Source: Acidimicrobiia bacterium (GTDB lineage Bacteria; Actinomycetota; Acidimicrobiia; Spongiisociales; UBA5794). Taken from it: 64,000 nt of DNA. The stretch lies in assembly GCA_041608535.1 (NCBI GenBank), contig JBFISM010000001.1, positions 30,139-94,138 of the forward strand, read 5' to 3'. This document shows, piece after piece, positions 1 to 64,000 of the stretch (positions within the stretch are counted from its first letter, which is position 1; every line of letters begins with the position of its first letter). The notes beneath the pieces were generated by a model that searched no databases, was not told the origin of the DNA, and was given only the letters and a program-made list of their open reading frames with translations. The translations under genes and the position numbers were made by a program.

Positions 1-219
1 CCACCCGATGACGGCGATGGCGGTCACGGCGAGTCCAAAACCCACGACGAACAGGGCATCGAAGATGCCCTGTTCGATGGATCCGGCAAGCCGGGACGCA
101 AGTCCGAGAGTGGAGTAGATCGTCGCCACCAGCAGGCCGGCGAGCATCCACAGCCGTCGCTCCCGCACGGAGGCGAGCCACGAGGTCGGCCGCCGATCGC
201 GATCGGAATCGATGTGCAT
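1..219 (-). CDS. hypothetical membrane protein, N-terminal fragment (ORF open to window edge)
   Basis: ATG at 219..217 on minus strand; translation MHIDSDRDRRPTSWLASVRERRLWMLAGLLVATIYSTLGLASRLAGSIEQGIFDALFVVGFGLAVTAIAVIGW is hydrophobic and protein-like with no stop before base 1, so it is absent from the ORF track. Confidence 0.4.
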   Translation of the reverse strand, partial: MHIDSDRDRRPTSWLASVRERRLWMLAGLLVATIYSTLGLASRLAGSIEQGIFDALFVVGFGLAVTAIAVIGW

Positions 220-253
220 GAGGCCACGGTGCCAGGCTTCTCCATTGGCCACC

Positions 254-271
254 ATGGGGGTTGTCCCCCAT
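254..271 (-). terminator. GC hairpin (ATGGGGG-TTGT-CCCCCAT) downstream of ABC ATPase gene
   Basis: 7-bp perfect stem with tetraloop seen in sequence between end of ATPase gene (427) and start of next minus-strand gene (219); no U-run. Confidence 0.3.
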
Positions 272-426
272 TCGGCCGACGTCGGTGTGCGATCGGTTTC
301 GGGCGCCGCCGTTCGGCTCGACCACCGTCGCCTGCCAAGGCCGGTGGATCCCGTGACTCCGCATGCCGTCACTCAGGGGTCGACGTGCAGACCGCCCGCA
401 GGCCGTCGTCGTGGCTCACCCCCTTC

Positions 427-1479
427 TCACCCTGGAGGAAGCCACGCTCGAGTCATCGTGAGCCCGATCCGTTCCCCGATCTCGAACTGCGGCGCTCCCG
501 TGACGCGAGCCGTGAACACCCCGACCGGGGTCGTGACCTCATAGTCTGTGTGCGGACCGCGAAACCAACGAGCACCCACCTCTCCCTTGATGACGCCGCT
601 TGGGGCATCGGTGTCACCGACGACAATCCACTCCGGCCGGATCAGCAGCTCGCCGTGCGACCCGGTTGGCGCCGCACCGTGCACCGCAACCCGCAGCGAC
701 CCGAACCTTGCAACGGTCCTCGTTGCCTCCGTCTCCAGGTCCGCCTCGATCACCGACACCGCTCCGGTCAACGTCGCCGTCCATCGATCGACCGGCCGTT
801 CGTAGATGTCTACGGGGGAGCCGACCTGGACGACTCGACCCTGCCGCAGCACCACCACTCGATCGGCGGCGGCGAGCGCCTCGACCGCATCGTGCGTGGC
901 ATAGACGACGCCTGCCGACCCAGCGGAGGTGCGCGTGGCGATCTCTTCCTGGACGGCGGTGCGCAACGCCGCATCGAGGTGAGCAGTCGGTTCGTCGAGG
1001 AGGAAGAGCTTGGCGGAGCGGGCCAGCGCCCGGGCGAGCCCGACGCGCTGCTGCTGGCCCCCCGACAGCTCTGCGGGCTTGCGTCGTGCCAGCTCTGCGA
1101 TCCCAACGCTGTCGAGCAGGCGGTGCGCCTCCTCGTGGGCCTGGGCCCGCCCCATCCCGCTGCGCAGCAGCGGGTAAGCAACGGTCTCCTCGGCTGTCAG
1201 ATGAGGCCACAGCGCGTAGTTCTGGAACACGAAGCCGATGGCCCGCTCCTCCGGCGGAGCCGCTGTCCTGGTGCTTGCGACCTCCACACCAGCAACGGAG
1301 ATCTCTCCCGCATCGAGATCGGCGAATCCGGCAATCGCATACAGCAGGGTGCTCTTCCCTGAGCCGGATGGTCCGAGCACAGCCACCGTCTCCCCGGGCG
1401 CCACCGAGACGTCCACGCTGTCGAGCGCGACCACGTCGCCGTAGCGCACCGTCAATCCTCGGCACTCGAGCACCGCCAT
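427..1479 (-). CDS. ABC transporter ATP-binding protein (Fe3+/spermidine-putrescine importer type, with C-terminal TOBE-like domain)
   Basis: Walker A GPSGSGKST, signature LSGGQQQRVGLARA, Walker B LFLLDEP; ORF-track N-terminal 124 aa is Arg-rich artefact; ATG at 1479..1477 overlaps TGA of upstream permease (ATGA coupling). Confidence 0.85.
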   Translation of the reverse strand: MAVLECRGLTVRYGDVVALDSVDVSVAPGETVAVLGPSGSGKSTLLYAIAGFADLDAGEISVAGVEVASTRTAAPPEERAIGFVFQNYALWPHLTAEETVAYPLLRSGMGRAQAHEEAHRLLDSVGIAELARRKPAELSGGQQQRVGLARALARSAKLFLLDEPTAHLDAALRTAVQEEIATRTSAGSAGVVYATHDAVEALAAADRVVVLRQGRVVQVGSPVDIYERPVDRWTATLTGAVSVIEADLETEATRTVARFGSLRVAVHGAAPTGSHGELLIRPEWIVVGDTDAPSGVIKGEVGARWFRGPHTDYEVTTPVGVFTARVTGAPQFEIGERIGLTMTRAWLPPG

Positions 1480-3089
1480 CACCCGGTTCCCAGCAGTCGG
1501 CGTGGCAGCTGTCCCAGCACCAGCAGCGGCAGGGCGACGACGAGCAGTGGCACCGTGAGCAACACGGCAAGCGCCGACGAAACCGGAACATCGCCGAGCT
1601 GTTGCAGGTTCAGCACCGCCACAGCCAGCGTATCCGTACCCGGTCCGTAGAGGAGGCTCGACATCGTGAGCTCGTGGAACGCAATCACGAAGACGAGCAG
1701 CCACCCACCGACGAGCGCCGGCCGCAGCAAGGGGAGAACGATCGTGCGCATGGTGGCCACCCGCCCGGCACCGCTGCTTCTCGCCGCACGCACGAGGTCG
1801 GGAGCGAGGTTGCTCGCGGACCCTGCGACGGTGCGGTGCCCGACGGCCCACAGCTTGGCGAGGTAGGCGAGCAGGATGAGCAGCAGCGTATCCCGCAGCG
1901 TTGGGGCATACGACAGCAACATGGCGACAGCAAGCGTCGAGCCGGGCACGGCGAAGGTGAGCAGGACCAACACAGCGGCGACGCCTCGCAATCTACGTTT
2001 GCCGATCGCCGCCACCGCACCCCCGAGCGCAACCGCCGCCGTGGCCGCCACTGCAGCCAGCAGCCCGCTGCGCGCAAGAGCGGCGAGCAACCGACCGTCG
2101 AGCGCCTCGCGGAAATGCTGCAGCGTCCAGTTGGCCGGTGTCGGGGGCACACCGACACCCCGAGTGATCGAGACCAGGATCAAGACGACGAGCGGGAGAA
2201 GTACCACTGCTACGGCCACTCCCCAGGCGACGATGGCAATCCAGGATCGACTGACAGTGCTGTGCCGGAACGGCAAGAGCTGTCCCGCCGTCGCCTCGAC
2301 GCGGCGCCGGCCGAGGAGCCCCTCTGCTCCCGCGGCAAAGACCAGCGCGACCATGACGAGACCCGTTGCCAGCAGCACTGCCCGGCTGAAGGCCTCCGGT
2401 TGAGCGGAGAGAGCCAGGTCTCCGTAGATCTGGGTGGTGGCGACGTCGAACGACGCCGGCGTTCCCAACACCGCCGGAACCCCAAACGAGTTGATCGCCA
2501 GCACGAAGACGAGCGCCGCCGCACCCAAGAGCGCCGGGGCGAGGAGCGGGACCGTGATCGTGCGGACCATGGTGAGCGGGGAGGCTCCCGAACTACGCGC
2601 GGCCAGCTCCAGATCGTGTCGCGCTCGCGTGTTGAGCGCGGTCGCACACACGAGATAGGCGAGCGGCATGGCGTTGACCGAGATGACCATCACGACGCCG
2701 ATCGGTCCCAATACGGCATCGAAACCGAGCCCAACCAAGTCGTCGATGAGGCCGCTCGGACCGTAGGCTCGCAGCCAGCTCATCGCTACCACGAACGGGG
2801 GAATCAGGACCGGCAACAGCACCGCCAGCCGGAGCCAACGGCGCCCCGCCACCACGACCCGCTCGGTGAGCACGGCCGCCCCCACACCCAGCAACGTCGC
2901 CAGCATCGCCGTGACCAGACCCACCCCGATCGTGTTGCGCACCACCTCCCGGGAGATCACCGCGGCATCGAGCGGGAACTGCTCGGCGGCCACCGCAGCG
3001 AGCTCGGTGAGCGGGACCACCACGAGTGCGCCGAGCGCTCCGAACACGGCAGCCACCAGCGTCCACTCACCTACTCGCCGCCGGATCAT
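1479..3089 (-). CDS. ABC transporter permease, fused duplicated (two TMD repeats; FbpB/ThiP-like)
   Basis: 536 aa hydrophobic protein with two similar permease halves; true start taken at MIRRRVGEWTLV (ORF-track upstream 161 aa is non-protein-like). Confidence 0.8.
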   Translation of the reverse strand: MIRRRVGEWTLVAAVFGALGALVVVPLTELAAVAAEQFPLDAAVISREVVRNTIGVGLVTAMLATLLGVGAAVLTERVVVAGRRWLRLAVLLPVLIPPFVVAMSWLRAYGPSGLIDDLVGLGFDAVLGPIGVVMVISVNAMPLAYLVCATALNTRARHDLELAARSSGASPLTMVRTITVPLLAPALLGAAALVFVLAINSFGVPAVLGTPASFDVATTQIYGDLALSAQPEAFSRAVLLATGLVMVALVFAAGAEGLLGRRRVEATAGQLLPFRHSTVSRSWIAIVAWGVAVAVVLLPLVVLILVSITRGVGVPPTPANWTLQHFREALDGRLLAALARSGLLAAVAATAAVALGGAVAAIGKRRLRGVAAVLVLLTFAVPGSTLAVAMLLSYAPTLRDTLLLILLAYLAKLWAVGHRTVAGSASNLAPDLVRAARSSGAGRVATMRTIVLPLLRPALVGGWLLVFVIAFHELTMSSLLYGPGTDTLAVAVLNLQQLGDVPVSSALAVLLTVPLLVVALPLLVLGQLPRRLLGTG

Positions 3090-3099
3090 TGGTGGAACA

Positions 3100-4104
3100 T
3101 CATTGCTCGAAGACAGTCGCATATTCGGCGAGCAGATCTTCCTGACGGTCGAAAGCGGCCGCCCAGTCGACCACGACCTGGAGCCCGCCTCGGGACCATT
3201 CGACATCACGACGTGCGGGCTCCCACCCTGTAGCTGCGATGGCGGTCTGGCCCTCGACACCGAGGACGTGTGTGACGAACGTTTCAGCCGAGTCGCCCCC
3301 GGTGGCGTCCACCACGGCGATGGGGCTGTAGATGGCGATGGCTCCCGAGACCGGCCACACCAGCTCCACCGGAGATCCATCGGCGATGGCGCCCCGCACC
3401 GTGCGATCGAGCGAGATGCCCGCAGCGTAGAGGCCCTCGGCGACGCCGGTGACGACATCCCCCGGTGAACGCACCTCGGTGACTTCGTTTGCGGCAAGTG
3501 CCCGGTAGAACTCGATGCCAAACCCGGCATCGAGCACGAAGAAGGCCAGCGCACCGAACGCCGAACCTGCAAACGCGGGATCCGGCATGGCGACGCCGCC
3601 GCTCACCGTCGTGAGATCGTTCCAATCCGCAACCCCCGCGGCCGCCTCCATACCGGCGACTATCACCAGGTTGAGCACCCGAGTGCCGAAGAACGATCCG
3701 GTGCGATATTCCTCGGGGATCGCAGCAGCCTCGACCGGCTGCCAGCTGCGCAACATCCCCTCTCGGTCGTACTGCTGGATCGACAGCGGGTCGGTCAGCC
3801 ACAGCACATCGGCCTGCAACCCTCCTGCGCGCTCTTCGGCGGCGATCCGAGCGGTGAGCTCACCGGTGGGAGCACGGAACACCTCGACCGTGAGGTCGGG
3901 ATGCGAGGCTGCGAATCCGGCCACCACCGCATCTACCGTGTCCTGGGTCACACTCGTATAGAGCCGCACCACTTCGTCGTCGGGCGTCCCGTTGCCACAC
4001 GTGGCAACGCCCAGAGCCAGCACGACGACCCACGACGCCCGGCGTCTTCGGTTGGTGCGGATTGGGCCCGAGGGGTGAACCCGGCCACCAGTCAACCGAA
4101 CCAC
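3100..4104 (-). CDS. ABC transporter periplasmic substrate-binding lipoprotein (Fe3+/thiamine family 1 SBP)
   Basis: signal/lipobox RRRASWVVVLALGVATCGNG; SBP family-1 like body; start assigned to in-frame GTG at 4104..4102 (ORF track extends to 4194). Confidence 0.7.
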   Translation of the reverse strand: MVRLTGGRVHPSGPIRTNRRRRASWVVVLALGVATCGNGTPDDEVVRLYTSVTQDTVDAVVAGFAASHPDLTVEVFRAPTGELTARIAAEERAGGLQADVLWLTDPLSIQQYDREGMLRSWQPVEAAAIPEEYRTGSFFGTRVLNLVIVAGMEAAAGVADWNDLTTVSGGVAMPDPAFAGSAFGALAFFVLDAGFGIEFYRALAANEVTEVRSPGDVVTGVAEGLYAAGISLDRTVRGAIADGSPVELVWPVSGAIAIYSPIAVVDATGGDSAETFVTHVLGVEGQTAIAATGWEPARRDVEWSRGGLQVVVDWAAAFDRQEDLLAEYATVFEQ

Positions 4105-4108
4105 GATC

Positions 4109-4897
4109 TCAGCCGAGCACGGTCTGTGGCCCTGGGTGCGCCAGCTCCCGATTGGTGTGATCGAGCTGCCGGGCCGAGAAGCGACGCAAGGCATTCAATT
4201 GCACGGGGCTGAGCCGGTCGCAGATCCAGCTCCAGTGCATCGACACCCAGTCTCCGGGATGCAAGGGCTCGAGATGGCCCAGTCCATCGTCAATAGCCGT
4301 CACCACCTCGGGCCGGGGCTCGCCGAGGAAGAGCCGCCCCCCGTCGAATTCCAGCGGGCGGCTGGTCACGACGACGTGGTTCCCTTCGACCGAGGACACG
4401 CGGCCCCAACGGATGCGGCACTGGTCGAGAATCTGCAGCGGTTCGCCGCGATCCGATTCCGTGAGGAGCCCGACCCACGGATAGGTGGCGAACACGTGAA
4501 AACTGTGATGCGGAACGCCTCCCGGGATCGCCGCGGCCATCATCGACCACTTGGAACCGGTTCGGGGCCGGAATCTGGCTTCGACCGTGTTGCCGAAGTC
4601 GATCGTGCCGACTCGATCGAGCAGCTCGTTCCCGACCCAATAGGCCTCGACGATCCGGTGGCTGAACGGCGCACCCGCTCCCGTCGTCTCCGCGAGAAGC
4701 CGCAGGTAGGGCCACGGCCCGTGGAACGACCTGGCCAGCTCGGCCAGACCCGCATCGACGACTGCGGATGTTCGATATTCGAGCAGCGCCCGATGGTCCT
4801 GCGGACCGCAGTAGCCCCGCTCGTTTGGCGGATACGCGTAGCGGGCGAACAGCAGCAGACCCGACCAATCCTCCGTGCCGGCAGACTCGGTCACCAC
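4109..4897 (-). CDS. conserved hypothetical protein
   Basis: 262-aa ORF with protein-like composition, GTG start, 5 nt downstream of SBP gene end; no recognisable catalytic motif. Confidence 0.55.
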   Translation of the reverse strand: MVTESAGTEDWSGLLLFARYAYPPNERGYCGPQDHRALLEYRTSAVVDAGLAELARSFHGPWPYLRLLAETTGAGAPFSHRIVEAYWVGNELLDRVGTIDFGNTVEARFRPRTGSKWSMMAAAIPGGVPHHSFHVFATYPWVGLLTESDRGEPLQILDQCRIRWGRVSSVEGNHVVVTSRPLEFDGGRLFLGEPRPEVVTAIDDGLGHLEPLHPGDWVSMHWSWICDRLSPVQLNALRRFSARQLDHTNRELAHPGPQTVLG

Positions 4898-5007
4898 CGG
4901 GCTGCAATCGATCGGACCTCCGAGGGGTCGTCCCCTGCTGTCGTCACGTCACCAGACATCACGTGGCAACAGCGTACTCCGGCTCTGCTCACGCTCTCCG
5001 TGGGGTG

Positions 5008-5808
5008 TCACTGTGTCACCGGAGGGGCCGCATCGTCGTGCCGAGTGGGATCGACGTGGATGGCGTCGTCCACGAATACGGTGCCGTCATCGACGTGCAG
5101 CAGCGCCGCTCCGTAGGCGGTGGAGAGATGCTGTGGTGTGAGCACCGTCTCGGGGGGTCCACTCGCGATCACTCTGCCCGAGAGCAGCACGACATGATCG
5201 GCCACTTGCGCTTCGGTGAGATCGTGGCTGGTGAAAACGACCGTGCACCCCTCATTGCGCTCGGCGTGGATCACCTTGTCGATGGCCTGCGCCGTGGGGA
5301 GATCGATCCCGGTGAGCGGCTCGTCGAGCAGCAACAGGTCGTGATCCTGGGCCAGGCCCTGGGCGAGAAAGACTCGTTGCCGTTGCCCTCCGGACAGCTC
5401 GTGGAGATGCTTGTCCGCAAAGCCCGTCATCCCGGTGCGTTCCATGGCCCGCTCGATCGCATCGTGGTCTTCGCTGGTCAACCGTTGATGCGCACCTGCC
5501 GATGCGTAGCGTCCCATCGTGACGATCTCGCGAGCGGTCACCGGTAGGGCGTCGCTGACCTTTGTCGTTTGGAACACATACGAGATGCGACGCACATCGT
5601 TGCTCACGGCAGGTACCCGGAGCGTCCCCTTCCGGGGTGGGAGGAGGCCGGCAATACCGTTGAGCAAGGTCGACTTGCCCGATCCGTTGGGCCCGATCAC
5701 GACAGTGATCGTCCCTGCCGGGATGGTGAACGTCGATCGATCGAGCGCCACGGCGCCGTCATAGGCGAGCACGACGTCGGTGGCCTCGACTGCGGTCGTC
5801 AGCGGCAT
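5008..5808 (-). CDS. znuC: metal (Zn/Mn) ABC transporter ATP-binding protein
   Basis: Walker A GPNGSGKST, LSGGQRQRV signature, LLLLDEP; start MPLTT at 5808 overlaps zur stop by 10 nt; sits in zur operon. Confidence 0.8.
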   Translation of the reverse strand: MPLTTAVEATDVVLAYDGAVALDRSTFTIPAGTITVVIGPNGSGKSTLLNGIAGLLPPRKGTLRVPAVSNDVRRISYVFQTTKVSDALPVTAREIVTMGRYASAGAHQRLTSEDHDAIERAMERTGMTGFADKHLHELSGGQRQRVFLAQGLAQDHDLLLLDEPLTGIDLPTAQAIDKVIHAERNEGCTVVFTSHDLTEAQVADHVVLLSGRVIASGPPETVLTPQHLSTAYGAALLHVDDGTVFVDDAIHVDPTRHDDAAPPVTQ

Positions 5809-6239
5809 CGGACGCATCTGCCCTCGATCTCGAGCACGTGGTCGGTGACGTGGAACTGAGCCTGAGCACCGATCTCGTCCACCAGGGCCTGCACCTCCCG
5901 CTCCTGGTCCTCGCCGATCTCGATGTCGTCGACGGACCCGCAGTCGGTGCACACGAGGTGATGATGGTGCCCGGTGAACCACTCGGCGAGCTCGAAGCGG
6001 GTGAGGCCTTTGGCACCGAAATGAGGCACGACGACGCCGGCTTCCTCGAGCACGCCGAGAGAGCGGTACAACGACGACACCGGGATGGATCCGGCGGTTT
6101 GTTCGTGCAACTCTGCGGCCGATCGGGGACCCGCGCCATTGGCGAGCGCGGCGACCACCGTCTCCCGACCGGCGGTGTAGCGGATACCGTGCTCCCGCAG
6201 CCTGCGCTCCACTTCCCGATGCAAGGCGGGTCTTGTCAC
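5799..6239 (-). CDS. zur: Fur-family zinc uptake regulator
   Basis: 146 aa, C-terminal HHHHLVCTDCG...CVRC metal-site motifs typical of Fur/Zur; GTG start at 6239..6237; ORF-track upstream extension is artefact. Confidence 0.8.
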   Translation of the reverse strand: MTRPALHREVERRLREHGIRYTAGRETVVAALANGAGPRSAAELHEQTAGSIPVSSLYRSLGVLEEAGVVVPHFGAKGLTRFELAEWFTGHHHHLVCTDCGSVDDIEIGEDQEREVQALVDEIGAQAQFHVTDHVLEIEGRCVRCR

Positions 6240-6258
6240 TCCATCGTCTTTCTGAGTA

Positions 6259-6312
6259 TGATTCTCACGAGAATAGTAATGGTTCTCATTCTCTTCAAGA
6301 TTCCGAGAATCG
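6259..6312. promoter_or_regulatory. candidate Zur operator cluster in divergent zur/znuA promoter region
   Basis: AT-rich 100-nt intergenic region with inverted repeat ATTCTC-AC-GAGAAT (6261..6274) plus further GAGAAT/TTCTC copies (GGTTCTCATTCTC at 6281..6293; GAGAAT 6305..6310). Confidence 0.5.
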
Positions 6313-6339
6313 GCATGCGGCGCGATTTCGAGTGGAGCA

Positions 6340-7257
6340 ATGCGACAGCTCTCTTCCCTGTTCATCGCAGTGCTCGCGATCCTTCTCGTGGGAGGATGTG
6401 GCGACTCCGGCAGCGACGACACCGGCAACGACGACGCTGGCCCGTCGGTGGTCGTCACCACGACGATCCTGGGGGATGTCCTCACCAACATCGTTGGCGA
6501 TGCAGCTTCCGTCCAGGTGCTCCTCCCGCCGGGAACCGACCCGCACGAGTACCAGCCGAGCTCGCAACAGGTCGCGGCGATCGCGTCTGCTGATCTCGTT
6601 GTCGCCAACGGACTCGGTTTGGAGGAGTCGCTCATCGACGTGCTGGACAGCGCCGCAGAGGACGGGGCCAACGTCGTGGAGATCGCTCCCCTGGTGGATC
6701 CGCTGCCGTTCTCGCGAGAGCCCGCAGCGGGACTCGATCCCCACGTTTGGCTGGACCCACTACGTATGGCCGATGCCGTCCGCCTGATCGCCGTCGAGCT
6801 GGCAGCGGTCGACCAGTCGGGCGACTGGCCGCAGCGAGCGGAGATGTTCGCCGACGAGCTGATCGCAACCCACGACACCATCACTGACATGCTGGCGGGC
6901 ATCCCGACCGATGCCAGGGTGCTCGTCACCAACCACGATGTGCTCGGCTACTTCGCAGAACGCTACGGGTTCGAGATCGCCGGCACGATCGTCCCCGGTG
7001 GGACCACGCTCGCCGATCCCAGCTCGGCCGAGCTCGCTGACCTGGTGACACTGATGGCGCACCGTGACATCCCGGCCATCTTCGTTGAGACCACCGAGCC
7101 CCAGGCGCTGGCCGAGGCGATTGCCGCCGAGCTCGATCACGACGTGGCTGTGGTACCGCTGCACACCGAGTCGGTTGGCGAGCCCGGCTCAGGAGCCGAG
7201 ACACTCATCGGCATGCTGCAGACGAACGCCGCACTCATCGCCGAGGCGCTCGCATGA
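6340..7257 (+). CDS. znuA: metal ABC transporter substrate-binding lipoprotein (ZnuA/TroA family)
   Basis: lipoprotein signal AILLVGGCGDSG; TroA-like SBP body with His/Asp-rich loop; followed by overlapping permease. Confidence 0.85.
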   Translation: MRQLSSLFIAVLAILLVGGCGDSGSDDTGNDDAGPSVVVTTTILGDVLTNIVGDAASVQVLLPPGTDPHEYQPSSQQVAAIASADLVVANGLGLEESLIDVLDSAAEDGANVVEIAPLVDPLPFSREPAAGLDPHVWLDPLRMADAVRLIAVELAAVDQSGDWPQRAEMFADELIATHDTITDMLAGIPTDARVLVTNHDVLGYFAERYGFEIAGTIVPGGTTLADPSSAELADLVTLMAHRDIPAIFVETTEPQALAEAIAAELDHDVAVVPLHTESVGEPGSGAETLIGMLQTNAALIAEALA

Positions 7258-8108
7258 GCTGGGTCGTCGATCCGTTCGCACTCGGTTTCCAACAGCGCGC
7301 CCTCATCGGCAGTTCGCTGGTGGCGATCGCACTGGCCATAGTGGGAACCTGGGTGGTCATTCGGGGTATGACATTCCTGGGTGATGCACTCGTCCACGGG
7401 GTCATCCCCGGCATCGCACTCGCCATCATCTTCGATGTGAACGTCCTGCTGGGTGCTGCCGCCGCGGCGCTGGTGATGATCGCCGGTATCACCGTCGTGC
7501 AGCGGCAGACTCGCTTCACCGAGGACACCTCGATCGGGCTGCTGTTCGTCGGCATGCTTGCACTCGGCGTGATCATCGTGTCGCGCACGCCCTCGTCTGT
7601 GGTCGAATTCAACGACGTGCTGTTCGGTGATGCGCTGGGCGTGACCACCACGGATCTCATAGTCGTGTCGTTCACCGCGGTGGTTGCGCTCGGCGCATCG
7701 CTGTGGCTCTATCGCCCCTTCCTCGTGGTGGCCTTCAACTGGGAAAAGGCTCAGCTCCTCGGGCTCCGGCCGGGTCTGGCCCACGCCGCCTTGCTCGGCC
7801 TGGTGACCCTGGTGATCGTCTCGTCGTTCCAGACCGTCGGCACGTTGCTCGTCTTCGGGCTTCTCGTCGGCCCACCGGCGACCGCCGCGCTGCTGGTTCG
7901 TCGCGTTCCGGCGATGATGGGAGTTGCCGCGCTCATCGGTGTCGGCTCAGTGGTTGTCGGGCTGGCTGTCGGACACCACGCCGGCACCTCGGGCTCTGCC
8001 ACCATGGCCCTGGTCCCCATCGTTGCGTTCTTTGCAGTACTCGCTTCACAACGTCTGCGGATCCGTCTGCGCCAGAACGCACCGCAACCCGCAGCCCGCT
8101 CGCGCTGA
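7254..8108 (+). CDS. znuB: metal ABC transporter permease (ZnuB/TroC family)
   Basis: 284 aa polytopic membrane protein; start overlaps znuA stop (ATGA). Confidence 0.85.
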   Translation: MSWVVDPFALGFQQRALIGSSLVAIALAIVGTWVVIRGMTFLGDALVHGVIPGIALAIIFDVNVLLGAAAAALVMIAGITVVQRQTRFTEDTSIGLLFVGMLALGVIIVSRTPSSVVEFNDVLFGDALGVTTTDLIVVSFTAVVALGASLWLYRPFLVVAFNWEKAQLLGLRPGLAHAALLGLVTLVIVSSFQTVGTLLVFGLLVGPPATAALLVRRVPAMMGVAALIGVGSVVVGLAVGHHAGTSGSATMALVPIVAFFAVLASQRLRIRLRQNAPQPAARSR

Positions 8109-8127
8109 TACGGGCGGGGGCGGCGCT

Positions 8128-8418
8128 CTACTCGACGCGAACGCCCTGCTCTTTGCTCTCTGCGAGGTACTCGGCTGCTTTGCGATGCTCGACCTGGCGA
8201 CCATCGACCAGGTAGGCGAGGACGTGGAACGCCAGGGCGAAGCCCCACACGCCGATGATCCACAGGATCCAGGTGAGCCCGGCAGCGCCGATCGCGTCGA
8301 GCACCACGAAGAACGTATTGATGATCACGAAAGCGCCGACATGCCACATCACGCCCGTCAGATACTTGGCCCGGCGCTGCGCAAGCGCTTCGTGGACCGA
8401 GCTCGGCGTAGTGGTCAC
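8128..8418 (-). CDS. 2TM domain-containing small membrane protein
   Basis: 96 aa, two TM helices (FVIINTFFVVL, LTWILWIIGVWGFALAF); GTG start at 8418 with AGGAGG 6 nt upstream; ORF-track N-terminal 102 aa is Arg-rich artefact. Confidence 0.7.
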   Translation of the reverse strand: MTTTPSSVHEALAQRRAKYLTGVMWHVGAFVIINTFFVVLDAIGAAGLTWILWIIGVWGFALAFHVLAYLVDGRQVEHRKAAEYLAESKEQGVRVE

Positions 8419-8597
8419 GAGCCACCTCCTTCTTGTCAACCCCTGCATCGTGCCTGCCCTCATCGATGCTTGCCAGAGGCGATGGACCTCGAACGGACGG
8501 CGACCCTGACGGTCTCCTGATGGAGCACTAGCGGCCTGACCGACCCTGTGCCAAGCGCCGCGGGTGGTGCGATACAGACCCTCACCAAGGAGACCCG

Positions 8598-9323
8598 ATG
8601 CCCCGTCGTCAACGTCGTGCCCGATTGCCCCGATTACGTGCCCTCCGGCCCCTGGTGGCCGCAACCGCATTGCTGGCGACGCTCGGCGCGATGCCTGCCG
8701 CCGCCGCTGCCGATCCGGTCGCATACACCGAGGAGGTCCGGGTCGCCGCCGGAGTTTGGATCAACGAAACGGAGACCACGTTCAGCGACTTGACGCTCCA
8801 GGTGTACTACATCTCGACCTCGCTCAGCGGTTACGGCAAGAACCACACCAAGATCCCCCAGGTGAAGCTGTACTACGTGCACAAGGAGACCGATCCCGCC
8901 ACGAACACGGTGCTGCGGACCGAGTACGAAGGCTTCGTTGGCAACGATGCGAGCGCTAAGTTCACCTTCGACACGACGCTGTCGGGTGCCAAGGCCACGA
9001 TCGACGTGCCGCTCTCGGGATACCAGTGCATCGACAGCGGTCCCGCCGGCATGGTTCCCGAGGAGCCGTGCGTCGACCTCGAGCCGGTGACCGTCACCCT
9101 CGATCTGGCGTGGACCGGTGTCGGCGAAGTGTTCACCTTCACCGATGGGGTCTCCATCAAAGACATCCCCGGCTTCAAGTTCCATTCCAAGCTGCGGGGA
9201 TCGCAACGCAACGCAGTACTGACCGGGAGCGTCGCCGGTGGCGGGCTCGACCTGGCACAAGGTGATCCCGACATGGCTTTTCTGCTGACCGGGTCATACC
9301 GGGAAGAGACGGTCGCCCCGTGA
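8598..9323 (+). CDS. secreted hypothetical protein (N-terminal signal peptide)
   Basis: RBS AAGGAG 6 nt before ATG; signal LVAATALLATLGAMPAAAAA; lower-GC protein-like body, unknown family; followed by strong hairpin. Confidence 0.7.
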   Translation: MPRRQRRARLPRLRALRPLVAATALLATLGAMPAAAAADPVAYTEEVRVAAGVWINETETTFSDLTLQVYYISTSLSGYGKNHTKIPQVKLYYVHKETDPATNTVLRTEYEGFVGNDASAKFTFDTTLSGAKATIDVPLSGYQCIDSGPAGMVPEEPCVDLEPVTVTLDLAWTGVGEVFTFTDGVSIKDIPGFKFHSKLRGSQRNAVLTGSVAGGGLDLAQGDPDMAFLLTGSYREETVAP

Positions 9324-9352
9324 GACCCACACTCTGCACTGACTGAAGGTTG

Positions 9353-9383
9353 GGGCAGCCCGGTAACGCCCCCCGGGCTGCCC
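9353..9383 (+). terminator. terminator-like hairpin (11-bp stem GGGCAGCCCGG / CCGGGCTGCCC, 9-nt loop)
   Basis: perfect inverted repeat 30 nt after stop of 8598..9323; no U-run (common in high-GC genomes). Confidence 0.5.
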
Positions 9384-9410
9384 ACCACCCCGTCGGGTAC
9401 ATTTGCGGCG

Positions 9411-10652
9411 ATGGTATCCCACGTGCTGGCACCGGATCGGGTGTTCGACGCAGCCACCGGCACCATGCTCACCGATCATGCAATCGTCATCGATGACGGG
9501 CTCGTGCGTGCCGTAGCACCGGTGGCGGAGGTCGCCGACCGTATCACCCAACCACTCCCACACGTGACGCTGCTGCCGGGTCTCATCGATTCCCACACCC
9601 ATCTGGCAGCACCACTCGATGACGGACACGGCTTTGCGTCCTTGGTGCAGCGCAGCGGCGCCCAAGATGCGCTCATCGGCGTGAAACACGCCGCCGAGAC
9701 CGTCCGCGCGGGCTTCACCACGGTCAGAGACATCGGGACCTGGCGCGCCTTCACCGATGTCGCGCTGCGCGATGCGATCGATGCCGGCTGGGTGGCCGGG
9801 CCGAGAATGCAGTGCGCCGGTGCCTACCTCACGGCGCCGGGTGGCGCCGGCGACATCACCGGTCTCGCCGTCGACGTCGATGCCGTGGTCCCCCGCGAGC
9901 TCCGCTTCGGCGTAGCGAGCGGTGCCGACCAGGTTCGCTCCACCGTCCGCCAGATACTCCGCTACGGCGCCGACTTCATCAAGGTGCTCGCCACCGGCGC
10001 GGTGCTCACCTCGGGTACCCGCCCCGGTGCGCCGGAGTTCACCGCCGCCGAGCTGTCGGCTGCGGTGGAGACGGCCACGGACGCCGGCACATACGTCGCC
10101 GCCCACGCTCACGGCACCGACGGCATCAAGCGGGCGGTGCGTGCCGGGGTCCGCTCCATCGAGCACGGCTCGATGCTCGACGACGAAGCCATCGAGCTCA
10201 TGGTCGATACCGGAACCTATCTCGTGGCCGACCTGTACGACGGGGACTACATACTCGAGGTCGGCCCTGAGCGCGGGTACAGCGACGAGGTGCTCCGCAA
10301 GACGGCAGAGACCACCGACGTGCAGCGCAGCGGCTTCACCAAAGCCGTGCACGCCGGCGTGAAGGTCGCCTTTGGCAGCGACGCCGGCGTGTTTCCCCAC
10401 GGATCACAGGGGCGCCAGTTCGCCTACTACGTCGATCATGGTCTCACCCCGGCCCAGGCGATCCAATCCGCAACGGCATGGGCGGCCGAGCTGCTCGGCT
10501 GGGACGACCGGGTTGGCCGTCTCTCGCCGGGCATGCTCGCCGACGTGATCGGCGTGGTGGGGAATCCTCTGGACGACATTCGTCTGCTGGAGACCGTCAC
10601 CATGGTCATGTGTCGTGGTGAGTGGATCGTCCCGCCAGCGACATCGCTGTGA
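9411..10652 (+). CDS. amidohydrolase family protein (metal-dependent hydrolase)
   Basis: N-terminal HxH metal motif LIDSHTHL, later HAHG and conserved Asp region typical of amidohydrolase superfamily. Confidence 0.8.
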   Translation: MVSHVLAPDRVFDAATGTMLTDHAIVIDDGLVRAVAPVAEVADRITQPLPHVTLLPGLIDSHTHLAAPLDDGHGFASLVQRSGAQDALIGVKHAAETVRAGFTTVRDIGTWRAFTDVALRDAIDAGWVAGPRMQCAGAYLTAPGGAGDITGLAVDVDAVVPRELRFGVASGADQVRSTVRQILRYGADFIKVLATGAVLTSGTRPGAPEFTAAELSAAVETATDAGTYVAAHAHGTDGIKRAVRAGVRSIEHGSMLDDEAIELMVDTGTYLVADLYDGDYILEVGPERGYSDEVLRKTAETTDVQRSGFTKAVHAGVKVAFGSDAGVFPHGSQGRQFAYYVDHGLTPAQAIQSATAWAAELLGWDDRVGRLSPGMLADVIGVVGNPLDDIRLLETVTMVMCRGEWIVPPATSL

Positions 10653-10680
10653 ACCGGGCGCCGGCGATCGCGATGCTCCT

Positions 10681-11475
10681 TCAGACCTCGGTCGCCTCCA
10701 GCTGCGCCCGCGCAAAGGCCGTCCGCATGACGGCCTCCGGATAGGGACCGGCGTTCGCATCGAACGTTCCTGCCCGCAATCCCTCACGACACAGCGCAGC
10801 AACGGCGGTCAACTCCTCGACCTGCGTAGCCACCTCGGCGCGGGTCATCGTGTCTCCGTGACCGGGCACCACCCCCCGGGAACCCATGGCCGCCAGCGCA
10901 GTGGCGGTCTCCCGCCACGCCAGCGGGAACCCGTCACCAAACACCGGTGGAGCACCGTTTTCCAGCAGATCGCCGGCAAACAGCACATCGGCATCGGACA
11001 CGGTGACCACCACGTCGCTGTCGGTGTGTCCCCGACCCAGCCACACCAGCGAGACCACCCTACCCCCGATGTCGATGTCGGCCCGCGGGTCGGCGACGTG
11101 CTGCGGGGGGACGATCACCACCTCCTCGACCACTGCCCGCTCCTCCTCCCCCAACCAGGCGATGGCATCGCGCTTCGCCCGTTCCCCCTCGTGCTCGAGA
11201 TACTCCCGGCACCGCACGTGGCCCCAGATGGCAGACTCCGCGAACTCGGCGTTGCCAAACACGTGATCCCAGTGATAGTGCGTGTTCACGACCCAGCGCA
11301 CCGGCAGCGACGTCACCTGCGCGATCTCGGTGAGGAGCTCGCGGGCCTGTCTCTGCGACTGGCGGGTGTCGACGACGAGTGCACCGTCTTCGCCGAGGAC
11401 CAGCCCCACATTGAGATCGAGCGAAGTGAAGCGACGGCGATAGACGGAGTCGGCGATCTCGTCCCAGACGGTCAT
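10681..11475 (-). CDS. MBL-fold metallo-hydrolase
   Basis: HxHxDH motif NTHYHWDHVFG and downstream His/Asp ligands; start at MTVWDEIADSV (ORF-track upstream is artefact). Confidence 0.8.
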   Translation of the reverse strand: MTVWDEIADSVYRRRFTSLDLNVGLVLGEDGALVVDTRQSQRQARELLTEIAQVTSLPVRWVVNTHYHWDHVFGNAEFAESAIWGHVRCREYLEHEGERAKRDAIAWLGEEERAVVEEVVIVPPQHVADPRADIDIGGRVVSLVWLGRGHTDSDVVVTVSDADVLFAGDLLENGAPPVFGDGFPLAWRETATALAAMGSRGVVPGHGDTMTRAEVATQVEELTAVAALCREGLRAGTFDANAGPYPEAVMRTAFARAQLEATEV

Positions 11476-11542
11476 CGCAGCGAGTCTACGGGCGACCCGT
11501 CCCACCCTCCCCCAACGGCCGGCGATCGGTACGATCGACGTC

Positions 11543-11857
11543 GTGAGCGAGCCCGATGTCTCAGCACCCGATATCGCAGAGCCCGAGCTGGCCGAGCTGC
11601 TGCGGCGGACGGGCCACGCCCACCATGCCGCGTACGCTGCCACCAACGGCGCTGATCCGGAGTGGGCGCTGTGGTACGCCGGATATCTCCAGGCGCACCT
11701 CGACACTCGCCTGGGACGAGTTCTCACTCGCAGCGAGCTGACCTACCTCCTCATCGATGCAGAACGCTCCCACACTGCGTCGGGAGCCGACCGACCCTGG
11801 CCCGAGCACTACGCCGCCAGGATCCTCGGCGGCGCCGCCGAGGAGCGCAGGGGCTGA
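11543..11857 (+). CDS. hypothetical protein
   Basis: 104-aa ORF, GTG start, protein-like composition; no family recognised. Confidence 0.5.
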   Translation: MSEPDVSAPDIAEPELAELLRRTGHAHHAAYAATNGADPEWALWYAGYLQAHLDTRLGRVLTRSELTYLLIDAERSHTASGADRPWPEHYAARILGGAAEERRG

Positions 11858-11869
11858 CGCAGCGGCGTA

Positions 11870-13804
11870 TCAGGCCGGCTCGATCTCGCGATCGATGCCG
11901 GCGATCTCGTAGGCCTGATCCTCCTCGAGCGTCTCCTTGTCGAGCAGAGCCGCCGCCAGCGCATCGAGCTTGTCCCGATGTTTCTCCAGCATCTCCCGGG
12001 CACGCTGCTCGCACTTCTCGATGATGCTGCGCACCTCCTCGTCGACCAGGCGCTGGGTGTGCTCCGATACCTGATCTGCGCCGAAGGGTGACGGAGCCGG
12101 GTCGTCCTTGACCACGGCGACCGGACCGATCCGTTCGGACATGCCCCAGCGGCCCACCATGTTGCGGGCGAGCTGAGTGGCTTGGGTGAGGTCGTTCTCG
12201 GCACCAGTGGTCCGCTCCCCGAAGACGAGCTCCTCGGCCACACGTCCGCCGAGAGCACCGACGATGCGGCCGAGCAGGTAATCCTGGGTGTAGGCGTAGC
12301 GATCGGCTTCCGGGCTCTGGAACGTGACACCGAGCGCCCTGCCCCGCGGAATGATGGAGATCTTGCGCACCGGGTCGGCGCCGGGCTCGAGCATGCCCAA
12401 CAGCGCATGACCAGATTCGTGATACGCGGTGCGCTCCCGATCGGCCTGGGTCATCATGATCTTGCGCTCCGCACCGAGCACGATCTGCTCCAAGGCGTCG
12501 GTGAAGTCGGCGATCTGCACCTGCTCATGACCGCGCCGCGCCGCCATGAGCGCGGCCTCGTTGACGAGATTGCGCAGATCCGCACCGACCATCCCCGGCG
12601 TTGATGATGCGATGGTGCCGAGGTCGACGTCGGGCGCCAGCGGTACGTCCCGCGTGTGCACCTCCAGGATCGCTTTCCTGCCGATCTGGTCTGGTGGCGA
12701 AACAGTGACGTGGCGATCGAACCGCCCGGGGCGCAGCAGCGCCGGATCGAGGATGTCGGGGCGGTTGGTGGCCGCGATCACGATCACACCCTCGTTGCCG
12801 GCGAACCCGTCCATCTCGGTGAGAATTTGATTGAGTGTTTGCTCGCGTTCGTCGTGGCCCCCGAACGACATCGCTCCACCGCGTGCCCGACCGATCGCAT
12901 CGATCTCATCGATGAACACGATCGCCGGAGCGGCCTCCTTGGCCTTCTCGAACAGGTCCCGCACCCGGCTGGCTCCCACACCAACCACCATCTCGATGAA
13001 CTCGGATGCCGCCATCGAGAAGAACGGAACGCTGGCTTCCCCGGCGACGGCCTTGGCCAGCAGCGTCTTGCCGGTCCCCGGGGGGCCGCTCAACAGCACA
13101 CCGCGGGGAATCGCCGCACCGAGCTTCGTGTATTTCTCCGGGTTGCGCAGGAAGTCGACCACTTCGACCAGCTGATTCTCGGCGTCGTCGATACCGGCGA
13201 CGTCCTCGAAGGTCACTCTGTCCTTGCTCGGCTCGTACTGCTGCGCCCGACTCGTCCCGAGACCGCCCAGCGCACCCAGTCCCTGGCCGGCCCTGCGGTA
13301 GAAGCTGAAGAACAACCACAGAAGCAGCAGCGTCGGCCCGAAGCCGAAGATGATCTGCTGCCACAGCGGTACGTCGTCGACCGGCTCGGCGTTGACCACG
13401 ACGCCGGCATCGATGAGCCGCTGCAGCAGGTCGTCCTCGGCGAAGACCGGACGGCGTGTCTCGAAGGTGCGGGACGTGATGGTCTCGTCCTCGGGGTCGG
13501 CAACCGGTTCGCCAAATGTGCCTTGGATGGCCTCACCAGTGGTCACGACGCTGTCGACATTGCCGGCGTCGAGCTGCTCGAGGAACGTGGTGTACGGGAT
13601 GCGGATCGCCGCCTCGGGGCCGAGCACCCAGCTCGACACGAACCAGTTGACCACCAGCGCCGCCAGCAGAGCCGCCCAGAACCAGCGCCCACCGGGTGTG
13701 GGCGAGCGCCACAGGGGACGGCGCTCCTCGTCGTCGGGAAGGCCTTCGACGCGCCATTCGGGGTCACGTTTCGTGTTCGTCGTGTTCTTGTTCTCTGTTG
13801 CCAT
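11870..13804 (-). CDS. ftsH: ATP-dependent zinc metalloprotease FtsH
   Basis: N-terminal TM pair, AAA Walker [17 protein letters not shown] zinc site HESGHAL; 644 aa. Confidence 0.95.
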
Positions 13805-13938
13805 ATCCGGGGTCTGCCTGGACGGGGAGCCGACGCGATCAGGGAGTGCTTACCCCGCGCAGGCCGGCGAAAACACCCGCTGTCTCAAGAGTATCGCTCC
13901 GTGGGGACTCCGTGGGGACAAGGCGCACCAGCGGTCGG

Positions 13939-15744
13939 CTAGTTGGGTACCAAGATGACGGCGCTGTATGGACCGAGACCGACGTCGAGCGAGGCCGGCA
14001 TCCCTTCGCGGGACTGCTCGTCCGCCGACAGCTCGGTCGCACCGCTTCCGGTGAAATGCTCGTGATACTGCGGCGCATCGCTGTCGAAGATCACCCGCCA
14101 GCCGCCTGTCTGGGGAACACCGATGGTGTACCGGTCATAACGGCGATCGGCGAAGTTGGCGACGACCACTACATCCCCGCTCTCATCGTCAGCCCAGCGG
14201 TGATAGGCCAGCACCTTGTCGGCGTCGTTGATGTGGTGCACACGAAGATGCTGCCCGGTGAGCCCCGCGGTGGCTCCCGCCCGGTTGCGGCGTAGTGCGA
14301 TGAGGTCGGCGAAGAGTTGAACGATTCCGGCATGTGTCTCCAAGCGGCTCCAATCGATCGGGTCGTCGTCGCGGAACCACTGGTCTTCGAGCAACTCCTG
14401 ACCCTGGAAGATCATCGGCACCCCCGGTGCGGTGAACACCAGCACGGCACCGAGGATCGAACGCTTCACGGAATGCCAGCCGTCGGCGTTGCCCGGCCAG
14501 ATCTCTTCGGGCACCCGCGCTTTGCCGTTGGCAACTTCATCGTGGGACTCGGTGTAGATGATGCGACGGAACGCATCGGCGCCGTAGCGATGATCGAGGG
14601 CCCGGGCCACCGCCCACATGTCGCGGCGGGCGTCGTCAGCCTCGATGAGAGCTGCCCGCACCGGGAAGACGAATTGGTCGTCCCACTGCGCATCGAAGCC
14701 GGCGCCTCCTGCGTCGGTCGGCTCTGTGATCGCAGGATGGCCCCGCAGATCTTCGGCGATCGAAACCTTCCACGGTTGACGCTGGTTGATGGCATCGTTC
14801 ACCTCACGGAGGACTGCCCAGCCGTCGGCTAGCTCCGCTCCCGGATCGGAGCCGCCCCAGACGTTGCGGACGTATGCGGTGGCGTCCCAGCGCAACCCAT
14901 CGATGCGGTAGTCCTCGATCCACATCAAAGCGTTGTCTGTGAGATAGCGCCGCACCTCGGGGCGGCCATAGTCGGGTCGGGTGTCACCCCACGGTGTGGA
15001 CGCACGCCAGTCGTTGTAGAAGTAGATCCCACCGCCCTCGTTCTCGTACCACCCGTCGAAGCGCCACATATCGAGGTCGGAGGGTCCGAAGTGGTTGTAG
15101 ACCACATCGATGATCACCGCCATCCCTCGTTCATGGGCAGCCCGCACGAAGTCCTTGAATGCATCGGGGCCGCCGTAGTCGCTCTCGATGGCGAAAGGAT
15201 GCGCCGGGTTGTATCCCCAGGACCGCTCCCCGGGAAACTCCATCGGTGGCATGAGCTCGATGGCGTTGACCCCGAGTCGTGCGAGATGCTCGAGCCGCGC
15301 GATGGCTGAAGTGAAGTCACCGGGGCCGTCGCCCGGAGGATCGGTGAACGTGCCGAGGTGCATCTCGTAGATGACCATCTCGTGCCAGGGCGGAGAGCGG
15401 TAGTCGTCGGGCACCAGCCAGTCGTAGTCGTCGGTTCGATGGATGACTGCGTTCCCGACGCTGCTCGTGACCTGGCGGGCGTACGGATCGAGGCGATACA
15501 GCGGCGCATCGGCGTGGACGATCAACTTGTACTCATCCCCCGGCTGTGCCCCTTCGATCCAGCCCTCCCACACACCGTCGCCGGTGGCGTCGAGCGAGTG
15601 ACGGCCCTCTTCCCAGGCGCTGAAGTCTCCGACGACCTCCACGTCCGAGGCGTTGGGGGCCCACACCCGGAACGTGGTGCCGTTCTCATCGGGAATCGCC
15701 CCCATCCCCCGAGCGGCCACGACCGAATCGTCAGCCGGCGTCAC
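13939..15744 (-). CDS. GH13 alpha-amylase family glycosidase, TreZ-like (malto-oligosyltrehalose trehalohydrolase-type)
   Basis: N-terminal E-set/CBM48 motif FRVWAPNASDVEVVGDFSAW; GH13 regions DVVYNHFGP, GLRWDAT; 601 aa. Confidence 0.8.
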   Translation of the reverse strand: MTPADDSVVAARGMGAIPDENGTTFRVWAPNASDVEVVGDFSAWEEGRHSLDATGDGVWEGWIEGAQPGDEYKLIVHADAPLYRLDPYARQVTSSVGNAVIHRTDDYDWLVPDDYRSPPWHEMVIYEMHLGTFTDPPGDGPGDFTSAIARLEHLARLGVNAIELMPPMEFPGERSWGYNPAHPFAIESDYGGPDAFKDFVRAAHERGMAVIIDVVYNHFGPSDLDMWRFDGWYENEGGGIYFYNDWRASTPWGDTRPDYGRPEVRRYLTDNALMWIEDYRIDGLRWDATAYVRNVWGGSDPGAELADGWAVLREVNDAINQRQPWKVSIAEDLRGHPAITEPTDAGGAGFDAQWDDQFVFPVRAALIEADDARRDMWAVARALDHRYGADAFRRIIYTESHDEVANGKARVPEEIWPGNADGWHSVKRSILGAVLVFTAPGVPMIFQGQELLEDQWFRDDDPIDWSRLETHAGIVQLFADLIALRRNRAGATAGLTGQHLRVHHINDADKVLAYHRWADDESGDVVVVANFADRRYDRYTIGVPQTGGWRVIFDSDAPQYHEHFTGSGATELSADEQSREGMPASLDVGLGPYSAVILVPN

Positions 15745-16145
15745 GTTGCGGCCACCCGGTCGTCATGCATGGTCACGGCGAGATGGATGGCGGCCGCACC
15801 CGTCAGCAAATGCATCGGCGCCAACCAGATCCGGGACGCCGTGTCGATGACTTCGTCGACGACGATCGGGGTCATCGACAACAACGTGACGACGACGGCC
15901 AGCGCCACGAACACCGGCGTCGCCCACTGCCGCAGCACGCGGCGGAGCAGTGCGAACATCACCATGCTCATCGACATCGGCACCACCGTGGCGAACACGA
16001 CCGCTGCGAGCGGCACTTGCTGCGGCTCACCGGCGCTGGCCGGGGAGACGACGAGGGACACATCGAGCAGACGCGCCGCAAGCCACAGCACACTGTTGAG
16101 GGCTGCTGTCGCTGCGATGACGATTGCGATCCTGCGCCAATCCAT
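15741..16145 (-). CDS. hypothetical membrane protein
   Basis: 134 aa, 3-4 TM helices; stop overlaps start of GH13 gene (ATGA). Confidence 0.55.
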   Translation of the reverse strand: MDWRRIAIVIAATAALNSVLWLAARLLDVSLVVSPASAGEPQQVPLAAVVFATVVPMSMSMVMFALLRRVLRQWATPVFVALAVVVTLLSMTPIVVDEVIDTASRIWLAPMHLLTGAAAIHLAVTMHDDRVAAT

Positions 16146-16319
16146 GTCACCCGTGTTCGAGGGAGTGCTTGCTCGTGAACCGAGCGGCGATCCTGCCGCC
16201 GAGGGTGCACCCTACCCACCATGCGCCCGACCCAACCATCGCGACCGTGCACACGGCAACCCCGGCACGGATTCCACGACATCGGGCTGGGGCAACGGGT
16301 GCCGGTCCGTTTCGTGGTC

Positions 16320-16559
16320 TCAGCGATCGAGCAATCGCCGACCCGAGATCCACGACGCGACAGCGGCCACCATGAGAAGCACACCGGGAACCCATGCTCC
16401 GAACAGGATGGCGAGCACACCGAGACCGCCGAGCGGAGCGGCGAGCAGCGACAGCAGCGTCGCCAGCACGGTCGGCGTGGACGCACCTCCCTCGAGCCAT
16501 TGCGGCGTCTTACGGGTCACGGGACGTGAAGGACTGGAGCACGGTGGCGAGCGTGGCAT
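16320..16559 (-). CDS. small hypothetical membrane protein
   Basis: 79-aa ORF with two hydrophobic helices; weak support. Confidence 0.3.
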   Translation of the reverse strand: MPRSPPCSSPSRPVTRKTPQWLEGGASTPTVLATLLSLLAAPLGGLGVLAILFGAWVPGVLLMVAAVASWISGRRLLDR

Positions 16560-16624
16560 GCATGGTTCGGTGATTGAGTATGGTCGCCTCCTCGTAGGTC
16601 GGGCTCTGCGAATAACCTGGGCGC

Positions 16625-17704
16625 ATGGATCTTCCCGTGATGCCGCCGCTCAAACCCATGCTGGCCAAGCCGGTACCCGAGCTCCCCGAAGGCGACATGT
16701 CCTATGAGCCCAAATGGGATGGATTTCGCTGCATCGTGTTTCGCGACGGGGACGAGGTGGTGATGGGATCACGCAACGAGCGACCGCTCAACCGGTATTT
16801 CCCCGAGATGGTCGAGCCCTTCAAAGCCTCGTTTCCCGAGCGCTGCGTGGTGGATGGCGAGATCTTCGTGAGCATCGACGGCAAGCTCGAGTTCGACGCA
16901 CTCGGGCAGCGGATCCACCCGGCCGATTCGCGAGTCCAGATGCTTGCTGAGGAGACACCTGCCGACTTCGTTGCCTTTGATCTGCTCGCCCTGGACGACG
17001 AGTCGTTCCTGGATCGGCCATTTGCCGAGCGCCGCAGCGCACTCGAGAGCATCGCAGACCGGTTCGCTCCGCCCGTGCATCTCGCCCCGGCCACGACAGA
17101 CCCTGCCGTTGCGCTGGAGTGGTTCGATTCCACCGAGGCTGCGGGTCTCGACGGACTCATCGTCAAGCCGCGCGCAGCCGTCTATGCGCCGAACAAGCGA
17201 ACCCAGTTCAAGCTGAAGCACGTTCGCAGCGCCGACTGCGTCGTTGCGGGGTATCGCATGCACAAATCGGGAGACGGTGTGGGGTCGTTGATCCTCGGTC
17301 TGTACAGCCCCGAGGGTCAGCTGTGGCATGTCGGCGTCGCCGCGAGCTTCACAGCCAACAAACGCAAGGAGTTGGTCACCGAGATGGAGCCGCTGGCGCT
17401 CGAGGATCTCAGCGGTCATCCCTGGGCCGAGTGGATGGACGCCGAGGCGAACGCAGACGGGTCCATGCCGGGCGCCCCCAACCGGTGGAGCGGTGCCGGC
17501 GATCGCGACCACTCCTGGATCCCGGTGCGACCGGAGCGGGTGGTGGAGGTGCAATACACGTGGGCTTCGGCGGGACGATTCCGGGGCACTACCAAGATGC
17601 TGCGGTGGCGGCCTGATCGCGATCCCGAATCGTGCAGTACCACCCAGCTGGCCGATCCACCCCCGGCCGCCACCGACTCCCCCGTCGCCGCCATCGTCGG
17701 TTGA
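16625..17704 (+). CDS. ligC: ATP-dependent DNA ligase (LigC-type)
   Basis: adenylation motif EPKWDGFR (KxDG), OB-fold C-terminus; 359 aa. Confidence 0.85.
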   Translation: MDLPVMPPLKPMLAKPVPELPEGDMSYEPKWDGFRCIVFRDGDEVVMGSRNERPLNRYFPEMVEPFKASFPERCVVDGEIFVSIDGKLEFDALGQRIHPADSRVQMLAEETPADFVAFDLLALDDESFLDRPFAERRSALESIADRFAPPVHLAPATTDPAVALEWFDSTEAAGLDGLIVKPRAAVYAPNKRTQFKLKHVRSADCVVAGYRMHKSGDGVGSLILGLYSPEGQLWHVGVAASFTANKRKELVTEMEPLALEDLSGHPWAEWMDAEANADGSMPGAPNRWSGAGDRDHSWIPVRPERVVEVQYTWASAGRFRGTTKMLRWRPDRDPESCSTTQLADPPPAATDSPVAAIVG

Positions 17705-17712
17705 CCAATTCC

Positions 17713-18225
17713 GTGCCGCCGCGCGATGCGATCCGGGGCGCCCGTCCTGAAGATGCGGAAGCGATTCTCGAGATCTACGCCCCAATCGTGCGGGACACCG
17801 CGATCTCCTTCGAGCTGGAGCCGCCGACGATCGCGGCGATGACACAGCGGATAGCTACGGTCACCCAGGACGATCCATGGATGGTGCTCGAATCGGACGT
17901 CGGGCTGGCCGGATACGCCTACGCCACCACATTCCGGGGGCGCGATGCCTATGACCCGACGCGTGAGACCACGGTCTACGTCCACCCGGACCATCGCCGG
18001 CGCGGTGTCGGAAGACGGCTGATGGTCGCCCTGCTCGACGAGTTGCGCCGCAATGGCACGCATCTCGCCATCGGCGTCATCGCCCTCCCCAACCCAGCCA
18101 GCGTCACTTTTCACGAGTCGCTCGGCTTTCGCCCCGCCGGCAGGCTCCACCAGGTCGCTTGGAAGCTGGGACGCTGGCACGACGAAGGATTCTGGGAGCT
18201 GCTGCTCGAATCCGATAGCAGCTGA
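17713..18225 (+). CDS. GNAT family N-acetyltransferase (phosphinothricin acetyltransferase-like)
   Basis: GNAT motif HRRRGVGRRLM; GTG start at 17713 just after ligase stop; ORF-track upstream Arg-rich extension overlaps ligase and is artefact. Confidence 0.75.
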   Translation: MPPRDAIRGARPEDAEAILEIYAPIVRDTAISFELEPPTIAAMTQRIATVTQDDPWMVLESDVGLAGYAYATTFRGRDAYDPTRETTVYVHPDHRRRGVGRRLMVALLDELRRNGTHLAIGVIALPNPASVTFHESLGFRPAGRLHQVAWKLGRWHDEGFWELLLESDSS

Positions 18226-18299
18226 CCCGGCACACCGGCTCTCACGTCGGCTCTCACATCGATGTGTCAATCTGCTCGCACCCCACAGGAGAACCACCC

Positions 18300-19205
18300 A
18301 TGGACATCCACTCCGACCACGACGACCACGGCGGGCTCGACCGCGACCTGCCCCACCTTCTCGACCGACGCCAGGCGCTGCGCTGGATGGGGGGTGTCAG
18401 CCTGGCGGGTCTGCTCGTCGCGTGCGGTCTCGACGGCGACTCCGCCGAGTCGTCATCGCCCGCACCCGCTACGACGACCACACCGGCGACCACGACCCCT
18501 GCAGCGCCGGCGGCGACAAGCAGCACCACCCAGTTGACGGCTCTTACTCCCGACACCACCACCACGGCGCCGACCGACACGGCGGCCCCCGGCGCCGAGA
18601 TCCCGGACGAGACGGCAGGTCCCTTCCCGGCCGACGGCTCGAACGGACCCAACGTGCTCGCCGACGACGGCGTCGTCAGGGCCGATCTCACCACGAGCTT
18701 CGGCGGCTTGACCGGTACCGCCGACGGTGTTCCCGCGGTGTTCCAGCTCGCCATCGTCGATGCCGCCTCGGGTACCCCGCTCCCCGGCGCCGTCGTCTAC
18801 CTGTGGCACTGCACCGCCGACGGGCGCTATTCGATCTACGAGATCGCCGATGAGAACTACTTGCGTGGTGCGGGAGTGGCCGACGACGCCGGCCGCGTGG
18901 CCTTCACCTCGGTGTTTCCCGGGTGCTACCGGGGTCGCTGGCCACACTGCCACTTCGAGGTGTACCCCTCCCTCGCCGAGGCCACCAGCGGCGGCACGGC
19001 GATCAAGACGTCGCAGCTGGCCCTTCCCCAAGCAGACTGTGAAGTGGTCTACACCGACCCGAGCTACGGGAACAGCGCGGCCAACCTGGCCCGATTGTCG
19101 CTCGACACCGACAACGTCTTCCGCGACGGATGGTCCGAGCAGCTCGCCACGGTTGCCGGGTCGACCGATGAAGGATTCACCGCATCGTTGCTGGTACGGG
19201 TGTGA
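18300..19205 (+). CDS. Tat-secreted intradiol ring-cleavage dioxygenase family protein
   Basis: twin-arginine signal DRRQALRWMGGVSLAGLLVAC; Thr/Pro-rich linker; dioxygenase motif YLWHCTADGRYS. Confidence 0.7.
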   Translation: MDIHSDHDDHGGLDRDLPHLLDRRQALRWMGGVSLAGLLVACGLDGDSAESSSPAPATTTTPATTTPAAPAATSSTTQLTALTPDTTTTAPTDTAAPGAEIPDETAGPFPADGSNGPNVLADDGVVRADLTTSFGGLTGTADGVPAVFQLAIVDAASGTPLPGAVVYLWHCTADGRYSIYEIADENYLRGAGVADDAGRVAFTSVFPGCYRGRWPHCHFEVYPSLAEATSGGTAIKTSQLALPQADCEVVYTDPSYGNSAANLARLSLDTDNVFRDGWSEQLATVAGSTDEGFTASLLVRV

Positions 19206-19277
19206 CCCGGAAAGCCGCTCGGCGAAACAAGGCACCGATCCGCCGACCGGAGGCGGCCGGTCTCCTAGCATCTGCCC

Positions 19278-21011
19278 ATGGATGACCACGGGAGGGCACA
19301 CCGGATGATCGAGTTGATCCGCAACTCGGTGATCGGTGACGATCACGCCGTTCCCGGACCGTTCGGCCCGCATCGGGTGACCTATGCCGACTACACCGCC
19401 TCGGGGCGCGCCCTGAGCTTCATCGAGGACTACGTCCACGACGTCGTGTTGCCCCTGTACGCCAACACGCACACCGAATCGTCGGGAACCGGGCTGCAGA
19501 CGACCCGGTTCCGCGAGGAGGCGCGCAACATCGTCCGGCGCAGCCTCGGTGCATCGGACGAGCACGCGGTCCTGTTCTGCGGCAGCGGATCGACGGCCGC
19601 GATCGACCGGTTGATCAACGTGCTCGGACTGCGCCTGCCGTGCACATTGGAGGACACCTACCGCCTGTCGGATCACATCCCCCCGAGCCAGCGTCCCGTG
19701 GTGTTCATCGGCCCCTACGAGCACCACTCCAATGAGCTTCCGTGGCGCGAGTCGATCGCCGACGTAGTCACGATCGCGGAGGATGCCGACGGCCACATCG
19801 ACCTCGATCACCTGGACAAGGAGCTGGAGCTGTACGCCGACCGGCCGCTCAAGATCGGGTCGTTCTCCGCCGCCAGCAACGTGACCGGAATCCTGTCAGA
19901 CGTTCGCGCCACCTCCATCCTGCTGCATCGCCACGGTGCGCTCTCGTTCTGGGACTATGCGGCTGCTGCTCCGTACGTCGACATTGCGATGAGCCCCGAC
20001 GACGATGGGATCGACGGCCATCTCGCCTACCTCGATGCAGTGTTCATCTCGCCACACAAGCTCATCGGAGGACCGGGCACACCCGGGGTCCTCGTCGCCC
20101 GCAAGGAGCTGTTCACCAACAGGGTCCCTGCGGTGCCCGGCGGCGGCACCGTCGCCTACGTGAATCCATTCGAGCATCGCTACCTGGAAGACATCGAGCA
20201 CCGCGAGGAAGGCGGCACCCCGAACATCGTCGGGGCAATCCGCACGGGTCTCGTCTTCCAGCTCAAGCACGCTGTCGGCGTCGATGCGATACGAGAACGC
20301 GAAGAGCACTTCATCCACCGCGCCATCGAACGCTGGGACCGGCATCCCAACGTCGAGATTCTGGGAAACCGACAGGCCGAGCGGCTGTCGATCGTCTCGT
20401 TCGTGGTACGCCACGGCGCCCGCCATCTCCATCACAATTTCGTGGTGGCGGTGCTCAACGATCTGTTCGGAATCCAGAGCCGAGGTGGATGCTCCTGCGC
20501 CGGACCGTACGGCCACCGGCTTCTCGGCATCGATCTCGAGACGTCGCACGAGTTCGAACGAGAGATCGCCCGGGGGTGCGAAGGGATCAAGCCCGGCTGG
20601 GTGCGGGTCAACTTCAACTACTTCATCTCCGAGGCAGTCTTCGAGTTCATCCTGGAGGCCGTCGAGATCGTGGCCGACGAGGGATGGCGGCTCCTGCCGT
20701 TCTACCGCTTCGAGCCGGAGACGGGACTGTGGCGGCATCGCAAGCCGCTGGCGGACCCTCCGCGCAGCCTCGAGGACGTGGACTACTCGGCAGGCGCCAT
20801 GCGCTACCGGATCGATGCGGCGCCGCTCATCCACGGAGACGATGTGCTGGCTCGTTACCTGGAGGATGGGCGAAAGCTCCTCGACGGTCTCCGCAACACT
20901 CCGCCGCCGCCCGCCGGTGAGGTGTTGATGGTCACCGAGGACTTCGAGCATCTGCGGTGGTTCCCCTTGCCCTCAGAGGCGACCGAGCCGGCTCCTCGAG
21001 ACAGCAACTGA
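19278..21011 (+). CDS. aminotransferase class V-fold PLP-dependent enzyme (577 aa)
   Basis: class-V fold regions (SFSAASNVTGI, FISPHKLIGGPG) ; long C-terminal extension. Confidence 0.75.
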   Translation: MDDHGRAHRMIELIRNSVIGDDHAVPGPFGPHRVTYADYTASGRALSFIEDYVHDVVLPLYANTHTESSGTGLQTTRFREEARNIVRRSLGASDEHAVLFCGSGSTAAIDRLINVLGLRLPCTLEDTYRLSDHIPPSQRPVVFIGPYEHHSNELPWRESIADVVTIAEDADGHIDLDHLDKELELYADRPLKIGSFSAASNVTGILSDVRATSILLHRHGALSFWDYAAAAPYVDIAMSPDDDGIDGHLAYLDAVFISPHKLIGGPGTPGVLVARKELFTNRVPAVPGGGTVAYVNPFEHRYLEDIEHREEGGTPNIVGAIRTGLVFQLKHAVGVDAIREREEHFIHRAIERWDRHPNVEILGNRQAERLSIVSFVVRHGARHLHHNFVVAVLNDLFGIQSRGGCSCAGPYGHRLLGIDLETSHEFEREIARGCEGIKPGWVRVNFNYFISEAVFEFILEAVEIVADEGWRLLPFYRFEPETGLWRHRKPLADPPRSLEDVDYSAGAMRYRIDAAPLIHGDDVLARYLEDGRKLLDGLRNTPPPPAGEVLMVTEDFEHLRWFPLPSEATEPAPRDSN

Positions 21012-21051
21012 CGACCCCGGGGGCGCTGGCGCCCCGAACACAGGAGGTGCC

Positions 21052-21981
21052 ATGCGAGCCATCGACCACCCCGCCGACGTGGCGACGTCGCCCCAACCCG
21101 ATGGAGCGGCCCCAGCTCGCTTGAAATACCGATTCCTCCTCATCCCGCCATTCCGGCTGCCCACGGAGACGGAGTGGGGCTATCAGACCCTCCACTTCGA
21201 CAAGGAGCTGCCCAAGGAAGAGCGGCTGATGAACGCACAGATGACGATGCCGTTTCTCCAGGACGTCGATTGGGACCTCCATCCCGGTGCCGAGCCCAGC
21301 TACGGCGACTGGCCGGTGGAGACCCGGGAGGAGTTCGCCTATGCGGCCAATGCCCGCCTGGTCAACATCCGGGAGGCCTGCGAGAGCGGGCACTACAACG
21401 GAATCGTGCTGCTCGGCGGCGGGGAGCCCGGGTTCCTGGAGGCGCGTGAGCTGTGCCGCAGCTTCGGCATCGTTTGCACCGCCAACGGCCACTCACAGAT
21501 GTATCTGGCCACCATGCTGGGGAACAAGTTCTCGGTGATCGACATCGCCGGGGTGCACAACGTGTACTACCGAGATCTCATCTACCAGCACCAGCTCCAG
21601 GATCGTTGCGCCAGCATCCGCAACATCGGCATGCGTCTGCCCCGACCCGGCGGAGACGGCGGCCCCCAGCTCAAGGCAGAGAGGGAGAAAGCGCTCGCCG
21701 GTGAGCAGTCGATCGCGGTGGACAACGCCATCGAACAGGCCGAGCTGGCATTGCTGGAAGACGGTGCCGAGGTCATCACTCTCGGTTGCTCGGGAGTCTT
21801 CTGGCTGCAGCCGTTCATCGCCAAGGGGCTGGCCGACCGGGGCTGGGAGGTGCCCGTGCTCGAGGGCTACTCGGCGTCGATCCTGCTGGCCAAGCTGTTC
21901 ATCGATCTCGGGGTGAACGCATCGGGTATCACCTACATGGGCGACCATCCGCGGCGGAGGCCCGGCAAGATCGTGATGTGA
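21052..21981 (+). CDS. hypothetical protein, possibly Asp/Glu/hydantoin racemase superfamily
   Basis: 309 aa protein-like ORF with two Cys-containing segments (CTANGHS, LGCSGVFW) reminiscent of racemase superfamily; assignment weak. Confidence 0.45.
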   Translation: MRAIDHPADVATSPQPDGAAPARLKYRFLLIPPFRLPTETEWGYQTLHFDKELPKEERLMNAQMTMPFLQDVDWDLHPGAEPSYGDWPVETREEFAYAANARLVNIREACESGHYNGIVLLGGGEPGFLEARELCRSFGIVCTANGHSQMYLATMLGNKFSVIDIAGVHNVYYRDLIYQHQLQDRCASIRNIGMRLPRPGGDGGPQLKAEREKALAGEQSIAVDNAIEQAELALLEDGAEVITLGCSGVFWLQPFIAKGLADRGWEVPVLEGYSASILLAKLFIDLGVNASGITYMGDHPRRRPGKIVM

Positions 21982-22070
21982 GATAGCTCAGCCACCTCTT
22001 CGCCGGTGGCATTCTTCGTTTCCCCCGGCGACCACCCGGGTAAGTCCCATCCCGACTCCGCAAAGGACGA

Positions 22071-22283
22071 GTGATGGCCCTACCGATGAGTGATCTCCTC
22101 AACCTCGGCCCCATGCTGGACGACGAGAATCGATCCGGGTCCAGCGATGCTGCGGTCGCATGCTATGTCCACGGTCTGGCTCATCTCATCGATGAGCTCG
22201 GCATGGAGGCAGCACTCGAATGTGCCGCAGGGGCGTTGCTGGCGATTGCCGCCGAGGAGACCGACCTCCTGTCGACACGATGA
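22071..22283 (+). CDS. small hypothetical protein (70 aa)
   Basis: AAGGA RBS before ATG; stop overlaps start of next gene (ATGA at 22280) suggesting translational coupling. Confidence 0.4.
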   Translation: MMALPMSDLLNLGPMLDDENRSGSSDAAVACYVHGLAHLIDELGMEAALECAAGALLAIAAEETDLLSTR

Positions 22284-22765
22284 TCCCCACCCAGCCGAAT
22301 CGAGCTCAGAACGACACTGGAGCCGCGGTCGACGACGAATTTCGCGCCTTGCTCGAAGGGCTCCGCACCACGCTCCCCGGGGTCCAGGTCCTGTTCGCAT
22401 TCCTGCTCGCCCTACCCCTGCAGTCGGCATTTGCCGAACTCGCCGGCCCTCCCCGCAGCGCCTACTACGTGGCATTGTACAGCTCCGCCCTGGCCTCGGT
22501 GCTGCTGATCGCACCGAGCGCCCATCAGCGGTTGCGCGCCCCGCACAGCGGGGTTCGCCGTCGCTCCGACGATCACCTCACAACGGCCGTGCGGATGACG
22601 ATCGGCGGGACGATCTTGTTCCTCATCGCGCTGTCCGCTTCCGTCTATCTCGTATCCGACGTGATGCTTCCCCGCAGTGCAGCAATTGCCGCCACCGCGG
22701 TCGTAGCGATGCTGGCCGCCTGGTCGTGGTTCTACGTCCCGCTGGTCAGCTTCCGCCGGCGTTGA
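22280..22765 (+). CDS. DUF6328-like membrane protein
   Basis: N-terminal motif LRTTLPGVQVLFAFLLALPLQ and 3 TM helices; start at MIPTQPNRAQ (ORF-track upstream is artefact). Confidence 0.65.
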   Translation: MIPTQPNRAQNDTGAAVDDEFRALLEGLRTTLPGVQVLFAFLLALPLQSAFAELAGPPRSAYYVALYSSALASVLLIAPSAHQRLRAPHSGVRRRSDDHLTTAVRMTIGGTILFLIALSASVYLVSDVMLPRSAAIAATAVVAMLAAWSWFYVPLVSFRRR

Positions 22766-23183
22766 CCTCGTTTCCGAAGCGCCATGTCTGGATCATGGCC
22801 GGTTCCGGTTCCCCAGCCCCGGCTGCCCGGTAGGTGGCGGTGGCAGCCGTGTTGTCGGGTTCGAGAGGGACCCACATCCCCCGACATCCCATCTCGATCG
22901 CATGGTCACGGAGAGCGGCGGTGAGTGCGGTTCCTATACCGCGACCCCGGAACGGTTCGTCGACGCCGAGCTCGTAGAGGAGCATCTCAACCGGTTTGTC
23001 CGGGTGGGAGACTTCCATCCCGCTGACGAAGCCCGCCGGAGCGGTGTCGACGAGCGCCATGAGCAGGTGATTGCTCCGTTGGGAGAGGAATCGTTCGACC
23101 CAGCTTGCGCGTGGCGGGCCATCGAACACGCCGGCGCCGAGCACGATGGCTGCATCGTCGGGTCCCATCCTTCGAATCTCCAT
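22746..23183 (-). CDS. GNAT family N-acetyltransferase
   Basis: GNAT motif FRGRGIGTALTAAL; 145 aa. Confidence 0.75.
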   Translation of the reverse strand: MEIRRMGPDDAAIVLGAGVFDGPPRASWVERFLSQRSNHLLMALVDTAPAGFVSGMEVSHPDKPVEMLLYELGVDEPFRGRGIGTALTAALRDHAIEMGCRGMWVPLEPDNTAATATYRAAGAGEPEPAMIQTWRFGNEVNAGGS

Positions 23184-23260
23184 GGCTTCTCCCTGTTCTC
23201 CTCACCGCATCGAGGCTAACCCGGGCTGCCTGGAGCGTCGGGTAGGTAGCCTCGTCGTCG

Positions 23261-24346
23261 ATGACGAAGATCGACCGGGTCGAGATCGTGCCCGGGCAAC
23301 TTCCGCTGACCACCCCGATCACGAGTGCGCTGGGCCGCTACACCCACGTCGATCTCGTCATCGTTCGGTTGCGAACCATCGATGGCATCGTCGGCACCGG
23401 CTTCACCGCATGTCTCGGTGGCGCTGCGGCCACCGCCGTCGCCGCCTACATCGAGCACGAGCTGCGACCGCTCATCCTCGACGCAGACGTCTCCGACCCG
23501 GATGCCGTGTGGCATGGCCTGTGGGCAGCCAACAAAGCTCGGCTGCGCGGTGGAATCGGCACGTGGGGTCTCTCGGCAGTCGATGTGGCGGTATGGGACG
23601 CCGCGGCGCAGTCCGCCGGCCAGCCGCTCGTCACGTTCCTGGGTGGCGAGCCCGGTGCGGTGCCGGTCTACGGCAGCGGCGGATGGCACAGCCTCGGTGA
23701 TACCGAGCTCGTGGCCGAAGCCGAGGCCTTTCATGCGCTGGGAATCACCGCGTACAAGTTCAAAACGGGGACGGAGCGGGATGCGGAGCGGACTGCCCTC
23801 TTGCGCGAGACGCTCGGCGACGACATGACGCTGCTCGCCGACGCCAACCAACGGTTCACCGCCGCTGCGGCCATCACCCACGCCGCAATGCTGGCGGATC
23901 ACGGCGTCGGCTGGCTGGAGGAGCCGGTGGTGTCCGGCAGCCTGAGCCAGCTGCGCGCCGTCGCCGCCGCTTCGGCTGTGCCCATCGCCACCGGGGAGAA
24001 CGCCTACCTGCAGTGGGAATTCGAGGACATCGCCGCATGTGGGGTGAAGTACTTGCAGCCGGACGTCGGCAGGGTAGGCGGTGTGACAGCTTTCCGCAGG
24101 GTGGCGGCAATCGCCGAAGAGCGAGGGGTCGCACTCTCGAGCCATCTGTGGCACGAGATCTCCATCAGCGTGCTCGGCTCCTCCCGAGCCGCATATCGCT
24201 GCGAGTACGCCGAACTCTGGCCTGGTGATGTGCTCACCCGCGACTTCACCGTCGTGGACGGTTGTATTCGGATCCCGGACGTGCCGGGCCACGGCGTCGA
24301 GTTCTCCCCGGCCGCCCTCGAATGGTTCCGGGGTCGTGCCAAGTGA
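23261..24346 (+). CDS. mandelate racemase/muconate lactonizing enzyme family protein (enolase superfamily)
   Basis: N-terminal capping domain plus barrel with metal ligands (LLADANQRF, EEP, acid/base Lys region KFK); 361 aa. Confidence 0.8.
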   Translation: MTKIDRVEIVPGQLPLTTPITSALGRYTHVDLVIVRLRTIDGIVGTGFTACLGGAAATAVAAYIEHELRPLILDADVSDPDAVWHGLWAANKARLRGGIGTWGLSAVDVAVWDAAAQSAGQPLVTFLGGEPGAVPVYGSGGWHSLGDTELVAEAEAFHALGITAYKFKTGTERDAERTALLRETLGDDMTLLADANQRFTAAAAITHAAMLADHGVGWLEEPVVSGSLSQLRAVAAASAVPIATGENAYLQWEFEDIAACGVKYLQPDVGRVGGVTAFRRVAAIAEERGVALSSHLWHEISISVLGSSRAAYRCEYAELWPGDVLTRDFTVVDGCIRIPDVPGHGVEFSPAALEWFRGRAK

Positions 24347-24422
24347 GGCGCGGCCCGGCGGCCGGCATCGTCGGTTCGACCGGCCGGTAACCTCGATCGC
24401 ACGTCTACGACAGGAGCATGCG

Positions 24423-25442
24423 GTGGCGACGTCCGTTCTCGAGCTGGTCGAGCAAGGCTTGCCGTGGGCCGGAGTCGACCCTTTCATCTTCACCGTGCAC
24501 CACGTCGACCACTACCCACCCGGCTCGGATGATCTCGGCCCGGCCGCGTCGCTCGAGGGCAGGAACATCGGATCGGATTTCTCCTACCGCGACGGCTGGA
24601 GCATGTATCACGGTGACCGGGTCCCCGGATTCCCGCAACATCCGCACCGGGGTTTCGAGACAGTGACCGTGGTGCGCCGCGGTTACGTGGATCACTCCGA
24701 CTCGCTGGGAGCCACCGCCCGCTACGGCGGTGGAGACACCCAGTGGCTCACCACCGGCTCCGGCATCATGCATGCGGAGATGTTCCCGCTGCTCCGAACC
24801 GATGGCTCCAACCCACTCGAGCTCTTTCAGATCTGGCTCAATCTGCCACCGGAGACGAAAATGGTGCCGGCCCACTTTGCGATCCTGTGGAGCGAGGAGA
24901 TCCCGGTCGTGGCGCCGGCAGCGGGGGTGACCGTGGAAGTGGTCGCCGGATCGCTCGAGGGCGCCGCAGCCCCGGCTCCTCCCCCGGATTCGTGGGCGTC
25001 GCAAAACGGCTCCGCCGTAGCCATCTGGGTGATCCAGCTCGACAGATCAGCTTCCTGGACGATCCCCGCAGCGCCTGCCGGGGTGACCCGGATGCTCCAT
25101 TTTGCCGCCGGGGAAACGGTGACCGTCGACGGCCACACTCTCGACCGCCGGGTGGGCGCCCGGCTCGATCCGGAGGTGCCCGCCGCCCTGAGCAACACCG
25201 GAGACCCCGCCGAGCTGCTCCTGCTCCAGGGCCGCCCGATCGGAGCCCCCGTGTTCCAGATGGGTCCGTTCGTCATGAACACACCTGAAGAGCTGCAGCA
25301 GGCGTTCATCGACTATCGAACCACACAGTTCGGTGGCTGGCCCTGGCCGAGCCGCAGTCACGTCCACCCCCGAAGCGAGGGTCGGTTTGCGGTGCACGTC
25401 GATGGCTCTGTGGAGCGACGCGACATGCAGCCCGTCACCTGA
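24423..25442 (+). CDS. pirin family protein (quercetin 2,3-dioxygenase-like bicupin)
   Basis: pirin motif PQHPHRGFETVT with cupin His ligands; GTG start at 24423 with GGAG 7 nt upstream; ORF-track N-terminus overlaps preceding gene and is artefact. Confidence 0.75.
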   Translation: MATSVLELVEQGLPWAGVDPFIFTVHHVDHYPPGSDDLGPAASLEGRNIGSDFSYRDGWSMYHGDRVPGFPQHPHRGFETVTVVRRGYVDHSDSLGATARYGGGDTQWLTTGSGIMHAEMFPLLRTDGSNPLELFQIWLNLPPETKMVPAHFAILWSEEIPVVAPAAGVTVEVVAGSLEGAAAPAPPPDSWASQNGSAVAIWVIQLDRSASWTIPAAPAGVTRMLHFAAGETVTVDGHTLDRRVGARLDPEVPAALSNTGDPAELLLLQGRPIGAPVFQMGPFVMNTPEELQQAFIDYRTTQFGGWPWPSRSHVHPRSEGRFAVHVDGSVERRDMQPVT

Positions 25443-25524
25443 TACGTCACATGACGAGAGGTGGCCCCTACCCGGCAACGGCGCCGCAGCCGGCTAACGT
25501 CGCACTGCCCGTGTTGGCTCGCAG

Positions 25525-26748
25525 GTGGGGATGGCCATGAGCTTCGTGACGCATCTCGAAGCCGCGATCGACGGCACCGTCGTCCCTCACGACCGCCTGC
25601 AGTCCTTGCACGCCGGCCGCCCCCTCTGGGTGCGCTACGACCTCGATGCCGTTGGCCGAGTGATGACAAAGGAGGCAGTGGCGCGGCGGGCTCCGTCCAT
25701 GTGGCGATACCGCGAGCTGTTGCCCGTCGAGGACCCGACGAAGATCGCAACGCTCGGGGAGGGGATGACGCCCCTGCTGGAATGCCCCCGGTTGGGCGAC
25801 GCCCTCGGGATGCGCCATCTCTGGGTCAAGGACGAGTCGCAGCTTCCGACCGGATCGTTCAAGAGCCGGGGGCTGGCGGTGGCAGTGAGCCGGGCCCACG
25901 AGCTGGGAGCGCAACGGCTGGCGATCCCCACGGCCGGCAATGCCGGTGGCGCACTCGCCGCCTACGCAGCTCGGGTGGGGCTCCCAGCGTACGTGTTCAT
26001 GCCGACGGACACGCCGATCGTCAATCAGTACGAGGCGGCGTTCTACGGCGCAGCTGCGTACCTCGTCGATGGCCTCATCACCGACTGCGGAGCGCTGGTC
26101 CGAGAGGGCACACCACACATGGGTTGGTTCGACGTATCGACGCTGAAGGAACCGTATCGCATCGAGGGCAAGAAGACGATGGGGTTGGAGCTGGCGGAGC
26201 AGCTCGGTTGGAAGCTGCCCGACGTGATCCTCTACCCCACGGGAGGCGGCACCGGTCTCATCGGGATGTGGAAGGCGTTTGCGGAGCTCGCAGAGATCGG
26301 GTGGTTGGAGAGCAACACCATGCCGCGCATGATCTCCTGCCAGTCGGATGGATGCGCTCCGATCAGCACCGCATGGGAGCGGGGAGAGCGCTTCGCCGAG
26401 CCGTTTCCCAATGCAGAGACGGCAGCCAGCGGACTTCGCGTCCCGTCAGCGGTTGGCGACTTCATGATCCTCGATGCCGTCTACCAATCCGGGGGTCAAG
26501 CCCGCTCGTATCCCGAAGCCGAGTTGCTGGCTTGGGCCCAGCGGGCATCTGCGCTCGAAGGCATCGGTTTCGCACCGGAGACGGGAGCATGCCTCGGTGT
26601 GTTGGAGACACTGCTCGCCGAGGAGGTGGTGTCCCCGGAGGAGCGAGTGGTCATCTTCAACACGGGCGCCGCACAGAAGTACGTCGAAGTGATGGGAGCC
26701 GTCCCACTGCGCAAGCTCGAGCGCCCCATCGACTGGTCGACTCTGTGA
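25525..26748 (+). CDS. thrC: threonine synthase family PLP-dependent enzyme
   Basis: PLP-lysine motif TGSFKSRG, fold-type II regions; 407 aa. Confidence 0.7.
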   Translation: MGMAMSFVTHLEAAIDGTVVPHDRLQSLHAGRPLWVRYDLDAVGRVMTKEAVARRAPSMWRYRELLPVEDPTKIATLGEGMTPLLECPRLGDALGMRHLWVKDESQLPTGSFKSRGLAVAVSRAHELGAQRLAIPTAGNAGGALAAYAARVGLPAYVFMPTDTPIVNQYEAAFYGAAAYLVDGLITDCGALVREGTPHMGWFDVSTLKEPYRIEGKKTMGLELAEQLGWKLPDVILYPTGGGTGLIGMWKAFAELAEIGWLESNTMPRMISCQSDGCAPISTAWERGERFAEPFPNAETAASGLRVPSAVGDFMILDAVYQSGGQARSYPEAELLAWAQRASALEGIGFAPETGACLGVLETLLAEEVVSPEERVVIFNTGAAQKYVEVMGAVPLRKLERPIDWSTL

Positions 26749-26823
26749 GACCCACCGAGCCGTCACCGCGGCGGCCGGCTGGACAGGTCATTCGGTGGGT
26801 TGGCGGCGGCGCAGGGAGGCGGA

Positions 26824-28308
26824 ATGAGTGAGGGTGGCGTGCTGAGCAAGCTCGTGGACCGCGACTTGCTGCGCAGCGACGGATACATCGACGGCACCTG
26901 GGAGCCCGCCGATTTTGGAGACCGCTTCGACGTGGTCGACCCTGCTACCGGCGATGTCATTGCGGCCGTGGCAGACATGGGGACGAGCGAGACGAGCCGG
27001 GCCATAGCGGCTGCGGAGAGGGCGCTGTCCCCCTGGGCCGCCCTCACCGGCAAGCAGCGCTCGTCGATCCTCCGCCGCTGGTACGAGCTCATGGTGGACC
27101 ATGCCGACGACCTGGGTCTGATCGTGACCGCCGAGATGGGCAAACCCCTCGCCGAGGGACGTGGCGAAGTGGTCTTCGGAGCCAACTACGTGGAGTGGTT
27201 CGCCGAGGAGGCAAAACGCGCCTACGGCCAGGTGATCCCGCAGCATGACCCCAACCTGCGCCTGGTGGTCATCAAGCAGCCGATCGGCGTGGTTGCGGCC
27301 ATAACGCCGTGGAACTTCCCGTCGTCGACGATGGCGAGAAAGGTGGCCCCAGCTCTCGCCGCCGGCTGCACGGTCGTCGCCAAACCCGCACAGGACACTC
27401 CGCTGTCGTCGCTGGCGCTCGCCGAACTGGCGGGACGAGCTGGTATTCCCCCGGGCGTGTTCAACATCGTGACCGCCCTCGATCCTCGCGAGATCGGGGC
27501 GGAGCTCACCTCCAACCCGGCCGTCAAGAAGATCTCTTTCACCGGGAGCACCCCAGTGGGCAAGCTGCTCATGCGCCAGGGTGCCGACACCGTCAAGAAG
27601 GTTGGCTTGGAGCTCGGCGGCAACGCTCCGTTCATCGTCTTCGACGACGCCGACGTCGAGCAGGCCGTGCCCCAGGCGATCATCGCCAAGTACCGCAACG
27701 GCGGGCAGACCTGCATCTGCGCCAACCGCGTCTTCGTCCAGGACGGTATCTACGACGAGTTCGTCGAGGGCTTCACGGCAGCCGCGAGCCGCCTCCGCGT
27801 CGGACCGGGGGTGTCGACGGCGCCCGACATCGGCCCGCTCATCAACCGGGCGGCGCTGGACAAAGTGACTCGCCTCGTCGAGGACGCCGTGTCGCGAGGT
27901 GCGACGGTCGACCTGGGCGGGTCGCTTCACCAGCTGGGGGGCACCTTCTACCAGCCGACGGTGGTCACGGATGTCACCGCCGACATGCCGATCGCCACCG
28001 AGGAGGTGTTCGGCCCCGTGGCGACGATCTTTCGCTTCGGTAGCGACGACGAGGTGATCGAACTGGCCAACGACACTCCGTACGGTCTGGCTGCGTACTT
28101 CTTCGCCCGCGACGTGGGGCGGATCTGGCGCGTCGGTGAGGCGCTTCAGTACGGCATGGTGGGGATCAACACCGGGTTGCTCATGACCGAGGTGGCGCCA
28201 TTCGGCGGCATCAAGGAATCGGGTATCGGCCGCGAGGGGGCCCACGAGGGTCTCGAGGAGTTCCTCGAGACCAAGTACCTGGCAATGGGTGGAATCGCCT
28301 CAGGGTGA
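26824..28308 (+). CDS. gabD: NAD(P)-dependent succinate-semialdehyde dehydrogenase
   Basis: ALDH superfamily: GGNAP/ELGG region, catalytic Cys in QTCICANRVFV, Glu in LELGG; 494 aa from MSEGG. Confidence 0.8.
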   Translation: MSEGGVLSKLVDRDLLRSDGYIDGTWEPADFGDRFDVVDPATGDVIAAVADMGTSETSRAIAAAERALSPWAALTGKQRSSILRRWYELMVDHADDLGLIVTAEMGKPLAEGRGEVVFGANYVEWFAEEAKRAYGQVIPQHDPNLRLVVIKQPIGVVAAITPWNFPSSTMARKVAPALAAGCTVVAKPAQDTPLSSLALAELAGRAGIPPGVFNIVTALDPREIGAELTSNPAVKKISFTGSTPVGKLLMRQGADTVKKVGLELGGNAPFIVFDDADVEQAVPQAIIAKYRNGGQTCICANRVFVQDGIYDEFVEGFTAAASRLRVGPGVSTAPDIGPLINRAALDKVTRLVEDAVSRGATVDLGGSLHQLGGTFYQPTVVTDVTADMPIATEEVFGPVATIFRFGSDDEVIELANDTPYGLAAYFFARDVGRIWRVGEALQYGMVGINTGLLMTEVAPFGGIKESGIGREGAHEGLEEFLETKYLAMGGIASG

Positions 28309-28338
28309 GTCGCCCCCCACCGGTCACCCATGGAGCCG

Positions 28339-29616
28339 TCATGGGGGTCGAGGCTGGGTAGTGACGGTTTGTCCCAACTTGGTGGTCCAGTGGTGGGTGC
28401 CGTCGGGGAGGCGGGTGTAGGTCCAGCCGTGCTGGTGACGGACGCAATGGTCGTGTCGGCAGAGCGGCGCCATGTCGTCGGGGTTGGTGACACCGGTTGT
28501 GGCGTATGGCGTGGTGTGGTCGAGGTCGGAGCCGATGGCCGGCATGCGGCATCCGGGGAACACACAGGTGCGGTGGCGGGTTTGGATGCGGCGTCGTTGC
28601 GTGAGGGTGGGGCGCCGCCGGGTGGCACCGGTCCCGATGGCATCGCCTGTTGCTGGGTCGGTGATGGTGAAGCGCCATTCGGCATCGGGAGAGTCGCCGG
28701 CGATCTGCCGGGCGATGTCGGCGATGACCGGGCCGTAGCCACCCAAGTCACCACATCGGTCGTCGAGTTCCGCCAGGGTGGCCAAATCCACCCGGAGATC
28801 GATCACCCCACCGCGATCTCTCCCGGTGCCGGTAGTCGACTTGTTCGGTGTGGACGAGTGTCCCTCGAGGAGATCCAAGAACACGTCGGCTCGGAGTTGG
28901 TCGATCGTTCGGGTCTCATCGTGGCGGCGCAGAGACTGCGCGATTCTGTTGATGCGGTCTCGGATACGAGCTACTCGATCCGGGGGCAGATCCCTCCCTG
29001 CGAGATGCACTGTGCCGTCTGGTGATGGGGTGGTCTCGACCCGTCGATCATGGAGGTCGGTGTGGTAGCGGTCCTTGGCATCGTCGGGGTTGGCCTCACA
29101 ACAGAGACGCCGTAACCGGGCACTGATCTGGCCTGTTGTCATCTCGGCGGCGTCGTCGAGGATCTGCGCAACCACCGCTTGCGCTTCGGTCGGCTGCAAA
29201 TGCCCAACGCCGTACATGATGGCTCCGGCGCGTCGCCGATCGATCCGCCCTGCGTGTAACGCGGCCAACACCTCGGGGTGCTCGCTGCCCAAGGCGTCTG
29301 CCATGGTCAGCTCTGCTTCAGCGGCGCGACGCGTGAGGTGTAGCGCCACCCTGATCTCCGCAACCGCCCCCTCACTCGCCGCCGTTGGATTGCGGTCTTC
29401 TGCGGCTACTGCGTCGGCGATGGCGATCATCTGTTCGTACATCTGCGCTTGATGGAACGCAACCTGCCGAGCGTGGTGCTGCAGCAGAGTGACGTGGTCC
29501 AGACCGGTGCGAGGGGTCAGTCCTGACAGCACGATCCCCAAGAACGGCCCCGGTCGCATCGCATCGAGCATCTCTCGGTCGAAGACGTCTGCCGTTGTTT
29601 CTATCGTGTCGAACAT
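28339..29616 (-). CDS. DUF222 + HNH endonuclease domain protein (REP13E12-like family)
   Basis: C-terminal HNH Cys/His cluster (CVFPGC...DLDHTTPY...CRHDHCVRH); start at MFDTIETTADV. Confidence 0.8.
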   Translation of the reverse strand: MFDTIETTADVFDREMLDAMRPGPFLGIVLSGLTPRTGLDHVTLLQHHARQVAFHQAQMYEQMIAIADAVAAEDRNPTAASEGAVAEIRVALHLTRRAAEAELTMADALGSEHPEVLAALHAGRIDRRRAGAIMYGVGHLQPTEAQAVVAQILDDAAEMTTGQISARLRRLCCEANPDDAKDRYHTDLHDRRVETTPSPDGTVHLAGRDLPPDRVARIRDRINRIAQSLRRHDETRTIDQLRADVFLDLLEGHSSTPNKSTTGTGRDRGGVIDLRVDLATLAELDDRCGDLGGYGPVIADIARQIAGDSPDAEWRFTITDPATGDAIGTGATRRRPTLTQRRRIQTRHRTCVFPGCRMPAIGSDLDHTTPYATTGVTNPDDMAPLCRHDHCVRHQHGWTYTRLPDGTHHWTTKLGQTVTTQPRPP

Positions 29617-29639
29617 ACGTTCGTATCGTATCGAACGGG

Positions 29640-30065
29640 TATGACACGAAACCCCCACGGCACACGACAACCGCGAAAGGGGCATCTCGCTTCACAAATC
29701 GCCACAGCTTTGCCAGCCACACCACCCCGCCCCAACGCCCACCAACCCCGACACGCCCTGGCCCACGCCCCCTCGTCGCCGGCACCACGAACCCGGCCAG
29801 GGAAACCCCCACCTACCCGTAACGGCCCCCCAAGCGCCTCCTCCATTCGCCGCACCGCCACCCAGCCCCAGTCCCTCCAACCAAGTCGAGCACCCCAGCC
29901 GTCGCCACCCACACCACCCAACCCCGACACGCCCCGGCCGACCCCGCATGCCTCCTTCGCCGGCCATACCACCCAGCGACCCACGTCCACCACCCTTCAC
30001 GCCCCAAGGCCCACTCCCCCTTTCGCCAGCACCACCGGCGGGAACCCCAGCAACGTCCCATGAAT
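29640..30065. repeat. C-rich/G-poor low-complexity non-coding region with imperfect ~50-nt direct repeats
   Basis: repeat cores cccaccaaccccgacacgccctggcc (29739..29764) and caccacccaaccccgacacgccccggcc (29902..29929); many C3-5 runs on plus strand (G-runs on minus); ORF 29641..30063 is Pro-rich with low GC3 and judged non-coding. Confidence 0.6.
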
Positions 30066-30093
30066 CGGACGGCAACAGGTCGGCCGCAAGAAG

Positions 30094-30123
30094 TTGACAA
30101 GGAAACACAACCATTCGTAACGT
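30094..30123 (+). promoter_or_regulatory. putative promoter of DeoR gene (TTGACA-N18-TAACGT), near-leaderless
   Basis: consensus -35 TTGACA at 30094..30099, -10-like TAACGT at 30118..30123, ATG 8 nt downstream. Confidence 0.35.
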
Positions 30124-30130
30124 CCCGGCG

Positions 30131-30934
30131 ATGGAGGAGGCGATTCCAGCCGAATTGCGGCGCGACCGGATGCTCTCTCTCGTACGGGAACGCGAGTTCA
30201 TGAGAGTCTCGGACCTCAGCTCCATCTTCGGGATCTCCGAAGTGACCGTGCGCGCCGATCTCGCCGTCCTGGCCGACCACGACCTCATCCAGCGGGTGCA
30301 CGGCGGTGCGATCGTGCGGGATCCGGAGTTCCGACGAGAGAGGTCGTTCGAGGAGTCACTCGACGAGTTCTGGGCGGAGAAGGCCGGAATCGGAAGGTAT
30401 GCGGCAGGCACGGTCCACTCCGGCGAAACGATCATCCTCGATGTGGGCACGTCGACGACGGCGCTGGCTCGCGCCCTCGTGCGGCGTACCGACCTGCAGG
30501 ACCTCACCGTGTTCACGTCGAGTCTCACGATTGCGCTCGAGCTGGAGCCCGCCATACCCAGGATCAGCGTCGTGATCACCGGCGGGACCTTGCGCCCGTT
30601 GCAGCATTCGCTGGTCGACCCGATGGCGGGCTACGTTTTCGACAACATCCATGCTTCCGTCGCCTTCATCGGCTGCAACGGGATCCACCCGCGTTCGGGT
30701 GTCACCAACGTGAACCTGCCGGAGGCCGAGATGAAGCGGAAGATGGTGGAGTCGGCGGCACGAACCGTGGTGGTCGCCGACGGTTCCAAACTGGGGCACA
30801 TCAGTGTCGTCAAGATCGCCGATCTCGCCGATGTCGACCAGCTCATCACCGGACCGTCGGCACCCCCAGAGGTCGTCGACCAGCTCGGCGACGCCGGGGT
30901 GTCCATCGAGATTGCCGAGCGAGCGAGCCGCTGA
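30131..30934 (+). CDS. DeoR/GlpR family transcriptional regulator
   Basis: N-terminal HTH (RVSDLSSIFGISEVTVRADL), C-terminal sugar-phosphate-binding DeoR-C domain; 267 aa. Confidence 0.85.
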   Translation: MEEAIPAELRRDRMLSLVREREFMRVSDLSSIFGISEVTVRADLAVLADHDLIQRVHGGAIVRDPEFRRERSFEESLDEFWAEKAGIGRYAAGTVHSGETIILDVGTSTTALARALVRRTDLQDLTVFTSSLTIALELEPAIPRISVVITGGTLRPLQHSLVDPMAGYVFDNIHASVAFIGCNGIHPRSGVTNVNLPEAEMKRKMVESAARTVVVADGSKLGHISVVKIADLADVDQLITGPSAPPEVVDQLGDAGVSIEIAERASR

Positions 30935-30985
30935 CGGCGTTCCGGATCCGGCTCGCCAACCCACCAACGAGAAGGAGACATCAAC

Positions 30986-32389
30986 GTGAAAAGACTGCTG
31001 ATGCTGCTGCTGGCATTGAGCCTCGTCGCAGCAGCCTGTGGAGGAGACGACGGCGGAGGGGACGCGACTGCGGCCCCGGAACCCGGGGCCACCACTGCCG
31101 CACCGAGCGACGACGGCGATGCCGACGACACGACGGCTGCACCCGACACCACTACCCCACCGAGCGACGACGGACAAACCGGCGATGAGGTCAATCTGCG
31201 CTGGATGACCCGGCCGGACAATCCGGAAGAGGCCGCTGTGTACGGCGAGATCTCGGATCAACTCAATGACAGCCTCGAAGGCATCACGCTGACGTACGAA
31301 CCCGGCTCCAACGAGGGCGAGGGGTACCAGCAGACGCTGCTGACCAACCTCTCCGCCGGCACCGCCCCGGACGTCTTCTGGATTCCGGGAACCGACATCG
31401 CAGACTTTGCGTCGCGTGGGGTGATTCTCGATCTGCGCGAATTCGCAGATGCGTCCGGTCACAGCGATGACGACTTCTACCCGGGGCCCATGGCCCATCT
31501 GACGACGGATCTGGAAACCGGCCAGCCGGGTAACGCGCTGTGGGGCCTCCCCCGCGACGTGTCGACGTTCGCCCTGTACGTCAACAAGGATCTCATCGCC
31601 GAAGCCGGCGTTCCCGACCCGCTGGAGCTCGAAGCGACCGGCGAGTGGGACTGGGATGCGTTCAACGAGGTCGTGACCGGGGTCGCCGATCTTGGTGGCG
31701 AGATCAAGGGCTACGGACAGAGCAACTGGTGGGGTCCGTTTGGTGCGTGGCTGAACGCTGCCGGCGGTGGGTTCTTCAATGAGGACCGGACCGCATGTGC
31801 ACTGGACAGCGACGAATCGATCGCCGGGCTCGCCGCATTGCGTGACCTGTATGCGACTGGAGCGACCATCCCCTACGGCGAGGAGCCGGAACCACCATTC
31901 CGCGCCGGCACGGTTGGGCTCTTCCAGAACGGGCGGTGGGCTACTCCCGGCATTCGCACTGTCGATTTCGACTGGGATGTGGTCGGACTGCCACAGGGGC
32001 CGGATGGGCCGGGCAACTGGCTCTTCTGGGGTGCCTACGTGGTGAACGCCACCACGGAGAACCCGGAGGCCGCTTGGGAGCTGGTCTCGGCGCTGACCCA
32101 GGCAGACGTCCAGGCACAGATATCCGAGCTGGGCGCCAACATCCCGAGCCGGGTGAGCGATGATGCGCTCCAGGCTTTCCTCGGCTTCACGCCTCCGGAG
32201 AACAACCAGGCCTTCCTCGACGGGCTGCAGCAGAATCCGACGACGGAGGGTCCGCTGTGGGCAGGGAACTGGCCCGAGTTCTCCAACTTGATGGGCACCG
32301 AAGTGCAGGCCGTGGTCACCGGGGAGCGCGACATCGCCGACTACCAGACAAACATCTGCTCCGAGACGGCGCCGGCGTTCGAGGGCTGA
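30986..32389 (+). CDS. sugar ABC transporter substrate-binding lipoprotein (family 1 SBP)
   Basis: lipobox LVAAACGG, Asp/Thr-rich linker, SBP_bac_1-like body; 467 aa. Confidence 0.85.
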   Translation: MKRLLMLLLALSLVAAACGGDDGGGDATAAPEPGATTAAPSDDGDADDTTAAPDTTTPPSDDGQTGDEVNLRWMTRPDNPEEAAVYGEISDQLNDSLEGITLTYEPGSNEGEGYQQTLLTNLSAGTAPDVFWIPGTDIADFASRGVILDLREFADASGHSDDDFYPGPMAHLTTDLETGQPGNALWGLPRDVSTFALYVNKDLIAEAGVPDPLELEATGEWDWDAFNEVVTGVADLGGEIKGYGQSNWWGPFGAWLNAAGGGFFNEDRTACALDSDESIAGLAALRDLYATGATIPYGEEPEPPFRAGTVGLFQNGRWATPGIRTVDFDWDVVGLPQGPDGPGNWLFWGAYVVNATTENPEAAWELVSALTQADVQAQISELGANIPSRVSDDALQAFLGFTPPENNQAFLDGLQQNPTTEGPLWAGNWPEFSNLMGTEVQAVVTGERDIADYQTNICSETAPAFEG

Positions 32390-32469
32390 ACGATCATCGG
32401 GTGGGGGCCCGGTTCACTTCCGGCCCCCACCCTCAATCATCGAGGACACTCCCGAGCACGGAGATGGGC

Positions 32470-34020
32470 ATGACAACCACCACGGAACGGCCGCCGGCCA
32501 CGGCATCGGCCAGACCTCCGTGGTACGTCCCGTTCGTGGGCTGGAGGGTGATCACGCTGCTCCTGACTCTCGTCGGGATCGCCGCCGTGCTCATGAGACG
32601 CGGCATCGTCGTGAGCGGTCCGTTGCGATGGACTGCAGCGCTCGCCTTCGTCGGCGCCACCGCGCTGGCTGTTGCCGCCCTCGGCTACACGTTGCGCCCC
32701 CGTCATGTGGGACGAGTCGGCGGCTTCTCCCTGGATTTCCTCATCGCCGTCGTCGCCGCGTTCGTCGCCTTCAACCGCATGGACATGTTCACCGGGCTCG
32801 ATGCCGTGGGGGAGGCGTTCAACGACAGTGCCGGCTGGCTGCTCGTCATCGTCCTCGGCTGGCTCGTCTCTGGGTTTCGCAGCGGCCAGAACGCCGCCGT
32901 TCGCACGGCCGCACGGTGGACGATGCTGCTCGGTGTCGTCATCCTCGCCCTGTCGATGGGACTGGTCCCCGGGGTCGTGGAGTTCATCAGCCGCCTGATC
33001 CAGCCGGAAGTCTTCCCGATCGCGGTGCTTGCGGTGCTGGCTGGGACCTCCGCCCGCTTGCTGTGGTCGGATGCGGCTACTCGCTTCTATGGAAGCGACC
33101 AGCGGCAACTCGAAGCACTCGACGGGATGCTCTTCGTCGCCCCCAACGCCCTCGGGTTCCTCGCCTTCTTCGCCGGGCCGCTCATCGTCTCGCTGTTCAT
33201 CAGCTTCACGGAATGGGATGGTCTCACCGACGCGACGTTTGTGGGGTTGCGCAACTACGCCGACCTCCTCTCCGACGATCTCTTCCTCAGGTCCTTGCGC
33301 AACATCGTCGTTTTCGGAGTCATCGCGATACCGCTTGCGGTGGCCCCGGCGGTGCTCCTCGCATCAGTGCTCAACTCCAAGCTGCCCGGCATGAAGTTCT
33401 TCCGGGCGGTGTACTTCCTGCCGTCGATCGCAGGTGTCGTCGGCGTCACGCTGATCTGGAAACAGCTCTTCGACTCCACCGTCGGCTACGTCAACTTCGC
33501 CATCCTCAAGGTGACGGAATGGCTCAATGCGCTCCTGGGCTCCGGCCTCGATGCCCCGCAGCCGCAGTGGATCTCCGACACCAACATCGCTCTCTTCTCC
33601 GTGATCATTCTGTTTGTCTGGCAACAGATCGGGTTCAACACCGTGCTCTTCCTGGCGGGAATGCAGGGCATCGACGGAACCCTGTACGAGGCCGCCGAGC
33701 TCGACGGCGCCGGGCCTTGGAAGAAGTTCGTCAACATCACCATCCCGATGCTTCGCCCCACGACCGTTTTTGTGGTGGCGACGACGACGATCCTCGCCCT
33801 CCAGCTCTTCAACGAACCGTTCATCCTGCAATCGCCATCGCCGCCATCGGGACCCGGCAACGCCACCCTCACGCCAGTCATCTATCTGTATCAGAACGCA
33901 TTCCAGGAGTTCGAGATCGGATACGCCTCGGCTGTGGCGTGGGCGCTGTTCCTCCTCATATTCGGAGTCACGTTGCTCTACTTCCGACGCAGCCGTGAGG
34001 ACGGAGTGCTCACCACATGA
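32470..34020 (+). CDS. sugar ABC transporter permease (MalF-like) with long extra N-terminal multi-TM extension
   Basis: EAA-loop region LYEAAELDGAGPWKKFVNITIPMLRP; ~230-aa N-terminal extension with several TM helices; start ATG 32470 with GGAG 6 nt upstream. Confidence 0.8.
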   Translation: MTTTTERPPATASARPPWYVPFVGWRVITLLLTLVGIAAVLMRRGIVVSGPLRWTAALAFVGATALAVAALGYTLRPRHVGRVGGFSLDFLIAVVAAFVAFNRMDMFTGLDAVGEAFNDSAGWLLVIVLGWLVSGFRSGQNAAVRTAARWTMLLGVVILALSMGLVPGVVEFISRLIQPEVFPIAVLAVLAGTSARLLWSDAATRFYGSDQRQLEALDGMLFVAPNALGFLAFFAGPLIVSLFISFTEWDGLTDATFVGLRNYADLLSDDLFLRSLRNIVVFGVIAIPLAVAPAVLLASVLNSKLPGMKFFRAVYFLPSIAGVVGVTLIWKQLFDSTVGYVNFAILKVTEWLNALLGSGLDAPQPQWISDTNIALFSVIILFVWQQIGFNTVLFLAGMQGIDGTLYEAAELDGAGPWKKFVNITIPMLRPTTVFVVATTTILALQLFNEPFILQSPSPPSGPGNATLTPVIYLYQNAFQEFEIGYASAVAWALFLLIFGVTLLYFRRSREDGVLTT

Positions 34021-35249
34021 CCGCCACCACCGCACAGCGTTCCGCCCACCGGGCTCAACGTAAGCGCCGGCTTCGCCGTCTTGCCGGGCGCAGCAGCGCA
34101 TATCTCGTGCTGGTCGCATTCGCTGCGATCATGCTCTTCCCCTTCGCCTTCATGGTGGCGACCGCACTCAAGACACCCGAGGACACCTTCCGCTACCCGC
34201 CCAAGATCCTCCCTCGCACCGCCGCCACGACCGAGATCTCCGGCGAGACATTCGACGTCTACATGCTCGAAGTACCGGGCGAGGGGCAACGATCCGTCTA
34301 CCTGGCGGAAGCCGGTGTCGACGCGGGGCTCTTTGCGAATCTGGAGGATATCGACACCACGGTTGCATGGCCGTTGGACCTGGCTGCGGATACCGGCCGT
34401 ACCACCACGCTCGGTGGCGAGACCCTGCCGGTGTACGAGGTGCGTCTCGGTGACGAGACGGCCGAGTTGGCTCTCGTGCGCGGCACGGCGGTGGGCCGGT
34501 TCGTCGGGGTGGACGATCCAGAGATGATCACGTACGCAGTGGTGCGCACCGCTCCTGCTGCCGAGACGGTGGAGCCCGAGTGGCAGAATTTCTCGGAGAT
34601 CATCGAGTTGCGGGACTTCGACCGATCGCTCACCAACACGATCCTGGTGACGATCCTCGTCGTTGCCGGGACCCTCTTCACGTCGATCATGGGCGGCTAC
34701 GCCTTTTCCCGCCTGAGGTTTCCCGGTCGCGACCTCATGTTTGTCGGCTATGTCGGCTCGATCATGATCCCCTTCGTCGTCCTCATCATCCCGCTCTTCC
34801 GTCTCATGGTCTCTCTGGGCTGGGTCGACACCCTCGGGTCGCTGGTGTGGCCGTTCATCTTCAACGCGTACGGAACCTTCCTCATGCGTCAGTTCTTCGT
34901 GTCGATTCCGGGGGAGCTCGAAGAGGCCGCCTACATCGACGGCGCAAGCCGATGGAAGATCCTGTGGTCGATTTTCGTGCCGCTGTCGTGGCCGGCGATC
35001 GCAACCCTGGCGACGTTCATGTTCCTCTATGCGTGGAACTCCTTCATCTGGCCACTGGTATCGATCAATGGAGCGAACTCGGAGGACTTCGTCCTCACCA
35101 TCGCACTGCTGACGCTCGGTGGTCAGGCGGGTGAAGGGCCCAACCTCATCTTCGCTGCGATCGTCCTGTCGGTGATCATCCCGTTCGTCGTGTTCGTGTT
35201 TGCGCAGCGCTACTTCGTCGAGAACGTGGCGACCTCGGGCATCAAGTAG
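34017..35249 (+). CDS. sugar ABC transporter permease (MalG-like) with large periplasmic insert
   Basis: EAA motif EEAAYIDGASRWKILWSIFVPL; ATGA overlap with upstream permease; 410 aa. Confidence 0.8.
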   Translation: MTATTAQRSAHRAQRKRRLRRLAGRSSAYLVLVAFAAIMLFPFAFMVATALKTPEDTFRYPPKILPRTAATTEISGETFDVYMLEVPGEGQRSVYLAEAGVDAGLFANLEDIDTTVAWPLDLAADTGRTTTLGGETLPVYEVRLGDETAELALVRGTAVGRFVGVDDPEMITYAVVRTAPAAETVEPEWQNFSEIIELRDFDRSLTNTILVTILVVAGTLFTSIMGGYAFSRLRFPGRDLMFVGYVGSIMIPFVVLIIPLFRLMVSLGWVDTLGSLVWPFIFNAYGTFLMRQFFVSIPGELEEAAYIDGASRWKILWSIFVPLSWPAIATLATFMFLYAWNSFIWPLVSINGANSEDFVLTIALLTLGGQAGEGPNLIFAAIVLSVIIPFVVFVFAQRYFVENVATSGIK

Positions 35250-36486
35250 CCGGTGCGGCCAGGCTCCGCAGCCCCGCAAACAGCATCTGCTCCTGCTCGT
35301 GGAGTGCATGGACCGGAACAGTCCCCGGTGGCGCAAGTGGCTCTTTCACGTAGAAGCTGAGCCAATCCTGGATGCCGTGGCGGCCGCCACGCATGGCCAG
35401 ATCGGTGAACAGGACGAGATCGAGCATCACGGGGGCAGCGAGGATCGAATCCCGGCACAAGAAGTCGATCTTGAGCTGCATCGGGTAACCCAACCACCCG
35501 AACAGGTCGATGTGGTCCCAGCCTTCCTTGTCGTCGCCCTTTGGCGGGTAGTAGTTGATGCGCACCATGTGATCGATCCGGCCGTAGAGCTCCGGATGGT
35601 CTGCGGGTCGGAGCAGGTCTTCGAGCACACCCAGCTTGGTGACTTCCTTGGAGCGGAAGTTCTCCGGCTCGTCGAGCACCAGGCCGTCACGATTGCCGAG
35701 GATGTTCGTGGAGAACCAACCTCGGACCCCGAGACGGCGGCTTCTCAAGCCCGGAGCAATGATCGTCTTCAGGAGCGTCTGGCCGGTCTTGTAGTCCTTT
35801 CCGACGAGGGCCACCCGTTCTCGCTCCGCCAGCTCGACGAGCGCCGGGATTTCGGACGACACGTTGGGCGCGCCATTGATGTAGGCGCAGCCCGACCGGA
35901 TGGCGGCATAGGCGTAGATCTGGGACGGCGAGATCGCCGGATCGTCCTGCTTGAGTCCACGCTCGAATGCACCGAGTTCGAGGTGGGATTCGCTGCCCGG
36001 ACGGTACGCCTCGGTGCTCGCCGACCACAGAACGACTGCCCGATCGCAACGCTGCTTGAAGTGCTCGAGGTCCGCGATGATCGCCTCGGCCTGCTCCATC
36101 TTGTTGCTGATCCGTTTCACGTTGTCGACGGCGGTGAGCCGGCTCACCCAGCGCGGATCGAACACCGCCGGAGTGCTCTCCACACCGAAGAGGTCATCGG
36201 CCGTCTGCTGCAGCATGGCGGCGTCGAGCACACCTGCGGTGCGTGCGGCTGCCAGCGCCGTGGTCGCATACGGATCCCATGCCATGAACTCCAGCGAATC
36301 GAGCGCAGCGAGATCGACGACGTCGCGGATCGGCAGGTCATCGACGTGCCCCAACTCGGCGAGCGAGCCGACGGGGGCGGCGTGGCCGCGCCGGACGAGA
36401 GAGAGGCCGGCGAGCAGTGTCGACGTGGTGGCGCCGAGCCCGACGACGGCGACACCCAGCTTTCCGGTGGCAGTTTCTGTGGTCAT
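35242..36486 (-). CDS. ino1: inositol-3-phosphate synthase (myo-inositol-1-phosphate synthase family)
   Basis: MIPS family regions GQTLLKTIIAPGLRSRRLGVRGWFSTNILGNRDG and WDHIDLFGWLGYPMQLKIDFLCRDSILAAPVMLDLVLF; NAD-binding N-terminus GVAVVGLG; 414 aa. Confidence 0.75.
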   Translation of the reverse strand: MTTETATGKLGVAVVGLGATTSTLLAGLSLVRRGHAAPVGSLAELGHVDDLPIRDVVDLAALDSLEFMAWDPYATTALAAARTAGVLDAAMLQQTADDLFGVESTPAVFDPRWVSRLTAVDNVKRISNKMEQAEAIIADLEHFKQRCDRAVVLWSASTEAYRPGSESHLELGAFERGLKQDDPAISPSQIYAYAAIRSGCAYINGAPNVSSEIPALVELAERERVALVGKDYKTGQTLLKTIIAPGLRSRRLGVRGWFSTNILGNRDGLVLDEPENFRSKEVTKLGVLEDLLRPADHPELYGRIDHMVRINYYPPKGDDKEGWDHIDLFGWLGYPMQLKIDFLCRDSILAAPVMLDLVLFTDLAMRGGRHGIQDWLSFYVKEPLAPPGTVPVHALHEQEQMLFAGLRSLAAPAT

Positions 36487-36534
36487 GAGGCGACGGTAGG
36501 CGCCGGCTCCGATAATGTCTCATCGCTCAACGCG

Positions 36535-36544
36535 TCAAATTTGA
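36535..36544. promoter_or_regulatory. 10-bp perfect palindrome TCAAATTTGA in ino1/LysR divergent region
   Basis: seen in AT-rich 70-nt intergenic region; candidate LysR-type (T-N11-A-like) or other operator. Confidence 0.3.
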
Positions 36545-36556
36545 TAGTTTTTCGTT

Positions 36557-37399
36557 ATGAATCTCGACACCGTGCGAATCCGTCACTTCGCCTATCTCGA
36601 TGCCGTCGCCCGGCTGGGCCATTTCGGAGATGCCGCCGATGCCTTGGACGTGTCCCAACCGGCGCTCTCTCAAGGTCTCGCCCGTCTGGAAGCGGCCGTG
36701 GGGATGCCACTGTTCGAGCGCAGCGGGCGGACGAAGGTGCTCACGCCAGTCGGTTTGGAGCTCGCCGCGCTCGCTGCGCTCGTCGTGTCGGCCACGGGTC
36801 GGACCGAATCCGCCGTCAACGCTCGTCGAACCGGCTCCGGCGGGGTGCTGTCGGTCGGGCTGATAGACGCGGTGGCTCTCTATCTCAAGGCCGAGGCGAT
36901 CGCAGCCTTCCGCAGCGCACACCCCGACGTGACGCTGCGGATCACCATTGCCGGGTCGGGCGATCTGCTCGATGCTCTCGACCGCCACACCATCGATCTG
37001 GCGGTGGTCGTCGCCCCGGCACCGGGTTTCGAGACCAGGCCACTCACGACAGAACCGCTGTTCGTGTACGGCGAGCCGGTGGACTCGCTCGCCGCCGTTG
37101 ATCGTTGGCTGCTCTATCCAGAGGCATCCCACACCCGCAGCGTGATCGATCGAGCGCTCGCCGCCTCCGGTATCACCCCGCTTGTGGAGACCGAGAGCGG
37201 AAACCCGTCCGTCCTCGCCCAGCTCGCCCGTCTCGGTGCCGGTTGGACCGTTCTCCCGGCCGGCATCGCCGAAGCAGGGCCGACTCCGTTGACGAGGATC
37301 GGATCCGCGCTGGGTGAGCGAGACATCGTCGTCGCCCGCCGTAGCACTGCTCCCGCAGATGAACTCGTCGACGTCTTCCTCAACAGCATCGCCGGCTGA
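36557..37399 (+). CDS. LysR family transcriptional regulator
   Basis: N-terminal HTH IRHFAYLDAVARLGHFGDAADALDVSQPALSQGLARLE; LysR substrate-binding domain; 280 aa. Confidence 0.85.
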   Translation: MNLDTVRIRHFAYLDAVARLGHFGDAADALDVSQPALSQGLARLEAAVGMPLFERSGRTKVLTPVGLELAALAALVVSATGRTESAVNARRTGSGGVLSVGLIDAVALYLKAEAIAAFRSAHPDVTLRITIAGSGDLLDALDRHTIDLAVVVAPAPGFETRPLTTEPLFVYGEPVDSLAAVDRWLLYPEASHTRSVIDRALAASGITPLVETESGNPSVLAQLARLGAGWTVLPAGIAEAGPTPLTRIGSALGERDIVVARRSTAPADELVDVFLNSIAG

Positions 37400-37420
37400 A
37401 CCAGCAATCCGCAGGGACGA

Positions 37421-38236
37421 TCACTTCGCCATCAACGTCGGCGATGCGATGTCGAACACCGCACGAGCATATTCGGCGAGTTTGCGTTCTCCGTCCTCGT
37501 CGCCGGCGAGCAGGTCGTAGTGGTAGATCGAGCCCTCCCATCCCTCGGTGTGCCATTCGGCGTCATGAGGAAGCTCGTGACCGAGGAACTCGTCCGCATC
37601 GAACGGCCACGGATTCGAGTAGAAGTACGCCCGGCCGCCCGGGTAGAAACCCAGGTTGAGCTGCGCTGGGAACTCCTGGAGCTCGCCGTGCTCCTCATGC
37701 CGCTCGACACGGGTCCCGAACCATTCCATGGCGAAATCGAATCCGTGCGGCCACAGATGGGGGTGCCCGACATCGCCGGAAAGACCACTGCGGTGCTTCT
37801 CGAAGACAGCTGCCACGTCGTTGAGGGTGGATGCAAACGAGGTCGCCACGTTCGGGTCGTACACCCGTGGCTCATCGCTCTCGAACTTGTCACGGGCATA
37901 CTCACCGGTGAACCCGAGCTCGGCGACGGCCGCGATGAGTCGATCACCAAACTGCGAACCGGTGAGCCCGGCCTCGAGGGAGATTCTCGACGTGCGCTCG
38001 TCCGCCGTGTCGACGACGAGCGTGTGGTCGGCGACGTCGATGCGCAACGTCAGCGAGCCGCCTCCGGGGAGCCGGATACGCTCCGTGGTCCAGCCCTCGG
38101 GACCGACCCGCAGAGCCACGTGCCACCACTTCTCGTGTGGTGTGGCGTGGGCACGTGGAATCACGCTCGCCGCCAGCGCATAGGCATGGAGGGTCGCTCG
38201 GGTGGGTTCGAAATCGGCGGGCAATGGTGACAGCAT
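37421..38236 (-). CDS. conserved hypothetical protein (DUF5996-like)
   Basis: 271 aa, motif HLWPHGFDFAMEWF; no assigned function. Confidence 0.55.
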   Translation of the reverse strand: MLSPLPADFEPTRATLHAYALAASVIPRAHATPHEKWWHVALRVGPEGWTTERIRLPGGGSLTLRIDVADHTLVVDTADERTSRISLEAGLTGSQFGDRLIAAVAELGFTGEYARDKFESDEPRVYDPNVATSFASTLNDVAAVFEKHRSGLSGDVGHPHLWPHGFDFAMEWFGTRVERHEEHGELQEFPAQLNLGFYPGGRAYFYSNPWPFDADEFLGHELPHDAEWHTEGWEGSIYHYDLLAGDEDGERKLAEYARAVFDIASPTLMAK

Positions 38237-38311
38237 GCTCTACTCCTTCCCACCCGAAGCAACCTCGTCGCAGGTGACCATCTTCCCGGCATAACCTCCG
38301 ATTGGCCGCTG

Positions 38312-38857
38312 TTGCGCTCGAAGACGACAGTTTTCTTGGGGAGGTCGATGCCGATGCTCGACGTAGCGATGCTGATACTTCGAGTGGGACTGGGCGGCAT
38401 CTTTCTCGCACACGGGATCAAACACGCTCGCGGGAGGCAGAAGACGAGCAACTGGTTCGCCAGCATCGGATTCCGGAACGCCGAATTCAACTGGTTCATG
38501 TCGACCGCCAGCGAGATAGCGGTGGGCGCCTTCCTCATCCTGGGTCTGTTCACGACGCTCGGAGTCGCCGCTCTCGTCGGGGTGATGACCGTCGCCTTCT
38601 GGGTCGTACACCGCAAGGCTGGCTTCTGGGTGACCGCACGACCCGACGAGGGCTGGGAGTACGTGTTCACGCTCGTCTTCACTGCGGCGGCACTGGCGAT
38701 CGCCGGACCCGGCGAGATCTCCCTCGACCACGTGCTCGGAATCGCCGACGACCTCGACGGCTGGGTGGGCGTGGCGGGGGTTGCTGTCGGCGTTGCGAGC
38801 GCTGCGGGCTTACTGGTGACCTTCTGGCGGCCGGCAACTGTGCGGCAGGATCGCTGA
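38312..38857 (+). CDS. DoxX family membrane protein
   Basis: DoxX-like N-terminal MLILRVGLGGIFLAHGIKH and 4 TM helices; probable true start MPMLDV (38351) after GAGG. Confidence 0.7.
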   Translation: MRSKTTVFLGRSMPMLDVAMLILRVGLGGIFLAHGIKHARGRQKTSNWFASIGFRNAEFNWFMSTASEIAVGAFLILGLFTTLGVAALVGVMTVAFWVVHRKAGFWVTARPDEGWEYVFTLVFTAAALAIAGPGEISLDHVLGIADDLDGWVGVAGVAVGVASAAGLLVTFWRPATVRQDR

Positions 38858-38984
38858 GAGTACCTTTCCCAAACAGAGCGTCTTCAGATCATACATTTGA
38901 GCTAAATCGCCTTAGGTTTCACCGCGTTTTTACTGGCTAGACGAGGTGTCACATCGCCCGCTTGCTGGCGCGCCTGGACGGTGG

Positions 38985-39029
38985 GGTGCACACAATGCAC
39001 CAAATCTGTCGATGATCTAGGTCTGTCGA
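38985..39029. promoter_or_regulatory. candidate operator elements upstream of flp: palindrome GGTGCA-CACAA-TGCACC and direct repeats TCTGTCGA x2
   Basis: perfect 6-bp-arm inverted repeat 38985..39001; TCTGTCGA at 39005..39012 and 39022..39029 (17-bp spacing) in AT-rich pilin upstream region. Confidence 0.35.
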
Positions 39030-39070
39030 CCTATTTGATCCAATTCTGCTGATTCTGGCGCCGCTTTTTC

Positions 39071-39098
39071 TTGATCAACATCCCCGTTGCGATATAAT
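39071..39098 (+). promoter_or_regulatory. near-consensus housekeeping-type promoter of flp (TTGATC-N16-TATAAT)
   Basis: -35 TTGATC 39071..39076, -10 TATAAT 39093..39098; predicted TSS ~39105. Confidence 0.55.
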
Positions 39099-39100
39099 TG

Positions 39101-39113
39101 CCCCCTAAGGGGG
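39101..39113 (+). other. 5'UTR hairpin CCCCC-TAA-GGGGG overlapping the flp Shine-Dalgarno (GGGGGA)
   Basis: perfect 5-bp G:C stem with 3-nt loop; 3' arm is the SD 8 nt upstream of ATG 39122; possible translational control element. Confidence 0.4.
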
Positions 39114-39121
39114 ACTTAAAC

Positions 39122-39316
39122 ATGGGGGAAACTTTCCAGGGCCTCACGGCCTCAGATCCAACGAACCAGCAGCGCCGTCTCTCGGGGGAGGACGGTGAGG
39201 TCCGAGTCGAGTACGCCCTCGTGGCGGCTGTACTCGCTGCGGTGGCAGTCGGCATGCTCACGATCATGGATCGAGGCGTGCAGGACGTCGTGGAGGCCGT
39301 CAAGCTGCTGTTCTAG
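39122..39316 (+). CDS. flp: Flp family type IVb pilin
   Basis: 64 aa; Flp motif G/EVRVEYALVAAVLAAVAVGMLTI (G-x4-EY-ALx hydrophobic helix); SD GGGGGA; monocistronic with promoter and terminator. Confidence 0.75.
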   Translation: MGETFQGLTASDPTNQQRRLSGEDGEVRVEYALVAAVLAAVAVGMLTIMDRGVQDVVEAVKLLF

Positions 39317-39344
39317 GAGCACCGCTACCAACTCGGTGCACTAC

Positions 39345-39390
39345 CGAAGGGCGCATCCCCGACACCAGGGTGCGCCCTTCGCCGGTTTTC
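39345..39390 (+). terminator. intrinsic terminator (11-bp stem CGAAGGGCGCA/TGCGCCCTTCG, then GGTTTTCC)
   Basis: perfect stem 39345..39355 / 39371..39381, T-run 39386..39389, 29 nt after flp stop. Confidence 0.7.
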
Positions 39391-39397
39391 CGGCGCC

Positions 39398-40249
39398 TCA
39401 ACCCGACAGCTCCCGCATTCCCAACAACTCGACTGCTTGACCACCGACCCACTCGACGAACGTCCGCTCGGTGAACAACCGGTATTCGGCCACACGCCAC
39501 CAAGCATCCCGGGGATGGACCGCCTCGATGTCGCCCCGGGCCGCACAATGCAGCGAGACGTAGGTGAAGCCCGGTTCCGCCTCGCTCACCAGCCTGCGGA
39601 ACACGACGGGACACTCTTCATCTCGATAACTCAGCCCCATCCAAAAGCGATCGGCAAAGGCAAGCCCGGCGTCTTCGAGCCGTGCTCTGGCATGGTGCAG
39701 GGCGGAGAGATCGGAGTCGTCCCAGTTGACGTCGTTCACATAACCGGCGACGTCCGCAGGGAAGAGTGTGGGGATCTCGTATTCGACAGCGATCGAAACG
39801 GTGACCTCAGCCAGCTCGGGAACCAGAGCAGCACCCATGTGGTGATCGAGATGGGTCACCGTGATACCCGCATCCAGGGCGGTGTCGAGCTGGCGTCGCA
39901 GCTCCACGTCGGCCGCTTCCGCCGACACATTCACCCGCACCTCGTCGACAGTGGTCCACATGAATCCGTCCTCGTCGGCGAGTCCGGGGATCGATGTGAG
40001 GGGTCGCCACCGGAAGGCCGCGGATTCGCTCGTGAGCGCGAGGTGGACGCCCATGTCGAGGTCCGGTCGTCGGCGGCACAGCGCAGCCGTTTCGGCGAAC
40101 CAGCCACTCGGCACGATCGTCGAACCCGACATGACGAGCCCAGCGTCCCACACCTCCTCCATGGCCACGTTGCTCGCGTGGGAGCAGCCGACATCGTCCA
40201 CGTGGAACGCCAGTTGCGCCGGAGGATGGCCGAGCTGGGTCGAGGTCAT
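39398..40249 (-). CDS. ChbG/HpnK (YdjC-like) family carbohydrate deacetylase
   Basis: N-terminal motif LAFHVDDVGCSHASNVAMEEVWDAGLV matching YdjC-like DDFG...N; 283 aa. Confidence 0.65.
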   Translation of the reverse strand: MTSTQLGHPPAQLAFHVDDVGCSHASNVAMEEVWDAGLVMSGSTIVPSGWFAETAALCRRRPDLDMGVHLALTSESAAFRWRPLTSIPGLADEDGFMWTTVDEVRVNVSAEAADVELRRQLDTALDAGITVTHLDHHMGAALVPELAEVTVSIAVEYEIPTLFPADVAGYVNDVNWDDSDLSALHHARARLEDAGLAFADRFWMGLSYRDEECPVVFRRLVSEAEPGFTYVSLHCAARGDIEAVHPRDAWWRVAEYRLFTERTFVEWVGGQAVELLGMRELSG

Positions 40250-40318
40250 CGGAATCTCGTTGCACGGATCGGCGGCACGGAATCAATCGAGCAGCGTAGC
40301 GAGTCCGGCTCCTGCCGA

Positions 40319-41323
40319 TCAGCCGGCACCGGCCATTGTGGTCGCCGCAGGGTCGCGATTTGCTGCGAACCAGGCGGCGAGCTCGGCAAAACCATCGTCC
40401 AGACTCACCTCGGGGAACCACCCGAGCGCCTGCTGGGTGCGCCGCTGGTCGAACCAGTGGGCGGTACTGAGCTGTTCGGCCAGGAAAGCCGTCAACGGAG
40501 GCTCTCCGCGACGGCCGGTTCGCAGCCATACCTGCTCGATGGCGGCACCGGCCGCTCGGGCCATCGCAGCAGGTATGCGAATGCTCGGCGGTGGCACACC
40601 TGCGGCGCGCAGGATGCGTGCCACCATCTCGGCGACAGGCCGGGGCTGGGCGTTGCTGACCACGAGCGGCTCACCATCGATGGCCGGGGCGCGGTCGAGC
40701 GCAGCGACGAGTGCGGAGGCAGCGTTGGTGATGTAGGTCGTGTCGATCAACGCCATACCGGAACCCACCGTTGCCAACCGCCCCTGTCGGGCGCGAGCGA
40801 CGATCCTCCCCACGAGCTGCGTGTCACCCGGCCCCCATACCAAGTGAGGCCGGATCACCGCAACCGCCATCGCCTGACCCGCCGCCTCGAGCGCAGACAG
40901 CTCGGCCAGAGCTTTGCTTCGGGCGTAGTGCCCGCGAACGCGATCGGGTGCGGCCGGGGTGGCTGGTGCGCCGACCAGAGCGTCGCCGTGATGGGCCACC
41001 GAAGGAGACGAGACATGCACGAAGCGGCCGGCCCCTGTGATCGCTGCTGCTTCGAGCAGGTTCATCGTGCCGATGACGTTGACCGCCTCGAACTCATCCC
41101 AGCCACCGACCACACCGACGCGAGCGGCCAGGTGGATCACGGCGTCGCAGCCAGTGACGGCATGCCGCACCGCAGCTACGTCGGTGATGTCGCCCAGTGT
41201 CTCGTCGCATCGCAGAGCGCTCGGACGGCGCTGCATGACACGCACATCGTCACCCCGCGCCAGCAGCCGCTCGGCGGTGGTGCGCCCGAGTAGTCCGGTA
41301 GCTCCCGTCACCAGCACCTTCAT
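40319..41323 (-). CDS. oleD: NAD-dependent epimerase/dehydratase (3-beta-HSD-like) reductase, OleD-type
   Basis: Rossmann GATGLLG, YxxxK (YARSK); start ATG 41323 overlaps stop of upstream oleBC (ATGA); ORF-track 198-aa N-extension is artefact. Confidence 0.7.
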   Translation of the reverse strand: MKVLVTGATGLLGRTTAERLLARGDDVRVMQRRPSALRCDETLGDITDVAAVRHAVTGCDAVIHLAARVGVVGGWDEFEAVNVIGTMNLLEAAAITGAGRFVHVSSPSVAHHGDALVGAPATPAAPDRVRGHYARSKALAELSALEAAGQAMAVAVIRPHLVWGPGDTQLVGRIVARARQGRLATVGSGMALIDTTYITNAASALVAALDRAPAIDGEPLVVSNAQPRPVAEMVARILRAAGVPPPSIRIPAAMARAAGAAIEQVWLRTGRRGEPPLTAFLAEQLSTAHWFDQRRTQQALGWFPEVSLDDGFAELAAWFAANRDPAATTMAGAG

Positions 41324-43905
41324 GGCGCTGCACTCCGAAGCCCGGCGCACACCTCGCTCGCCCACGAGGCCAACGCGATGCGATCGATCTTCGAGTTGTG
41401 TCTGATGTCGACCGGCAACTCCGGAACAACGAGAACTGCGGCCACATCGACCTCGGTCTCGCCACGAATCGCATCGGCCAGGTCGAGATCGGCCAGTCCG
41501 CTCACCCGCACCGGCATGGCCGGCTCGACCACGACCGCAACCACTTGGGCACCGGATGGACCCACCCCAACGACCGCAGAGCGCATCACCTCGTCCTGCG
41601 CGTTGATCGTTTGCTCGATGGGCACCGGCGTCACCGGGCCGGCCGCAGTTGTGACGACGTGGGCCAGCCGTCCTTCGATCCACAGCCGCCCGTGAGCGTC
41701 GAGATGCCCAACGTCGCCGGTGCGATGCCAGCCCGGAGGCGACGACGCCGCCAGCTCGGTCGCCCACAGCTGGTCGTAGCCGTCCCGCATGTGCTCGGCC
41801 CGCACACAGACCTCCCCGGTGACATCCGGATCCGTCACCAGCTCGACACCGCCGGTGCCTGGTGCGTCGAGGGGTGCGATCGCCAGGTCGACGCCGTCGA
41901 CGGGTCTGCCGACACACACCCCGCGACCCGCTTCCAGCTGCTCGAGTTCCTCCAGCGACACGTCGGCCACCGGGAGCACTTCCGTCATCCCATAGGGGGT
42001 GTGGATCCGGGCCGCCGGCAACACCCTGCGGACCGACCGCAACAGGCTGCGGTCGACCGGGGCTCCCGCGGACAGCACCAGCCGCACCCGGTGCAAAGCA
42101 GCTCGCTGATCGAGCGTCACTTCGCCGGCCGTGGCCACCACGTTGCGGAGTGCTGCGGGTGATGCGAACACCAGCGTGGCGTCGATCGCACTCACGGCCT
42201 CGGCGAGCTTCGTGGCGGTCAGTGTGGCCGGTGCCGTGATGTCCATGTCGGGCACGATCGAGGCGATACCCATGAGCGGCCCGTAGAGGGCGAAAGGTGC
42301 GAAGGCGGCGACAAGCCGGTCGGAAGGCTGGATCCCGTAGAGCTGCATCAGGGCGTCGCGCTGCGCCTCCACCTGGCGATGCTTGTACCTCACTCCCTTT
42401 GCCGGACCGGTGGCCCCTGAGGTGAACGCAACTGCGGCTATATCGTCGGGTGCGGGAAGCGGCAACGGCCCCACGTCGGCGTCACGCAACCCGGTCAGAC
42501 TGGCGGCACTGCGCAACGTGCGACGCAGCGGAGCCGCCAGCTCGGTGACGCTGATGCGCTCACCCGGCCACCGCATCGCGGTCGCCGCTGCCAGAGCCTT
42601 CACCCCGCCGATGAGGAATCGTGGTGCCGCACTTGCCAGCGCTGACGAGATACCGCGCCCGCCCAGACCAGCATCGACGAAGACGGCTACCCCACCAACG
42701 CGCCACACCGCGTGCAGCGCAGCCGCCAGATCGATGCCCGGCTCCACGAGCAGGGCAACACGGTCACCGGGGCACACCCCGTGGCTGAGCAAACCCGCAG
42801 CGACTTCGGTGACCCTGCGCTCCAGCTCGGCGAAGCTCGCCCGGCGTACCTCGCCATCGGCGATCTCGGCGATGGCCAGGTCCTCGTCCTCGGCCCGCTC
42901 CTGCAACGCAAGCCACACCCGACGTCGCTGACCCGTTGCGGAGTGGGCAGAGGCCGGGATGCCGTGACCCTCGTCCACGGGACGGGTGCGTCGGTCGGGC
43001 AACTCTTCCATCCAGCGCAGCACGACGCCGGCCACGTCTGCGTCCTCGGGTACGAGGTGGCCGGCGCCGGCCAAGCGGTGGGTCACGGCCGCGGGAAACC
43101 GCCGCTGCAGATCGCGGAGATACACGTCGTTGAAGATCGGATCCTTGCCTCCCCACACCAGCAGGGCCGGGACATCGGCGAGCTGTGGTATGAAGGCGGC
43201 GATCTCGGCCAGTGTCGCCGCGGTCGGATGATCGGAACGGAACGGGATGTCCGCCACGAAGTCGGCGATTCCCTTCCGCCGGTGCGCCGCCAGATAGGGC
43301 GACTCATACCCGCGGCGAACGGCGGCAGCGGGTCGAGGCCGTGACAGCGCCGTCGCTCCTCTCACGAACCACGGAGTGCGCTGACACAGCAGCCGCCGCA
43401 GCGGGGCGGCCTGGGCCAGTCGCAGCAGGGTCGCCCCGGGTGTCGGCTCCGGTTGGTCCACGGCGGTGTTCATCAGCACGATGCCCTCGAGCTGCGCCAC
43501 GTGCTGCACTGCCCAGCCAACCGAGACGGGTCCGCCCCAGTCGTGCCCCACCGTGACAACCCGACCTTCGATTCCGAGCGCAGCGGTGAGCGCAGACAGA
43601 TCGTCTATCCGATCGGCCAGCCGCCGCCGCCGGCCGGTTCGTTCCGAGAACCCCATCTCGAGTTGGTCGACGGCAACCACCCGGACGTCGGTCGGTGCCG
43701 CCGCCAGTAGATCGCGCCACAGATACGACCAGGTCGGGTTGCCATGCACACAGAGGATGGTCCGCTCCGGATCGACCGGTGCGGTATCGAGCACGTGCCA
43801 GGTGACTCCGTCTGCAACGGTGACGAGACGTGACCACTCGGGGGCGAGACCCGGGAGATCGTCCGGGGGAAGTTCGGCTGCAGCGGATGAACCGGGTATT
43901 ACCAC
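41320..43905 (-). CDS. oleBC: OleB-OleC fusion: alpha/beta hydrolase (haloalkane-dehalogenase-like) + AMP-dependent synthetase/ligase
   Basis: N-domain HGNPTWSYLWR and GHDWGG nucleophile-elbow; C-domain AMP-binding motif FTSGATGPAKGV, YGMTE; GTG start 43905 overlapping oleA stop; 861 aa. Confidence 0.75.
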   Translation of the reverse strand: MVIPGSSAAAELPPDDLPGLAPEWSRLVTVADGVTWHVLDTAPVDPERTILCVHGNPTWSYLWRDLLAAAPTDVRVVAVDQLEMGFSERTGRRRRLADRIDDLSALTAALGIEGRVVTVGHDWGGPVSVGWAVQHVAQLEGIVLMNTAVDQPEPTPGATLLRLAQAAPLRRLLCQRTPWFVRGATALSRPRPAAAVRRGYESPYLAAHRRKGIADFVADIPFRSDHPTAATLAEIAAFIPQLADVPALLVWGGKDPIFNDVYLRDLQRRFPAAVTHRLAGAGHLVPEDADVAGVVLRWMEELPDRRTRPVDEGHGIPASAHSATGQRRRVWLALQERAEDEDLAIAEIADGEVRRASFAELERRVTEVAAGLLSHGVCPGDRVALLVEPGIDLAAALHAVWRVGGVAVFVDAGLGGRGISSALASAAPRFLIGGVKALAAATAMRWPGERISVTELAAPLRRTLRSAASLTGLRDADVGPLPLPAPDDIAAVAFTSGATGPAKGVRYKHRQVEAQRDALMQLYGIQPSDRLVAAFAPFALYGPLMGIASIVPDMDITAPATLTATKLAEAVSAIDATLVFASPAALRNVVATAGEVTLDQRAALHRVRLVLSAGAPVDRSLLRSVRRVLPAARIHTPYGMTEVLPVADVSLEELEQLEAGRGVCVGRPVDGVDLAIAPLDAPGTGGVELVTDPDVTGEVCVRAEHMRDGYDQLWATELAASSPPGWHRTGDVGHLDAHGRLWIEGRLAHVVTTAAGPVTPVPIEQTINAQDEVMRSAVVGVGPSGAQVVAVVVEPAMPVRVSGLADLDLADAIRGETEVDVAAVLVVPELPVDIRHNSKIDRIALASWASEVCAGLRSAAP

Positions 43906-44918
43906 CGGATCTCGGTTGCGGAGGCGTTGATACCCGATCCGATGCCCAAGCACAGCACGCGATCGCCCGGCTGCAGCGTCTCTTGCGCACCGGCCAGAGT
44001 GATCGGCACCGATGCCGGGCCGACATTCCCCAGGGTCGGGAAGGTGAGGGGCACCTTGTCCATGTCGATGCCGAGGTTCTGGCACATCATGGTGGTGTGC
44101 ACCGCCGAGACCTGATGGATGATGTAGCGATCCATGTCGAGCCAGCCGAAGTCCTCTGCATCGACCCACGCCGTCTTCGCCAGCAGGATGCCGGCATCGA
44201 GCAGGCCACGCGAGTCTGTGCGCATCTGCTCGATCGTCCCCACACACAGCTTGTGATGACTGGTATCGGCCCGAGCGATGCCACCGAGCACCTCGTGTCC
44301 CTCCGGGTGGCGCTCGTATGACCCCAGCACCGCGCCGGCGCCACCCGACCCGAGCGTGAGCGTGGCAAACTCGGCGAACAGATCACCGATCTCGGTCTCG
44401 GGCCTCGCCAGCCGCTGCAACGTGCGCTCCTGGGTGTAGCGGCTGCCCTCCCCATCGACGATCAAGGCGTACTCGATCTGCCCGCTGTCGATCATGTTGC
44501 CTGCGATCTGCATCGCATTCATGAAGCCCAGACATGCATTGGAGAGATCGAAGTTGATGCACGAGCTCGGCAGCTCGAGCGCCTGATGCACACTGACGGA
44601 CGACGAGGGCTCGAGGCGCTCACGGCACACGGATGTGTCGATGAGCAGCCCGATCCGCTCCGGATCGATACCGGCAGCGTCGATGGCCTTGCGACCGGCG
44701 AGTGCCGCCGCATCCACGAAGCTCACGCCCTCGGGCCACCAGCGGCGCTCCTTGATGCCGGCCAGCGACTCCAGCAGCCCGGATTGAGCACCAAGCCGGG
44801 CGTACGTCTCGGCGAGCCGCTCATCGAATTCCTTTGATGTGACCACGATCGGCGCTTCGGCGGCAGCCACCGAGAGCAGTGCGGTGTCGGTGTGGGTGAA
44901 CGTGGCGTTTCCGGTCAT
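43899..44918 (-). CDS. oleA: FabH-like thiolase-superfamily condensing enzyme, OleA-type
   Basis: KAS III fold with active-site Cys in NACLGF, His/Asn region HQVS...GNVGPAS; 339 aa; first gene of oleA-oleBC-oleD operon. Confidence 0.75.
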   Translation of the reverse strand: MTGNATFTHTDTALLSVAAAEAPIVVTSKEFDERLAETYARLGAQSGLLESLAGIKERRWWPEGVSFVDAAALAGRKAIDAAGIDPERIGLLIDTSVCRERLEPSSSVSVHQALELPSSCINFDLSNACLGFMNAMQIAGNMIDSGQIEYALIVDGEGSRYTQERTLQRLARPETEIGDLFAEFATLTLGSGGAGAVLGSYERHPEGHEVLGGIARADTSHHKLCVGTIEQMRTDSRGLLDAGILLAKTAWVDAEDFGWLDMDRYIIHQVSAVHTTMMCQNLGIDMDKVPLTFPTLGNVGPASVPITLAGAQETLQPGDRVLCLGIGSGINASATEIRW

Positions 44919-45095
44919 GCGAATCTTTCTGGGGGACGGAAGGCTCTCTGGGGATGAGGAGGGACGGGCCGGCGCAGCTCGTATGGAGAGCCATCTCGTG
45001 CCGGTGCCGGTGAGGCGAGCAGAACGAACCCGGGGATCTTAGCGGGGCTCCGAGTCGTTCCAACAGTTCGCCCACCCGGTGGCTCCGGCTCCGCA

Positions 45096-46586
45096 TCACA
45101 GCCTGCCGTCGGCGATGGCTGCCATCACCTCCGCAGCGCGCTCACGCACCGCATCGACGTCCGACAGCCGGTGCAAAGTGTGATACTGCCGTGCCATTCT
45201 GGCGTTTTCGCCGAGTGTCTCCTCGTTGCGGGCGAGAAAGTCCCAGTACAGCGTGGTGAACGGACAGGCGTCCTCGCCGGTGCGCTTCTTCGGGTCGAAT
45301 CGGCACCCGGAGCAGTAGTCGCTCATGCGATTGATGTAGGCGCCACCTGAGACATACGGCTTGGTGCTCATCCTCCCACCGTCTGCCCACAGTCCCATGC
45401 CCATGACGTTGGGACCCATGACCCAGTTGCCACCGTCGACATAACGTGCCCGCATCCAATCCCGAACCAGCCGGGGATCCATGCCGTACAGGTTGGCGAA
45501 GTTCGCCAGCACCATCAGTCGCTGGATGTGATGGATCCAGGCGCGCTCTTCCAGACCGTCGAGCGCGATCGCGACACACCGTATATCAGTGGTGGCCGTG
45601 CCTTCCCACACCGGCGGCAGCTTGCGGGCGTGGTCGAGGACATTGGCGTCATACTGCTCGGGCCACATCCAATAGATGCCCCAGACGAACTCTCGCCATC
45701 CGATGATCTGCCGGATGACACCCTCCGCCGAATTGATCGGGACGTCGCCGGCCCGGTACGCCGCCTCGACCTCGTCACACACCTCCTCGGGCCCGATCAG
45801 GCCGAGGTTGAGATACGGGCTCAACAGAGAATGAGCCAGATGCCAGTTGTCCGCGAGCATGGCATCTTCGTACGGTCCGAAGATCGGGAGCACTTCGGAG
45901 ACGAAATGACGCAGGCGTGCCAGGGCGGCCCGTCGCGAGGTCGCCCACCATCCCACCGGGTCGGCACCCGGAGCTTCGTCGGGTAGCTCGGCGAGAACCG
46001 TCGCGTCGAGCTCGTCCAGCCGGCTCCGCACCGGCTCCGGCCAGGTTCCTCCGTCGGCCGGCGAGGGCTCGCGGTTGTCCTCGTCGTAGTTCCATCGCCC
46101 CCCCGCGGGATGATCGCCATCCATCAGATAGCCGAGTCGTCTGCGCTGCCACCGATAGAAGTCCTCCATGCGCAGCGTGGTCCGATCCCCGACCCAATCT
46201 GCAAAGTCGTCACGGTGGCAGAGAAACTGGTTGGACCGCGTGAGCTCGATGTCGAGCGCAGAGACGAGCGCAGCAACCTCCCGAGAGTTCGGCTCGGTGG
46301 CCACCACCCGGTCGGGGCTGAACTCCTCACGGTGAGCTTCCAACCCGCGGCGTAGCGTTGCCGCCTTCCGATAATCGACCTCGTATCCCGCAGTGCGCAA
46401 CTCATCGGCGAATCGTCGCATCGCGGTCATCACCAGGTGCAGGCGCTGCCGATGAAAGCCGGGGCGGTTCACCATCGCTGCGCTCTCGACCATGAGGACC
46501 CGATCCTGAGCCGGCTCGGTCGAGTCGAGGGCGCCGATCCCACGATTGAGCTGATCACCGAAGACCCACACGGTGGTTCGCGTCAT
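45096..46586 (-). CDS. cryptochrome/photolyase family protein (FeS-BCP/(6-4)-photolyase-like with 4-Cys cluster)
   Basis: photolyase-type N-terminal alpha/beta domain (VWVFGDQL) and FAD-binding helical domain; Cys in CDEVEAAY, CVAIALD, YCSGCRF...DACPF consistent with Fe-S cluster class; start at MTRTT (46586). Confidence 0.7.
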   Translation of the reverse strand: MTRTTVWVFGDQLNRGIGALDSTEPAQDRVLMVESAAMVNRPGFHRQRLHLVMTAMRRFADELRTAGYEVDYRKAATLRRGLEAHREEFSPDRVVATEPNSREVAALVSALDIELTRSNQFLCHRDDFADWVGDRTTLRMEDFYRWQRRRLGYLMDGDHPAGGRWNYDEDNREPSPADGGTWPEPVRSRLDELDATVLAELPDEAPGADPVGWWATSRRAALARLRHFVSEVLPIFGPYEDAMLADNWHLAHSLLSPYLNLGLIGPEEVCDEVEAAYRAGDVPINSAEGVIRQIIGWREFVWGIYWMWPEQYDANVLDHARKLPPVWEGTATTDIRCVAIALDGLEERAWIHHIQRLMVLANFANLYGMDPRLVRDWMRARYVDGGNWVMGPNVMGMGLWADGGRMSTKPYVSGGAYINRMSDYCSGCRFDPKKRTGEDACPFTTLYWDFLARNEETLGENARMARQYHTLHRLSDVDAVRERAAEVMAAIADGRL

Positions 46587-46656
46587 GACACGTGTCCCGT
46601 ACGAGTTCTCACAACCAACGACTCCCGATAGCGTGACGGCCGACGATAGGACGGTG

Positions 46657-47388
46657 ATGACCACTCCCATCCACCCGGGACGACCGCCCCACCACATCGA
46701 GCATCCGGTGATGATCCAGCAGTGGCGATCCCTGACGTACCTGCACTGGCCATATCCCCCCGAGCAGGTTCAAGCGACACTGCCGGATGGGCTCGAAGTC
46801 GATCTCTTCGATGGCATGGCCTGGGTGGGACTGATCCCCTTTCACATGGTGGACATTGCGTTGCCGCGGATGCCGCCGATCCCGTACCTGGGCACATTTC
46901 CCGAAACCAACGTGCGCACGTATGTGGTGGGCCCGCACGGACCCGGCGTGTGGTTCCACTCGCTCGACATCAACCGTCTCCTCCCGGTGCTGGTGGCACG
47001 GCTGATCTACCGCCTGCCGTACATGTGGAGCAAGATGGCCGTGGTAGAGCGCAACCAGAGCGTGCGGTACACGTGTGTGCGACGCTGGCCGGCCTCGCCA
47101 GGAGCTACTTCGACCATCTCCGTGGAGATCGGCCAGGCGCTCGAAGAGCCGACCGCTTTCGAGCACTTCCTCTCCGCTCGCTGGCGGCTCTACACCAAGC
47201 TCGGGAAAAGACTCCTCGCAGGCGACGTGGAGCATGAGGTGTGGCCGTTACATCATGCCCGGGCGACGCGCGTCGACGACGGTCTCGTCGCCGCCACCGG
47301 ACTACCGGCCCCCGTTGCCGACGCCCACGTGATGTACTCCCCCGGCGTGACGGTTTCGGTGGGATGGCCCAAGATCGTCCGAGGCTGA
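46657..47388 (+). CDS. DUF2071 (YqjF-like) family protein
   Basis: 243 aa; conserved WRSLTYLHWPYP and GLIPF...GTFPETNVRTYV regions; start taken at in-frame ATG 46657 to avoid overlap with divergent photolyase start. Confidence 0.6.
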   Translation: MTTPIHPGRPPHHIEHPVMIQQWRSLTYLHWPYPPEQVQATLPDGLEVDLFDGMAWVGLIPFHMVDIALPRMPPIPYLGTFPETNVRTYVVGPHGPGVWFHSLDINRLLPVLVARLIYRLPYMWSKMAVVERNQSVRYTCVRRWPASPGATSTISVEIGQALEEPTAFEHFLSARWRLYTKLGKRLLAGDVEHEVWPLHHARATRVDDGLVAATGLPAPVADAHVMYSPGVTVSVGWPKIVRG

Positions 47389-47394
47389 CCCGAG

Positions 47395-47823
47395 TCACAG
47401 CACCATCGAGGTCACCAGGGCGCCCCGCAACGACCAGCCTGCAGTCCTCCACCAGTTGCTGGTCACGAGACGGTCGATGAGGCGCGAGTCGTGCCGGTCG
47501 ACCAGTCGGCCGTGGATGGGCGCCTGCACCAACCCGGTCCCGATCCACAACACAGCCAGCACCAATCCGGCGAGGATGACCACACTCATCGTCACACCGT
47601 CCGGGACCATCCAAACGAGAAGCAGCGCAGACACCACCTCGGTGCCCGCAGGGAGCGCCAGCAGACGACCCATACTTTTCGTGTGACCCCGCGCATAGGC
47701 GACGAAATCGCTCTTGGGCAGCAGGGCGAACAGGGGGTAGTGCACGATTTGGACCATCCAGATCATGCCCACCATGAACCAGGTTGCCGCGGCGTGGATC
47801 GCCAGTAACGGGGACACGCTCAC
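47395..47823 (-). CDS. DUF1772-like membrane protein
   Basis: 142 aa, 4 TM helices; stop overlaps SDR start region (ATGA 47820..47823). Confidence 0.6.
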   Translation of the reverse strand: MSVSPLLAIHAAATWFMVGMIWMVQIVHYPLFALLPKSDFVAYARGHTKSMGRLLALPAGTEVVSALLLVWMVPDGVTMSVVILAGLVLAVLWIGTGLVQAPIHGRLVDRHDSRLIDRLVTSNWWRTAGWSLRGALVTSMVL

Positions 47824-48539
47824 TCGAATTGTGATGCCGCCAGCTCACAATCTCCTGCTGTGAGGGCGGCGAGTATCGCATCGGCAACGTCGCCGGGATC
47901 GAGGCCGCGTGGCATCGCCGGGGCCGAACCGGCTAGCGGACGGCTCGCCAGCCCGGTTTCCGTGTGTGGCGGCCGCACATCGAGCACGTGGATCCGCTTG
48001 CGACGCACTTCTTTCGCCAGCGCCCGGGTTGCGGCGCTCAGGGCCGCCTTGACGGCCGAGTATGCAACCATCCCGGGAATAGGCGTCTCGGCAACGACAC
48101 CCGTCACGTTGACGACAAAGCCGCCCTCCAAGTGGGGCAATGCGTGCCGGATGACGCGAAGTGGTCCGACCAGGTCGGTGGCGACCAACTCATCGAGCAC
48201 GGCATCGTCGAGCTCGGCGAGCGGGCCGAACGCCACGACGCCAGCGGCGTTGATCACTCCGTCGAGCCCGCCCAGCATGGCAACCGCCGTCTCGACGACG
48301 TGCGCCGCATGTGCGGGCACGGTCAGGTCGAACTGCACCGAGCGCACCTCGCTCGATATCTCGGTGGCGCGCCTCTGCAGCCGCTCGGCATCGCGTCCGG
48401 CGAGAACCACAGCAGCACCGCTCGCATGGAGCCGTCGAGCCAGAGCGCTGCCGAGCACGCCGGACCCGCCGAGAACGAGGACCCTGGCGCCGCTGAGACC
48501 GACAACCGTGTCCTTTGTCGGTTGCCGGTCATCGGTCAT
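47820..48539 (-). CDS. SDR family oxidoreductase
   Basis: Rossmann LGGSGVLGSALARRL, catalytic YSAVK; 239 aa. Confidence 0.8.
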   Translation of the reverse strand: MTDDRQPTKDTVVGLSGARVLVLGGSGVLGSALARRLHASGAAVVLAGRDAERLQRRATEISSEVRSVQFDLTVPAHAAHVVETAVAMLGGLDGVINAAGVVAFGPLAELDDAVLDELVATDLVGPLRVIRHALPHLEGGFVVNVTGVVAETPIPGMVAYSAVKAALSAATRALAKEVRRKRIHVLDVRPPHTETGLASRPLAGSAPAMPRGLDPGDVADAILAALTAGDCELAASQFE

Positions 48540-48567
48540 CTCGTCACCTGTCGCATAGTGGCGGATC

Positions 48568-48804
48568 TCACACCGAGAACGTCGTCGGGCCGCCCGTGGA
48601 TGTCGGCGTCGCGTCCGGGTCGACCGGCGGATTCACACTGTGCAGCTCGGTCAGACCGCTCTCCCGCAGCTGGATGCGACCTCCAGAAGCCTCGACGTCG
48701 CGATGCCGCAGCTCGTGCATGCGCGACATCCCGAATGAGATCGTGGCCCACGTGGTCGCTACGAACATCACAGATCCGATGCTGAAGATGGCGACTTCGC
48801 TCAT
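48568..48804 (-). CDS. small membrane protein (78 aa, 1 TM)
   Basis: MSEVAIFSIGSVMFVATTWATISF...; ATG 48804 overlaps stop of upstream small gene (ATGA); ORF-track 159-aa version has artefactual N-terminus. Confidence 0.45.
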   Translation of the reverse strand: MSEVAIFSIGSVMFVATTWATISFGMSRMHELRHRDVEASGGRIQLRESGLTELHSVNPPVDPDATPTSTGGPTTFSV

Positions 48805-49025
48805 GACCGCTCTCCGGTCAGGACCAAGGTCCCAAGCGAGTGAATGGCAGGGACCCACAGCCCGACGAACAGGCCCAGCTCGCGGTCCACGAAGAACCAC
48901 AGGCCGACCGACAGCAGGAACGATGCGAACGCAGCTGCGAGAAACACCAGCTTGGTGCGATGGAACTGATCGAGCGATGCGATCAGTCCGGTGGTGGTCG
49001 GGTCTGCAACAGGGGGGGCAGACAT
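48801..49025 (-). CDS. small membrane protein (74 aa, 2 TM)
   Basis: RBS GAGAGGAG before ATG 49025; TM helices KLVFLAAAFASFLLSVGLWFFV and LGLFVGLWVPAIHSLGTLVL. Confidence 0.5.
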   Translation of the reverse strand: MSAPPVADPTTTGLIASLDQFHRTKLVFLAAAFASFLLSVGLWFFVDRELGLFVGLWVPAIHSLGTLVLTGERS

Positions 49026-49128
49026 GTTTCTCCTCTCGACGATTCATCTCGTCTACGAGGAAGCGGCCCGTTGTGGATGACGACGGCGGGGAGTGGCATC
49101 TCTCAGAGGACCTGCGATGCGGTGCGGG

Positions 49129-49395
49129 TCAGCGGTCGCCGACCGCCTGGCAACCGCAGGCACGCGACGGCGGCGTCCCGTCGAGCTCGGCCGCCGCCGA
49201 CGCCAGACCGAGCAGACGAAGTGCAGTGGCCAGAGGCGTAGCGTCCTCATCGGCACGAAATGCCCAGGGTTTGGATCGCCAGCGCTCCAGCTCAACGGCA
49301 AGCGGGCCATCGATGGCCACACCGCAACCGGCTACCAGCCGGGCCATGTCGTCGGTCCACAGGAACATCCGCCACCCCCCGGCGCTCACTACCAC
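49129..49395 (-). CDS. hypothetical protein (88 aa)
   Basis: GTG-start ORF in flp2 upstream region; weak, no motif. Confidence 0.2.
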   Translation of the reverse strand: MVVSAGGWRMFLWTDDMARLVAGCGVAIDGPLAVELERWRSKPWAFRADEDATPLATALRLLGLASAAAELDGTPPSRACGCQAVGDR

Positions 49396-49481
49396 TCTTG
49401 AGAACGTACCGCACGTGTCAACCCCCCCTGGAGCGGTCCTATCGCGACCGACCGCACGAGCGATTTCATCGAAAGTGATGA

Positions 49482-49491
49482 TGACGCGTCA
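49482..49491. promoter_or_regulatory. 10-bp perfect palindrome TGACGCGTCA 43 nt upstream of second flp gene
   Basis: seen in sequence; overlaps second inverted repeat GACGCG-N8-CGCGTC. Confidence 0.3.
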
Positions 49492-49534
49492 CCGCCCGCG
49501 TCTTAGCTTCATGATGAAAGGACGGATACCAGCC

Positions 49535-49681
49535 ATGTCAGTTCCCGACACCCACGGCGAACGCGGCGCCACCATGGTGGAGTACGCCATCATGCTTGCG
49601 CTCATCGCAACCGTATCCATGGTCGTGATCACCACGATCGGCCAGGATGTGCTCGGCGCCTTCGCCTCCGCGAAGTGGTGA
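49535..49681 (+). CDS. flp: Flp family type IVb pilin (48 aa)
   Basis: canonical Flp prepilin motif ERG/ATMVEYAIMLALIATVSMVVITTIG; too short to appear alone in ORF track (it is the C-terminus of artefactual ORF 48515..49681). Confidence 0.75.
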   Translation: MSVPDTHGERGATMVEYAIMLALIATVSMVVITTIGQDVLGAFASAKW

Positions 49682-49731
49682 GCTGAGGCTCCCCCACCAG
49701 GCCTGTCTGACCTTCAGCCAACCCTCAGCTC
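49680..49731 (+). terminator. inverted repeat GAGCTGAGG ... CCTCAGCTC downstream of flp2 (long loop)
   Basis: 9-bp perfect arms separated by ~34 nt, starting at flp2 stop; weak terminator candidate. Confidence 0.25.
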
Positions 49732-49797
49732 CATGACGCACATTGGCGACACGAGCGCAGCGTGCGTCTGGCCGCAGGTGCGAGGGAGGTCGGGATC

Positions 49798-49980
49798 GTG
49801 GATACTTTTGTCGTTCGCATCTACCCGAGCACCGGTTCCAACCGTCCCGGGCGCATCGAACACGTGACGTCGGGCTCTGTTCTCTATTTCCACAGTCTCG
49901 ATGAGCTGCCTCGCGCCGTCGAGGCGGCGTTGCAGGCATCGGGTAGCTCCCTTCAGACCGGCGCGATGAAGGACCGCTGA
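49798..49980 (+). CDS. small hypothetical protein (60 aa) between flp2 and STAND regulator
   Basis: RBS GAGGGAGG 8 nt before GTG 49798; MDTFVVRIYPSTGSNRPGRIEHVTSGSVLYFHSLDELPRAVEAALQA... balanced composition, locally lower GC. Confidence 0.45.
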   Translation: MDTFVVRIYPSTGSNRPGRIEHVTSGSVLYFHSLDELPRAVEAALQASGSSLQTGAMKDR

Positions 49981-50007
49981 ACGAAGAGCGACGCGGGACG
50001 GATAGCA

Positions 50008-53000
50008 TTGCTGCCGTCTCCGATGAGCCATCCAATCGCAACGCCGTTGACCATCGTGGCGAGACCCCGCCTCGAGGAGCTGCACCGCCTTCTCGGCGAG
50101 CGACGGCTCTGCCTGATCTCTGCCGGTGCCGGCTACGGCAAGACGACCCTGCTCGGGGTATGGCGCGAGCAGGCGCCGACGGGCTTTGTGACGTGCACAG
50201 AGGGGCACGGCAACCTCGGTGTGTTCGCCACCACGGTGACGAACGCGCTGCGCGCCTGGATTCCCGGTCTGCAACCGCGAACGACAGGGGTCGAGTCGAT
50301 GAGCGGCCCGGCGGTGGCGTCCGAGCTGATCGCCGCAGCAGCGCCGCTGATGCAACGTCCGATCCGTCTCTTCTTCGACGATGTCGATGAACTTCGCACG
50401 GGTGAGTCGGCTCGCTTTCTCCAATCTCTGGTGCTGCAGGCTCCGCAGAGCCTCGGGATCGTGCTGGCAGGCCGTAGCGAACCTCCTGTACGAATCGCCA
50501 GACTCCGCGGTCGCGGCCAGCTGCTCGAGCTGACGGCTGCCGACCTTCGCTTCACCTTCGACGAGACGACTCGGTTCGTTGCCGCCACGGCTCCGGAGGT
50601 GGCCGGCTACGTCGACGAGATCCATGCAACGACCGGGGGCTGGCCCGCGGCGGTCCGGCTCACCGTCGAGGCGCTCCGCGGCAGCCCAGTCGACGATCGA
50701 CTCCGCGTGCTGGAACGGGCGCGCCGACCCGGGGGTACGTTGTTCGCCTATCTGGCCGATGAGGTCATCGACAGCGAGCCTCCTCCGGCCAGAGAGATGC
50801 TGCGCACGCTGGCGGCGATCGGGGCGGCTCCCGATGCGCTCGTGCTCGACGTGTGTGGAGGAGAAGAGACTCTGCTGGCGGGACTGCAGCGGCGCGGATT
50901 GTGTGTGGCCAGCGGACCAGACATCAGCGTGCCGCCACTCGTGGCGGACTTTCTCGCCTCAGACGCTCCCCTCGAGGCGACAGAGCGGTTGGGTGCGCTC
51001 GAACGTGCCGCCCACTGGTTCTGCGATCACGGAATGCACCGCCGGGCGCTGGAGCTCGCCACCCGACGGGGGGCAACCGAGCTGGCCGCTGCCATCTGTC
51101 TCGAGCACGGGGAGCAGATCGCCGACTCGGGAGGAGCCGCAGCTGTGCTGGCAGCGCTGCGGACGGTCGACGAGAAAGACCTCACACCGGCGCTCTTGCG
51201 ACTGAAAGCCAACGTGCTGCACACCACGGGCGATTGGGATGCGGCCCTGGCGATCTATGAGGGATTGGACGGCGGCGCCGCCAGCATCCCGGCCGACCTG
51301 GCCTGGCGCATGGGTCTGATCCACCTCCTGCGAGGAGATCCCCACACTGCGACTGAGGTGTACCGGCGTGCGGACATCACGGCCCAGGACGCCGATACCG
51401 CCATCCTGCTCGGCTGGTGGGCGTCGGCCGCCTGGATCACTGCGGAGACCGCTCACTGCCGTTCGTTGGCAAATGAATCATTGGCAACAGCTCAGCGGGT
51501 TGGCGATGACCGCGCCCTGGCGGTGGCGCACACGGTGCTGGCGATGGTTGCAGCTGTGGACGGAGACCGCCACGGCAACGAGGCGCACTACATCGCTGCT
51601 CTGGATCACGCCAAACGGGCCGACGACGTCTTGCAGCAGGTGCGAATCCATGTCAATCGCGCCAGCCACCATCTGGAGGAGGGGCACTATCTCGAATCGA
51701 TCGCGGAGAGCGACCAGGCGCTGACGCTCGCCGAGCTCGGCGACATCGTGCCATTCAAGGCAATGGCGCTACTCAATCGCGGTCAAGCGCTGTCGCGGCT
51801 GGGGCGGTTGGAGGCGGCAGACGCCGATTTCGCCGCAGCCCACAGCGAGTGGGAACGAACCCGTTCCCGGCATGTCGCCTATGCATTGAATGCATTTGGC
51901 GAGAGTCGAACCGCACGGGGAGTCCGGTCGCTGGCGCGATCCGCTCACGAGCAGGCGCTTGCCATCGCGGAGGCGAACTCAGACACACAGGCGCTCATCC
52001 CGGCGCTCGTCGGTCTGGCCAAGGTCACCATCGACGACGATCCGGCGACGGCGCGGCTGCTGGCGAAACGAGCCGCCGACCACGGCCCGAGCCTCGGAAC
52101 GGCCGCGGCGCTGCTTGCCCTGGGGTGGGCCGAGCTGGAGCTGGGCAACACCGAGGCGGCGATCGACAACGCTCGCCGTGCCGGTGACATCGCCAGAGCA
52201 CGGCGGGACCGCGCCGCTACCGCAGAAGCGCTGGAATTGGAAGCGTTTGCTGCGCCCGATGAGGCCAAGCCCCTGCTCGACGAGGCGCTGGAGTTGTGGG
52301 GCAGCCTCGACGACCCCCTCGGGCACGCCAAGTCGCGTCTCGCCCGGTGTCGGCTGCTCCACGCTGACATCGAGGAGCTCGATGAGCTGGCGGCTCTGTT
52401 CGGCAGGCTCGGTGCCCGACATCTCGCCGCCGAGACGAGGGCGATGGTCGAGCGTCTCGGTGCGGAACGACGCAACGCCGTCGTCATCGAAACCCTCGGG
52501 GGCTTCCGCGTTGTCACCGGCGGCGAGCCGGTTCCCGCTTCGGCGTGGCAGTCGAGGAAGGCAAGGGATTTGTGCAAGCTGCTGGTGACCCGGCGGGGCA
52601 AACCGGTCCATCGGGAGGTGCTGCTCGAAGAGCTGTGGCCCGGCGAGGACGGGCAGAAAACGGCGAACCGACTCTCTGTCGCCCTGTCGACGCTCCGCAA
52701 CGTCTTCGACCCCGAGAGGACTCACGATCCCGACCACTACATCGCAGCAGACAAGACATCCGTCGCGCTCGTGCTCGAAGCACTCGAGATCGACGTGGAG
52801 CGATTCATCTCCGCCGCTCGTGACATCCTGGAACACCCGGACGCATCCGAGGCGCGGCTGGAACGCATCGAAGCCGCCTATCGCGGAGATTTCCTCGAGG
52901 AGGATCCGTACGCCGACTGGGCGGTATCGCTGCGGGAAGAGGCGCGAAGCCTGTATCTGCGGCTGGCCCGCAGGCTTGCCGAGCTCACCAGCGAGCGTGG

Positions 53001-53229
53001 CGACCACGATGCCGCAGCCCGCTATCACCTCCGGGTTTTGGAACGTGACCCGTACGACGAGCCTGCCCATCTCGGATTGGTGAGCGCCATGGCCGCCACG
53101 GGCCGGCATGGGGAGGCGCGCCGTCTCTACCGAGCGTATTGCGAGCGGATGGCCGATCTCGACGTCGACCCGCATCCATTCCCCGCCGAGGGACACGCCG
53201 CCACCCAGCCGGCATTCAGGAAAACCTAA
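50008..53229 (+). CDS. large STAND NTPase-TPR regulator with C-terminal SARP (OmpR-type wHTH + BTAD) domain
   Basis: Walker A LISAGAGYGKTTLL near N-terminus; central Ala/Leu-rich TPR-like repeats; C-terminus (about 52480..53229) has wHTH FRVVTGGEPV...LCKLLVTRRGKPVHREVLLEELWP and BTAD EAAYRGDFLEEDPYADWAVSLREEARSLYLRLARRLAEL...ARRLYRAYCERMADLDVDP; 1073 aa. Confidence 0.8.
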   Translation: MLPSPMSHPIATPLTIVARPRLEELHRLLGERRLCLISAGAGYGKTTLLGVWREQAPTGFVTCTEGHGNLGVFATTVTNALRAWIPGLQPRTTGVESMSGPAVASELIAAAAPLMQRPIRLFFDDVDELRTGESARFLQSLVLQAPQSLGIVLAGRSEPPVRIARLRGRGQLLELTAADLRFTFDETTRFVAATAPEVAGYVDEIHATTGGWPAAVRLTVEALRGSPVDDRLRVLERARRPGGTLFAYLADEVIDSEPPPAREMLRTLAAIGAAPDALVLDVCGGEETLLAGLQRRGLCVASGPDISVPPLVADFLASDAPLEATERLGALERAAHWFCDHGMHRRALELATRRGATELAAAICLEHGEQIADSGGAAAVLAALRTVDEKDLTPALLRLKANVLHTTGDWDAALAIYEGLDGGAASIPADLAWRMGLIHLLRGDPHTATEVYRRADITAQDADTAILLGWWASAAWITAETAHCRSLANESLATAQRVGDDRALAVAHTVLAMVAAVDGDRHGNEAHYIAALDHAKRADDVLQQVRIHVNRASHHLEEGHYLESIAESDQALTLAELGDIVPFKAMALLNRGQALSRLGRLEAADADFAAAHSEWERTRSRHVAYALNAFGESRTARGVRSLARSAHEQALAIAEANSDTQALIPALVGLAKVTIDDDPATARLLAKRAADHGPSLGTAAALLALGWAELELGNTEAAIDNARRAGDIARARRDRAATAEALELEAFAAPDEAKPLLDEALELWGSLDDPLGHAKSRLARCRLLHADIEELDELAALFGRLGARHLAAETRAMVERLGAERRNAVVIETLGGFRVVTGGEPVPASAWQSRKARDLCKLLVTRRGKPVHREVLLEELWPGEDGQKTANRLSVALSTLRNVFDPERTHDPDHYIAADKTSVALVLEALEIDVERFISAARDILEHPDASEARLERIEAAYRGDFLEEDPYADWAVSLREEARSLYLRLARRLAELTSERGDHDAAARYHLRVLERDPYDEPAHLGLVSAMAATGRHGEARRLYRAYCERMADLDVDPHPFPAEGHAATQPAFRKT

Positions 53230-53433
53230 GACCCAGATGTGAGGATGCGGGGACAGCGAGGACGGGCCCCGGCGCGGTTGCTTCCGTATAGAGGGGGTTC
53301 GAGATTCTCGGTAGTGGGAGCCGTGTCGATGGACATGAGGGGATCTGTCGTCACGTGAGGGGAGGTCGAGCCGGCGCCCGCCATCGCTGTCTTCCTGTCT
53401 CTTCGCCATTCGCCCTGCGGCGATCCCCCATCC

Positions 53434-54516
53434 TCAGTCGAGCAGTTGGTCGAGCGCACCGAGGAGGGCATGGACATTGCGCATTCGCGCCGTGTGACCC
53501 ATGGTTCCGATGCGCCACACCTTGCCGGCATACGCACCCAGACCGCCGCCGATCTCGATTCCATGCTCGTCGAGCAAGCGTTTGCGCACCGATGCTTCAC
53601 CGATGCCATCGGGGACCACCACCGTGGTGAGCTCCGGGAGACGATGACCCTCGGCCGCGAACAAGTCGAAGCCTCGAGCGACGAGCCCGGTGTGCAGGGC
53701 AGCGCCCACATCGGCGTGGCGGCTCCACACGGCCGCCAGACCCTCGTCGAGGATGGCGCCGAGACCGGCGTGCAACCCTTGGATCATGGTGATCGGTGCC
53801 GTGTGATGGTACGCCCGCGCCGATGACTTGCCGACATACTCGGCGATCAGGTTCAAGTCGAGGTACCAGCTGTGTGGCCTCGGCAGCACTCTGGCCAGCG
53901 CCCGGTCGTTGATCGTGAACGGCGCCAGCCCCGGAGCCACCCCGAGGCATTTCTGGGTTCCGGAGTACGCAACGTCCACCCCCCACTCGTCGATTGCCAC
54001 CTCGATCCCACCGAGCGAGGTAACGCAGTCGAGCAGCAGCAGCGCATCACCTTTGGCGGCGCCCAGCTCGGCGACGTCACTGCGCACGCCCGTGGAGGTC
54101 TCGGCATGCACGACGGCCAGCAGGTCCGGCTGCGGATGGGCGTCCAGCATCGCTGCTGCGGTGACCGGCTGTCCCCAGGGCACCTCCACCCGCACCACCT
54201 CGGCGCCGGCGCGTGCCGCCACCTCGCACATCCGCCCACCGAAGACGCCGTTCACGCCCACGACGACCGTCTTGCCCGGGCCGGCCAGGTTCATGATCGC
54301 CGCCTCCATACCCGCCGACCCCGTCCCGCTCACCGGGAAGGTGAGCCGGTTCTCGGTCTGCCATATCCGGCGAAGACGTTCGTTGGTGTCGTCGAGTATC
54401 GCCAGGAAATCCGGGTCGAGGTGACCCAGCATCTCCGAACCCATCGCCCCACGCACCTGCGGGTAGAGGTTGCTGGGTCCTGGTCCCATGAGTATGCGAT
54501 CCGGCGGACGCGACAT
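53434..54516 (-). CDS. alanine-glyoxylate/serine-pyruvate aminotransferase (class V)
   Basis: AGXT-type regions ILMGPGPSN, SGTQKCLG (PLP Lys); start at MSRPPDRILMGPGPS. Confidence 0.8.
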   Translation of the reverse strand: MSRPPDRILMGPGPSNLYPQVRGAMGSEMLGHLDPDFLAILDDTNERLRRIWQTENRLTFPVSGTGSAGMEAAIMNLAGPGKTVVVGVNGVFGGRMCEVAARAGAEVVRVEVPWGQPVTAAAMLDAHPQPDLLAVVHAETSTGVRSDVAELGAAKGDALLLLDCVTSLGGIEVAIDEWGVDVAYSGTQKCLGVAPGLAPFTINDRALARVLPRPHSWYLDLNLIAEYVGKSSARAYHHTAPITMIQGLHAGLGAILDEGLAAVWSRHADVGAALHTGLVARGFDLFAAEGHRLPELTTVVVPDGIGEASVRKRLLDEHGIEIGGGLGAYAGKVWRIGTMGHTARMRNVHALLGALDQLLD

Positions 54517-54608
54517 GCAGTTGCTCCCAGGGTTGTCGGTGGAGCGGGTACGGTAGCTGCCGCACTCGATGCTTCGTCGTGTCACACCTGCGCCGTACGC
54601 TGACCCAC

Positions 54609-55154
54609 ATGAAGACTGAAGTCGTACGGAGCGCTCGCCGCAAGAAGACGGTCGAAGCCAAGCTGATCGACGGAACGCTCAGGGTCTACGTTCCTGCATC
54701 GTTCGATGCGGCCACCGAGGCCTATTGGGTCGAGCAGATGACAGAGCGGATCCGCCGCAAAACCGCAGGTCGCCACATCGACGTGGAGGCTCGTGCGTCT
54801 CGCCTGGCCACCACCTACGCTTTGCCCCGGCCCGACACCATCTCGTGGTCGCACCGCCAGCAGCTGCGGTGGGGGTCGTGCACCGTGCAAACGCGATCGA
54901 TCCGGATCTCGCATCGGGTGGCGCAGTTCCCGCGGTGGGTCCTCGATTACGTGATCGTCCACGAGCTCGCCCACCTCGCTGAACCGAACCACTCGCCTGC
55001 GTTCTGGGAGATGGTCAAGCGCTATCCGCGCACCGAGCGGGCAATCGGATACCTGATAGCCAAGGCGGAGGGCACGGGCGAGCCTGTGCCCGAACCGATC
55101 AGGCCAGCGCCGACCGAACCTCGTCGGCGATCATCGCCCGCTGCGCATCGGTGA
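54609..55154 (+). CDS. YgjP-like (DUF45/M48-related) metal-dependent hydrolase
   Basis: zinc motif HELAHLAEPNHSPAFW; 3' end overlaps convergent DegT gene by ~55 nt. Confidence 0.65.
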   Translation: MKTEVVRSARRKKTVEAKLIDGTLRVYVPASFDAATEAYWVEQMTERIRRKTAGRHIDVEARASRLATTYALPRPDTISWSHRQQLRWGSCTVQTRSIRISHRVAQFPRWVLDYVIVHELAHLAEPNHSPAFWEMVKRYPRTERAIGYLIAKAEGTGEPVPEPIRPAPTEPRRRSSPAAHR

Positions 55155-56223
55155 GGGTCGAGCCGCTGGGGACGCACAAGCCTGTGGCGAACACTCTCTC
55201 CGAAACCGCTCCCCCGAACATGGCGGCTTCCGCATAGAACGGCTGCAGATGCATCGGTTTCCACACCGGACGCGCTTCGATATCGAGAGTCTCCAAGTGG
55301 AGCCGAACCGTCTCCCGGTCGGTCCCGCAGACGTCCGGGTCGATGGTGAAGACCGTGAGCCAGCACGTGGAGACGCATTCCTCGGGTTGGGGCATGAACT
55401 CGATGCCGGCAATATCCTCGAGCGCATCCCGATAGAAGGCGTTGTGGTCGCGACGGCGAGCGACGCGCCGCTCCAGATCTGCGAGCTGAGCCCTGCCGAG
55501 CGCCGCCAGCAGATTGCTCAGACGGTAGTTGTACCCCAGCGTCGAATGCTGGTAATGCGGTGCCGGATCGCGAGCTTGTGTCGCCAGGAATCGGTACCGA
55601 GCAGCCGCCTGCCGGTCGTCCGTCACCAGCGCTCCCCCACCACTCGTGGTGATGATCTTGTTGCCATTGAACGAGAGCGCTGCAACGTCTCCGAAGCTGC
55701 CGGCCGGGCGTCCTCGGTACGTGGCGCCGAGCGCCTCGGCGGCGTCTTCGATGAGCAGCACGCCGTGCTCTTCACACACCTCACGGATACGCCGGTAGTC
55801 GGCACACTGACCGTACAGATCGACCGCGATCGCCGCCCGAATCGGCGCACCGGCGTCGGCGTGGCTCTTGCATGCCTCCGCCAGCAGGTCGGGATCCATG
55901 TTCCAGCTCGACACTTCGCTGTCGATGAACACCGGAATCGCACGGGTGTACATCACCGCATTTGCGGTGGCCGCAAACGTGAGGCTCTGTACCGCCACTC
56001 GATCGCCGGCTTCGATGCCGGCAACCACGAGCGCCAGATGGAGCCCGGCCGTTCCGGACGAGAGGGCAACACCCTCGGTGCGATCGCAGACTGCCGCCAG
56101 CTCCGCCTCGAAGGCATCGACCTCCGGGCCCAGCGGGGCGATCCAACCCCCATCGAACGCACGGAGCAGCGCCTCACGAGACGACTCGTCGACATCGGGT
56201 GGTGACAGGTAGATACGACTCAT
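55099..56223 (-). CDS. DegT/DnrJ/EryC1/StrS family aminotransferase (sugar aminotransferase)
   Basis: PLP-Lys region SFNGNKIITTSGGGAL, family N-terminus; start at MSRIYLSPPD (56223); ORF-track N-extension artefact. Confidence 0.8.
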   Translation of the reverse strand: MSRIYLSPPDVDESSREALLRAFDGGWIAPLGPEVDAFEAELAAVCDRTEGVALSSGTAGLHLALVVAGIEAGDRVAVQSLTFAATANAVMYTRAIPVFIDSEVSSWNMDPDLLAEACKSHADAGAPIRAAIAVDLYGQCADYRRIREVCEEHGVLLIEDAAEALGATYRGRPAGSFGDVAALSFNGNKIITTSGGGALVTDDRQAAARYRFLATQARDPAPHYQHSTLGYNYRLSNLLAALGRAQLADLERRVARRRDHNAFYRDALEDIAGIEFMPQPEECVSTCWLTVFTIDPDVCGTDRETVRLHLETLDIEARPVWKPMHLQPFYAEAAMFGGAVSERVFATGLCVPSGSTLTDAQRAMIADEVRSALA

Positions 56224-56325
56224 GCTTGGTCCTGCGGTGGCCGGGCCGGTTGAGCAATGGTACGGCTCCCGGTCGCCGTCTTCGACCGAGTGCGCCAGAA
56301 TGAGCCCCTCGACCCAGGAGCTCCG

Positions 56326-57531
56326 ATGGACGTGTACATCGCCGATGCCGTGCGCATCCCGATGGGTCGCCGTGGTGGTCAGCTTGCGCATGTGCGTCCC
56401 GACGATCTCGCCGCCCACGTCATCAGGGCGCTGCTGGAGCGCAATCCGCACCTTGCACCCGACGGCGTCGAGGATGTGGTGTGGGGCGCCGCCAACCAGG
56501 CGGGAGAGGACAACCGCAACGTAGGTCGAATGGCGGCGCTGCTCGCCGGAATGCCCGTCGAGACCGGCGGCGTCACCATGAACCGACTGTGCGGATCGGG
56601 ACTCCAAGCGGTGGTGTCGGCCAGCCACGCGCTGTATGCGGGTTGGGGCGATGTGATGATCGCCGGGGGGAGCGAATCGATGAGCCGGGCACCGTACGTG
56701 CAGCTCAAGGCGAACCAAGCCTTCGCCACCGGCACACCGGAGGTGGCCGATTCCGTGCTCGGCTGGCGCTTTGTCAACCCGGAGATGGAGCGCACCTATC
56801 CACCGATCTCGCTGGGGATGACGGCCGAGGTGGTGGCGGAGCGGTACGGGATCACCCGCAAGCAGCAGGACGCGTTCGCGCTTGCCTCACACGAACGGGC
56901 CGTGGCGGCGCAGAAAGAGGATCGGTTCACCGCCGAGCTCGCAGCCATCGAGGCGCCTGCCGATGCACGCGGGCGCACCGTGGTGACGGTCGAGCGCGAC
57001 GAGGGCCCTCGCGCCGACACCAGCCTCGACGCCCTGACCGCACTGCCTCCCGTTTTCAAGCGAGACGGGACCGTGACGGCCGGCAACTCCTCGCCGATGA
57101 ACGACGGCGCCGCGGCACTCTTGCTGACCACCGGCCCGGGTCTCGACCGGCACGGCCTCGAGCCACTGGCACGTGTCGTTGCTGCGGCCGTAGCCGGAGT
57201 CCATCCCGACGTCATGGGCATCGGACCGGTGCCCGCCTCGGAGAAGGCGCTCGAACGAGCCGGTCTCACCGCTGCGGATCTCGACCTGGTGGAGCTCAAC
57301 GAGGCATTCGCCGCCCAGACCGTGGCGTCGATGCAGCAACTCGGGCTCGACCATGGGATCGTGAACGTCGATGGTGGAGCGATCTCTCTGGGTCATCCTC
57401 TCGGCGCCTCCGGCGCCAGGATCCTCACGACGCTCACCCACGGGCTGCATCGTCACGGAGCCCGCTACGGACTGGCCACGATGTGCATCGGGGTGGGTCA
57501 GGGCGTCTCGGTCGTCATCGAGCGGGTTTGA
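56326..57531 (+). CDS. acetyl-CoA C-acyltransferase (thiolase)
   Basis: thiolase active-site Cys NRLCGSGLQA, C-terminal GxGxG CIGVGQG; start MDVYIADAVRIPMGRRGG. Confidence 0.85.
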   Translation: MDVYIADAVRIPMGRRGGQLAHVRPDDLAAHVIRALLERNPHLAPDGVEDVVWGAANQAGEDNRNVGRMAALLAGMPVETGGVTMNRLCGSGLQAVVSASHALYAGWGDVMIAGGSESMSRAPYVQLKANQAFATGTPEVADSVLGWRFVNPEMERTYPPISLGMTAEVVAERYGITRKQQDAFALASHERAVAAQKEDRFTAELAAIEAPADARGRTVVTVERDEGPRADTSLDALTALPPVFKRDGTVTAGNSSPMNDGAAALLLTTGPGLDRHGLEPLARVVAAAVAGVHPDVMGIGPVPASEKALERAGLTAADLDLVELNEAFAAQTVASMQQLGLDHGIVNVDGGAISLGHPLGASGARILTTLTHGLHRHGARYGLATMCIGVGQGVSVVIERV

Positions 57532-57549
57532 CACGACGGCTTTGCGAAG

Positions 57550-58701
57550 TCAGCCGACGAGCTGCACCGTCTCGGAGTATCCGATGTCGTCGACCGCACC
57601 CGAGCCGTTGAGCTTCACCACCATCAAATCCGCTTCCACGGGCGAGGGGAGAAACCGCTGGGCGACCATACCGTCCCCGGCAAGCGTGAGCTGCACCTCC
57701 GCAACGAGGTTGCCGTCTCGGTACAGCCACACAAACGCATCCTCCTCCACATCGACGAGGGTCACATCTGTGACGGTCACCAGACCCGTGTCTCCGAAAT
57801 CCTCGAAGTCGAGCACCAGGGTGCAGTCCGTCGTGATGTCATCGGCGTCCTCGGCATAGCTGGGTGCATCGTTGGCGCTCGCACCCGTGGGGCACGGTCC
57901 CCCGAAATCGTCCGGATCGGATGCGTCACCGTCCTCAGAGATGATGAGCACGCCTCCCTGGCCGGGGAGGAACAGATCGTTGTCTCCACCCGAGCAGTTG
58001 GACGCCGGCCCTCCGCCACAGGTGGCATCGAACACCATCGGACCGAAGGCCGTGTTCGATCCAATGGCCACCTCGCCGCTGATGTGGTCGCCGCTGATGC
58101 CATATCCGGCAGAGACCTCACTCGGCTGATCACCAGCGGGGATTCCCTCGAAATCGATCACGGCGCGACGTTTCAGCGAGATGGCGGTCGCCGACACGTC
58201 ACTGGTTTCGAAGCCGAGGACACGAGCGAAGAGGTGTTCCACCGGGTTGCCATATGCCGCGGAGCGGCGGGTGGTCACTTGCACGGCATTGAGGGGAAGA
58301 CCACTGGCCACGAATGTTCTCGTCGACGTGTCCCAGTTCCCCACCACGACGTCGGGCGCTTTGGTCAGGGGACCAGCTCCGTCATCGTTGCGATCGGCGT
58401 AGTCGATGGCGATCACCTCGGCCACCGTTGCAATTGGCAGCCCGCGCGCTGCGGCCGTCGAAGCAGCGTCTGCCGCCGTCTGCAGCTCGGTCCGCACCAC
58501 ATACAGGTGCCCGACATCAACCGCCAGTGCCGCAAAGCCGAAGATCACGAAGAGGAGCAGGCCCACGAAGATCGCCGTTGTCCCCGATTCCATTTCGCCT
58601 GATGCGACACGCCCCCGATGGAAGGAGCCGGTGGGCACCTTTGTCGAAAGAGGTGTGGCGTCGTCCGACGACCGCACCGGCAGCAGCTGCGTCTCCCCCA
58701 T
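57550..58701 (-). CDS. TadE/TadG-like pilus assembly protein with large C-terminal extension (paralog 1)
   Basis: Tad N-terminal domain TTAIFVGLLLFVIFGFAALAVDVGHLYVVRTELQTAADAAS; start ATG 58701 with GGGGGACGGGG SD; C-terminal domain with DATCGGGPASNCSGGD motif. Confidence 0.7.
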   Translation of the reverse strand: MGETQLLPVRSSDDATPLSTKVPTGSFHRGRVASGEMESGTTAIFVGLLLFVIFGFAALAVDVGHLYVVRTELQTAADAASTAAARGLPIATVAEVIAIDYADRNDDGAGPLTKAPDVVVGNWDTSTRTFVASGLPLNAVQVTTRRSAAYGNPVEHLFARVLGFETSDVSATAISLKRRAVIDFEGIPAGDQPSEVSAGYGISGDHISGEVAIGSNTAFGPMVFDATCGGGPASNCSGGDNDLFLPGQGGVLIISEDGDASDPDDFGGPCPTGASANDAPSYAEDADDITTDCTLVLDFEDFGDTGLVTVTDVTLVDVEEDAFVWLYRDGNLVAEVQLTLAGDGMVAQRFLPSPVEADLMVVKLNGSGAVDDIGYSETVQLVG

Positions 58702-58996
58702 GGTCCCCGTCCCCCAATGGCAGCAAATGAATGGTTGCGCCTCGCAGGGACCACGTAGCTGTGAGGTGCTGTATAGGTCTGAAGACGCATCATAGAGGCC
58801 AATGCGATGTACGACCGACGGGAGAGCGTTCACGCTGGGTTTAGCGGTGTGTCCGTCGTACGAGCGAGGTCAGAAAGACGCTTGGGACGGAAGAGATTCA
58901 CTTCCAACAAGGCACTGGGTCCGGCGTGTACCGGACCCAGTGGCCAGGGAGGTGACATGCGGCCGTGCGGTGACGCCCTCGTCTACCGCTACTGCC

Positions 58997-60097
58997 TCAC
59001 CCGACGAGGGAGACCGTCTCGGAATATCCAATGTCGTCGATGGCGCCCGATCCGTTCAGCTTGACCACCATGATGTCGCCGTCGACCGGCGTGGGCAGCA
59101 ACCGCTTGGCCGCCATGCCGTCACCCGCCAGGGTCAGTTGCACTTCGGCCACGAGGTTGCCGTTCCGGTAGATCCAGACAAAGGCGTCTTCCTCGACGTC
59201 GACAAGCGTGACATCCGTGATCGTGACAACTCCCTCGCCGAAGTTCCGGAAGTCGAGCACCAGCGTGCACAGCGTGGTCACGTCGCTGGGATTGGCGACC
59301 CATGCCGGAGCATCGTTGGCGGCAGCCCCTGTCGGGCAGGGCGTCGGTCCCGCATAGTCGTCCGGGTCGCTGGAATCGCCATCCTCAGAGATGATCAGCA
59401 CCCCGCCCTGGGTCGGGACGAAGAGGTCGCTGTCACCGCCTGTGCAGTTGGAGGCCGGCCCGCCGCCGCAGGTTGCGTCGAACACCATGGGACCGAATCC
59501 CGTGTTGGACGAGATGTCGACGGTACCGGGAATCGGGTCGCCGGAGATCCCGTATCCGCTCGATACCGAATAGGGCTGATCACCTGCCGGAATACCTTCG
59601 AAGTCGATGACGGCGTTCTGCCTCAGAGCAATCGATGCAGCTCGCACATCGGTGGTCGGGTTGCCCAGGATCCCGGCGAAGAGGTTGTCCACCGGATTGC
59701 CGTATGCGACCGAACGGTTCGTGATCACCTGCACCGCGTTGAAGGGGAGCCCGTTCTCGGTGTATGTGCGGGTGGACGAATCCCAGTAGCCCACCGAGAT
59801 GTCAGCGGCGTCCGTGATGTTGCCGTTTCCGAACGAGTTCTCGTTGTTGGCGTAATCGAGTGCGATCGCCTCGGCGGCGATCTCGAGCGGGAGCCCCCGA
59901 GCCCCTGCGGTCGCGGCAGCGTCGGCCGCCGTCTGCAGCTCGGCTCGCACCATGTAGATCTGGCCGACGTCGACCGCCAAGGCGGCAAACCCAAAGATCA
60001 CGGTGAGCAGGAGACCGACGAAGATAGCCGACACTCCACTCTCCGAGCGGAGACGCTCGTCCCCCGTTGCCGGCTCCACCACGTCCAGCTCGTTCAT
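58997..60097 (-). CDS. TadE/TadG-like pilus assembly protein with large C-terminal extension (paralog 2)
   Basis: SAIFVGLLLTVIFGFAALAVDVGQIYMVRAELQTAADAAA; 70-85 percent aa identity to paralog 1 along whole length; SD GGGGG 7 nt before ATG 60097. Confidence 0.7.
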   Translation of the reverse strand: MNELDVVEPATGDERLRSESGVSAIFVGLLLTVIFGFAALAVDVGQIYMVRAELQTAADAAATAGARGLPLEIAAEAIALDYANNENSFGNGNITDAADISVGYWDSSTRTYTENGLPFNAVQVITNRSVAYGNPVDNLFAGILGNPTTDVRAASIALRQNAVIDFEGIPAGDQPYSVSSGYGISGDPIPGTVDISSNTGFGPMVFDATCGGGPASNCTGGDSDLFVPTQGGVLIISEDGDSSDPDDYAGPTPCPTGAAANDAPAWVANPSDVTTLCTLVLDFRNFGEGVVTITDVTLVDVEEDAFVWIYRNGNLVAEVQLTLAGDGMAAKRLLPTPVDGDIMVVKLNGSGAIDDIGYSETVSLVG

Positions 60098-60494
60098 GTT
60101 GCACCCCCTGGCCGGGAGGTCCCATCCCCGAGGTCCGGTTCGTCACCGGAGCGGTCTTCGGATTCCCCCGCTTGGCTCGTATTCCCCTTTGCACACCATC
60201 GGACAGCCGAGATGAGCCGCCCGAGTCTCGATGGGACAGAACAGAAGGTCGTTGGCCCGCAACCGCGGCCGCGTGGGCGCAGCGATCAGCGCGACGTGAT
60301 TCCCCCAAATTCCATTCCCCAGCTCGTCGATTCGCCGAACCGGCGATTGCGGCCGTACGCCGCGTGCTCGACTCGCCTTGTGTGTTCGTAGGTTCCGTCA
60401 GTTGTGAGTTGTCGTGGCCCCGCCGGCCTCCTGCACGAAACGGCGTCGGTGCGGTTCCACGTCTATACGACACATGGCCGTGCCGCTTCTTACA

Positions 60495-61478
60495 TCATTC
60501 GGGGAACATGACCTCGTCGATGAGGCTTTCCTCGACGTGACCGCCCTTGGGCTCGAACCTGTAGTGCGCAAAGTCCTTCTCGAACTCGAGATCGAGACCC
60601 TCGGGTCCGTGGCGGTACTTCTCGAAGCTCAGCACGGTCCGCCGTTTGTGCTCCTCTGCCTTCAAGACGTCGAAGGAGGAGTGCAGCTTGGACACGGCGG
60701 TGAACTTGCTGTTGAGCAGGAGCAAGAGATCGGCTTCGTACCCGACGCCGGATGCGCCGTTGAGGTGGTGCATCCGCAGCCGGCGGATGTTGAGCCCGGA
60801 CGCATCCGAAGCGACGATGGCGAGCACGGCGACATCGGCGCTGAGTGCGATCGACTTGAGCCCCTGAGCGATCTTGGCGACGCGGCTCAGGTCCCCCGTG
60901 GCCGGGTGCGGCACTTTCTGGAGGAAGTCCACGATGAGCAGGCTGCCGGGGCCGGCGTGCTGCGCCGTCTCGGTCAGCGCCTGCAGGTCGGTACCGGTAC
61001 GGCTGGCGTTGATGAACCACAGCCGCTCTCCGTAGTCGCTGATCCTGCTGTACGCGGCACGGAGCAACAGGTTCCGGCTCAACTCGTCCTCGAGCGATGC
61101 CTCACCCAGAGCGATGCTGCGGATCGCTGCCCGCGTGGGACCGGAGGCGCCGGGCGCTCCCTCCACGAGGTCGCCCACCTCGAGCAACAGCAACCGGCTG
61201 AGCAGCGTCAGGTGATCGTGGTCGTAACACGCATAGACGACGTTCGTGCCCTGCTCTGCGGCGTTACGGGCCCATTGCATCGACATCACGGTCTTTCCCT
61301 GGCCGGGAGCGCCACCGAGGATGGTCAAGTCCCTGGGTCGCAGTCCACCTTCGAGCACCGTGTCGAGCGGCTCGAATCCGGTCGGAACGGTATGCACCCC
61401 GCGCGCCTCCTCGTCGACCGACGCCAGGACGGCACTCGCCGACCGGAACTGTGGAGCGTTGGGGTGGACTTCGAGCAT
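60495..61478 (-). CDS. RecA-superfamily (KaiC/DnaB-C/RadA-like) P-loop ATPase encoded 19 nt downstream of tadC
   Basis: Walker A GGAPGQGKTVMS, Walker B LLIVDFLQKV, RecA-like fold features; ATG 61478 with AAAGG SD immediately after tadC stop (61498); alternative GTG 61514 would overlap tadC. Confidence 0.7.
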   Translation of the reverse strand: MLEVHPNAPQFRSASAVLASVDEEARGVHTVPTGFEPLDTVLEGGLRPRDLTILGGAPGQGKTVMSMQWARNAAEQGTNVVYACYDHDHLTLLSRLLLLEVGDLVEGAPGASGPTRAAIRSIALGEASLEDELSRNLLLRAAYSRISDYGERLWFINASRTGTDLQALTETAQHAGPGSLLIVDFLQKVPHPATGDLSRVAKIAQGLKSIALSADVAVLAIVASDASGLNIRRLRMHHLNGASGVGYEADLLLLLNSKFTAVSKLHSSFDVLKAEEHKRRTVLSFEKYRHGPEGLDLEFEKDFAHYRFEPKGGHVEESLIDEVMFPE

Positions 61479-61497
61479 GGGGGTGCGACCTTTCGGC

Positions 61498-62430
61498 TCA
61501 GGGGACGAGGGCACCGCCGAGATCGCGGAAGATCCGGATCACGGCAGGACCGAGCAGGATGATGAACATGGCGGGGAAGATGCACATGGCGAGCGGGAAG
61601 ATGAGCTTGACCGGCAGCTTCATCGCCTGCTCTTCGGCACGCTGGAAGCGCTTGTCCCTGAGCTCGTCGGATTGCACCCGCAGCACGCCGGCCACCGGAA
61701 TGCCGTACTGCTCGGATTGCACGACAGCGAGGATGAAGCTGTCGAGATCCGACACCGCGGTACGGCTGGACAGATTGCGGAGAGCCTGCGGGCGAGGGAT
61801 ACCGAGCTGGATCTCGCGCAGCGTGCGCTGCAGCTCGTCGGCAAAAGGTCCCTCACCGGAGCGGGCCACTCTCGCTAGTGCAGCCTCGAAACCCAGCCCG
61901 GCGTCCACCGACATCCGGATCTGGTCGAGGGTGTCTGGAAGTTCGAGCTGGATGCTGTGCTGACGTGCCTTACCCTTTTGTGCGATCAACAGATCGGGCA
62001 GAAAGAAACCCAACGCTGTTACACCGAGCACAATCAGGGGCTGCAGTCGTGGTACCGACCCAAAGGGTCCCAACAGCCCGAAGGCGAGGCCAGCAGCACC
62101 CAGCCCGAATTTGGTGACCAGCATCCGCTCCACCGATGTGGTGTCGGCGTTGCCGGCCAAAACGAGATTCTTCCGCAGGGAGTCCGTCCACCCCGCCGGA
62201 GTGAGGCTCCGCAGGCGCACGCCCATGGCGCGCAGCATCGGGACACCGACACGCTTGCCGATGCCCTGCTGGAGCACCAGCGACCGGGCGTCGGTGGTTT
62301 CCGGCTTGCCCAGGATGCGCTCCCGGCTGGCGGCGCTTGCCGCGCTCACGCGGGTCGAAGCGACGGACCAGTACAAGACCGGGAGCGAGACGGAGACTGC
62401 GACCGCCGCAAGGATGATCTGGATTGGCAT
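61498..62430 (-). CDS. tadC: type II secretion system F family protein (TadC-like)
   Basis: 310 aa, N-terminal TM, cytoplasmic T2SSF domain, C-terminal TM pair; 9 nt after upstream tadB-like gene. Confidence 0.75.
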   Translation of the reverse strand: MPIQIILAAVAVSVSLPVLYWSVASTRVSAASAASRERILGKPETTDARSLVLQQGIGKRVGVPMLRAMGVRLRSLTPAGWTDSLRKNLVLAGNADTTSVERMLVTKFGLGAAGLAFGLLGPFGSVPRLQPLIVLGVTALGFFLPDLLIAQKGKARQHSIQLELPDTLDQIRMSVDAGLGFEAALARVARSGEGPFADELQRTLREIQLGIPRPQALRNLSSRTAVSDLDSFILAVVQSEQYGIPVAGVLRVQSDELRDKRFQRAEEQAMKLPVKLIFPLAMCIFPAMFIILLGPAVIRIFRDLGGALVP

Positions 62431-62439
62431 GGCGTCCTC

Positions 62440-64000
62440 CTAGTACTCCAACTTGGTGATTTTTCTCATCCACAGGACTCCGACCACCATGCCGAGCAAA
62501 CCGGCGGCGACCATGATCTGGCCCATGGTCGACTCGAACAGCTCGAGGAGGTAGTCCGGGTTGATCATCATGAGCGCTCCCACCAAGAACACGGGAAGCG
62601 ATCCCAGAATCACCCCCGAGAAGCGGCCCTCGGCGCTGAGCGACTTGACCCGACGCCGGATACGGTTCCGGTCACGGACGGTGTCGGTGACCGAGTCGAG
62701 GATCTCGCCGAGATCGCCACCGACCTCACGATGAATCTCGATCGCCTCGACCACCCACCGGAAGTCCTCCGATTGGAGGCGATGTGCCATGGCCTTCAGC
62801 GCCTCGTCCGAGTCCCGTCCGAGATGCGTCTCCAGCTTCACCCGGCGGAACTCCTCCCCTGCGGGATCGGCGATCTCGTTGGCGACAGTGTCGACGGCTT
62901 GCATCAGACCAAAACCGGAGCGGAGGCTGCCGGCCATGAGCTGAAGCGCATCTGGGAGCTGGGCGGCGAAGGACGAACGGCGTTTCGACGCTTTCTGGCT
63001 GAGGAAGGCGTAGATACCCAGGACCGTGAAGACGGCAAGTCCGAGCCCGGCGAGCCCGCTGATGGTGGCGAAGCCCACCGCCAAGGCGCCGAGCATGGCG
63101 GCGCCGGTGAGCACCACGAACTCTGCGGGACGCCACGACAGACCGGCCGCTTCAAGCTTGGTGTTGATGACACCGCGCCGCTCGCCCTTCTCGAGGCTGC
63201 GATCGGCGAACAACGTGGCTTGCTCGGCGAGCGACGACAGGGTCTTGCCCTTCGTCTCGCCGAACTTCTTCGACACCGCCTTGGCGACGAGCTGCACGTT
63301 CCTCGGCTGGCCGATACCGGAGAGGAACACGATCGTCGCCAGCGAGACGAACATCATGCCGAGTCCCGTGTAGAGCAGCCCCGGTCGGTCGAACAACCCG
63401 AGCTGCACTTCGAAGCCCTCACGCAACGCCGGAGCCACCGTGGCCACGGGGGCGACGACCGTGGTGGGGGTCACCGAAACCACGCTTGTCGGGGGTACCG
63501 TCTCGGTCACCGGAGGGGGTTCCGGGTATTCCACGATCCCGACGAGCGACGTCGACTGACCGTTGGCGCTGGCGACCACCTCGAGCTCCGTTGCGTCGAA
63601 CGACGCCGACTCGAACGTCAGCGAGAATTGGTTGACGATGGCCGTGGCCAGCTCATTGAGAACGCCCGTGAGCGCTTCCGGGTCGTCGGCGGACACCACC
63701 CGGCTCTCCCCGGCATCGGGGTGAGCTGCTTCGGCGAGCGCTCGCATCGCCACCGGATCGTTCTCCGTTCCTTTCAGCTCGATGGCGTGATAGGCCACAT
63801 CCGTCACCACGAGCCGCTCCTCCAGCTCGATGAGCGTGAGTGCGCTGGCGGTATCGGCGCCGTCGGAGAGCAACACCACGGTATTGCGGGTGTCCTCGAG
63901 CCCGGCGAACTGATCGAGCCCGAGCGCCAGACCGTCGTACAACGCCGTGTTGCCTCCGGTAGAGATGCCCCGGATGGCCTCGGCCAGCTCGGCCGCATCG
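62440..64000 (-). CDS. tadB: VWA domain - TadB-like (T2SSF) fusion protein, 5' end beyond window
   Basis: C-terminal 310 aa T2SSF membrane domain; upstream in same frame, open to window edge: ...GGNTALYDGLALGLDQFAGLEDTRNTVVLLSDGADT (VWA C-terminal half) then Thr/Val/Pro linker; ORF-track start 63942 is a TTG in a frame with no stop up to base 64000. Confidence 0.65.
   Translation of the reverse strand, partial: DAAELAEAIRGISTGGNTALYDGLALGLDQFAGLEDTRNTVVLLSDGADTASALTLIELEERLVVTDVAYHAIELKGTENDPVAMRALAEAAHPDAGESRVVSADDPEALTGVLNELATAIVNQFSLTFESASFDATELEVVASANGQSTSLVGIVEYPEPPPVTETVPPTSVVSVTPTTVVAPVATVAPALREGFEVQLGLFDRPGLLYTGLGMMFVSLATIVFLSGIGQPRNVQLVAKAVSKKFGETKGKTLSSLAEQATLFADRSLEKGERRGVINTKLEAAGLSWRPAEFVVLTGAAMLGALAVGFATISGLAGLGLAVFTVLGIYAFLSQKASKRRSSFAAQLPDALQLMAGSLRSGFGLMQAVDTVANEIADPAGEEFRRVKLETHLGRDSDEALKAMAHRLQSEDFRWVVEAIEIHREVGGDLGEILDSVTDTVRDRNRIRRRVKSLSAEGRFSGVILGSLPVFLVGALMMINPDYLLELFESTMGQIMVAAGLLGMVVGVLWMRKITKLEY

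Follow-up and report, generated by a model that had tools for sequence, protein, structure and literature searches.

Genes and pilus components at the locus

Within the window, that is, the whole 64,000-nucleotide stretch of DNA analysed here, flp2 (49535-49681, + strand) is followed by a small ORF (49798-49980, +) and then by a large regulator gene (50023..53229, +); all three genes proved to be real. It is clear that flp2 encodes a true Flp-type pilin. Its 48-aa prepilin product starts as MSVPDTHGERG/ATMVEYAIM..., with a predicted cleavage site G/ATMVEY, reads ERG/ATMVEYAIMLALIATV past that site, and carries both the G/XXXXEY processing motif and a hydrophobic helix, as do the likewise short Flp/Tad pilins Flp1 of Aggregatibacter and PilA of Caulobacter. 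The match to the Pfam Flp_Fap model reaches 32.9 bits against a cutoff of 32.2, confirming the 48-aa Flp proposed in the initial annotation. An orthologue, also of 48 aa, lies at the equivalent position in the related locus L081, and since the two genes differ by 22 synonymous versus 8 non-synonymous codon changes, flp2 is under purifying selection.

A partial Tad pilus locus (57550..63942, - strand; Pfam Tad, Tad_C, DnaB_C/ATPase and T2SSF matches) starts 4.3 kb past the regulator, on the opposite strand. It comprises two TadE/G-like genes, a KaiC/DnaB_C-like ATPase gene and two T2SSF (TadB/C-like) genes; neither a TadA ATPase nor a prepilin peptidase (TadV) gene was seen inside the window. 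The presence of TadB/C-like and TadE/G-like genes (57.5-64 kb) is a further likeness to the known Flp/Tad pilins, but 8 kb separate flp2 from the tad genes, which are encoded on the opposite strand. The flp2 product probably serves this Tad locus.

In the alignment of the window with L081, a putative flp2 -10 hexamer TAGCTT (49504..49509, +; TAGGTT in L081) can be assigned with low confidence, and a conserved GTGATGATGA block lies 17-18 nt 5' of it. This block could, with similarly low confidence, supply a -35-like ATGACG (49481-49486); a consensus promoter scan gave no match in this putative promoter region. The 10-bp palindrome TGACGCGTCA (49482..49491), to which the initial annotation had drawn attention, overlaps the putative -35/spacer region and does lie 43 nt upstream of the flp2 ATG. 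However, perfect palindromes of this length are no more frequent in the window than chance would give (104 observed versus ~100 in shuffled sequence), and this one is not kept in L081, the closest relative. It was treated as a chance occurrence.

Architecture of the regulator

The regulator frame, which ends at 53229, is indeed open from a TTG at 50008, giving the 1073 residues reported initially, but P0001, an identical protein in the database, begins with ATG 50023 and has 1068 aa. Its N-terminal part is a nucleotide-binding oligomerisation module (NOD) of the MalT type (50011..51237, +): the NCBIfam MalT model (PRK04841) covers residues 2-494 (E 8e-38), and the MalT NOD structure (PDB 8BOB) is matched with an E value of 2.6e-20 by the single sequence and 1.9e-56 by the family profile. 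Walker A (GAGYGKTT, 50125-50148, +; residues 40-47 in the 1073-aa numbering) and Walker B are both intact, with G42, G44, K45 and D125 nearly invariant and D124 invariant among 20 homologues, and a WHD_MalT domain (PF25873) is found in the relatives. There follows an all-helical TPR-like sensor region (51238..52470, +) with TPR_12 (residues 585-656), TPR_1, TPR_8 and TPR_2 matches, which the AF2 model (pLDDT 87.8) renders as an unbroken series of paired helices from residue 394 to 821.

The C-terminal part begins with an OmpR-type winged helix-turn-helix (wHTH) domain (52480..52791, +), matched by Trans_reg_C at residues 849-908 (30.3 bits, cutoff 26.2) and modelled at residues 825-928 as strands, three helices and a beta-hairpin wing. 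Its segment NRLSVALSTLR is almost invariant in the 20 homologues, R888, V891 and R897 being fully so. Directly behind it, the bacterial transcriptional activation domain (BTAD; 52792..53178, +) is all-helical in the model and gives a Pfam match at residues 929-1057 (45.2 bits, cutoff 22.1). Both C-terminal matches are above their Pfam cutoffs, and the order NTPase, TPR, wHTH plus BTAD given in the initial annotation is borne out by the MalT, TPR_12, Trans_reg_C and BTAD matches. The top fold matches of the model are 6MFV, a STAND-TPR protein, and 8BOB. A single chain therefore holds the P-loop NOD, the helical/winged-helix arm, the repeat-type sensor and the effector of a STAND protein, as well as the OmpR-type wHTH directly followed by a BTAD that defines a SARP.

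The SARP module occupies the last ~250 residues of the regulator, whereas in the published SARP classes (small, medium, large and SARP-LAL) it is always N-terminal (PMC10972967), a difference already pointed out initially. The accompanying description as an inverted AfsR has to be revised, since the NOD is of the MalT type and not NB-ARC, for which no match was obtained in the regulator at E <= 0.1. A GerE/LuxR-type HTH was also searched for in the regulator and gave no match. The regulator is not a MalT orthologue, since it scores 130 bits on the MalT equivalog model against a curated cutoff of 537. Judged from its sequence and model, the protein is best read as a MalT-like STAND ATPase with a TPR sensor, whose C-terminal DNA-binding module has been swapped, a complete SARP module replacing the LuxR HTH.

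The NOD is homologous to those of E. coli MalT and the LAL regulators, including the mycobacterial IniR, and the order of NOD, helical-repeat sensor and C-terminal DNA-binding domain is shared; their effector, however, is a LuxR/GerE HTH, and the sites expected for the regulator are tandem direct repeats at -35 instead of the MalT boxes of MalT. The SARP-LALs (PimR, FilR, SanG) likewise join a SARP module to a LAL-like ATPase half (PMC10972967), but with the SARP N-terminal and the LAL-like part C-terminal, opposite to the regulator, which has a long TPR region. The C-terminal part of the family profile aligns with AfsR residues 39-273 (E 1e-5) and with residues 11-246 of Mycobacterium tuberculosis EmbR (E 2e-8), the best solved-structure match to the wHTH and BTAD; unlike the regulator, EmbR carries its SARP module N-terminally, followed by an FHA domain, and has neither NOD nor TPR sensor. 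The NOD-TPR-SARP architecture is widespread, with more than 300 full-length protein clusters and full-length relatives encoded in at least 433 species-representative genomes. These are annotated automatically as "BTAD domain-containing putative transcriptional regulator", and a literature search returned no paper on the family.

A small gene and a direct repeat paired with the regulator

We have compared 80 related loci over 6 kb around the regulator, and the sole conserved neighbour of the family is a small gene. A jackhmmer homologue of the small ORF adjoins the regulator in 47 of the 80 loci, and sampling from the small-protein side led back to an adjoining regulator homologue in all four contexts. 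In the window, the ORF encodes 60 aa (VDTFVVRIYPSTGSNRPGRIEHVTSGSVLYFHSLDELP....) and has a GTG start with GGGAGG 5' of it; it had been listed correctly on the flp2 strand, and, with its upstream repeat, is the gene that the initial annotation passed over. The unannotated family to which it belongs (57-110 aa; 257 clusters when grouped at 90% identity, 2756 at 50%, every one labelled 'hypothetical') has no Pfam matches. The AF2 model of the small protein consists of three strands and a helix (pLDDT 78), for which a fold search found no match. Pairing with the regulator does not depend on orientation, since the small gene may be placed downstream, upstream, convergently or divergently. Since in most relatives a mere 27-50 bp separate the regulator stop from the small gene, read-through is conceivable, and the two may be co-transcribed in most of these loci.

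Unsupervised motif discovery in 48 upstream regions of the small ORFs yielded CGCCTTAAGCCAACCTTAAGGC (17.5 bits), and in about 40 of them a strong site stands at constant spacing from the ORF. The box, of consensus CCTTAAGCCAACCTTAAGG, is a 22-bp direct repeat with an 11-bp period, located at the regulator stop codon or shortly 5' of the small gene and followed, family-wide, after 8-9 nt by a -10-like CAnnAT hexamer. In loci outside the motif training, a site of at least 15 bits between -40 and +60 nt of the regulator stop codon was present in 24 of 29 regulator genes, compared with 1 of 1345 control windows. In 39 of 49 cases, the first ATG/GTG follows the end of the box at a distance of 19-22 nt, in agreement with a spacing of 8-9 nt and a -10 hexamer ahead of a leaderless start. 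As far as site positions go, this is the layout of a SARP target site, with direct repeats spaced 11 or 22 bp whose 3' unit lies ~8 bp from the -10. The near-invariance of the wHTH recognition-helix segment among family members fits a conserved DNA motif. Against binding by the regulator, the box could be occupied by another tandem-repeat-binding protein.

When both strands of the 64-kb window were scanned with the PWM, the best hits were Box 2 (17.1 bits) and Box 1 (16.7 bits), the third reaching 10.6 bits; in shuffled 64-kb windows the mean maximum was 14.5 bits and the highest 19.1, and the two boxes are persuasive solely through their location and their conservation in L081. Box 1 (GACCTTCAGCCAACCCTCAGCT, 49709..49730, +), upstream of the small ORF, is a candidate binding site of the SARP module. 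Its units, TTCAGCC and CTCAGCT, are offset by 11 bp and form the sole perfect TTCAGC-N6-TCAGC match in the window; the first unit is kept in L081 and L092, and the second is poorly kept in L081. A predicted -10-like hexamer CACATT (49739..49744, +), read from the sequence and not mapped, lies 8 bp past the second unit and 20 bp past TTCAGC, its L081 counterpart being CACTGT, two nt further on. This geometry agrees with the SARP rule and with the afsS promoter (TTCAGC, 20 bp, CACTGT) (PMC10936776, PMC11301090). Box 2 (GGCATTCAGGAAAACCTAAGAC, 53211..53232, +) overlaps the regulator TAA stop (53227-53229), where family members usually have the box, and its conserved counterpart in L081 is TTCAGCTCACGCTGAGACC; neither there nor in the window is it followed by an ORF.

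Candidate targets and proposed mechanism

The gene linkage had initially been taken to mean that the regulator controls pilin or Tad expression, which would make it an activator dedicated to flp2, the Tad pilus genes or both. The same-strand position of flp2 116 nt 5' of the small ORF, the partial Tad locus 4.3 kb 3' of the regulator and the frequent role of SARPs as cluster-situated activators (PMC10972967) all speak for it, as does the flp - small ORF - regulator order shared with the closest relative, L081/L092 (72% identity). That relative is, however, the sole exception: none of the 80 related loci has an Flp motif or a tad gene closer than 6 kb to the regulator, and in L011 (54% identity) a glycosidase-like gene takes the place of flp. 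A common architecture that lacks pilus linkage in other genomes is the outcome that the initial annotation had itself named as refuting its reading. Moreover, the upstream regions of flp2, flp1 and the tad genes lack the box (all below 10 bits; a 9.3-bit match at flp1 is its ribosome-binding palindrome), and the SARP-type repeats sought there lie instead 5' of the small ORF and at the regulator stop. Since flp2 is also placed 5' of Box 1, not 3', and has its own conserved -35/-10-like blocks, control of the pilus by the regulator seems unlikely to us. We regard flp2 as a neighbour specific to this lineage that has a promoter region of its own and is unlikely to be a target.

A more serious, if still tentative, alternative is that the small protein serves chiefly as a partner protein for the regulator, for example an anti-activator or co-sensor docking on the TPR region, and that the box only ensures co-expression. 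MalT has such partners in MalK, MalY and Aes, peptides and small proteins are common ligands of TPR domains, and both the short intergenic gap (27-50 bp in most loci) and the persistence of the pairing in all four orientations are in line with it. Behind the box, however, Kribbella has a Peptidase_M23 protein gene and other lineages a different small-protein family; the box thus tracks differing genes, which suits an adjoining target better than a partner that co-evolves with the regulator. Fusions of the small protein with the regulator were also absent from the best 150 family representatives. The two roles are compatible: the small protein could be a target of the regulator and act as its stoichiometric partner as well. 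It is far less probable that the 3'-end repeat is a by-product of the stop codon (TAA in CTTAAG) or a transcript-level terminator or processing site. The stop codon does frequently fall inside a repeat unit, and the Kribbella site is partly palindromic and scores on both strands, but the box moves with an upstream, convergent or divergent small gene away from any stop codon, as in Box 1 of the window, L037, L051 and L101, and its 11-bp period and fixed distances to the -10-like hexamer and start codon are promoter features.

The closest analogy to the regulator and its small gene is AfsR/afsS of Streptomyces coelicolor. AfsR recognises a 22-bp pair of 11-bp repeats over a poor -35 TTCAGC, with a spacer of 20 bp, and activates afsS, the small gene directly 3' of afsR (PMC10936776, PMC11301090, bioRxiv 10.64898/2026.09.02.748808). 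The two regulators share a STAND ATPase, a TPR sensor and a SARP module (wHTH and BTAD). At the DNA level, the 22-bp repeat pair over a poor -35, the TTCAGC of Box 1, the ~8 bp to a weak -10 and the 20-bp spacer are alike in both systems, and in each the adjoining small-protein gene is a direct target, here a predicted one. The order, however, is SARP-NOD-TPR in AfsR versus NOD-TPR-SARP here, and the NOD is NB-ARC-type in AfsR but MalT-type here; the small protein is of a separate family without the AfsS repeat motifs; and in the regulator family, unlike afsS, most of the mRNAs are predicted to be leaderless and the box as a rule lies over the regulator stop codon.

Taken together, we favour, with a probability of about 0.6, a MalT-type STAND regulator with SARP output that drives its paired small gene through the 22-bp repeat. 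By analogy with MalT and AfsR, a ligand recognised by the TPR region would act with ATP to release autoinhibition and allow the regulator to oligomerise, placing two SARP modules side by side on the direct repeat, from where they would recruit RNA polymerase. The repeat, two CTTAAG-like units 11 bp apart over the -35 and 8-9 bp before a CAnnAT-type -10, would, as comparative genomics indicates, serve as promoter element for the physically paired gene, which in most relatives is a leaderless gene for a 60-70-aa protein just 3' of the regulator. In the window, Box 2 is a second copy at the usual place, the regulator stop codon, while the small gene lies 5' of the regulator with a repeat of its own (Box 1) and a predicted leader of ~47 nt. 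Because the small gene and Box 1 are both upstream of the regulator, activation at Box 1 would also transcribe the regulator itself and may thus establish positive feedback.

A MalT-type ATPase with a C-terminal SARP module

The regulator gene runs from a TTG at 50008 to 53229 on the forward strand and encodes 1,073 residues; a 100%-identical database protein begins at the ATG at 50023 and has 1,068. Pfam analysis confirmed the NTPase-TPR-wHTH-BTAD order proposed in the initial annotation, with weak AAA_16/AAA_22 matches at the N-terminus, TPR_12 and related TPR matches in the centre, and Trans_reg_C (residues 849–908) and BTAD (residues 929–1057), the two parts of the SARP module, at the C-terminus. 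The NCBIfam MalT model matched residues 2–494 (E 8e-38) with 130 bits, the equivalog cutoff being 537. Against solved structures, the single sequence found the nucleotide-binding oligomerisation module (NOD) of MalT (8BOB) at E 2.6e-20, and a profile of 20 family members found it at E 1.9e-56; the C-terminal 240 positions of the family profile matched EmbR (2FEZ, residues 11–246, E 2.4e-8) and AfsR (8HVR, residues 39–273, E 1.1e-5). The AlphaFold model (pLDDT 87.8) shows an alpha/beta NOD, then uninterrupted helical hairpins (residues 394–821) and, at the C-terminus, strands, three helices and a beta-hairpin wing followed by an all-helical domain; its best fold matches are the STAND-TPR protein 6MFV and MalT. 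The Walker A residues G42, G44 and K45 and the Walker B residues D124 and D125 vary little or not at all within the family. The regulator is a MalT-clade STAND ATPase with a SARP module, and no LuxR HTH, as its C-terminal effector. It had been read as a reversed AfsR; the order is indeed reversed, but 'MalT with a swapped output domain' fits better than 'inverted AfsR', since the NOD is of the MalT and not the NB-ARC type.

A protein search with the regulator returned more than 300 clusters at E ≤ 1e-10; the 120 listed are mostly 950–1,300 residues long and 36–45% identical, with query coverage of 83–100% (nearly all at least 95%). Such proteins are named 'BTAD domain-containing putative transcriptional regulator' at NCBI and 'MalT / SARP family' at JGI. 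Of the genomes scanned, one for each species, at least 433 carry a relative, among them Acidimicrobiia, Gaiella, Kribbella, Actinokineospora, Solirubrobacterales and Dormibacterota. The architecture is thus by no means unique in the databases, although no characterised regulator shares the layout: published SARP classifications place the SARP module N-terminally in all classes given (PMC10972967), and a literature search for MalT-like proteins ending in a SARP module or BTAD found nothing relevant. The mycobacterial IniR (Rv0339c) was considered as a characterised member and rejected, its DNA-binding domain being LuxR-type. A metagenome scan for closer relatives gave only another copy of the L081 type, L081 being the locus of the closest relative (72% identity).

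Some variation within the family was also observed. Across 81 loci, clustering recovered 95 ORFs of the regulator family, so that some loci carry tandem paralogues; at L016, L034, L043 and L053 a second ORF of about 1,110–1,180 residues (at about 1300–4850) lies about 1.2 kb 5′ of the matched regulator on the same strand. One database protein (P0070, 1,254 residues) has an extra adenylate/guanylate cyclase domain (PF00211), presumably N-terminal, recalling the cyclase-ATPase-LuxR regulators of mycobacteria.

The adjoining small gene and its repeat box

Between flp2 and the regulator, on the same strand, lies the 60-residue ORF already noted (49798–49980), whose GTG start follows GGGAGG by 8 nt. 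In an iterative search, a homologue of this ORF was found to adjoin the regulator in 47 of 80 loci, mostly 27–130 bp 3′ of it on the same strand; the small ORF is 5′ of the regulator in the window and in L011, L037, L051, L040 and L054, convergent in some other loci and divergent in one. The core of the small protein reads M-[ED]-T-F-V-V-R-V-W, a loop of 10–15 residues, and L-R-G-V-V-E-H-V-x-S-G-xxxx-F-x-S-xx-E-L-xx-F-L. The family comprises 257 clusters at 90% identity and 2,756 representatives at 50% identity, nearly all of 57–110 residues; every one is annotated as 'hypothetical', and Pfam matches none of them. When the search was reversed, starting from four different small proteins, the adjoining gene was a regulator homologue in each case (4/4), and the pairing of the two genes is clear. 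For the predicted fold, in which three strands are combined with a helix (pLDDT 78), the PDB gave no significant match.

The small ORF is in frame with the regulator, a single TGA and 14 sense codons apart (49978–50025 in the window, 6996–7043 in L081); the intervening sequence has diverged between the two, yet the shared frame is kept. Stop-codon read-through would fuse the two proteins. L011 and L040 do not share the arrangement, and in L037 two stops intervene; among the best 150 family representatives no fused form was found. The possibility was set aside as a curiosity.

The intergenic regions 5′ of the small ORFs contain a recurring CTTAAGG...CTTAAGG. Unsupervised EM on 48 distinct upstream regions gave CGCCTTAAGCCAACCTTAAGGC, which has two CTTAAG units with an 11-bp period and a total of 17.5 bits. 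A strong site is present in about 40 of the 48 regions, typically starting 44–57 nt before codon 2; the box is followed after 8–9 nt by a CAnnAT-type hexamer and, 6–7 nt further on, by the start codon, a spacing that implies a leaderless mRNA. The specificity of the box is evident from independent loci in which no small ORF had been found and which were excluded from matrix building: within −40 to +60 nt of the regulator stop, a site of at least 15 bits occurs in 24 of 29 regulator genes, compared with 1 of 1,345 control windows. In such loci the box lies on the regulator stop codon or a few bases away, and where the small gene is not 3′ of the regulator, the box accompanies the small gene. 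Dyads of 11 or 22 bp 5′ of the regulator start codons in 32 loci were not enriched over other spacings. The box goes with the small gene or other target gene rather than with the promoter of the regulator itself.

Published work gives the same geometry as characteristic of SARP-dependent promoters and of the AfsR box at afsS, where paired 11-bp repeats lie over a poor −35 (TTCAGC, 20-bp spacer, CACTGT; PMC10936776, PMC11301090), afsS being a small gene directly 3′ of afsR (PMC10936776, PMC11301090, bioRxiv 10.64898/2026.09.02.748808).

In the loci where no small ORF had been found, other genes stand behind the box. In Kribbella and one Streptomyces-labelled genome, a leaderless Peptidase_M23 gene of 116–137 residues (MAAPVHN...) replaces the TFVVRVW small protein (L022, L026, L030, L032, L033, L039, L041, L042, L044, L046, L052 and L058–L061, at about 9176–9620). 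Just past the regulator stop in L002, L004, L019, L020 and L067, another family of 71–74 residues occupies the leaderless position; it is found in several MAGs (MKNFAAS.../MHIFAA...EGNHLTLWE) and has no Pfam match.

When all 64 kb of the window were scanned with the matrix on both strands, the best match was Box 2 (GGCATTCAGGAAAACCTAAGAC, 53211–53232, +, 17.1 bits), which overlaps the TAA stop of the regulator, and the second best was Box 1 (GACCTTCAGCCAACCCTCAGCT, 49709–49730, +, 16.7 bits), which starts 89 nt and ends 68 nt before the small-ORF GTG; the third reached 10.6 bits. Shuffled windows had a mean maximum of 14.5 bits and a highest value of 19.1, so the case for the two boxes is one of position and conservation, not of score alone. 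Both are conserved in L081, although Box 1 is weak there in its second unit. At Box 1, TTCAGC is followed by a 20-bp spacer and CACATT (49739–49744), which stands 8 bp past the end of the second repeat unit. A promoter here would also transcribe the regulator, since the small ORF lies 45 nt 5′ of it.

Past Box 2, a non-coding stretch of 200 nt (53233–53433, +; 10210–10450 in L081) precedes a convergent aminotransferase gene. It is 73% identical between the window and L081, with indels whose lengths are not divisible by three, and no coding sequence was found after Box 2 in either. An Rfam search for structured RNA found nothing significant there (one chance-level match, E 0.34, fell at 49475–49548), and a consensus fold from the two sequences was uninformative. 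Possible readings of the stretch are a small RNA under the control of Box 2 and the relic of a lost small gene.

The pilin gene flp2 and the question of pilus control

The 48-residue Flp gene flp2 (49535–49681, +), encoding MSVPDTHGERG/ATMVEYAIMLALIATVSMVVITTIGQDVLGAFASAKW, scores 32.9 bits with Pfam Flp_Fap (gathering score 32.2). Its 22 synonymous against 8 non-synonymous codon differences from the orthologue in the closest relative indicate a real gene under selection. The palindrome TGACGCGTCA (49482–49491) does lie 43 nt before the flp2 ATG, but its proposed significance was not upheld: the window holds 104 perfect 10-bp palindromes, shuffled sequence about 100, and an alignment of the locus showed it to be absent from L081. 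It was rejected as an operator and is uninformative; the rest of the initial observation is real. The blocks GTGATGATGA and TAGCTT/TAGGTT, kept 5′ of flp2 between the window and L081, look like a promoter of flp2's own; a consensus promoter and terminator scan of 49000–50100 gave no matches. A 9-bp perfect inverted repeat (GAGCTGAGG...CCTCAGCTC, 34-nt loop, 49680–49731, +), whose 3′ arm coincides with the second repeat unit of Box 1, begins at the stop codon of flp2; no such repeat is evident in L081. Both the window (41320–44918, −) and L081 (620–4200, −) have an abhydrolase/AMP-binding fusion gene and a KASIII-like gene 5′ of the flp2 region, extending the local synteny past flp2, the small ORF and the regulator.

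The window has another Flp-like gene, flp1 (39122–39316, +; 64 residues, ...GEDG/EVRVEYALVAAVLAAV...), with a near-consensus promoter (TTGATC-16-TATAAT, 39071–39098) and a palindromic ribosome-binding region (CCCCCTAAGGGGG); it has no Pfam match at E 1e-3 and matches flp2 by phmmer at E 0.011. A partial Tad locus (57550–63942, −) comprises two TadE/G-like genes (Tad + Tad_C), two T2SSF genes and a KaiC/DnaB_C-like ATPase; tadA would lie past the window end. The ATPase gene (60495–61514) stands between TadE/G-like and T2SSF genes and is not among the standard Tad components. The other annotated genes of the window serve unrelated metabolism and transport.

It was proposed from the gene linkage that the regulator controls pilin or Tad expression. 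What speaks for this is the adjacency in two related genomes, and nothing more. The order flp - small ORF - regulator is kept solely in L081 and its second copy, L092; in a 54%-identical relative the small ORF is 5′ of the regulator and a glycosidase-like gene takes the place of flp. A phmmer search with flp2 and a Flp-motif search found no pilin gene in 80 loci with 6-kb flanks, and all-against-all clustering of the neighbouring ORFs of 81 loci found no tad genes and no conserved neighbour besides the small ORF. The matrix scan of the 64 kb found no repeat box near flp2, flp1 or the tad genes on either strand, and the SARP-type repeats sought 5′ of flp2 were absent by repeat, pattern and PWM searches. 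Pilus linkage is lacking outside one close relative, and control of pilin or Tad expression by this regulator is improbable.

A candidate signalling cassette and its meaning

The main result is not the one first flagged but a widespread, unstudied MalT-SARP family with a predictable candidate binding site and an adjoining, usually leaderless, predicted small target gene, analogous to AfsR/afsS. The SARP module would bind the box as a side-by-side dimer and activate the adjoining gene, with ATP and a ligand probably controlling activation through the NOD and the TPR region; the gene arrangement in the window would then lead to positive autoregulation. We give about an even chance (roughly 0.5) to the full reading, in which the regulators make up a self-contained signalling cassette, not described before, together with the 22-bp CTTAAG-N5-CTTAAG box and a small gene that is usually leaderless. 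On this reading the cassette is widespread in Dormibacterota and in Actinomycetota other than Streptomyces (Acidimicrobiia, Gaiellales, Kribbella and others). It would match AfsR/afsS in kind but have been assembled independently, with the 60–70-residue beta3-alpha protein as its output effector. The lineage of the window would have rearranged it, with the small gene 5′ of the regulator in an autoregulatory operon and a relic box at the regulator stop, next to an additional pilin gene.

Among the main classes of large actinobacterial regulators are the SARPs and the MalT-like STAND proteins, two classes that, to our knowledge, have been studied almost solely in Streptomyces, E. coli and mycobacteria. 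The present family joins a MalT-type switch to a SARP output and is abundant in soil lineages that have received little study. For each member, the conserved box predicts a binding site and the adjoining small gene a direct target, and the family is a natural case for comparing the effect on activation of a SARP module placed before or after the NOD.

Follow-up and report, generated by a model that had tools for sequence, protein, structure and literature searches.

A small DnaB C-terminal-like ATPase encoded directly after tadC in an Acidimicrobiia-type tad pilus operon

We identified five minus-strand genes at one end of the window (the whole 64-kb stretch of DNA that was analysed), with positions, order and domains that agree with those described in an earlier note on this DNA: a truncated VWA::TadB fusion gene, tadC, a gene for a 327-aa RecA-fold ATPase and, after an intergenic gap, two tandem genes for TadG-like proteins (Table 1). 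The genes are tightly spaced, with tadC starting 9 nt past the tadB stop codon and the ATG of the ATPase gene lying 19 nt past the tadC stop codon, with GAAAGG upstream. The reading frame of tadB (from 62440 to beyond 64000) runs off the window, leaving 519 aa visible, which align at 45% identity with residues 146-652 of a 652-aa VWA::T2SSF protein from a related locus (L003), both domains of which were confirmed by Pfam. Because the alignment starts at residue 146 of this relative, the VWA-TadB fusion that had been claimed is real, and about 145 of its codons lie beyond position 64000. In the fusion protein, a Pro/Thr-rich linker connects an extracytoplasmic VWA domain to the T2SSF platform domain. 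Thus, the two T2SSF platform proteins characteristic of Tad systems, TadB and TadC, are encoded by adjacent genes, and the window TadC shares 34-60% identity with the TadC proteins of related loci.

Table 1. Coordinates of the tad-related features in the window
Feature	Position	Strand	Domain evidence or remark
VWA::TadB fusion, 3' two-thirds	62440..64000	-	Pfam T2SSF, 68 bits, residues 352-477
tadC, T2SSF platform protein, 310 aa	61498-62430	-	Pfam T2SSF, 84 bits
Stand-alone DnaB C-terminal-like (SF4 helicase fold) P-loop ATPase, 327 aa	60495-61478	-	Pfam DnaB_C, KaiC, AAA_25
Intergenic gap of 397 nt separating the ATPase and first TadG-like genes	60098..60494	-	Candidate internal promoter region
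TadG-like minor pilin/tip protein 1, 366 aa	58997-60097	-	Pfam Tad + Tad_C
TadG-like protein 2, tandem paralogue of protein 1, 383 aa	57550-58701	-	Pfam Tad + Tad_C; MAG gene call
Orphan flp pilin, 48 aa, containing GATMVEYAIMLALIA	49535-49681	+	Pfam Flp_Fap, 32.9 bits (cut-off 32.2)

The two TadG-like proteins, which represent the TadE/F/G-type minor pilins of a Tad system, are 72% identical, and a DNA repeat with a spacing of about 1447 nt spans the pair. This bears out the tandem TadE/G-like paralogs of the earlier note, and the pair of minor-pilin-like proteins arose by a recent tandem duplication. The length of protein 2 is counted from the ATG of the MAG annotation; the longest open reading frame extends to 58833. 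In protein 1, the N-terminal Tad/Tad_C module is followed by a C-terminal beta-sandwich of ~200 aa resembling carbohydrate-binding modules, which suggests that the TadG-like proteins are glycan-binding tip adhesins. Neither Rfam matches (at E<=1) nor sigma-70-like promoter sites were found in the intergenic gaps, and the 397-nt gap contains one weak terminator-like hairpin (60264-60247), which is not above the shuffled expectation.

Two flp genes had been proposed, 8 and 20 kb away from the locus, of which the nearer one stands. It passes the Pfam Flp_Fap cut-off, in agreement with a precomputed Pfam match on the MAG contig, and its product contains GATMVEY, corresponding to the G/xxxxEY processing motif of Flp pilins. 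This orphan gene lies 8 kb from the tad locus on the opposite strand and adjoins a gene for a BTAD/TPR regulator (50008-53229). The second candidate, at 39098-39316 (+), matched an ad hoc HMM only, without Pfam support, and was rejected. The in-operon flp pilins of the source genome are expected, from the organization of related operons, beyond the end of the window.

As judged from sequence and gene order, the ATPase gene is an additional, lineage-specific member of the tad operon and encodes a single-domain homologue of the DnaB C-terminal domain. Across 45 loci, the median gap between tadC and the ATPase gene is 13 nt, with 40 of the gaps being 40 nt or shorter and several being start/stop overlaps (-4/-1), which imply translational coupling. 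In a large and deep Acidimicrobiia clade, tadC lies directly upstream of the ATPase gene in every member with visible context (42/42); the one exception is found elsewhere in the tree (L056). This adjacency persists across 37-55% protein identity while the genes downstream of the ATPase gene vary between genomes: a flp gene directly follows in L003 and L004, and TadG genes follow in the window. Other arrangements include an ATPase gene convergent with tadC (L087, L130, L145 and L162), lying on the opposite strand with flp genes on either side (L048) or placed directly after cpaF (L050). The earlier suggestion that the RecA-fold gene belongs with tadC is therefore supported.

The ATPase is optional, and not a general feature of related tad loci. 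Among 64 metagenomic loci with a related TadC and sufficient downstream DNA, the ATPase gene follows tadC in eight, is convergent in three and is absent in 53. Members of the family are also found outside tad loci. In a Limnocylindria (Chloroflexota) clade, the gene sits among housekeeping genes, in the order FtsH - M20 peptidase - ATPase - pyrophosphatase, and tad core genes are missing from its surroundings; the 'CpaE' matches 6-10 kb downstream, considered as a hidden tad link, turned out to be response regulators, with a ComM/YifB-like gene after them. In another clade, the neighbouring genes are unrelated, and one member overlaps a PRK-type kinase gene. Furthermore, the acidic C-terminal tail of the ATPase is equally conserved in the tad-linked and non-linked clades, which rules it out as a pilus-specific docking peptide and speaks for a partner without a specific link to the pilus. 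A strict association between the ATPase and the VWA::TadB fusion was rejected as well: in a biased sample, long and short TadB proteins number 24 and 5, respectively, in loci with the ATPase and 17 and 20 in loci without it, so that the fusion is enriched but not exclusive.

These contexts outside tad, the tail that is conserved whatever the gene context and the 53 tad loci without the gene all favour a function unrelated to the pilus, for example as a RecA-type ATPase with a general role in signalling, repair or proteostasis, with the gene riding at the end of the tad operon by inherited synteny. We nevertheless consider this explanation unlikely, because the adjacency to tadC has been kept over considerable protein divergence despite changing flanks, the overlaps with tadC imply translational coupling, and several genomes have tad genes on both sides of the ATPase gene. 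In addition, independent rearrangements in other lineages leave the gene inside or beside tad loci, which inertia alone can hardly explain.

The protein had been labelled a KaiC/DnaB-C-like RecA-fold ATPase. The C-terminal RecA domain of DnaB (SF4; PF03796) is indeed its best match in both sequence and fold, with Pfam scores of 63 bits for DnaB_C and 40 bits for KaiC, and a further match to AAA_25, whereas the KaiC/FlaH-like part of the label is too loose. The KaiC (PF06745) match, at 39.9 bits, is above the cut-off but covers residues 43-101 only (model positions 1-60 of 231), not the full-length KaiC RecA domain, and the sequence does not place the protein in the FlaH family. The recognizable motifs are Walker A (GGAPGQGKT), H1a (YDHD), Walker B (LIVDFLQK), YEAD and the Lys/Arg-finger motif EKYRHGP. 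A motif map against a bona fide DnaB, from a genome that also carries the ATPase family, indicates that H1 (Walker A), the acidic H1a, H2 (VDYLQ in DnaB), the H4-like YEAD and KxRxGP are kept, whereas H3 (SQLSR) is lost, with VAxD in its place. Within the family, K62, D184, E248 and D250 are invariant, and K287 and R289 nearly so. Given the intact nucleotide-binding and trans-acting Lys/Arg-finger motifs, the protein probably forms a ring or oligomer that hydrolyses ATP.

Unlike DnaB, the ATPase has no N-terminal domain (PF00772); ~40 residues precede the RecA core, with a helix at the place of the DnaB linker helix, and a helical insert of ~50 residues is found at residues ~105-165. The protein falls far below every DnaB equivalog cut-off, scoring 56 bits against the cut-off of 385 for TIGR00665 (NCBIfam), and of the DnaB domains it matches DnaB_C alone. 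This score, together with the presence of a separate full-length DnaB in a genome carrying the ATPase family (L088), rules out a role as the replicative helicase. The score for the sms (RadA) model is 27 bits against a cut-off of 403, and the protein has neither the zinc finger found at the N-terminus of RadA/Sms nor the Lon-like domain at its C-terminus. An origin from a defence system or a phage was also rejected, with only a 16-bit match in PADLOC and only generic DnaB-like helicase families in PHROGs. The family comprises about 350 clusters at 50% identity, for which no dedicated curated model or paper was found, and the current automatic annotation of its genes, 'replicative DNA helicase', is misleading.

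The relationship with DnaB raises the question of a DNA motor, in other words a DnaB- or RadA-like helicase or ssDNA translocase through which the Tad pilus would be connected with the uptake or processing of DNA, as in Tad-dependent natural transformation. In DnaB, the sensor glutamine of H3 couples ATP to DNA binding. The replacement of SQLSR, with this glutamine, by VAxD, along with the lack of an N-terminal domain, a zinc finger or any other DNA-handling module in the ATPase, makes such a motor improbable. Moreover, comEC, comEA and dprA were not seen in the loci examined, and the Micrococcus luteus paper has no mention of such an ATPase.

The earlier note further described the locus as lacking a CpaF-type motor, with the RecA-fold ATPase in place of VirB11/CpaF; neither part is supported. 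Searches of the whole 64-kb window with ad hoc HMMs yielded no homologues of CpaF, CpaE, RcpC or TadE. However, the window stops inside tadB, and the absence of CpaF is almost certainly an artefact of this cut. In all related loci whose sequence reaches 3.4 kb or more upstream of tadC (29/29), (VWA)tadB has a T2SSE/CpaF gene immediately before it, resulting in the order cpaF-(VWA)tadB-tadC-ATPase, and no TadC-ATPase locus without CpaF was seen. CpaF and the ATPase thus co-occur in the operons of the relatives, the full order of which is flp (one to four copies), tadE, tadG, rcpC, cpaE/tadZ (the ParA-like ATPase of Tad systems), cpaF, (VWA)tadB, tadC and the ATPase gene. Exact-protein look-ups returned no record for TadC and, for the ATPase and TadG-like protein 1, MAG or read-assembly contigs only. 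As all these public contigs break inside tadB, we infer CpaF in the source genome from the relatives.

Region 57550-64000 is thus well supported as the distal part of a tad/flp pilus operon of the monoderm, Acidimicrobiia type. It is likewise well supported, by comparison with the related loci, that flp genes, tadE, tadG, rcpC, cpaE/tadZ, the gene for the CpaF/TadA motor and the start of VWA::tadB lie beyond the window end, and the pilus of the source genome almost certainly has a normal CpaF as its motor, as in the relatives. A variant filament system without a VirB11/CpaF-type ATPase, driven or co-driven by the RecA-fold ATPase with T2SSF platform proteins, as first proposed, would fit the lack of a CpaF homologue throughout the window and the tight coupling of the RecA-fold gene to tadC, but is barely credible given that the window terminates within tadB and that cpaF is immediately upstream of tadB in all 29 informative loci. 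According to the earlier note, a standard CpaF combined with an ATPase gene that is an unrelated unit, not conserved beside tadC, would make this an ordinary tad locus; the first half applies, by extension from the relatives, and the second does not. Overall, the locus is probably best explained as the end of an ordinary tad operon with a CpaF motor and an extra, DnaB-C-like accessory ATPase.

The Tad/Flp (type IVc) loci of monoderm Actinomycetota, such as those of M. tuberculosis and Micrococcus luteus, have the order tadZ-tadA-tadB-tadC-flp-tadE-tadF/G. The window shares with them the TadB and TadC platform proteins, TadG-like minor pilins and an Flp pilin, and its relatives additionally share CpaE/TadZ, CpaF/TadA, RcpC and TadE, with the secretin being absent. 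By contrast, the order in the group of the window is flp-tadE-tadG-rcpC-cpaE-cpaF-tadB-tadC, TadB has a VWA domain at its N-terminus, the extra ATPase gene follows tadC, and the two TadG-like genes with the CBM-like domain are located downstream, not upstream.

Tad pili are thought to use a single bifunctional ATPase, CpaF, whereas in the archaeal relatives of Tad a second RecA-type ATPase (ArlH or KaiC-like) controls the motor. As with ArlH/FlaH and the KaiC-family ATPases, one RecA-superfamily ATPase is encoded in the related loci in an operon with a T2SSF platform protein (the ArlJ/TadC homologue) and a PilB/VirB11-type motor, although the Tad-linked ATPase is not orthologous to them. In archaea, RecA-superfamily ATPases and vWA proteins are encoded in T4P loci and are T4P-associated regulators (PMC4858521), and ArlH regulates ArlI (PMC12488501). 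The papers on Chloroflexota archaella concern true ArlH and have no relation to the Tad-linked family, and a full-text literature search found no paper that connects bacterial Tad loci with an ATPase of the DnaB-like or KaiC-like kind.

By analogy with these archaeal systems, the best reading is that the protein would serve the Tad machine of certain lineages as an optional ring ATPase with an accessory or regulatory role. We tentatively propose that it might be located at the cytoplasmic face of the machine and modulate CpaF or the TadB/TadC platform, in a role functionally analogous to that of ArlH (FlaH) on ArlI/ArlJ and of the KaiC-family ATPases at archaeal type IV pilus loci. It is conceivable, if somewhat doubtful, that Acidimicrobiia-type Tad pili independently recruited a DnaB-derived ring ATPase that docks on and controls the CpaF/TadB/TadC complex. 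Such control could take the form of, for instance, an extension/retraction switch or assembly gating.

To conclude, the conserved extra gene after tadC across a whole class of Actinomycetota encodes an undescribed small DnaB-helicase-like ATPase, and this family indicates that a helicase domain can take on roles beyond DNA metabolism. Should the ATPase act as a DNA motor after all, Tad pili would be linked to DNA uptake in uncultured Actinomycetota. If instead, as in the accessory reading that we favour, a ring ATPase controls CpaF/TadB/TadC, it would give bacteria an equivalent, though not an orthologue, of the archaellum ArlH-ArlI pair and be a concrete candidate for the switching of Tad pili between extension and retraction. 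Thus, a DnaB-derived ATPase, operon-fused to tadC across an actinobacterial class, may represent a convergent bacterial solution to motor control.

The locus at 57550-64000 is overall an ordinary monoderm Tad operon, viewed through a truncated window. Its five minus-strand genes agree in coordinates and domains with those listed in the earlier note, including the proposed fusion of a VWA domain to the platform gene tadB: the visible part of TadB matches a relative's 652-aa protein (Pfam VWA and T2SSF) at 45% identity, starting at residue 146 and reaching its C-terminus, and the VWA::TadB fusion is thus real, with ~145 codons lying past the window. The ATG of the RecA-fold ATPase gene, preceded by GAAAGG, lies 19 nt past the tadC stop, and a 397-nt gap separates the ATPase gene from the TadG-like pair.

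Features of the window and of related loci in which the ATPase gene has other neighbours
Feature	Position	Strand	Description
Candidate pilin ORF	39098-39316	+	72 aa
Orphan flp	49535-49681	+	48 aa
Orphan flp + regulator	49535-53229	+	opposite strand to tad locus, 8 kb away
TadG-like gene 2	57550-58701	-	Pfam Tad + Tad_C; CBM/discoidin-like C-terminal half at 57550-58150
TadG-like gene 1	58997-60097	-	Pfam Tad + Tad_C; CBM/discoidin-like C-terminal half at 58997-59600
ATPase	60495-61478	-	327 aa; Pfam DnaB_C 63 bits (43-318), KaiC 40 bits (43-101 only)
tadC	61498-62430	-	T2SSF 84 bits; start 9 nt past preceding stop
VWA::tadB, 3' part	62440->64000	-	open frame leaving window; T2SSF domain
Limnocylindria block (L051-L086)	ATPase at about 10001-10990		DEAD/DEAH helicase (divergent)-FtsB-like-FtsH-M20 peptidase-ATPase-inorganic pyrophosphatase-LigT/HAD-TrpB-like-prephenate dehydrogenase-NfeD-SPFH
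Region of distant family member, L005	9060-11074		4-nt overlap with stop of PRK-type gene
Region of distant family member, L006	6979-8993		4-nt overlap with stop of PRK-type gene

Homologues of the ATPase form a compact family of ~327-aa proteins in Acidimicrobiia/Actinomycetota MAGs; a search through GTDB species, each represented by one genome, yielded at least 578 relatives, of which the best 80 loci were examined. Neighbour-joining of the family places 42 loci in which tadC is followed by the ATPase in one large, deep Acidimicrobiia clade whose members share 37-55% identity with the query, with a single nested exception, L056, where the ATPase follows a histidine kinase/response-regulator pair. 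The distance from tadC stop to ATPase start has a median of 13 nt and is at most 40 nt in 40 of 45 loci, with several overlaps of -4 or -1, and the adjacency is kept while the genes downstream vary among genomes. Directly 3' of the ATPase lies a flp gene (MVEYG...) in two loci (L003 and L004) and two TadG genes in the window, which places the ATPase inside the locus. The tie between the RecA-fold gene and tadC drawn in the earlier note is thereby supported, and these arrangements show the ATPase to be a member of the operon. Elsewhere, the ATPase is found directly after cpaF and ahead of tadE-tadG (L050), on the opposite strand between flp genes (L048), convergent with tadC (L130, L145 and L162), or, in L087, as the sole plus-strand gene, flanked by flp-RR-HK and tadC...tadE. 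Next to several of these tad loci (L017, L049, L056 and L087), a GerE/LuxR response regulator and a HisKA_3 histidine kinase, the latter with GAF in L087, are found repeatedly; this recurrence, and the position of the L056 ATPase directly after such a pair instead of tadC, are a hint of a regulatory link.

For the ATPase, AF2 gives a confident model with a pLDDT of 89, profile searches of PDB sequences and of PHROGs are in agreement, and the profile alignment to a bona fide 479-aa DnaB reaches 99.1% probability. This DnaB comes from L088, a genome that encodes both a true DnaB and a family member after tadC, and served as the reference for the motif map. Walker A (GGxPGxGKT, K62 invariant), Walker B/H2 (VDYLQ; D184, Q187 and K188 invariant) and the Lys/Arg-finger segment KxRxGP (K287, R289) are retained, whereas SLEM of H1a is replaced by Y(E/D)HD, SQLSR of H3 by VAxD, and IEQDAD of H4 by YEAD (E248 and D250 invariant). 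In contrast to DnaB, the ATPase lacks the DnaB N-terminal domain, and the family has a helical insert of its own, ~50 residues long (roughly 105-165). The fold and intact catalytic motifs are thus established; retention of the trans-acting finger implies an oligomeric, hydrolysing ATPase, probably ring-shaped, and the missing H3 sensor motif speaks against a conventional DNA helicase. Members carry the public names "replicative DNA helicase" or "DnaB-like helicase C-terminal domain-containing protein." The KaiC-like label of the earlier note is imprecise: the DnaB_C match scores higher and spans far more of the protein than the KaiC match. Scores against NCBIfam equivalog models fall far under the cut-offs (DnaB 56/385, FlaH 19.7/194, sms 27/403), and an exhaustive profile search returned 350 cluster representatives at E<=1e-30 versus 43,742 at 1e-10; by these profile comparisons, the family is small and well separated. 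In all clades and any genomic context, the last ~12 residues form an acidic-hydrophobic tail, E-x-L-[IV]-D-[DE]-x-h-h-x-[DE]-COOH (EESLIDEVMFPE in the window ATPase, modelled with low confidence), which looks like a docking peptide.

The reverse test covered 80 metagenomic loci retrieved by a TadC profile (36-62% identity): the ATPase follows tadC in 8, is convergent in 3 and is absent from 53 with at least 300 nt downstream, the other 16 being too short to judge. In a Limnocylindria (Chloroflexota) clade, the ATPase gene sits in a conserved housekeeping block; CpaE matches near it were rejected, being actually response regulators. At 3-5 kb downstream, on the other strand, one Limnocylindria sub-clade (L057, L068, L069 and L082; L076 with TadG alone) has TadE/TadG-like genes inserted. 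Another clade has unrelated neighbours, and one member overlaps a PRK-type kinase gene. A more distant member (42% identity, 357 aa) overlaps the stop of a PRK-type gene (phosphoribulokinase/uridine kinase family) by 4 nt in L005 and L006, with no tad genes nearby. Given the 53 loci without it and the non-tad clades, the ATPase is an optional accessory in a subset of tad loci and not a core component. The same loci, together with the housekeeping block and the clade with unrelated neighbours, oppose a dedicated pilus role, as would be expected if the function were unrelated to the pilus and the gene were kept by synteny, an explanation that we regard as unlikely.

Our tentative proposal, one possibility among several, is that the ATPase would act on the Tad machine as an accessory or regulator. 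The nearest analogue in function is ArlH, an ATPase of the RecA superfamily that is encoded alongside ArlI, the motor, and ArlJ, a T2SSF homologue, and that is said to control ArlI (PMC12488501). More widely, archaeal type IV pilus loci have been found to have KaiC-family ATPases and vWA proteins linked to them (PMC4858521); notably, the bacterial locus likewise combines a VWA domain with a RecA-type ATPase. That the ATPase is instead a DNA motor for Tad-dependent DNA uptake appears improbable, even though transformation of Micrococcus luteus requires Tad pili (PMC4322843).

The TadG-like paralogues (72% mutual identity; DNA repeat at about 1447-nt spacing) each combine an N-terminal Tad/Tad_C module with a beta-sandwich at the C-terminus, ~200 residues long, that has no Pfam match; the AF2 model has a confident pLDDT of 91. 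The sandwich, with the conserved features F-D-A-T-C…C-S-G-G-D-x-D-L-F and L-x-G-S-G-A (shared by P0119-P0160, proteins with the same domain), is shared with many ~335-aa proteins that have no Tad module, which marks it as an unannotated mobile domain. A putative role of the pair as glycan-binding tip adhesins is plausible. In most relatives, tadG is located upstream, with tadE and rcpC on either side; placement after the ATPase is a peculiarity of the window lineage.

Of the two distant flp genes in the earlier note, the orphan flp scores above the Pfam cut-off; it lies just upstream of the gene for a 1073-aa regulator (weak N-terminal AAA-type NTPase match, TPR repeats, C-terminal Trans_reg_C and BTAD), and the two may form a pilin-plus-regulator module. 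The other, with a Flp-like hydrophobic core (…GEVRVEYALVAAVLA…), reaches 25 bits with an ad hoc Flp HMM, does not match Pfam Flp_Fap and is a candidate pilin gene.

No homologues of CpaF, CpaE, RcpC or TadE were found within the 64-kb window. Gene maps of relatives, made with precomputed Pfam annotations and with HMMs built from one complete locus, both show a recurrent one-strand order, flp (1-4 copies)-tadE-tadG-rcpC-cpaE/tadZ-cpaF-(VWA)tadB-tadC-ATPase, and cpaF lies directly upstream of tadB in 29/29 TadC-ATPase loci for which 3.4 kb or more of upstream sequence is available. Since the window ends inside the operon and relatives carry cpaF, the reported absence of CpaF and pilin is best explained by the window edge, and a filament system without CpaF, as first read, is highly improbable. 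Judging from relatives, the main pilins and motor are to be expected in the roughly 9 kb that follow position 64000. Public contigs with an identical ATPase or TadG protein all break inside tadB, and the break inside VWA::tadB is common to every independent assembly (the window, two NCBI MAG contigs and Logan contigs). In relatives, tad loci frequently come in pairs, in tandem or close together (L017, L119, L120 and L147), and a paralogous tad repeat may therefore cause these breaks.

Neither Pfam nor NCBIfam has a dedicated model for the tad-linked ATPase, and full-text literature searches found no publication on it. The unusual feature is a conserved DnaB-C-like ATPase fused into the tad operon in one actinobacterial class.

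Follow-up and report, generated by a model that had tools for sequence, protein, structure and literature searches.

In the current view, one bifunctional ATPase, TadA (CpaF), powers Tad/Flp pili together with the ParA-like TadZ. We know of no RecA-type accessory ATPase in the bacterial Tad model. Related archaeal machines use the KaiC-like ArlH, and DnaB_C-only helicases, relatives of the replicative helicase DnaB, are known on plasmids. KaiC-family ATPases and vWA proteins recur in archaeal type IV pilus loci (Makarova et al. 2016, PMC4858521). ArlH regulates ArlI, and an archaeal pilus is the presumed ancestor of the Tad system itself (both PMC12488501). Our search of the literature for work joining a tad locus with a DnaB-like protein, or DnaB_C with a pilus, found none.

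The window analysed here is a stretch of 64,000 nucleotides from an Acidimicrobiia bacterium. It carries an ATG-started gene for a 327-aa, DnaB_C-only ATPase at 60495-61478. An earlier note, made from the letters alone, had drawn the same reading frame; it lies on the minus strand, which that note did not mention. The 19 nt that the note had counted between the tadC stop and the ATG of the ATPase are exact (spacer 61479-61497, minus strand), and at the place of its proposed Shine-Dalgarno sequence the spacer has a Shine-Dalgarno-like GAAAGG, some 10 nt before the ATG. The note had also raised an alternative GTG start. This codon, at 61514, would give a 339-aa product and would indeed overlap tadC, by 17 nt. 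Its use as the start is disfavoured, because homologues with 50-82% identity (327-328 aa) begin at a Met aligned with the ATG, and we rejected it.

In all, 95 homologues were recovered, with E values from 1e-210 to 1e-23, and the ATPase gene is a real gene, far from a chance ORF. A promoter and terminator scan gave no promoter-like site in 57400-61600 and a single terminator-like site at 60247-60264 (minus strand), in the gap 3' of the ATPase gene, which did not exceed shuffle expectation. An Rfam scan gave no match in 57-64 kb. As G+C content is even over the whole window (about 65%), the window contains no compositional island.

By sequence profile and predicted structure, the protein is the linker helix and C-terminal RecA-type domain of DnaB, with the N-terminal domain missing. 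In the Pfam check that the earlier note had proposed, DnaB_C (PF03796) scored 63.4 bits, well above its cutoff of 27, and aligned nearly the whole protein (aa 31-306) with profile positions 2-253 of 255. A family profile searched against the PDB matched DnaB chains in two stretches (92 bits), with query positions 9-101 aligned to residues 157-256 of a 454-aa DnaB, so that the linker region is included. The phage profile phrog_19, 'DnaB-like replicative helicase', covered the full length at 93 bits. AlphaFold2 gave a monomer model with pLDDT 89.5 and pTM 0.88, for which the top 50 Foldseek matches were all DnaB, G40P or gp41 (E about 1e-16, TM 0.70). The DnaB N-terminal domain PF00772 had no match in the 327-aa protein, which begins at the linker region; two distant family members (P0148 and P0151) carry the same motifs and still possess PF00772.

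The DnaB equivalog model TIGR00665 scored 56.4 bits against its cutoff of 385, and all other DnaB equivalog models scored at most 46 bits. Automated pipelines nevertheless call these genes 'replicative DNA helicase' (JGI names), which is almost certainly wrong for the tad-linked copies. The earlier note was right to place the protein in the RecA superfamily and not with the VirB11/TadA type: PF00437, found in the true TadA of related loci, had no match here. Of the 'KaiC/RadA/DnaB-C branch' to which it had assigned the protein, only the DnaB part stands, since the KaiC and RadA models match just the N-terminal P-loop third.

Both nucleotide-binding motifs read by the earlier note were recovered in the sequence. 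Walker A (GGAPGQGKT, aa 55-63; 61290-61316, minus strand) has G56, G61 and K62 invariant in 92 homologues and in 59/59 tad-linked copies. Walker B (LLIVDF, aa 180-185, followed by LQK; 60924-60941, minus strand) is the DnaB-type 'DYLQL' motif, aligned with IDYLQL of E. coli DnaB and with the family consensus VDYLQKVP. Its D184, Q187 and K188 are likewise invariant in the 92 homologues and the tad-linked copies, as are K287, R289 and G291 of the arginine-finger motif (KYRHG; 60606-60620, minus strand). The family consensus for the latter is KNRxG; DnaB has K(Q/H)R(N/S)G there, and the canonical DnaB encoded at locus L069 has AKHRSGP. Residue 86 occupies the position of the DnaB H1a Glu and is E or D in the family (D in the window protein). 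Overall, there is little or no variation in the DnaB-type Walker B, the H4-like motif or the KxRxG arginine finger.

The region equivalent to the DNA-binding H3-H4 region of DnaB is a conserved, Arg-rich loop, GLNIRRLRMHHLNGA (aa 228-242; 60753-60797, minus strand), which aligns with RADKRPVNSDLRESG of E. coli DnaB. In the tad-linked copies, R233 was conserved in 59/59, R235 in 57/59, R232 and H238 each in 51/59 and R240 in 46/59. Position 240 corresponds to the DNA-contact Arg of DnaB H4 (LRESG) and is Asn in the window protein. The H3 motif SQLxR of DnaB is absent together with its Gln, and VASDA/VAxD aligns in its place. Conserved like the catalytic motifs, the Arg-rich pore loop would suit a polyanion translocase no less than a pure regulator, and its conservation keeps a DNA-translocase role in consideration.

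The ATPase gene lies among tad genes that are all on the minus strand. Upstream is the tadC-like platform gene (61498-62430, TGA stop at 61498-61500; Pfam T2SSF, 84 bits), whose product is 58% identical to TadC of the related locus L001. Beyond it is a gene for a vWA-TadB fusion with a C-terminal T2SSF domain (62440-64000; 68 bits); its frame is open to base 63999 and runs beyond the window end, and full-length orthologues (652-654 aa) comprise VWA and T2SSF. Downstream of the ATPase gene, at a distance of 397 nt, is a gene for a TadG-like minor pilin with Pfam Tad and Tad_C domains (58997-60097), an order repeated in loci L085 and L086. A second TadG-like minor pilin gene (57550-58701; identified by Pfam, with its start taken from the 383-aa call in L085 and L086) is a tandem paralogue of the first (72% identity, BLASTP). 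Other neighbours in the window encode a thiolase, aminotransferases and a SARP-like regulator. None of the Tad, T2SSE, T2SSF or CpaE models in Pfam or NCBIfam matched the ATPase, which makes it an addition to the known Tad set. For TadA of the related loci L001 and L063, the best NCBIfam match was TIGR03819 'heli_sec_ATPase' (346-348 bits against a cutoff of 373), and TadZ, TadE and TadG of related loci gave weak matches to its sister models, including 'tadE_like_DECH'.

The linkage to tadC, which the earlier note had seen in one genome, proved strongly conserved. From GTDB species genomes we took the 80 best relatives, and in 60 of these the gene adjoined tad genes. In 51 of the 80, tadC lay directly upstream on the same strand. 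In three Caldilineae, tadA was directly upstream and tadE/G followed, with the ATPase gene inside the operon; six copies were divergent from flp. These arrangements were upheld by independent gene calls and Pfam. Four further loci had the gene convergent with tadC, and tad adjacency spans four gene orders and two phyla, down to about 39% identity. Dozens of genomes from related, uncultured Actinomycetota and Chloroflexota carry such a copy. Every named source of a tad-linked copy was a MAG; no cultured organism with such a copy turned up. MAGs with two or three tad loci had one ATPase copy per locus (L004/L007/L035; L016/L020; L015/L029), and in L069 the canonical 469-aa DnaB is encoded 8 kb from the tad-linked copy.

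The family is discrete, with at least 339 clusters (50% identity) at E≤1e-30 against 43,995 at E≤1e-10. About a quarter of its members do not adjoin tad genes and form clades of their own in housekeeping contexts (tilS-ftsH, PRK, dxr), which counts against a role as a Tad accessory. Clade-level statements are the only use we made of the neighbor-joining trees, as their deep branches were poorly resolved. The N-terminal extension of one relative (P0142) gave only a weak DUF4388 match. Another (P0242), considered as a tadC-ATPase fusion, looks like a frameshifted read-through instead.

Reverse census of metagenomic tadC relatives with usable downstream sequence found the ATPase adjoining tadC in 9 of 63, within 4 kb flanks that would miss flp-divergent copies. 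Only some Tad systems would thus have the ATPase as an accessory. In the region 3' of the ATPase gene, 133 proteins contained 147 Pfam families, none of them in more than four proteins, so the gene travels with the tad module and not with other neighbours. All-against-all clustering yielded no conserved downstream partner gene and returned nothing beyond antisense shadow ORFs, a LuxR-type regulator, ALDH and SDR.

A DnaB C-terminal domain with intact motifs is thus linked to tad genes in multiple arrangements. Our data suggest an undescribed accessory ATPase of the Tad pilus machine. More specifically, we tentatively propose, at a little under even confidence, that this extra, N-terminally truncated DnaB paralogue has become an accessory part of a monoderm-type Tad/Flp pilus machine and is inherited together with it. 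Subunits would use the linker helix to form a ring, probably hexameric, resembling the C-terminal tier of DnaB; the DnaB homology and the retained, trans-acting arginine finger point to such an assembly. ATP would be bound and hydrolysed at the subunit interfaces, as the invariant Walker A, the acidic H1a residue, Walker B and KxRxG suggest. On gene context only, the putative ring would act on the cytoplasmic side of the TadA hexamer and the TadB/TadC platform, and might there modulate or assist pilus assembly or dynamics. Such a role would be that of the KaiC-like ArlH/FlaH and other KaiC-family ATPases in archaeal type IV filament machines. If the proposal is correct, a DnaB-derived ring in tad operons of two monoderm phyla would be a new motor component.

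Descent could account for the archaeal parallel if the protein were a true FlaH/ArlH orthologue of the KaiC family, inherited with the Tad system from an archaeal ancestor. Pfam KaiC (PF06745) does score above its cutoff (40 bits against 26.6), several KaiC chains appear among the PDB profile matches, and an archaeal-pilus ancestry has been proposed (PMC12488501). However, the KaiC and FlaH matches are confined to aa 24-94 (for PF06745, aa 31-89 on profile positions 1-60 of 231), and the dedicated models fall far short (FlaH NF004723, 19.7 bits against 194; KaiC NF006799, 29.6 against 408). Sixteen DnaB entries outrank the first KaiC in the PDB search, FlaH chains are absent from the best 60 profile matches, and the C-terminal half carries the DnaB-specific motifs DYLQ, H4-like EAD and KNRxGP. 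Orthology to FlaH/ArlH is effectively refuted, and we consider such descent highly improbable. Because FlaH and KaiC match only the P-loop third and DnaB matches the full length, any likeness to FlaH would be one of function, by independent recruitment, with homology reaching no further than the superfamily. That the protein serves an integrated phage, plasmid or ICE as its replicative helicase, a view for which the phrog_19 match and the plasmid-borne DnaB_C-only helicases might speak, is contradicted by the data and has almost no probability left. The earlier note had held that best matches to phage or plasmid helicases with mobile flanking genes would tell against its idea. Searched by tblastn, phages and plasmids gave replicative helicases whose best matches reach only 23-29% identity, and the window neighbours are the metabolic and regulatory genes listed above, in DNA of even G+C. 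No integrase, rep or relaxase family recurs among the 133 neighbours in the 5 kb downstream. The sole 'phage' match at 35% (MT839844.1) is an unverified contig with ALDH, dxr and rseP, and the presence of dxr and rseP marks it as mislabelled chromosomal DNA. PADLOC returned nothing meaningful for the ATPase (a 16-bit match).

Two further explanations keep the DnaB ancestry and differ on what the ring would do. A paralogue in DNA metabolism or housekeeping could sit beside tad through inherited synteny or shared regulation, outside the machine. Unlinked clades in variable housekeeping contexts agree with this, as do the locus L070, which falls within the tad-linked clade and yet has no tad genes within 9.5 kb, and the lack of an adjoining ATPase in most of the sampled tadC relatives. 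We nonetheless judge it improbable, given an adjacency retained across gene orders and phyla, the position between tadA and tadE/G in Caldilineae, co-duplication with tad loci, and non-tad neighbours that are not conserved. The ring might alternatively still be a DnaB-type ssDNA motor, with the Tad machine pulling in or pushing out DNA by means of its own cytoplasmic motor, in the role that ComFA fills in Firmicutes; we regard this as unlikely, though deserving of serious attention. To our knowledge, no such cytoplasmic motor has been described for Tad-dependent transformation in Actinobacteria. The whole DnaB C-terminal fold is kept, linker helix included, the Arg-rich loop is conserved above all at R233, R235 and R232, and the relatives P0148 and P0151 retain the DnaB collar domain. 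The below-cutoff TIGR03819 match of TadA and the weak 'tadE_like_DECH' matches are also in keeping with it; going by their names, we take these models to describe a gene neighbourhood that is conserved in actinobacteria and includes a DEAH-box helicase. Natural transformation of the actinobacterium Micrococcus luteus depends on Flp/Tad pili (PMC4322843), as does DNA uptake by Liberibacter (PMC8513845). On the other side, the M. luteus paper does not mention a helicase in its tad clusters (PMC4322843), the H3 Gln has given way to VASDA/VAxD, and the window protein has Asn at the H4 Arg position. Among the 133 neighbours in the 5 kb downstream, families for competence, recombination or relaxases do not recur, and clustering gave no conserved partner gene. 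In its boldest form this reading has the DnaB-derived ring docked to the Tad machine as a functional ssDNA motor, for uptake or export, which appears rather unlikely. Were it true, widespread uncultured Actinomycetota and Chloroflexota would own a Tad-based DNA uptake or export apparatus with a dedicated SF4 translocase. If DNA is still moved, the ATPase becomes a candidate cytoplasmic motor, the part still missing from Tad-dependent DNA uptake in Actinobacteria.

Among known proteins, the ATPase most resembles the SF4 helicase DnaB (PDB 4ESV, 2R6A, 6BBM, 9DLS), with which it shares the fold over about 310 residues (TM 0.70, E 1e-16), Walker A, the acidic H1a residue (YEHD; YDHD in the window), the Walker B 'DYLQ', the H4-like 'LRGxSG..EAD', the arginine finger 'KNRxGP' and the C-terminal 'F..RF' strand. 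It differs from DnaB in lacking the N-terminal, primase-binding collar domain and the Gln of H3 'SQLxR', in a pore loop remodelled to RRLRxHHLR, and in being encoded in tad operons, in L069 at least beside a canonical DnaB. A RecA-type core without the DnaB collar is also found in RSF1010 RepA, which is an active hexameric helicase, in the SPP1 G40P ATPase domain (3BH0, which aligned to our model with TM 0.69-0.79) and in plasmid DnaB-like helicases. In contrast to these proteins of mobile elements, to which it is 19-29% identical, the ATPase is chromosomal and tad-linked, in no replication or mobile context.

The actinobacterial 'helicase/secretion neighbourhood' loci (TIGR03815-03819), among which we count the Tad-like Rv3654c-Rv3660c region of M. 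tuberculosis, share the Tad subtype and have a helicase-family protein as a recurrent neighbour. That helicase is presumably an SF2 DEAH/DECH-box protein, a precedent taken from the model names; a literature search on Rv3659c and a helicase brought no support for it. There the neighbour would be SF2, whereas here an SF4, DnaB-derived protein is encoded directly in the operon.

Comparison with ArlH/FlaH shows a RecA-superfamily, single-domain ATPase encoded beside a TadA homologue (ArlI) and a TadC homologue (ArlJ), and the vWA proteins that recur in archaeal type IV pilus loci have a counterpart here in the fusion of TadB to vWA. Unlike ArlH/FlaH, the ATPase belongs to another branch of the superfamily, with FlaH and KaiC models far below their cutoffs, and occurs in Tad loci of monoderm bacteria. 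The earlier note's analogy with FlaH, taken here as an auxiliary ATPase that acts together with the TadC and TadA homologues, is plausible. If the analogy holds, archaeal and bacterial type IV filament machines would have recruited RecA-superfamily rings convergently.

The ATPase gene lies on the minus strand (60495..61478) and encodes 327 aa. As the earlier note had it, the gene follows tadC closely. The tadC stop (61498-61500) and the ATG (61476-61478) are separated by a 19-nt spacer, within which a Shine-Dalgarno-like sequence, GAAAGG, sits ~10 nt 5' of the start. The Walker A (GGAPGQGKT, aa 55-63) and Walker B (LLIVDF, aa 180-185) motifs described there were also found. The alternative GTG start exists in frame at 61514 and would extend the product to 339 aa. 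We rejected it in favor of the ATG because homologues with 50-82% identity are 327-328 aa long and begin at the aligned Met.

The tadC-like gene directly upstream (61498..62430, minus; T2SSF domain, 84 bits) is preceded by a second T2SSF gene (62440..>64000, minus) whose frame runs past the window end. Its orthologues (652-654 aa, VWA + T2SSF) identify it as TadB with a von Willebrand A (vWA) domain fused to its N-terminus. The same fusion was present in three related loci (L001 7077-9035; L168 3471-5432; L169 1052-3016). TadB is short and carries no vWA domain in other tad-linked loci (e.g. L038, L045, L046), so loci with the ATPase do not always have the fusion. On the 3' side, a 397-nt gap separates the ATPase gene from two tandem TadG-like minor-pilin genes (58997-60097 and 57550-58701, both minus) with 72% identity to each other. 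Each protein combines a Tad/Tad_C N-terminal part with a C-terminal part of ~200 aa, which is rich in conserved Cys/Gly/Asp motifs and has no Pfam match. The pair could represent a tip or an adhesin module. An orphan Flp pilin gene (49511-49681, plus; 56 aa, ...GERGATMVEYAIMLALIA...) lies ~8 kb from the tad genes and may encode the major pilin of this system. It is just upstream of a gene for a 1073-aa AAA/TPR/BTAD (SARP/AfsR-like) regulator (50008-53229, plus). G+C content is even at ~65% over the whole window.

The earlier note had assigned the protein to the KaiC/RadA/DnaB-C branch and compared it with FlaH. The DnaB part of this assignment held. Pfam DnaB_C aligned over aa 31-306, nearly the entire profile (63.4 bits), whereas KaiC, AAA_25, RadA, RadB, and FlaH models matched the N-terminal P-loop region only. 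A profile built from 92 family members was searched against PDB chains. DnaB chains were matched in two stretches spanning both halves, with scores of up to 92 bits; one of these stretches placed query positions 9-101 on residues 157-256 of a 454-aa DnaB, the linker region. In comparison, the top KaiC match (66 bits) covered positions 23-94 only, and no FlaH chain was among the 60 best matches. A confident AlphaFold2 model from the family alignment (pLDDT 89.5, pTM 0.88) was compared with the PDB using Foldseek. All 50 of the best matches were DnaB-family helicases, including V. cholerae, Geobacillus, E. coli, Aquifex, and Thermus DnaB, SPP1 G40P, and T4 gp41 (E ~1e-16, TM ~0.70, ~310 aligned columns, ~20% identity). 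The window protein nevertheless fell far under all DnaB equivalog cutoffs (56 vs 385 bits), which by profile score places it in the DnaB_C domain family but outside the DnaB orthologues.

The ATPase thus has the DnaB C-terminal fold with a linker helix, and its ATP-binding and hydrolysis residues are intact. The family shares with DnaB the Walker A GxPGxGKT, YEHD (YDHD in the window) at the H1a Glu position, and Walker B VDYLQK (VDFLQK in the window; IDYLQL in DnaB). HLRGxSGxxYEAD corresponds to DnaB DLRESGSIEQDAD. The invariant KNRxGP corresponds to K(Q/H)R(N/S)GP, the trans-acting arginine finger, which for a protein of this fold implies an oligomeric active site. Unlike DnaB, the ATPase has no N-terminal collar domain, and the Gln of the H3 motif SQLxR is replaced (VASDA). 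The loop after H3 is remodelled to a conserved Arg-rich GLxxRRLRxHHLRG. Among tad-linked copies, R233 was present in 59 of 59, R235 in 57 of 59, and R232 in 51 of 59. The Arg at position 240 is Asn in the window ATPase.

Conservation of the linkage was assessed in one genome per GTDB species. This yielded 373 relatives, of which the best 80 were annotated with Tad proteins from the window and L001. The tadC linkage was conserved, with tadC directly upstream on the same strand in 51 of these 80 and tadA or flp adjoining in a further nine. In three Caldilineae loci, the ATPase gene is inside the operon and adjoins tadA, as checked with Pfam (flp, tadE, rcpC, tadZ, tadB, tadC, TPR/PD40 protein, tadA, ATPase, tadE/G). 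In six Actinomycetota loci it is divergent from flp, at the head of a flp...tadC operon, an order also borne out by two more contigs with precomputed gene calls. The remaining 20 had no adjoining tad genes, several of these contigs being too short to tell. Searching from metagenomic tadC relatives revealed a fourth order, with tadC and the ATPase gene convergent (4 loci). A 50%-identical orthologue is the last gene of a complete locus on a 4.16-Mb Acidimicrobiia contig (flp x4, tadE, tadG, rcpC, tadZ, tadA, vWA-tadB, tadC, ATPase). An apparent TadC-ATPase fusion (P0242, 524 aa) again reflects this adjacency; its middle reads as frameshifted tadC, and an error of assembly or gene calling is the most likely origin of the fusion.

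Where a MAG contained two or three tad loci, each locus had its own ATPase (L004/L007/L035; L016/L020; L015/L029; L023/L067; L069/L073). In the 5 kb that follow tad-linked copies, 133 proteins are encoded. They matched 147 Pfam families, none in more than four proteins, and no competence, recombination, or mobile-element family was among those recurring. Clustering of neighbours found no conserved partner gene. Therefore, the tad module is the sole conserved companion of the ATPase gene.

Some loci carried further features. A LuxR/GerE-type response regulator, probably the locus regulator, was found at the edges of 14 tad loci, with a convergent orientation to the ATPase gene in some of them (e.g. 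L014 1657-2352; L015 10962-11678; L017 3963-4652; L018 2800-3594; L021 1321-2202). Loci with the flp-divergent order were flanked by GT87 glycosyltransferases and a PMT-family protein O-mannosyltransferase (L168 89-1390, 12026-13294; L169 11008-12225, 13658-15295; L040 11000-12304), which could constitute a pilin glycosylation module. In these loci an unannotated protein of ~350 aa follows the ATPase (L168 10980-12029; L064 11537-12595); the L168 gene overlaps the final 50 nt of the ATPase gene.

Unlinked copies mostly formed clades of their own in a neighbor-joining tree, in housekeeping contexts (tilS-ftsH, PRK, dxr, thioredoxin-like genes). From the other side, 63 tadC relatives from metagenomes (36-62% identity) had downstream sequence of 300 bp or more, and the ATPase adjoined tadC in only 9 of them. 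This makes the ATPase an accessory restricted to some monoderm-type Tad systems rather than a universal part. One copy within the tad-linked clade (L070 9644-10897) had no tad gene in 9.5 kb upstream. It retains an aldehyde dehydrogenase neighbour common to tad-linked L045, L046, L051, and L065, suggesting that the tad genes were lost or moved locally. In a Chloroflexia/Limnocylindria clade (L071, L074, L075-L077, L080, L081), the ATPase follows tilS-ftsH and precedes HAD, LigT, and SLOG-cluster4 genes, with TadE-like/PKD genes or a ParA/TadZ-like gene 4-5 kb away on the opposite strand. A 35%-identical DnaB_C-only member occurs in L084, deposited as 'UNVERIFIED: Bacteriophage sp.' (GenBank MT839844.1, 6849 bp). 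Judged by its flanking genes (an aldehyde dehydrogenase fragment, dxr, and an RseP-like M50 protease), L084 resembles a high-GC piece of actinobacterial chromosome, not a phage.

When 1.84 billion representatives were searched exhaustively with the profile, 339 clusters scored at E<=1e-30 vs 43,995 at E<=1e-10. By these scores the family is discrete and well apart from ordinary DnaB. A second, word-indexed search gave >2,500 sequences at the 90%-identity clustering level. All named sources were MAGs of Acidimicrobiia, other Actinomycetota, and Chloroflexota (Caldilineae, Limnocylindria, Chloroflexia), annotated as 'DnaB-like helicase C-terminal domain-containing protein', 'AAA family ATPase', or, by JGI, 'replicative DNA helicase'. 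A few family members near the Chloroflexota clade (P0148, P0151; 491-519 aa, >340 bits on the family profile) keep the DnaB N-terminal domain and may represent the ancestral full-length form. Hence the family probably arose from a full-length DnaB paralogue which then lost its collar. P0148 (L087 8001-9560) is surrounded by the housekeeping genes prfA, prmC, sua5, and prs. A canonical 469-aa DnaB (L069 651-2057, plus; all classical motifs, 45% identity to reference DnaB) is encoded ~8 kb upstream of the tad locus on the contig bearing a tad-linked DnaB_C-only gene, which is thus an extra paralogue. A weak-hit ORF (L060 58-1617) resembles this canonical DnaB.

Our tentative choice for the role of the ATPase, and the most likely one, is an accessory or regulatory motor subunit of the Tad machine. 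It would form a DnaB-like ring acting where the TadA hexamer and TadB/C platform face the cytoplasm. Of the earlier note's interpretation, the tadC linkage and the notion of an accessory ATPase stand, whereas the KaiC/FlaH-like identity gives way to descent from DnaB. The main rival, which we consider doubtful, is a ring that has kept nucleic-acid translocation and ties the pilus to the uptake or export of DNA. The Arg-rich loop occupies the DnaB DNA-binding position and is conserved to the same degree as the catalytic motifs, and relatives with the DnaB N-terminal domain have the same motifs. The best curated match of TadA from related loci is TIGR03819 'heli_sec_ATPase' (346-348 vs 373 bits). 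This model and 'tadE_like_DECH' presumably take their names from a Tad-like gene neighbourhood of actinobacteria that includes a DEAH-box helicase. Transformation of Micrococcus luteus also requires Flp pili (PMC4322843). However, the H3 Gln is lost, the window ATPase has Asn at the H4 Arg position, and com/rec genes were absent among the 133 downstream proteins.

The other readings are unlikely. A function unrelated to the pilus would suit the unlinked housekeeping copies, but not the per-locus copies beside tad genes. True FlaH orthology would account for the P-loop matches, but not for those across both halves of DnaB. A mobile-element helicase would fit the 93-bit match to phrog_19 'DnaB-like replicative helicase', but not the downstream gene content.

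Full-text literature searches turned up no account of a DnaB-like or DnaB_C protein associated with tad loci, and we know of no current Tad model with such a component. We regard this as a Tad system to which an SF4-derived ATPase has been added. The association is conserved, unexpected, and directly testable, with a putative function read from gene context and MAGs as hosts. Archaeal type IV pilus loci recurrently contain KaiC-family ATPases together with vWA proteins (PMC4858521), and this bacterial locus likewise has both a vWA domain (on TadB) and a RecA-superfamily ATPase. The role of an accessory motor subunit would be analogous to that of ArlH/FlaH (PMC12488501) and the archaeal KaiC-family pilus ATPases. 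In contrast to these, the Tad-linked ATPase comes from another RecA-superfamily branch, which points to its independent recruitment.
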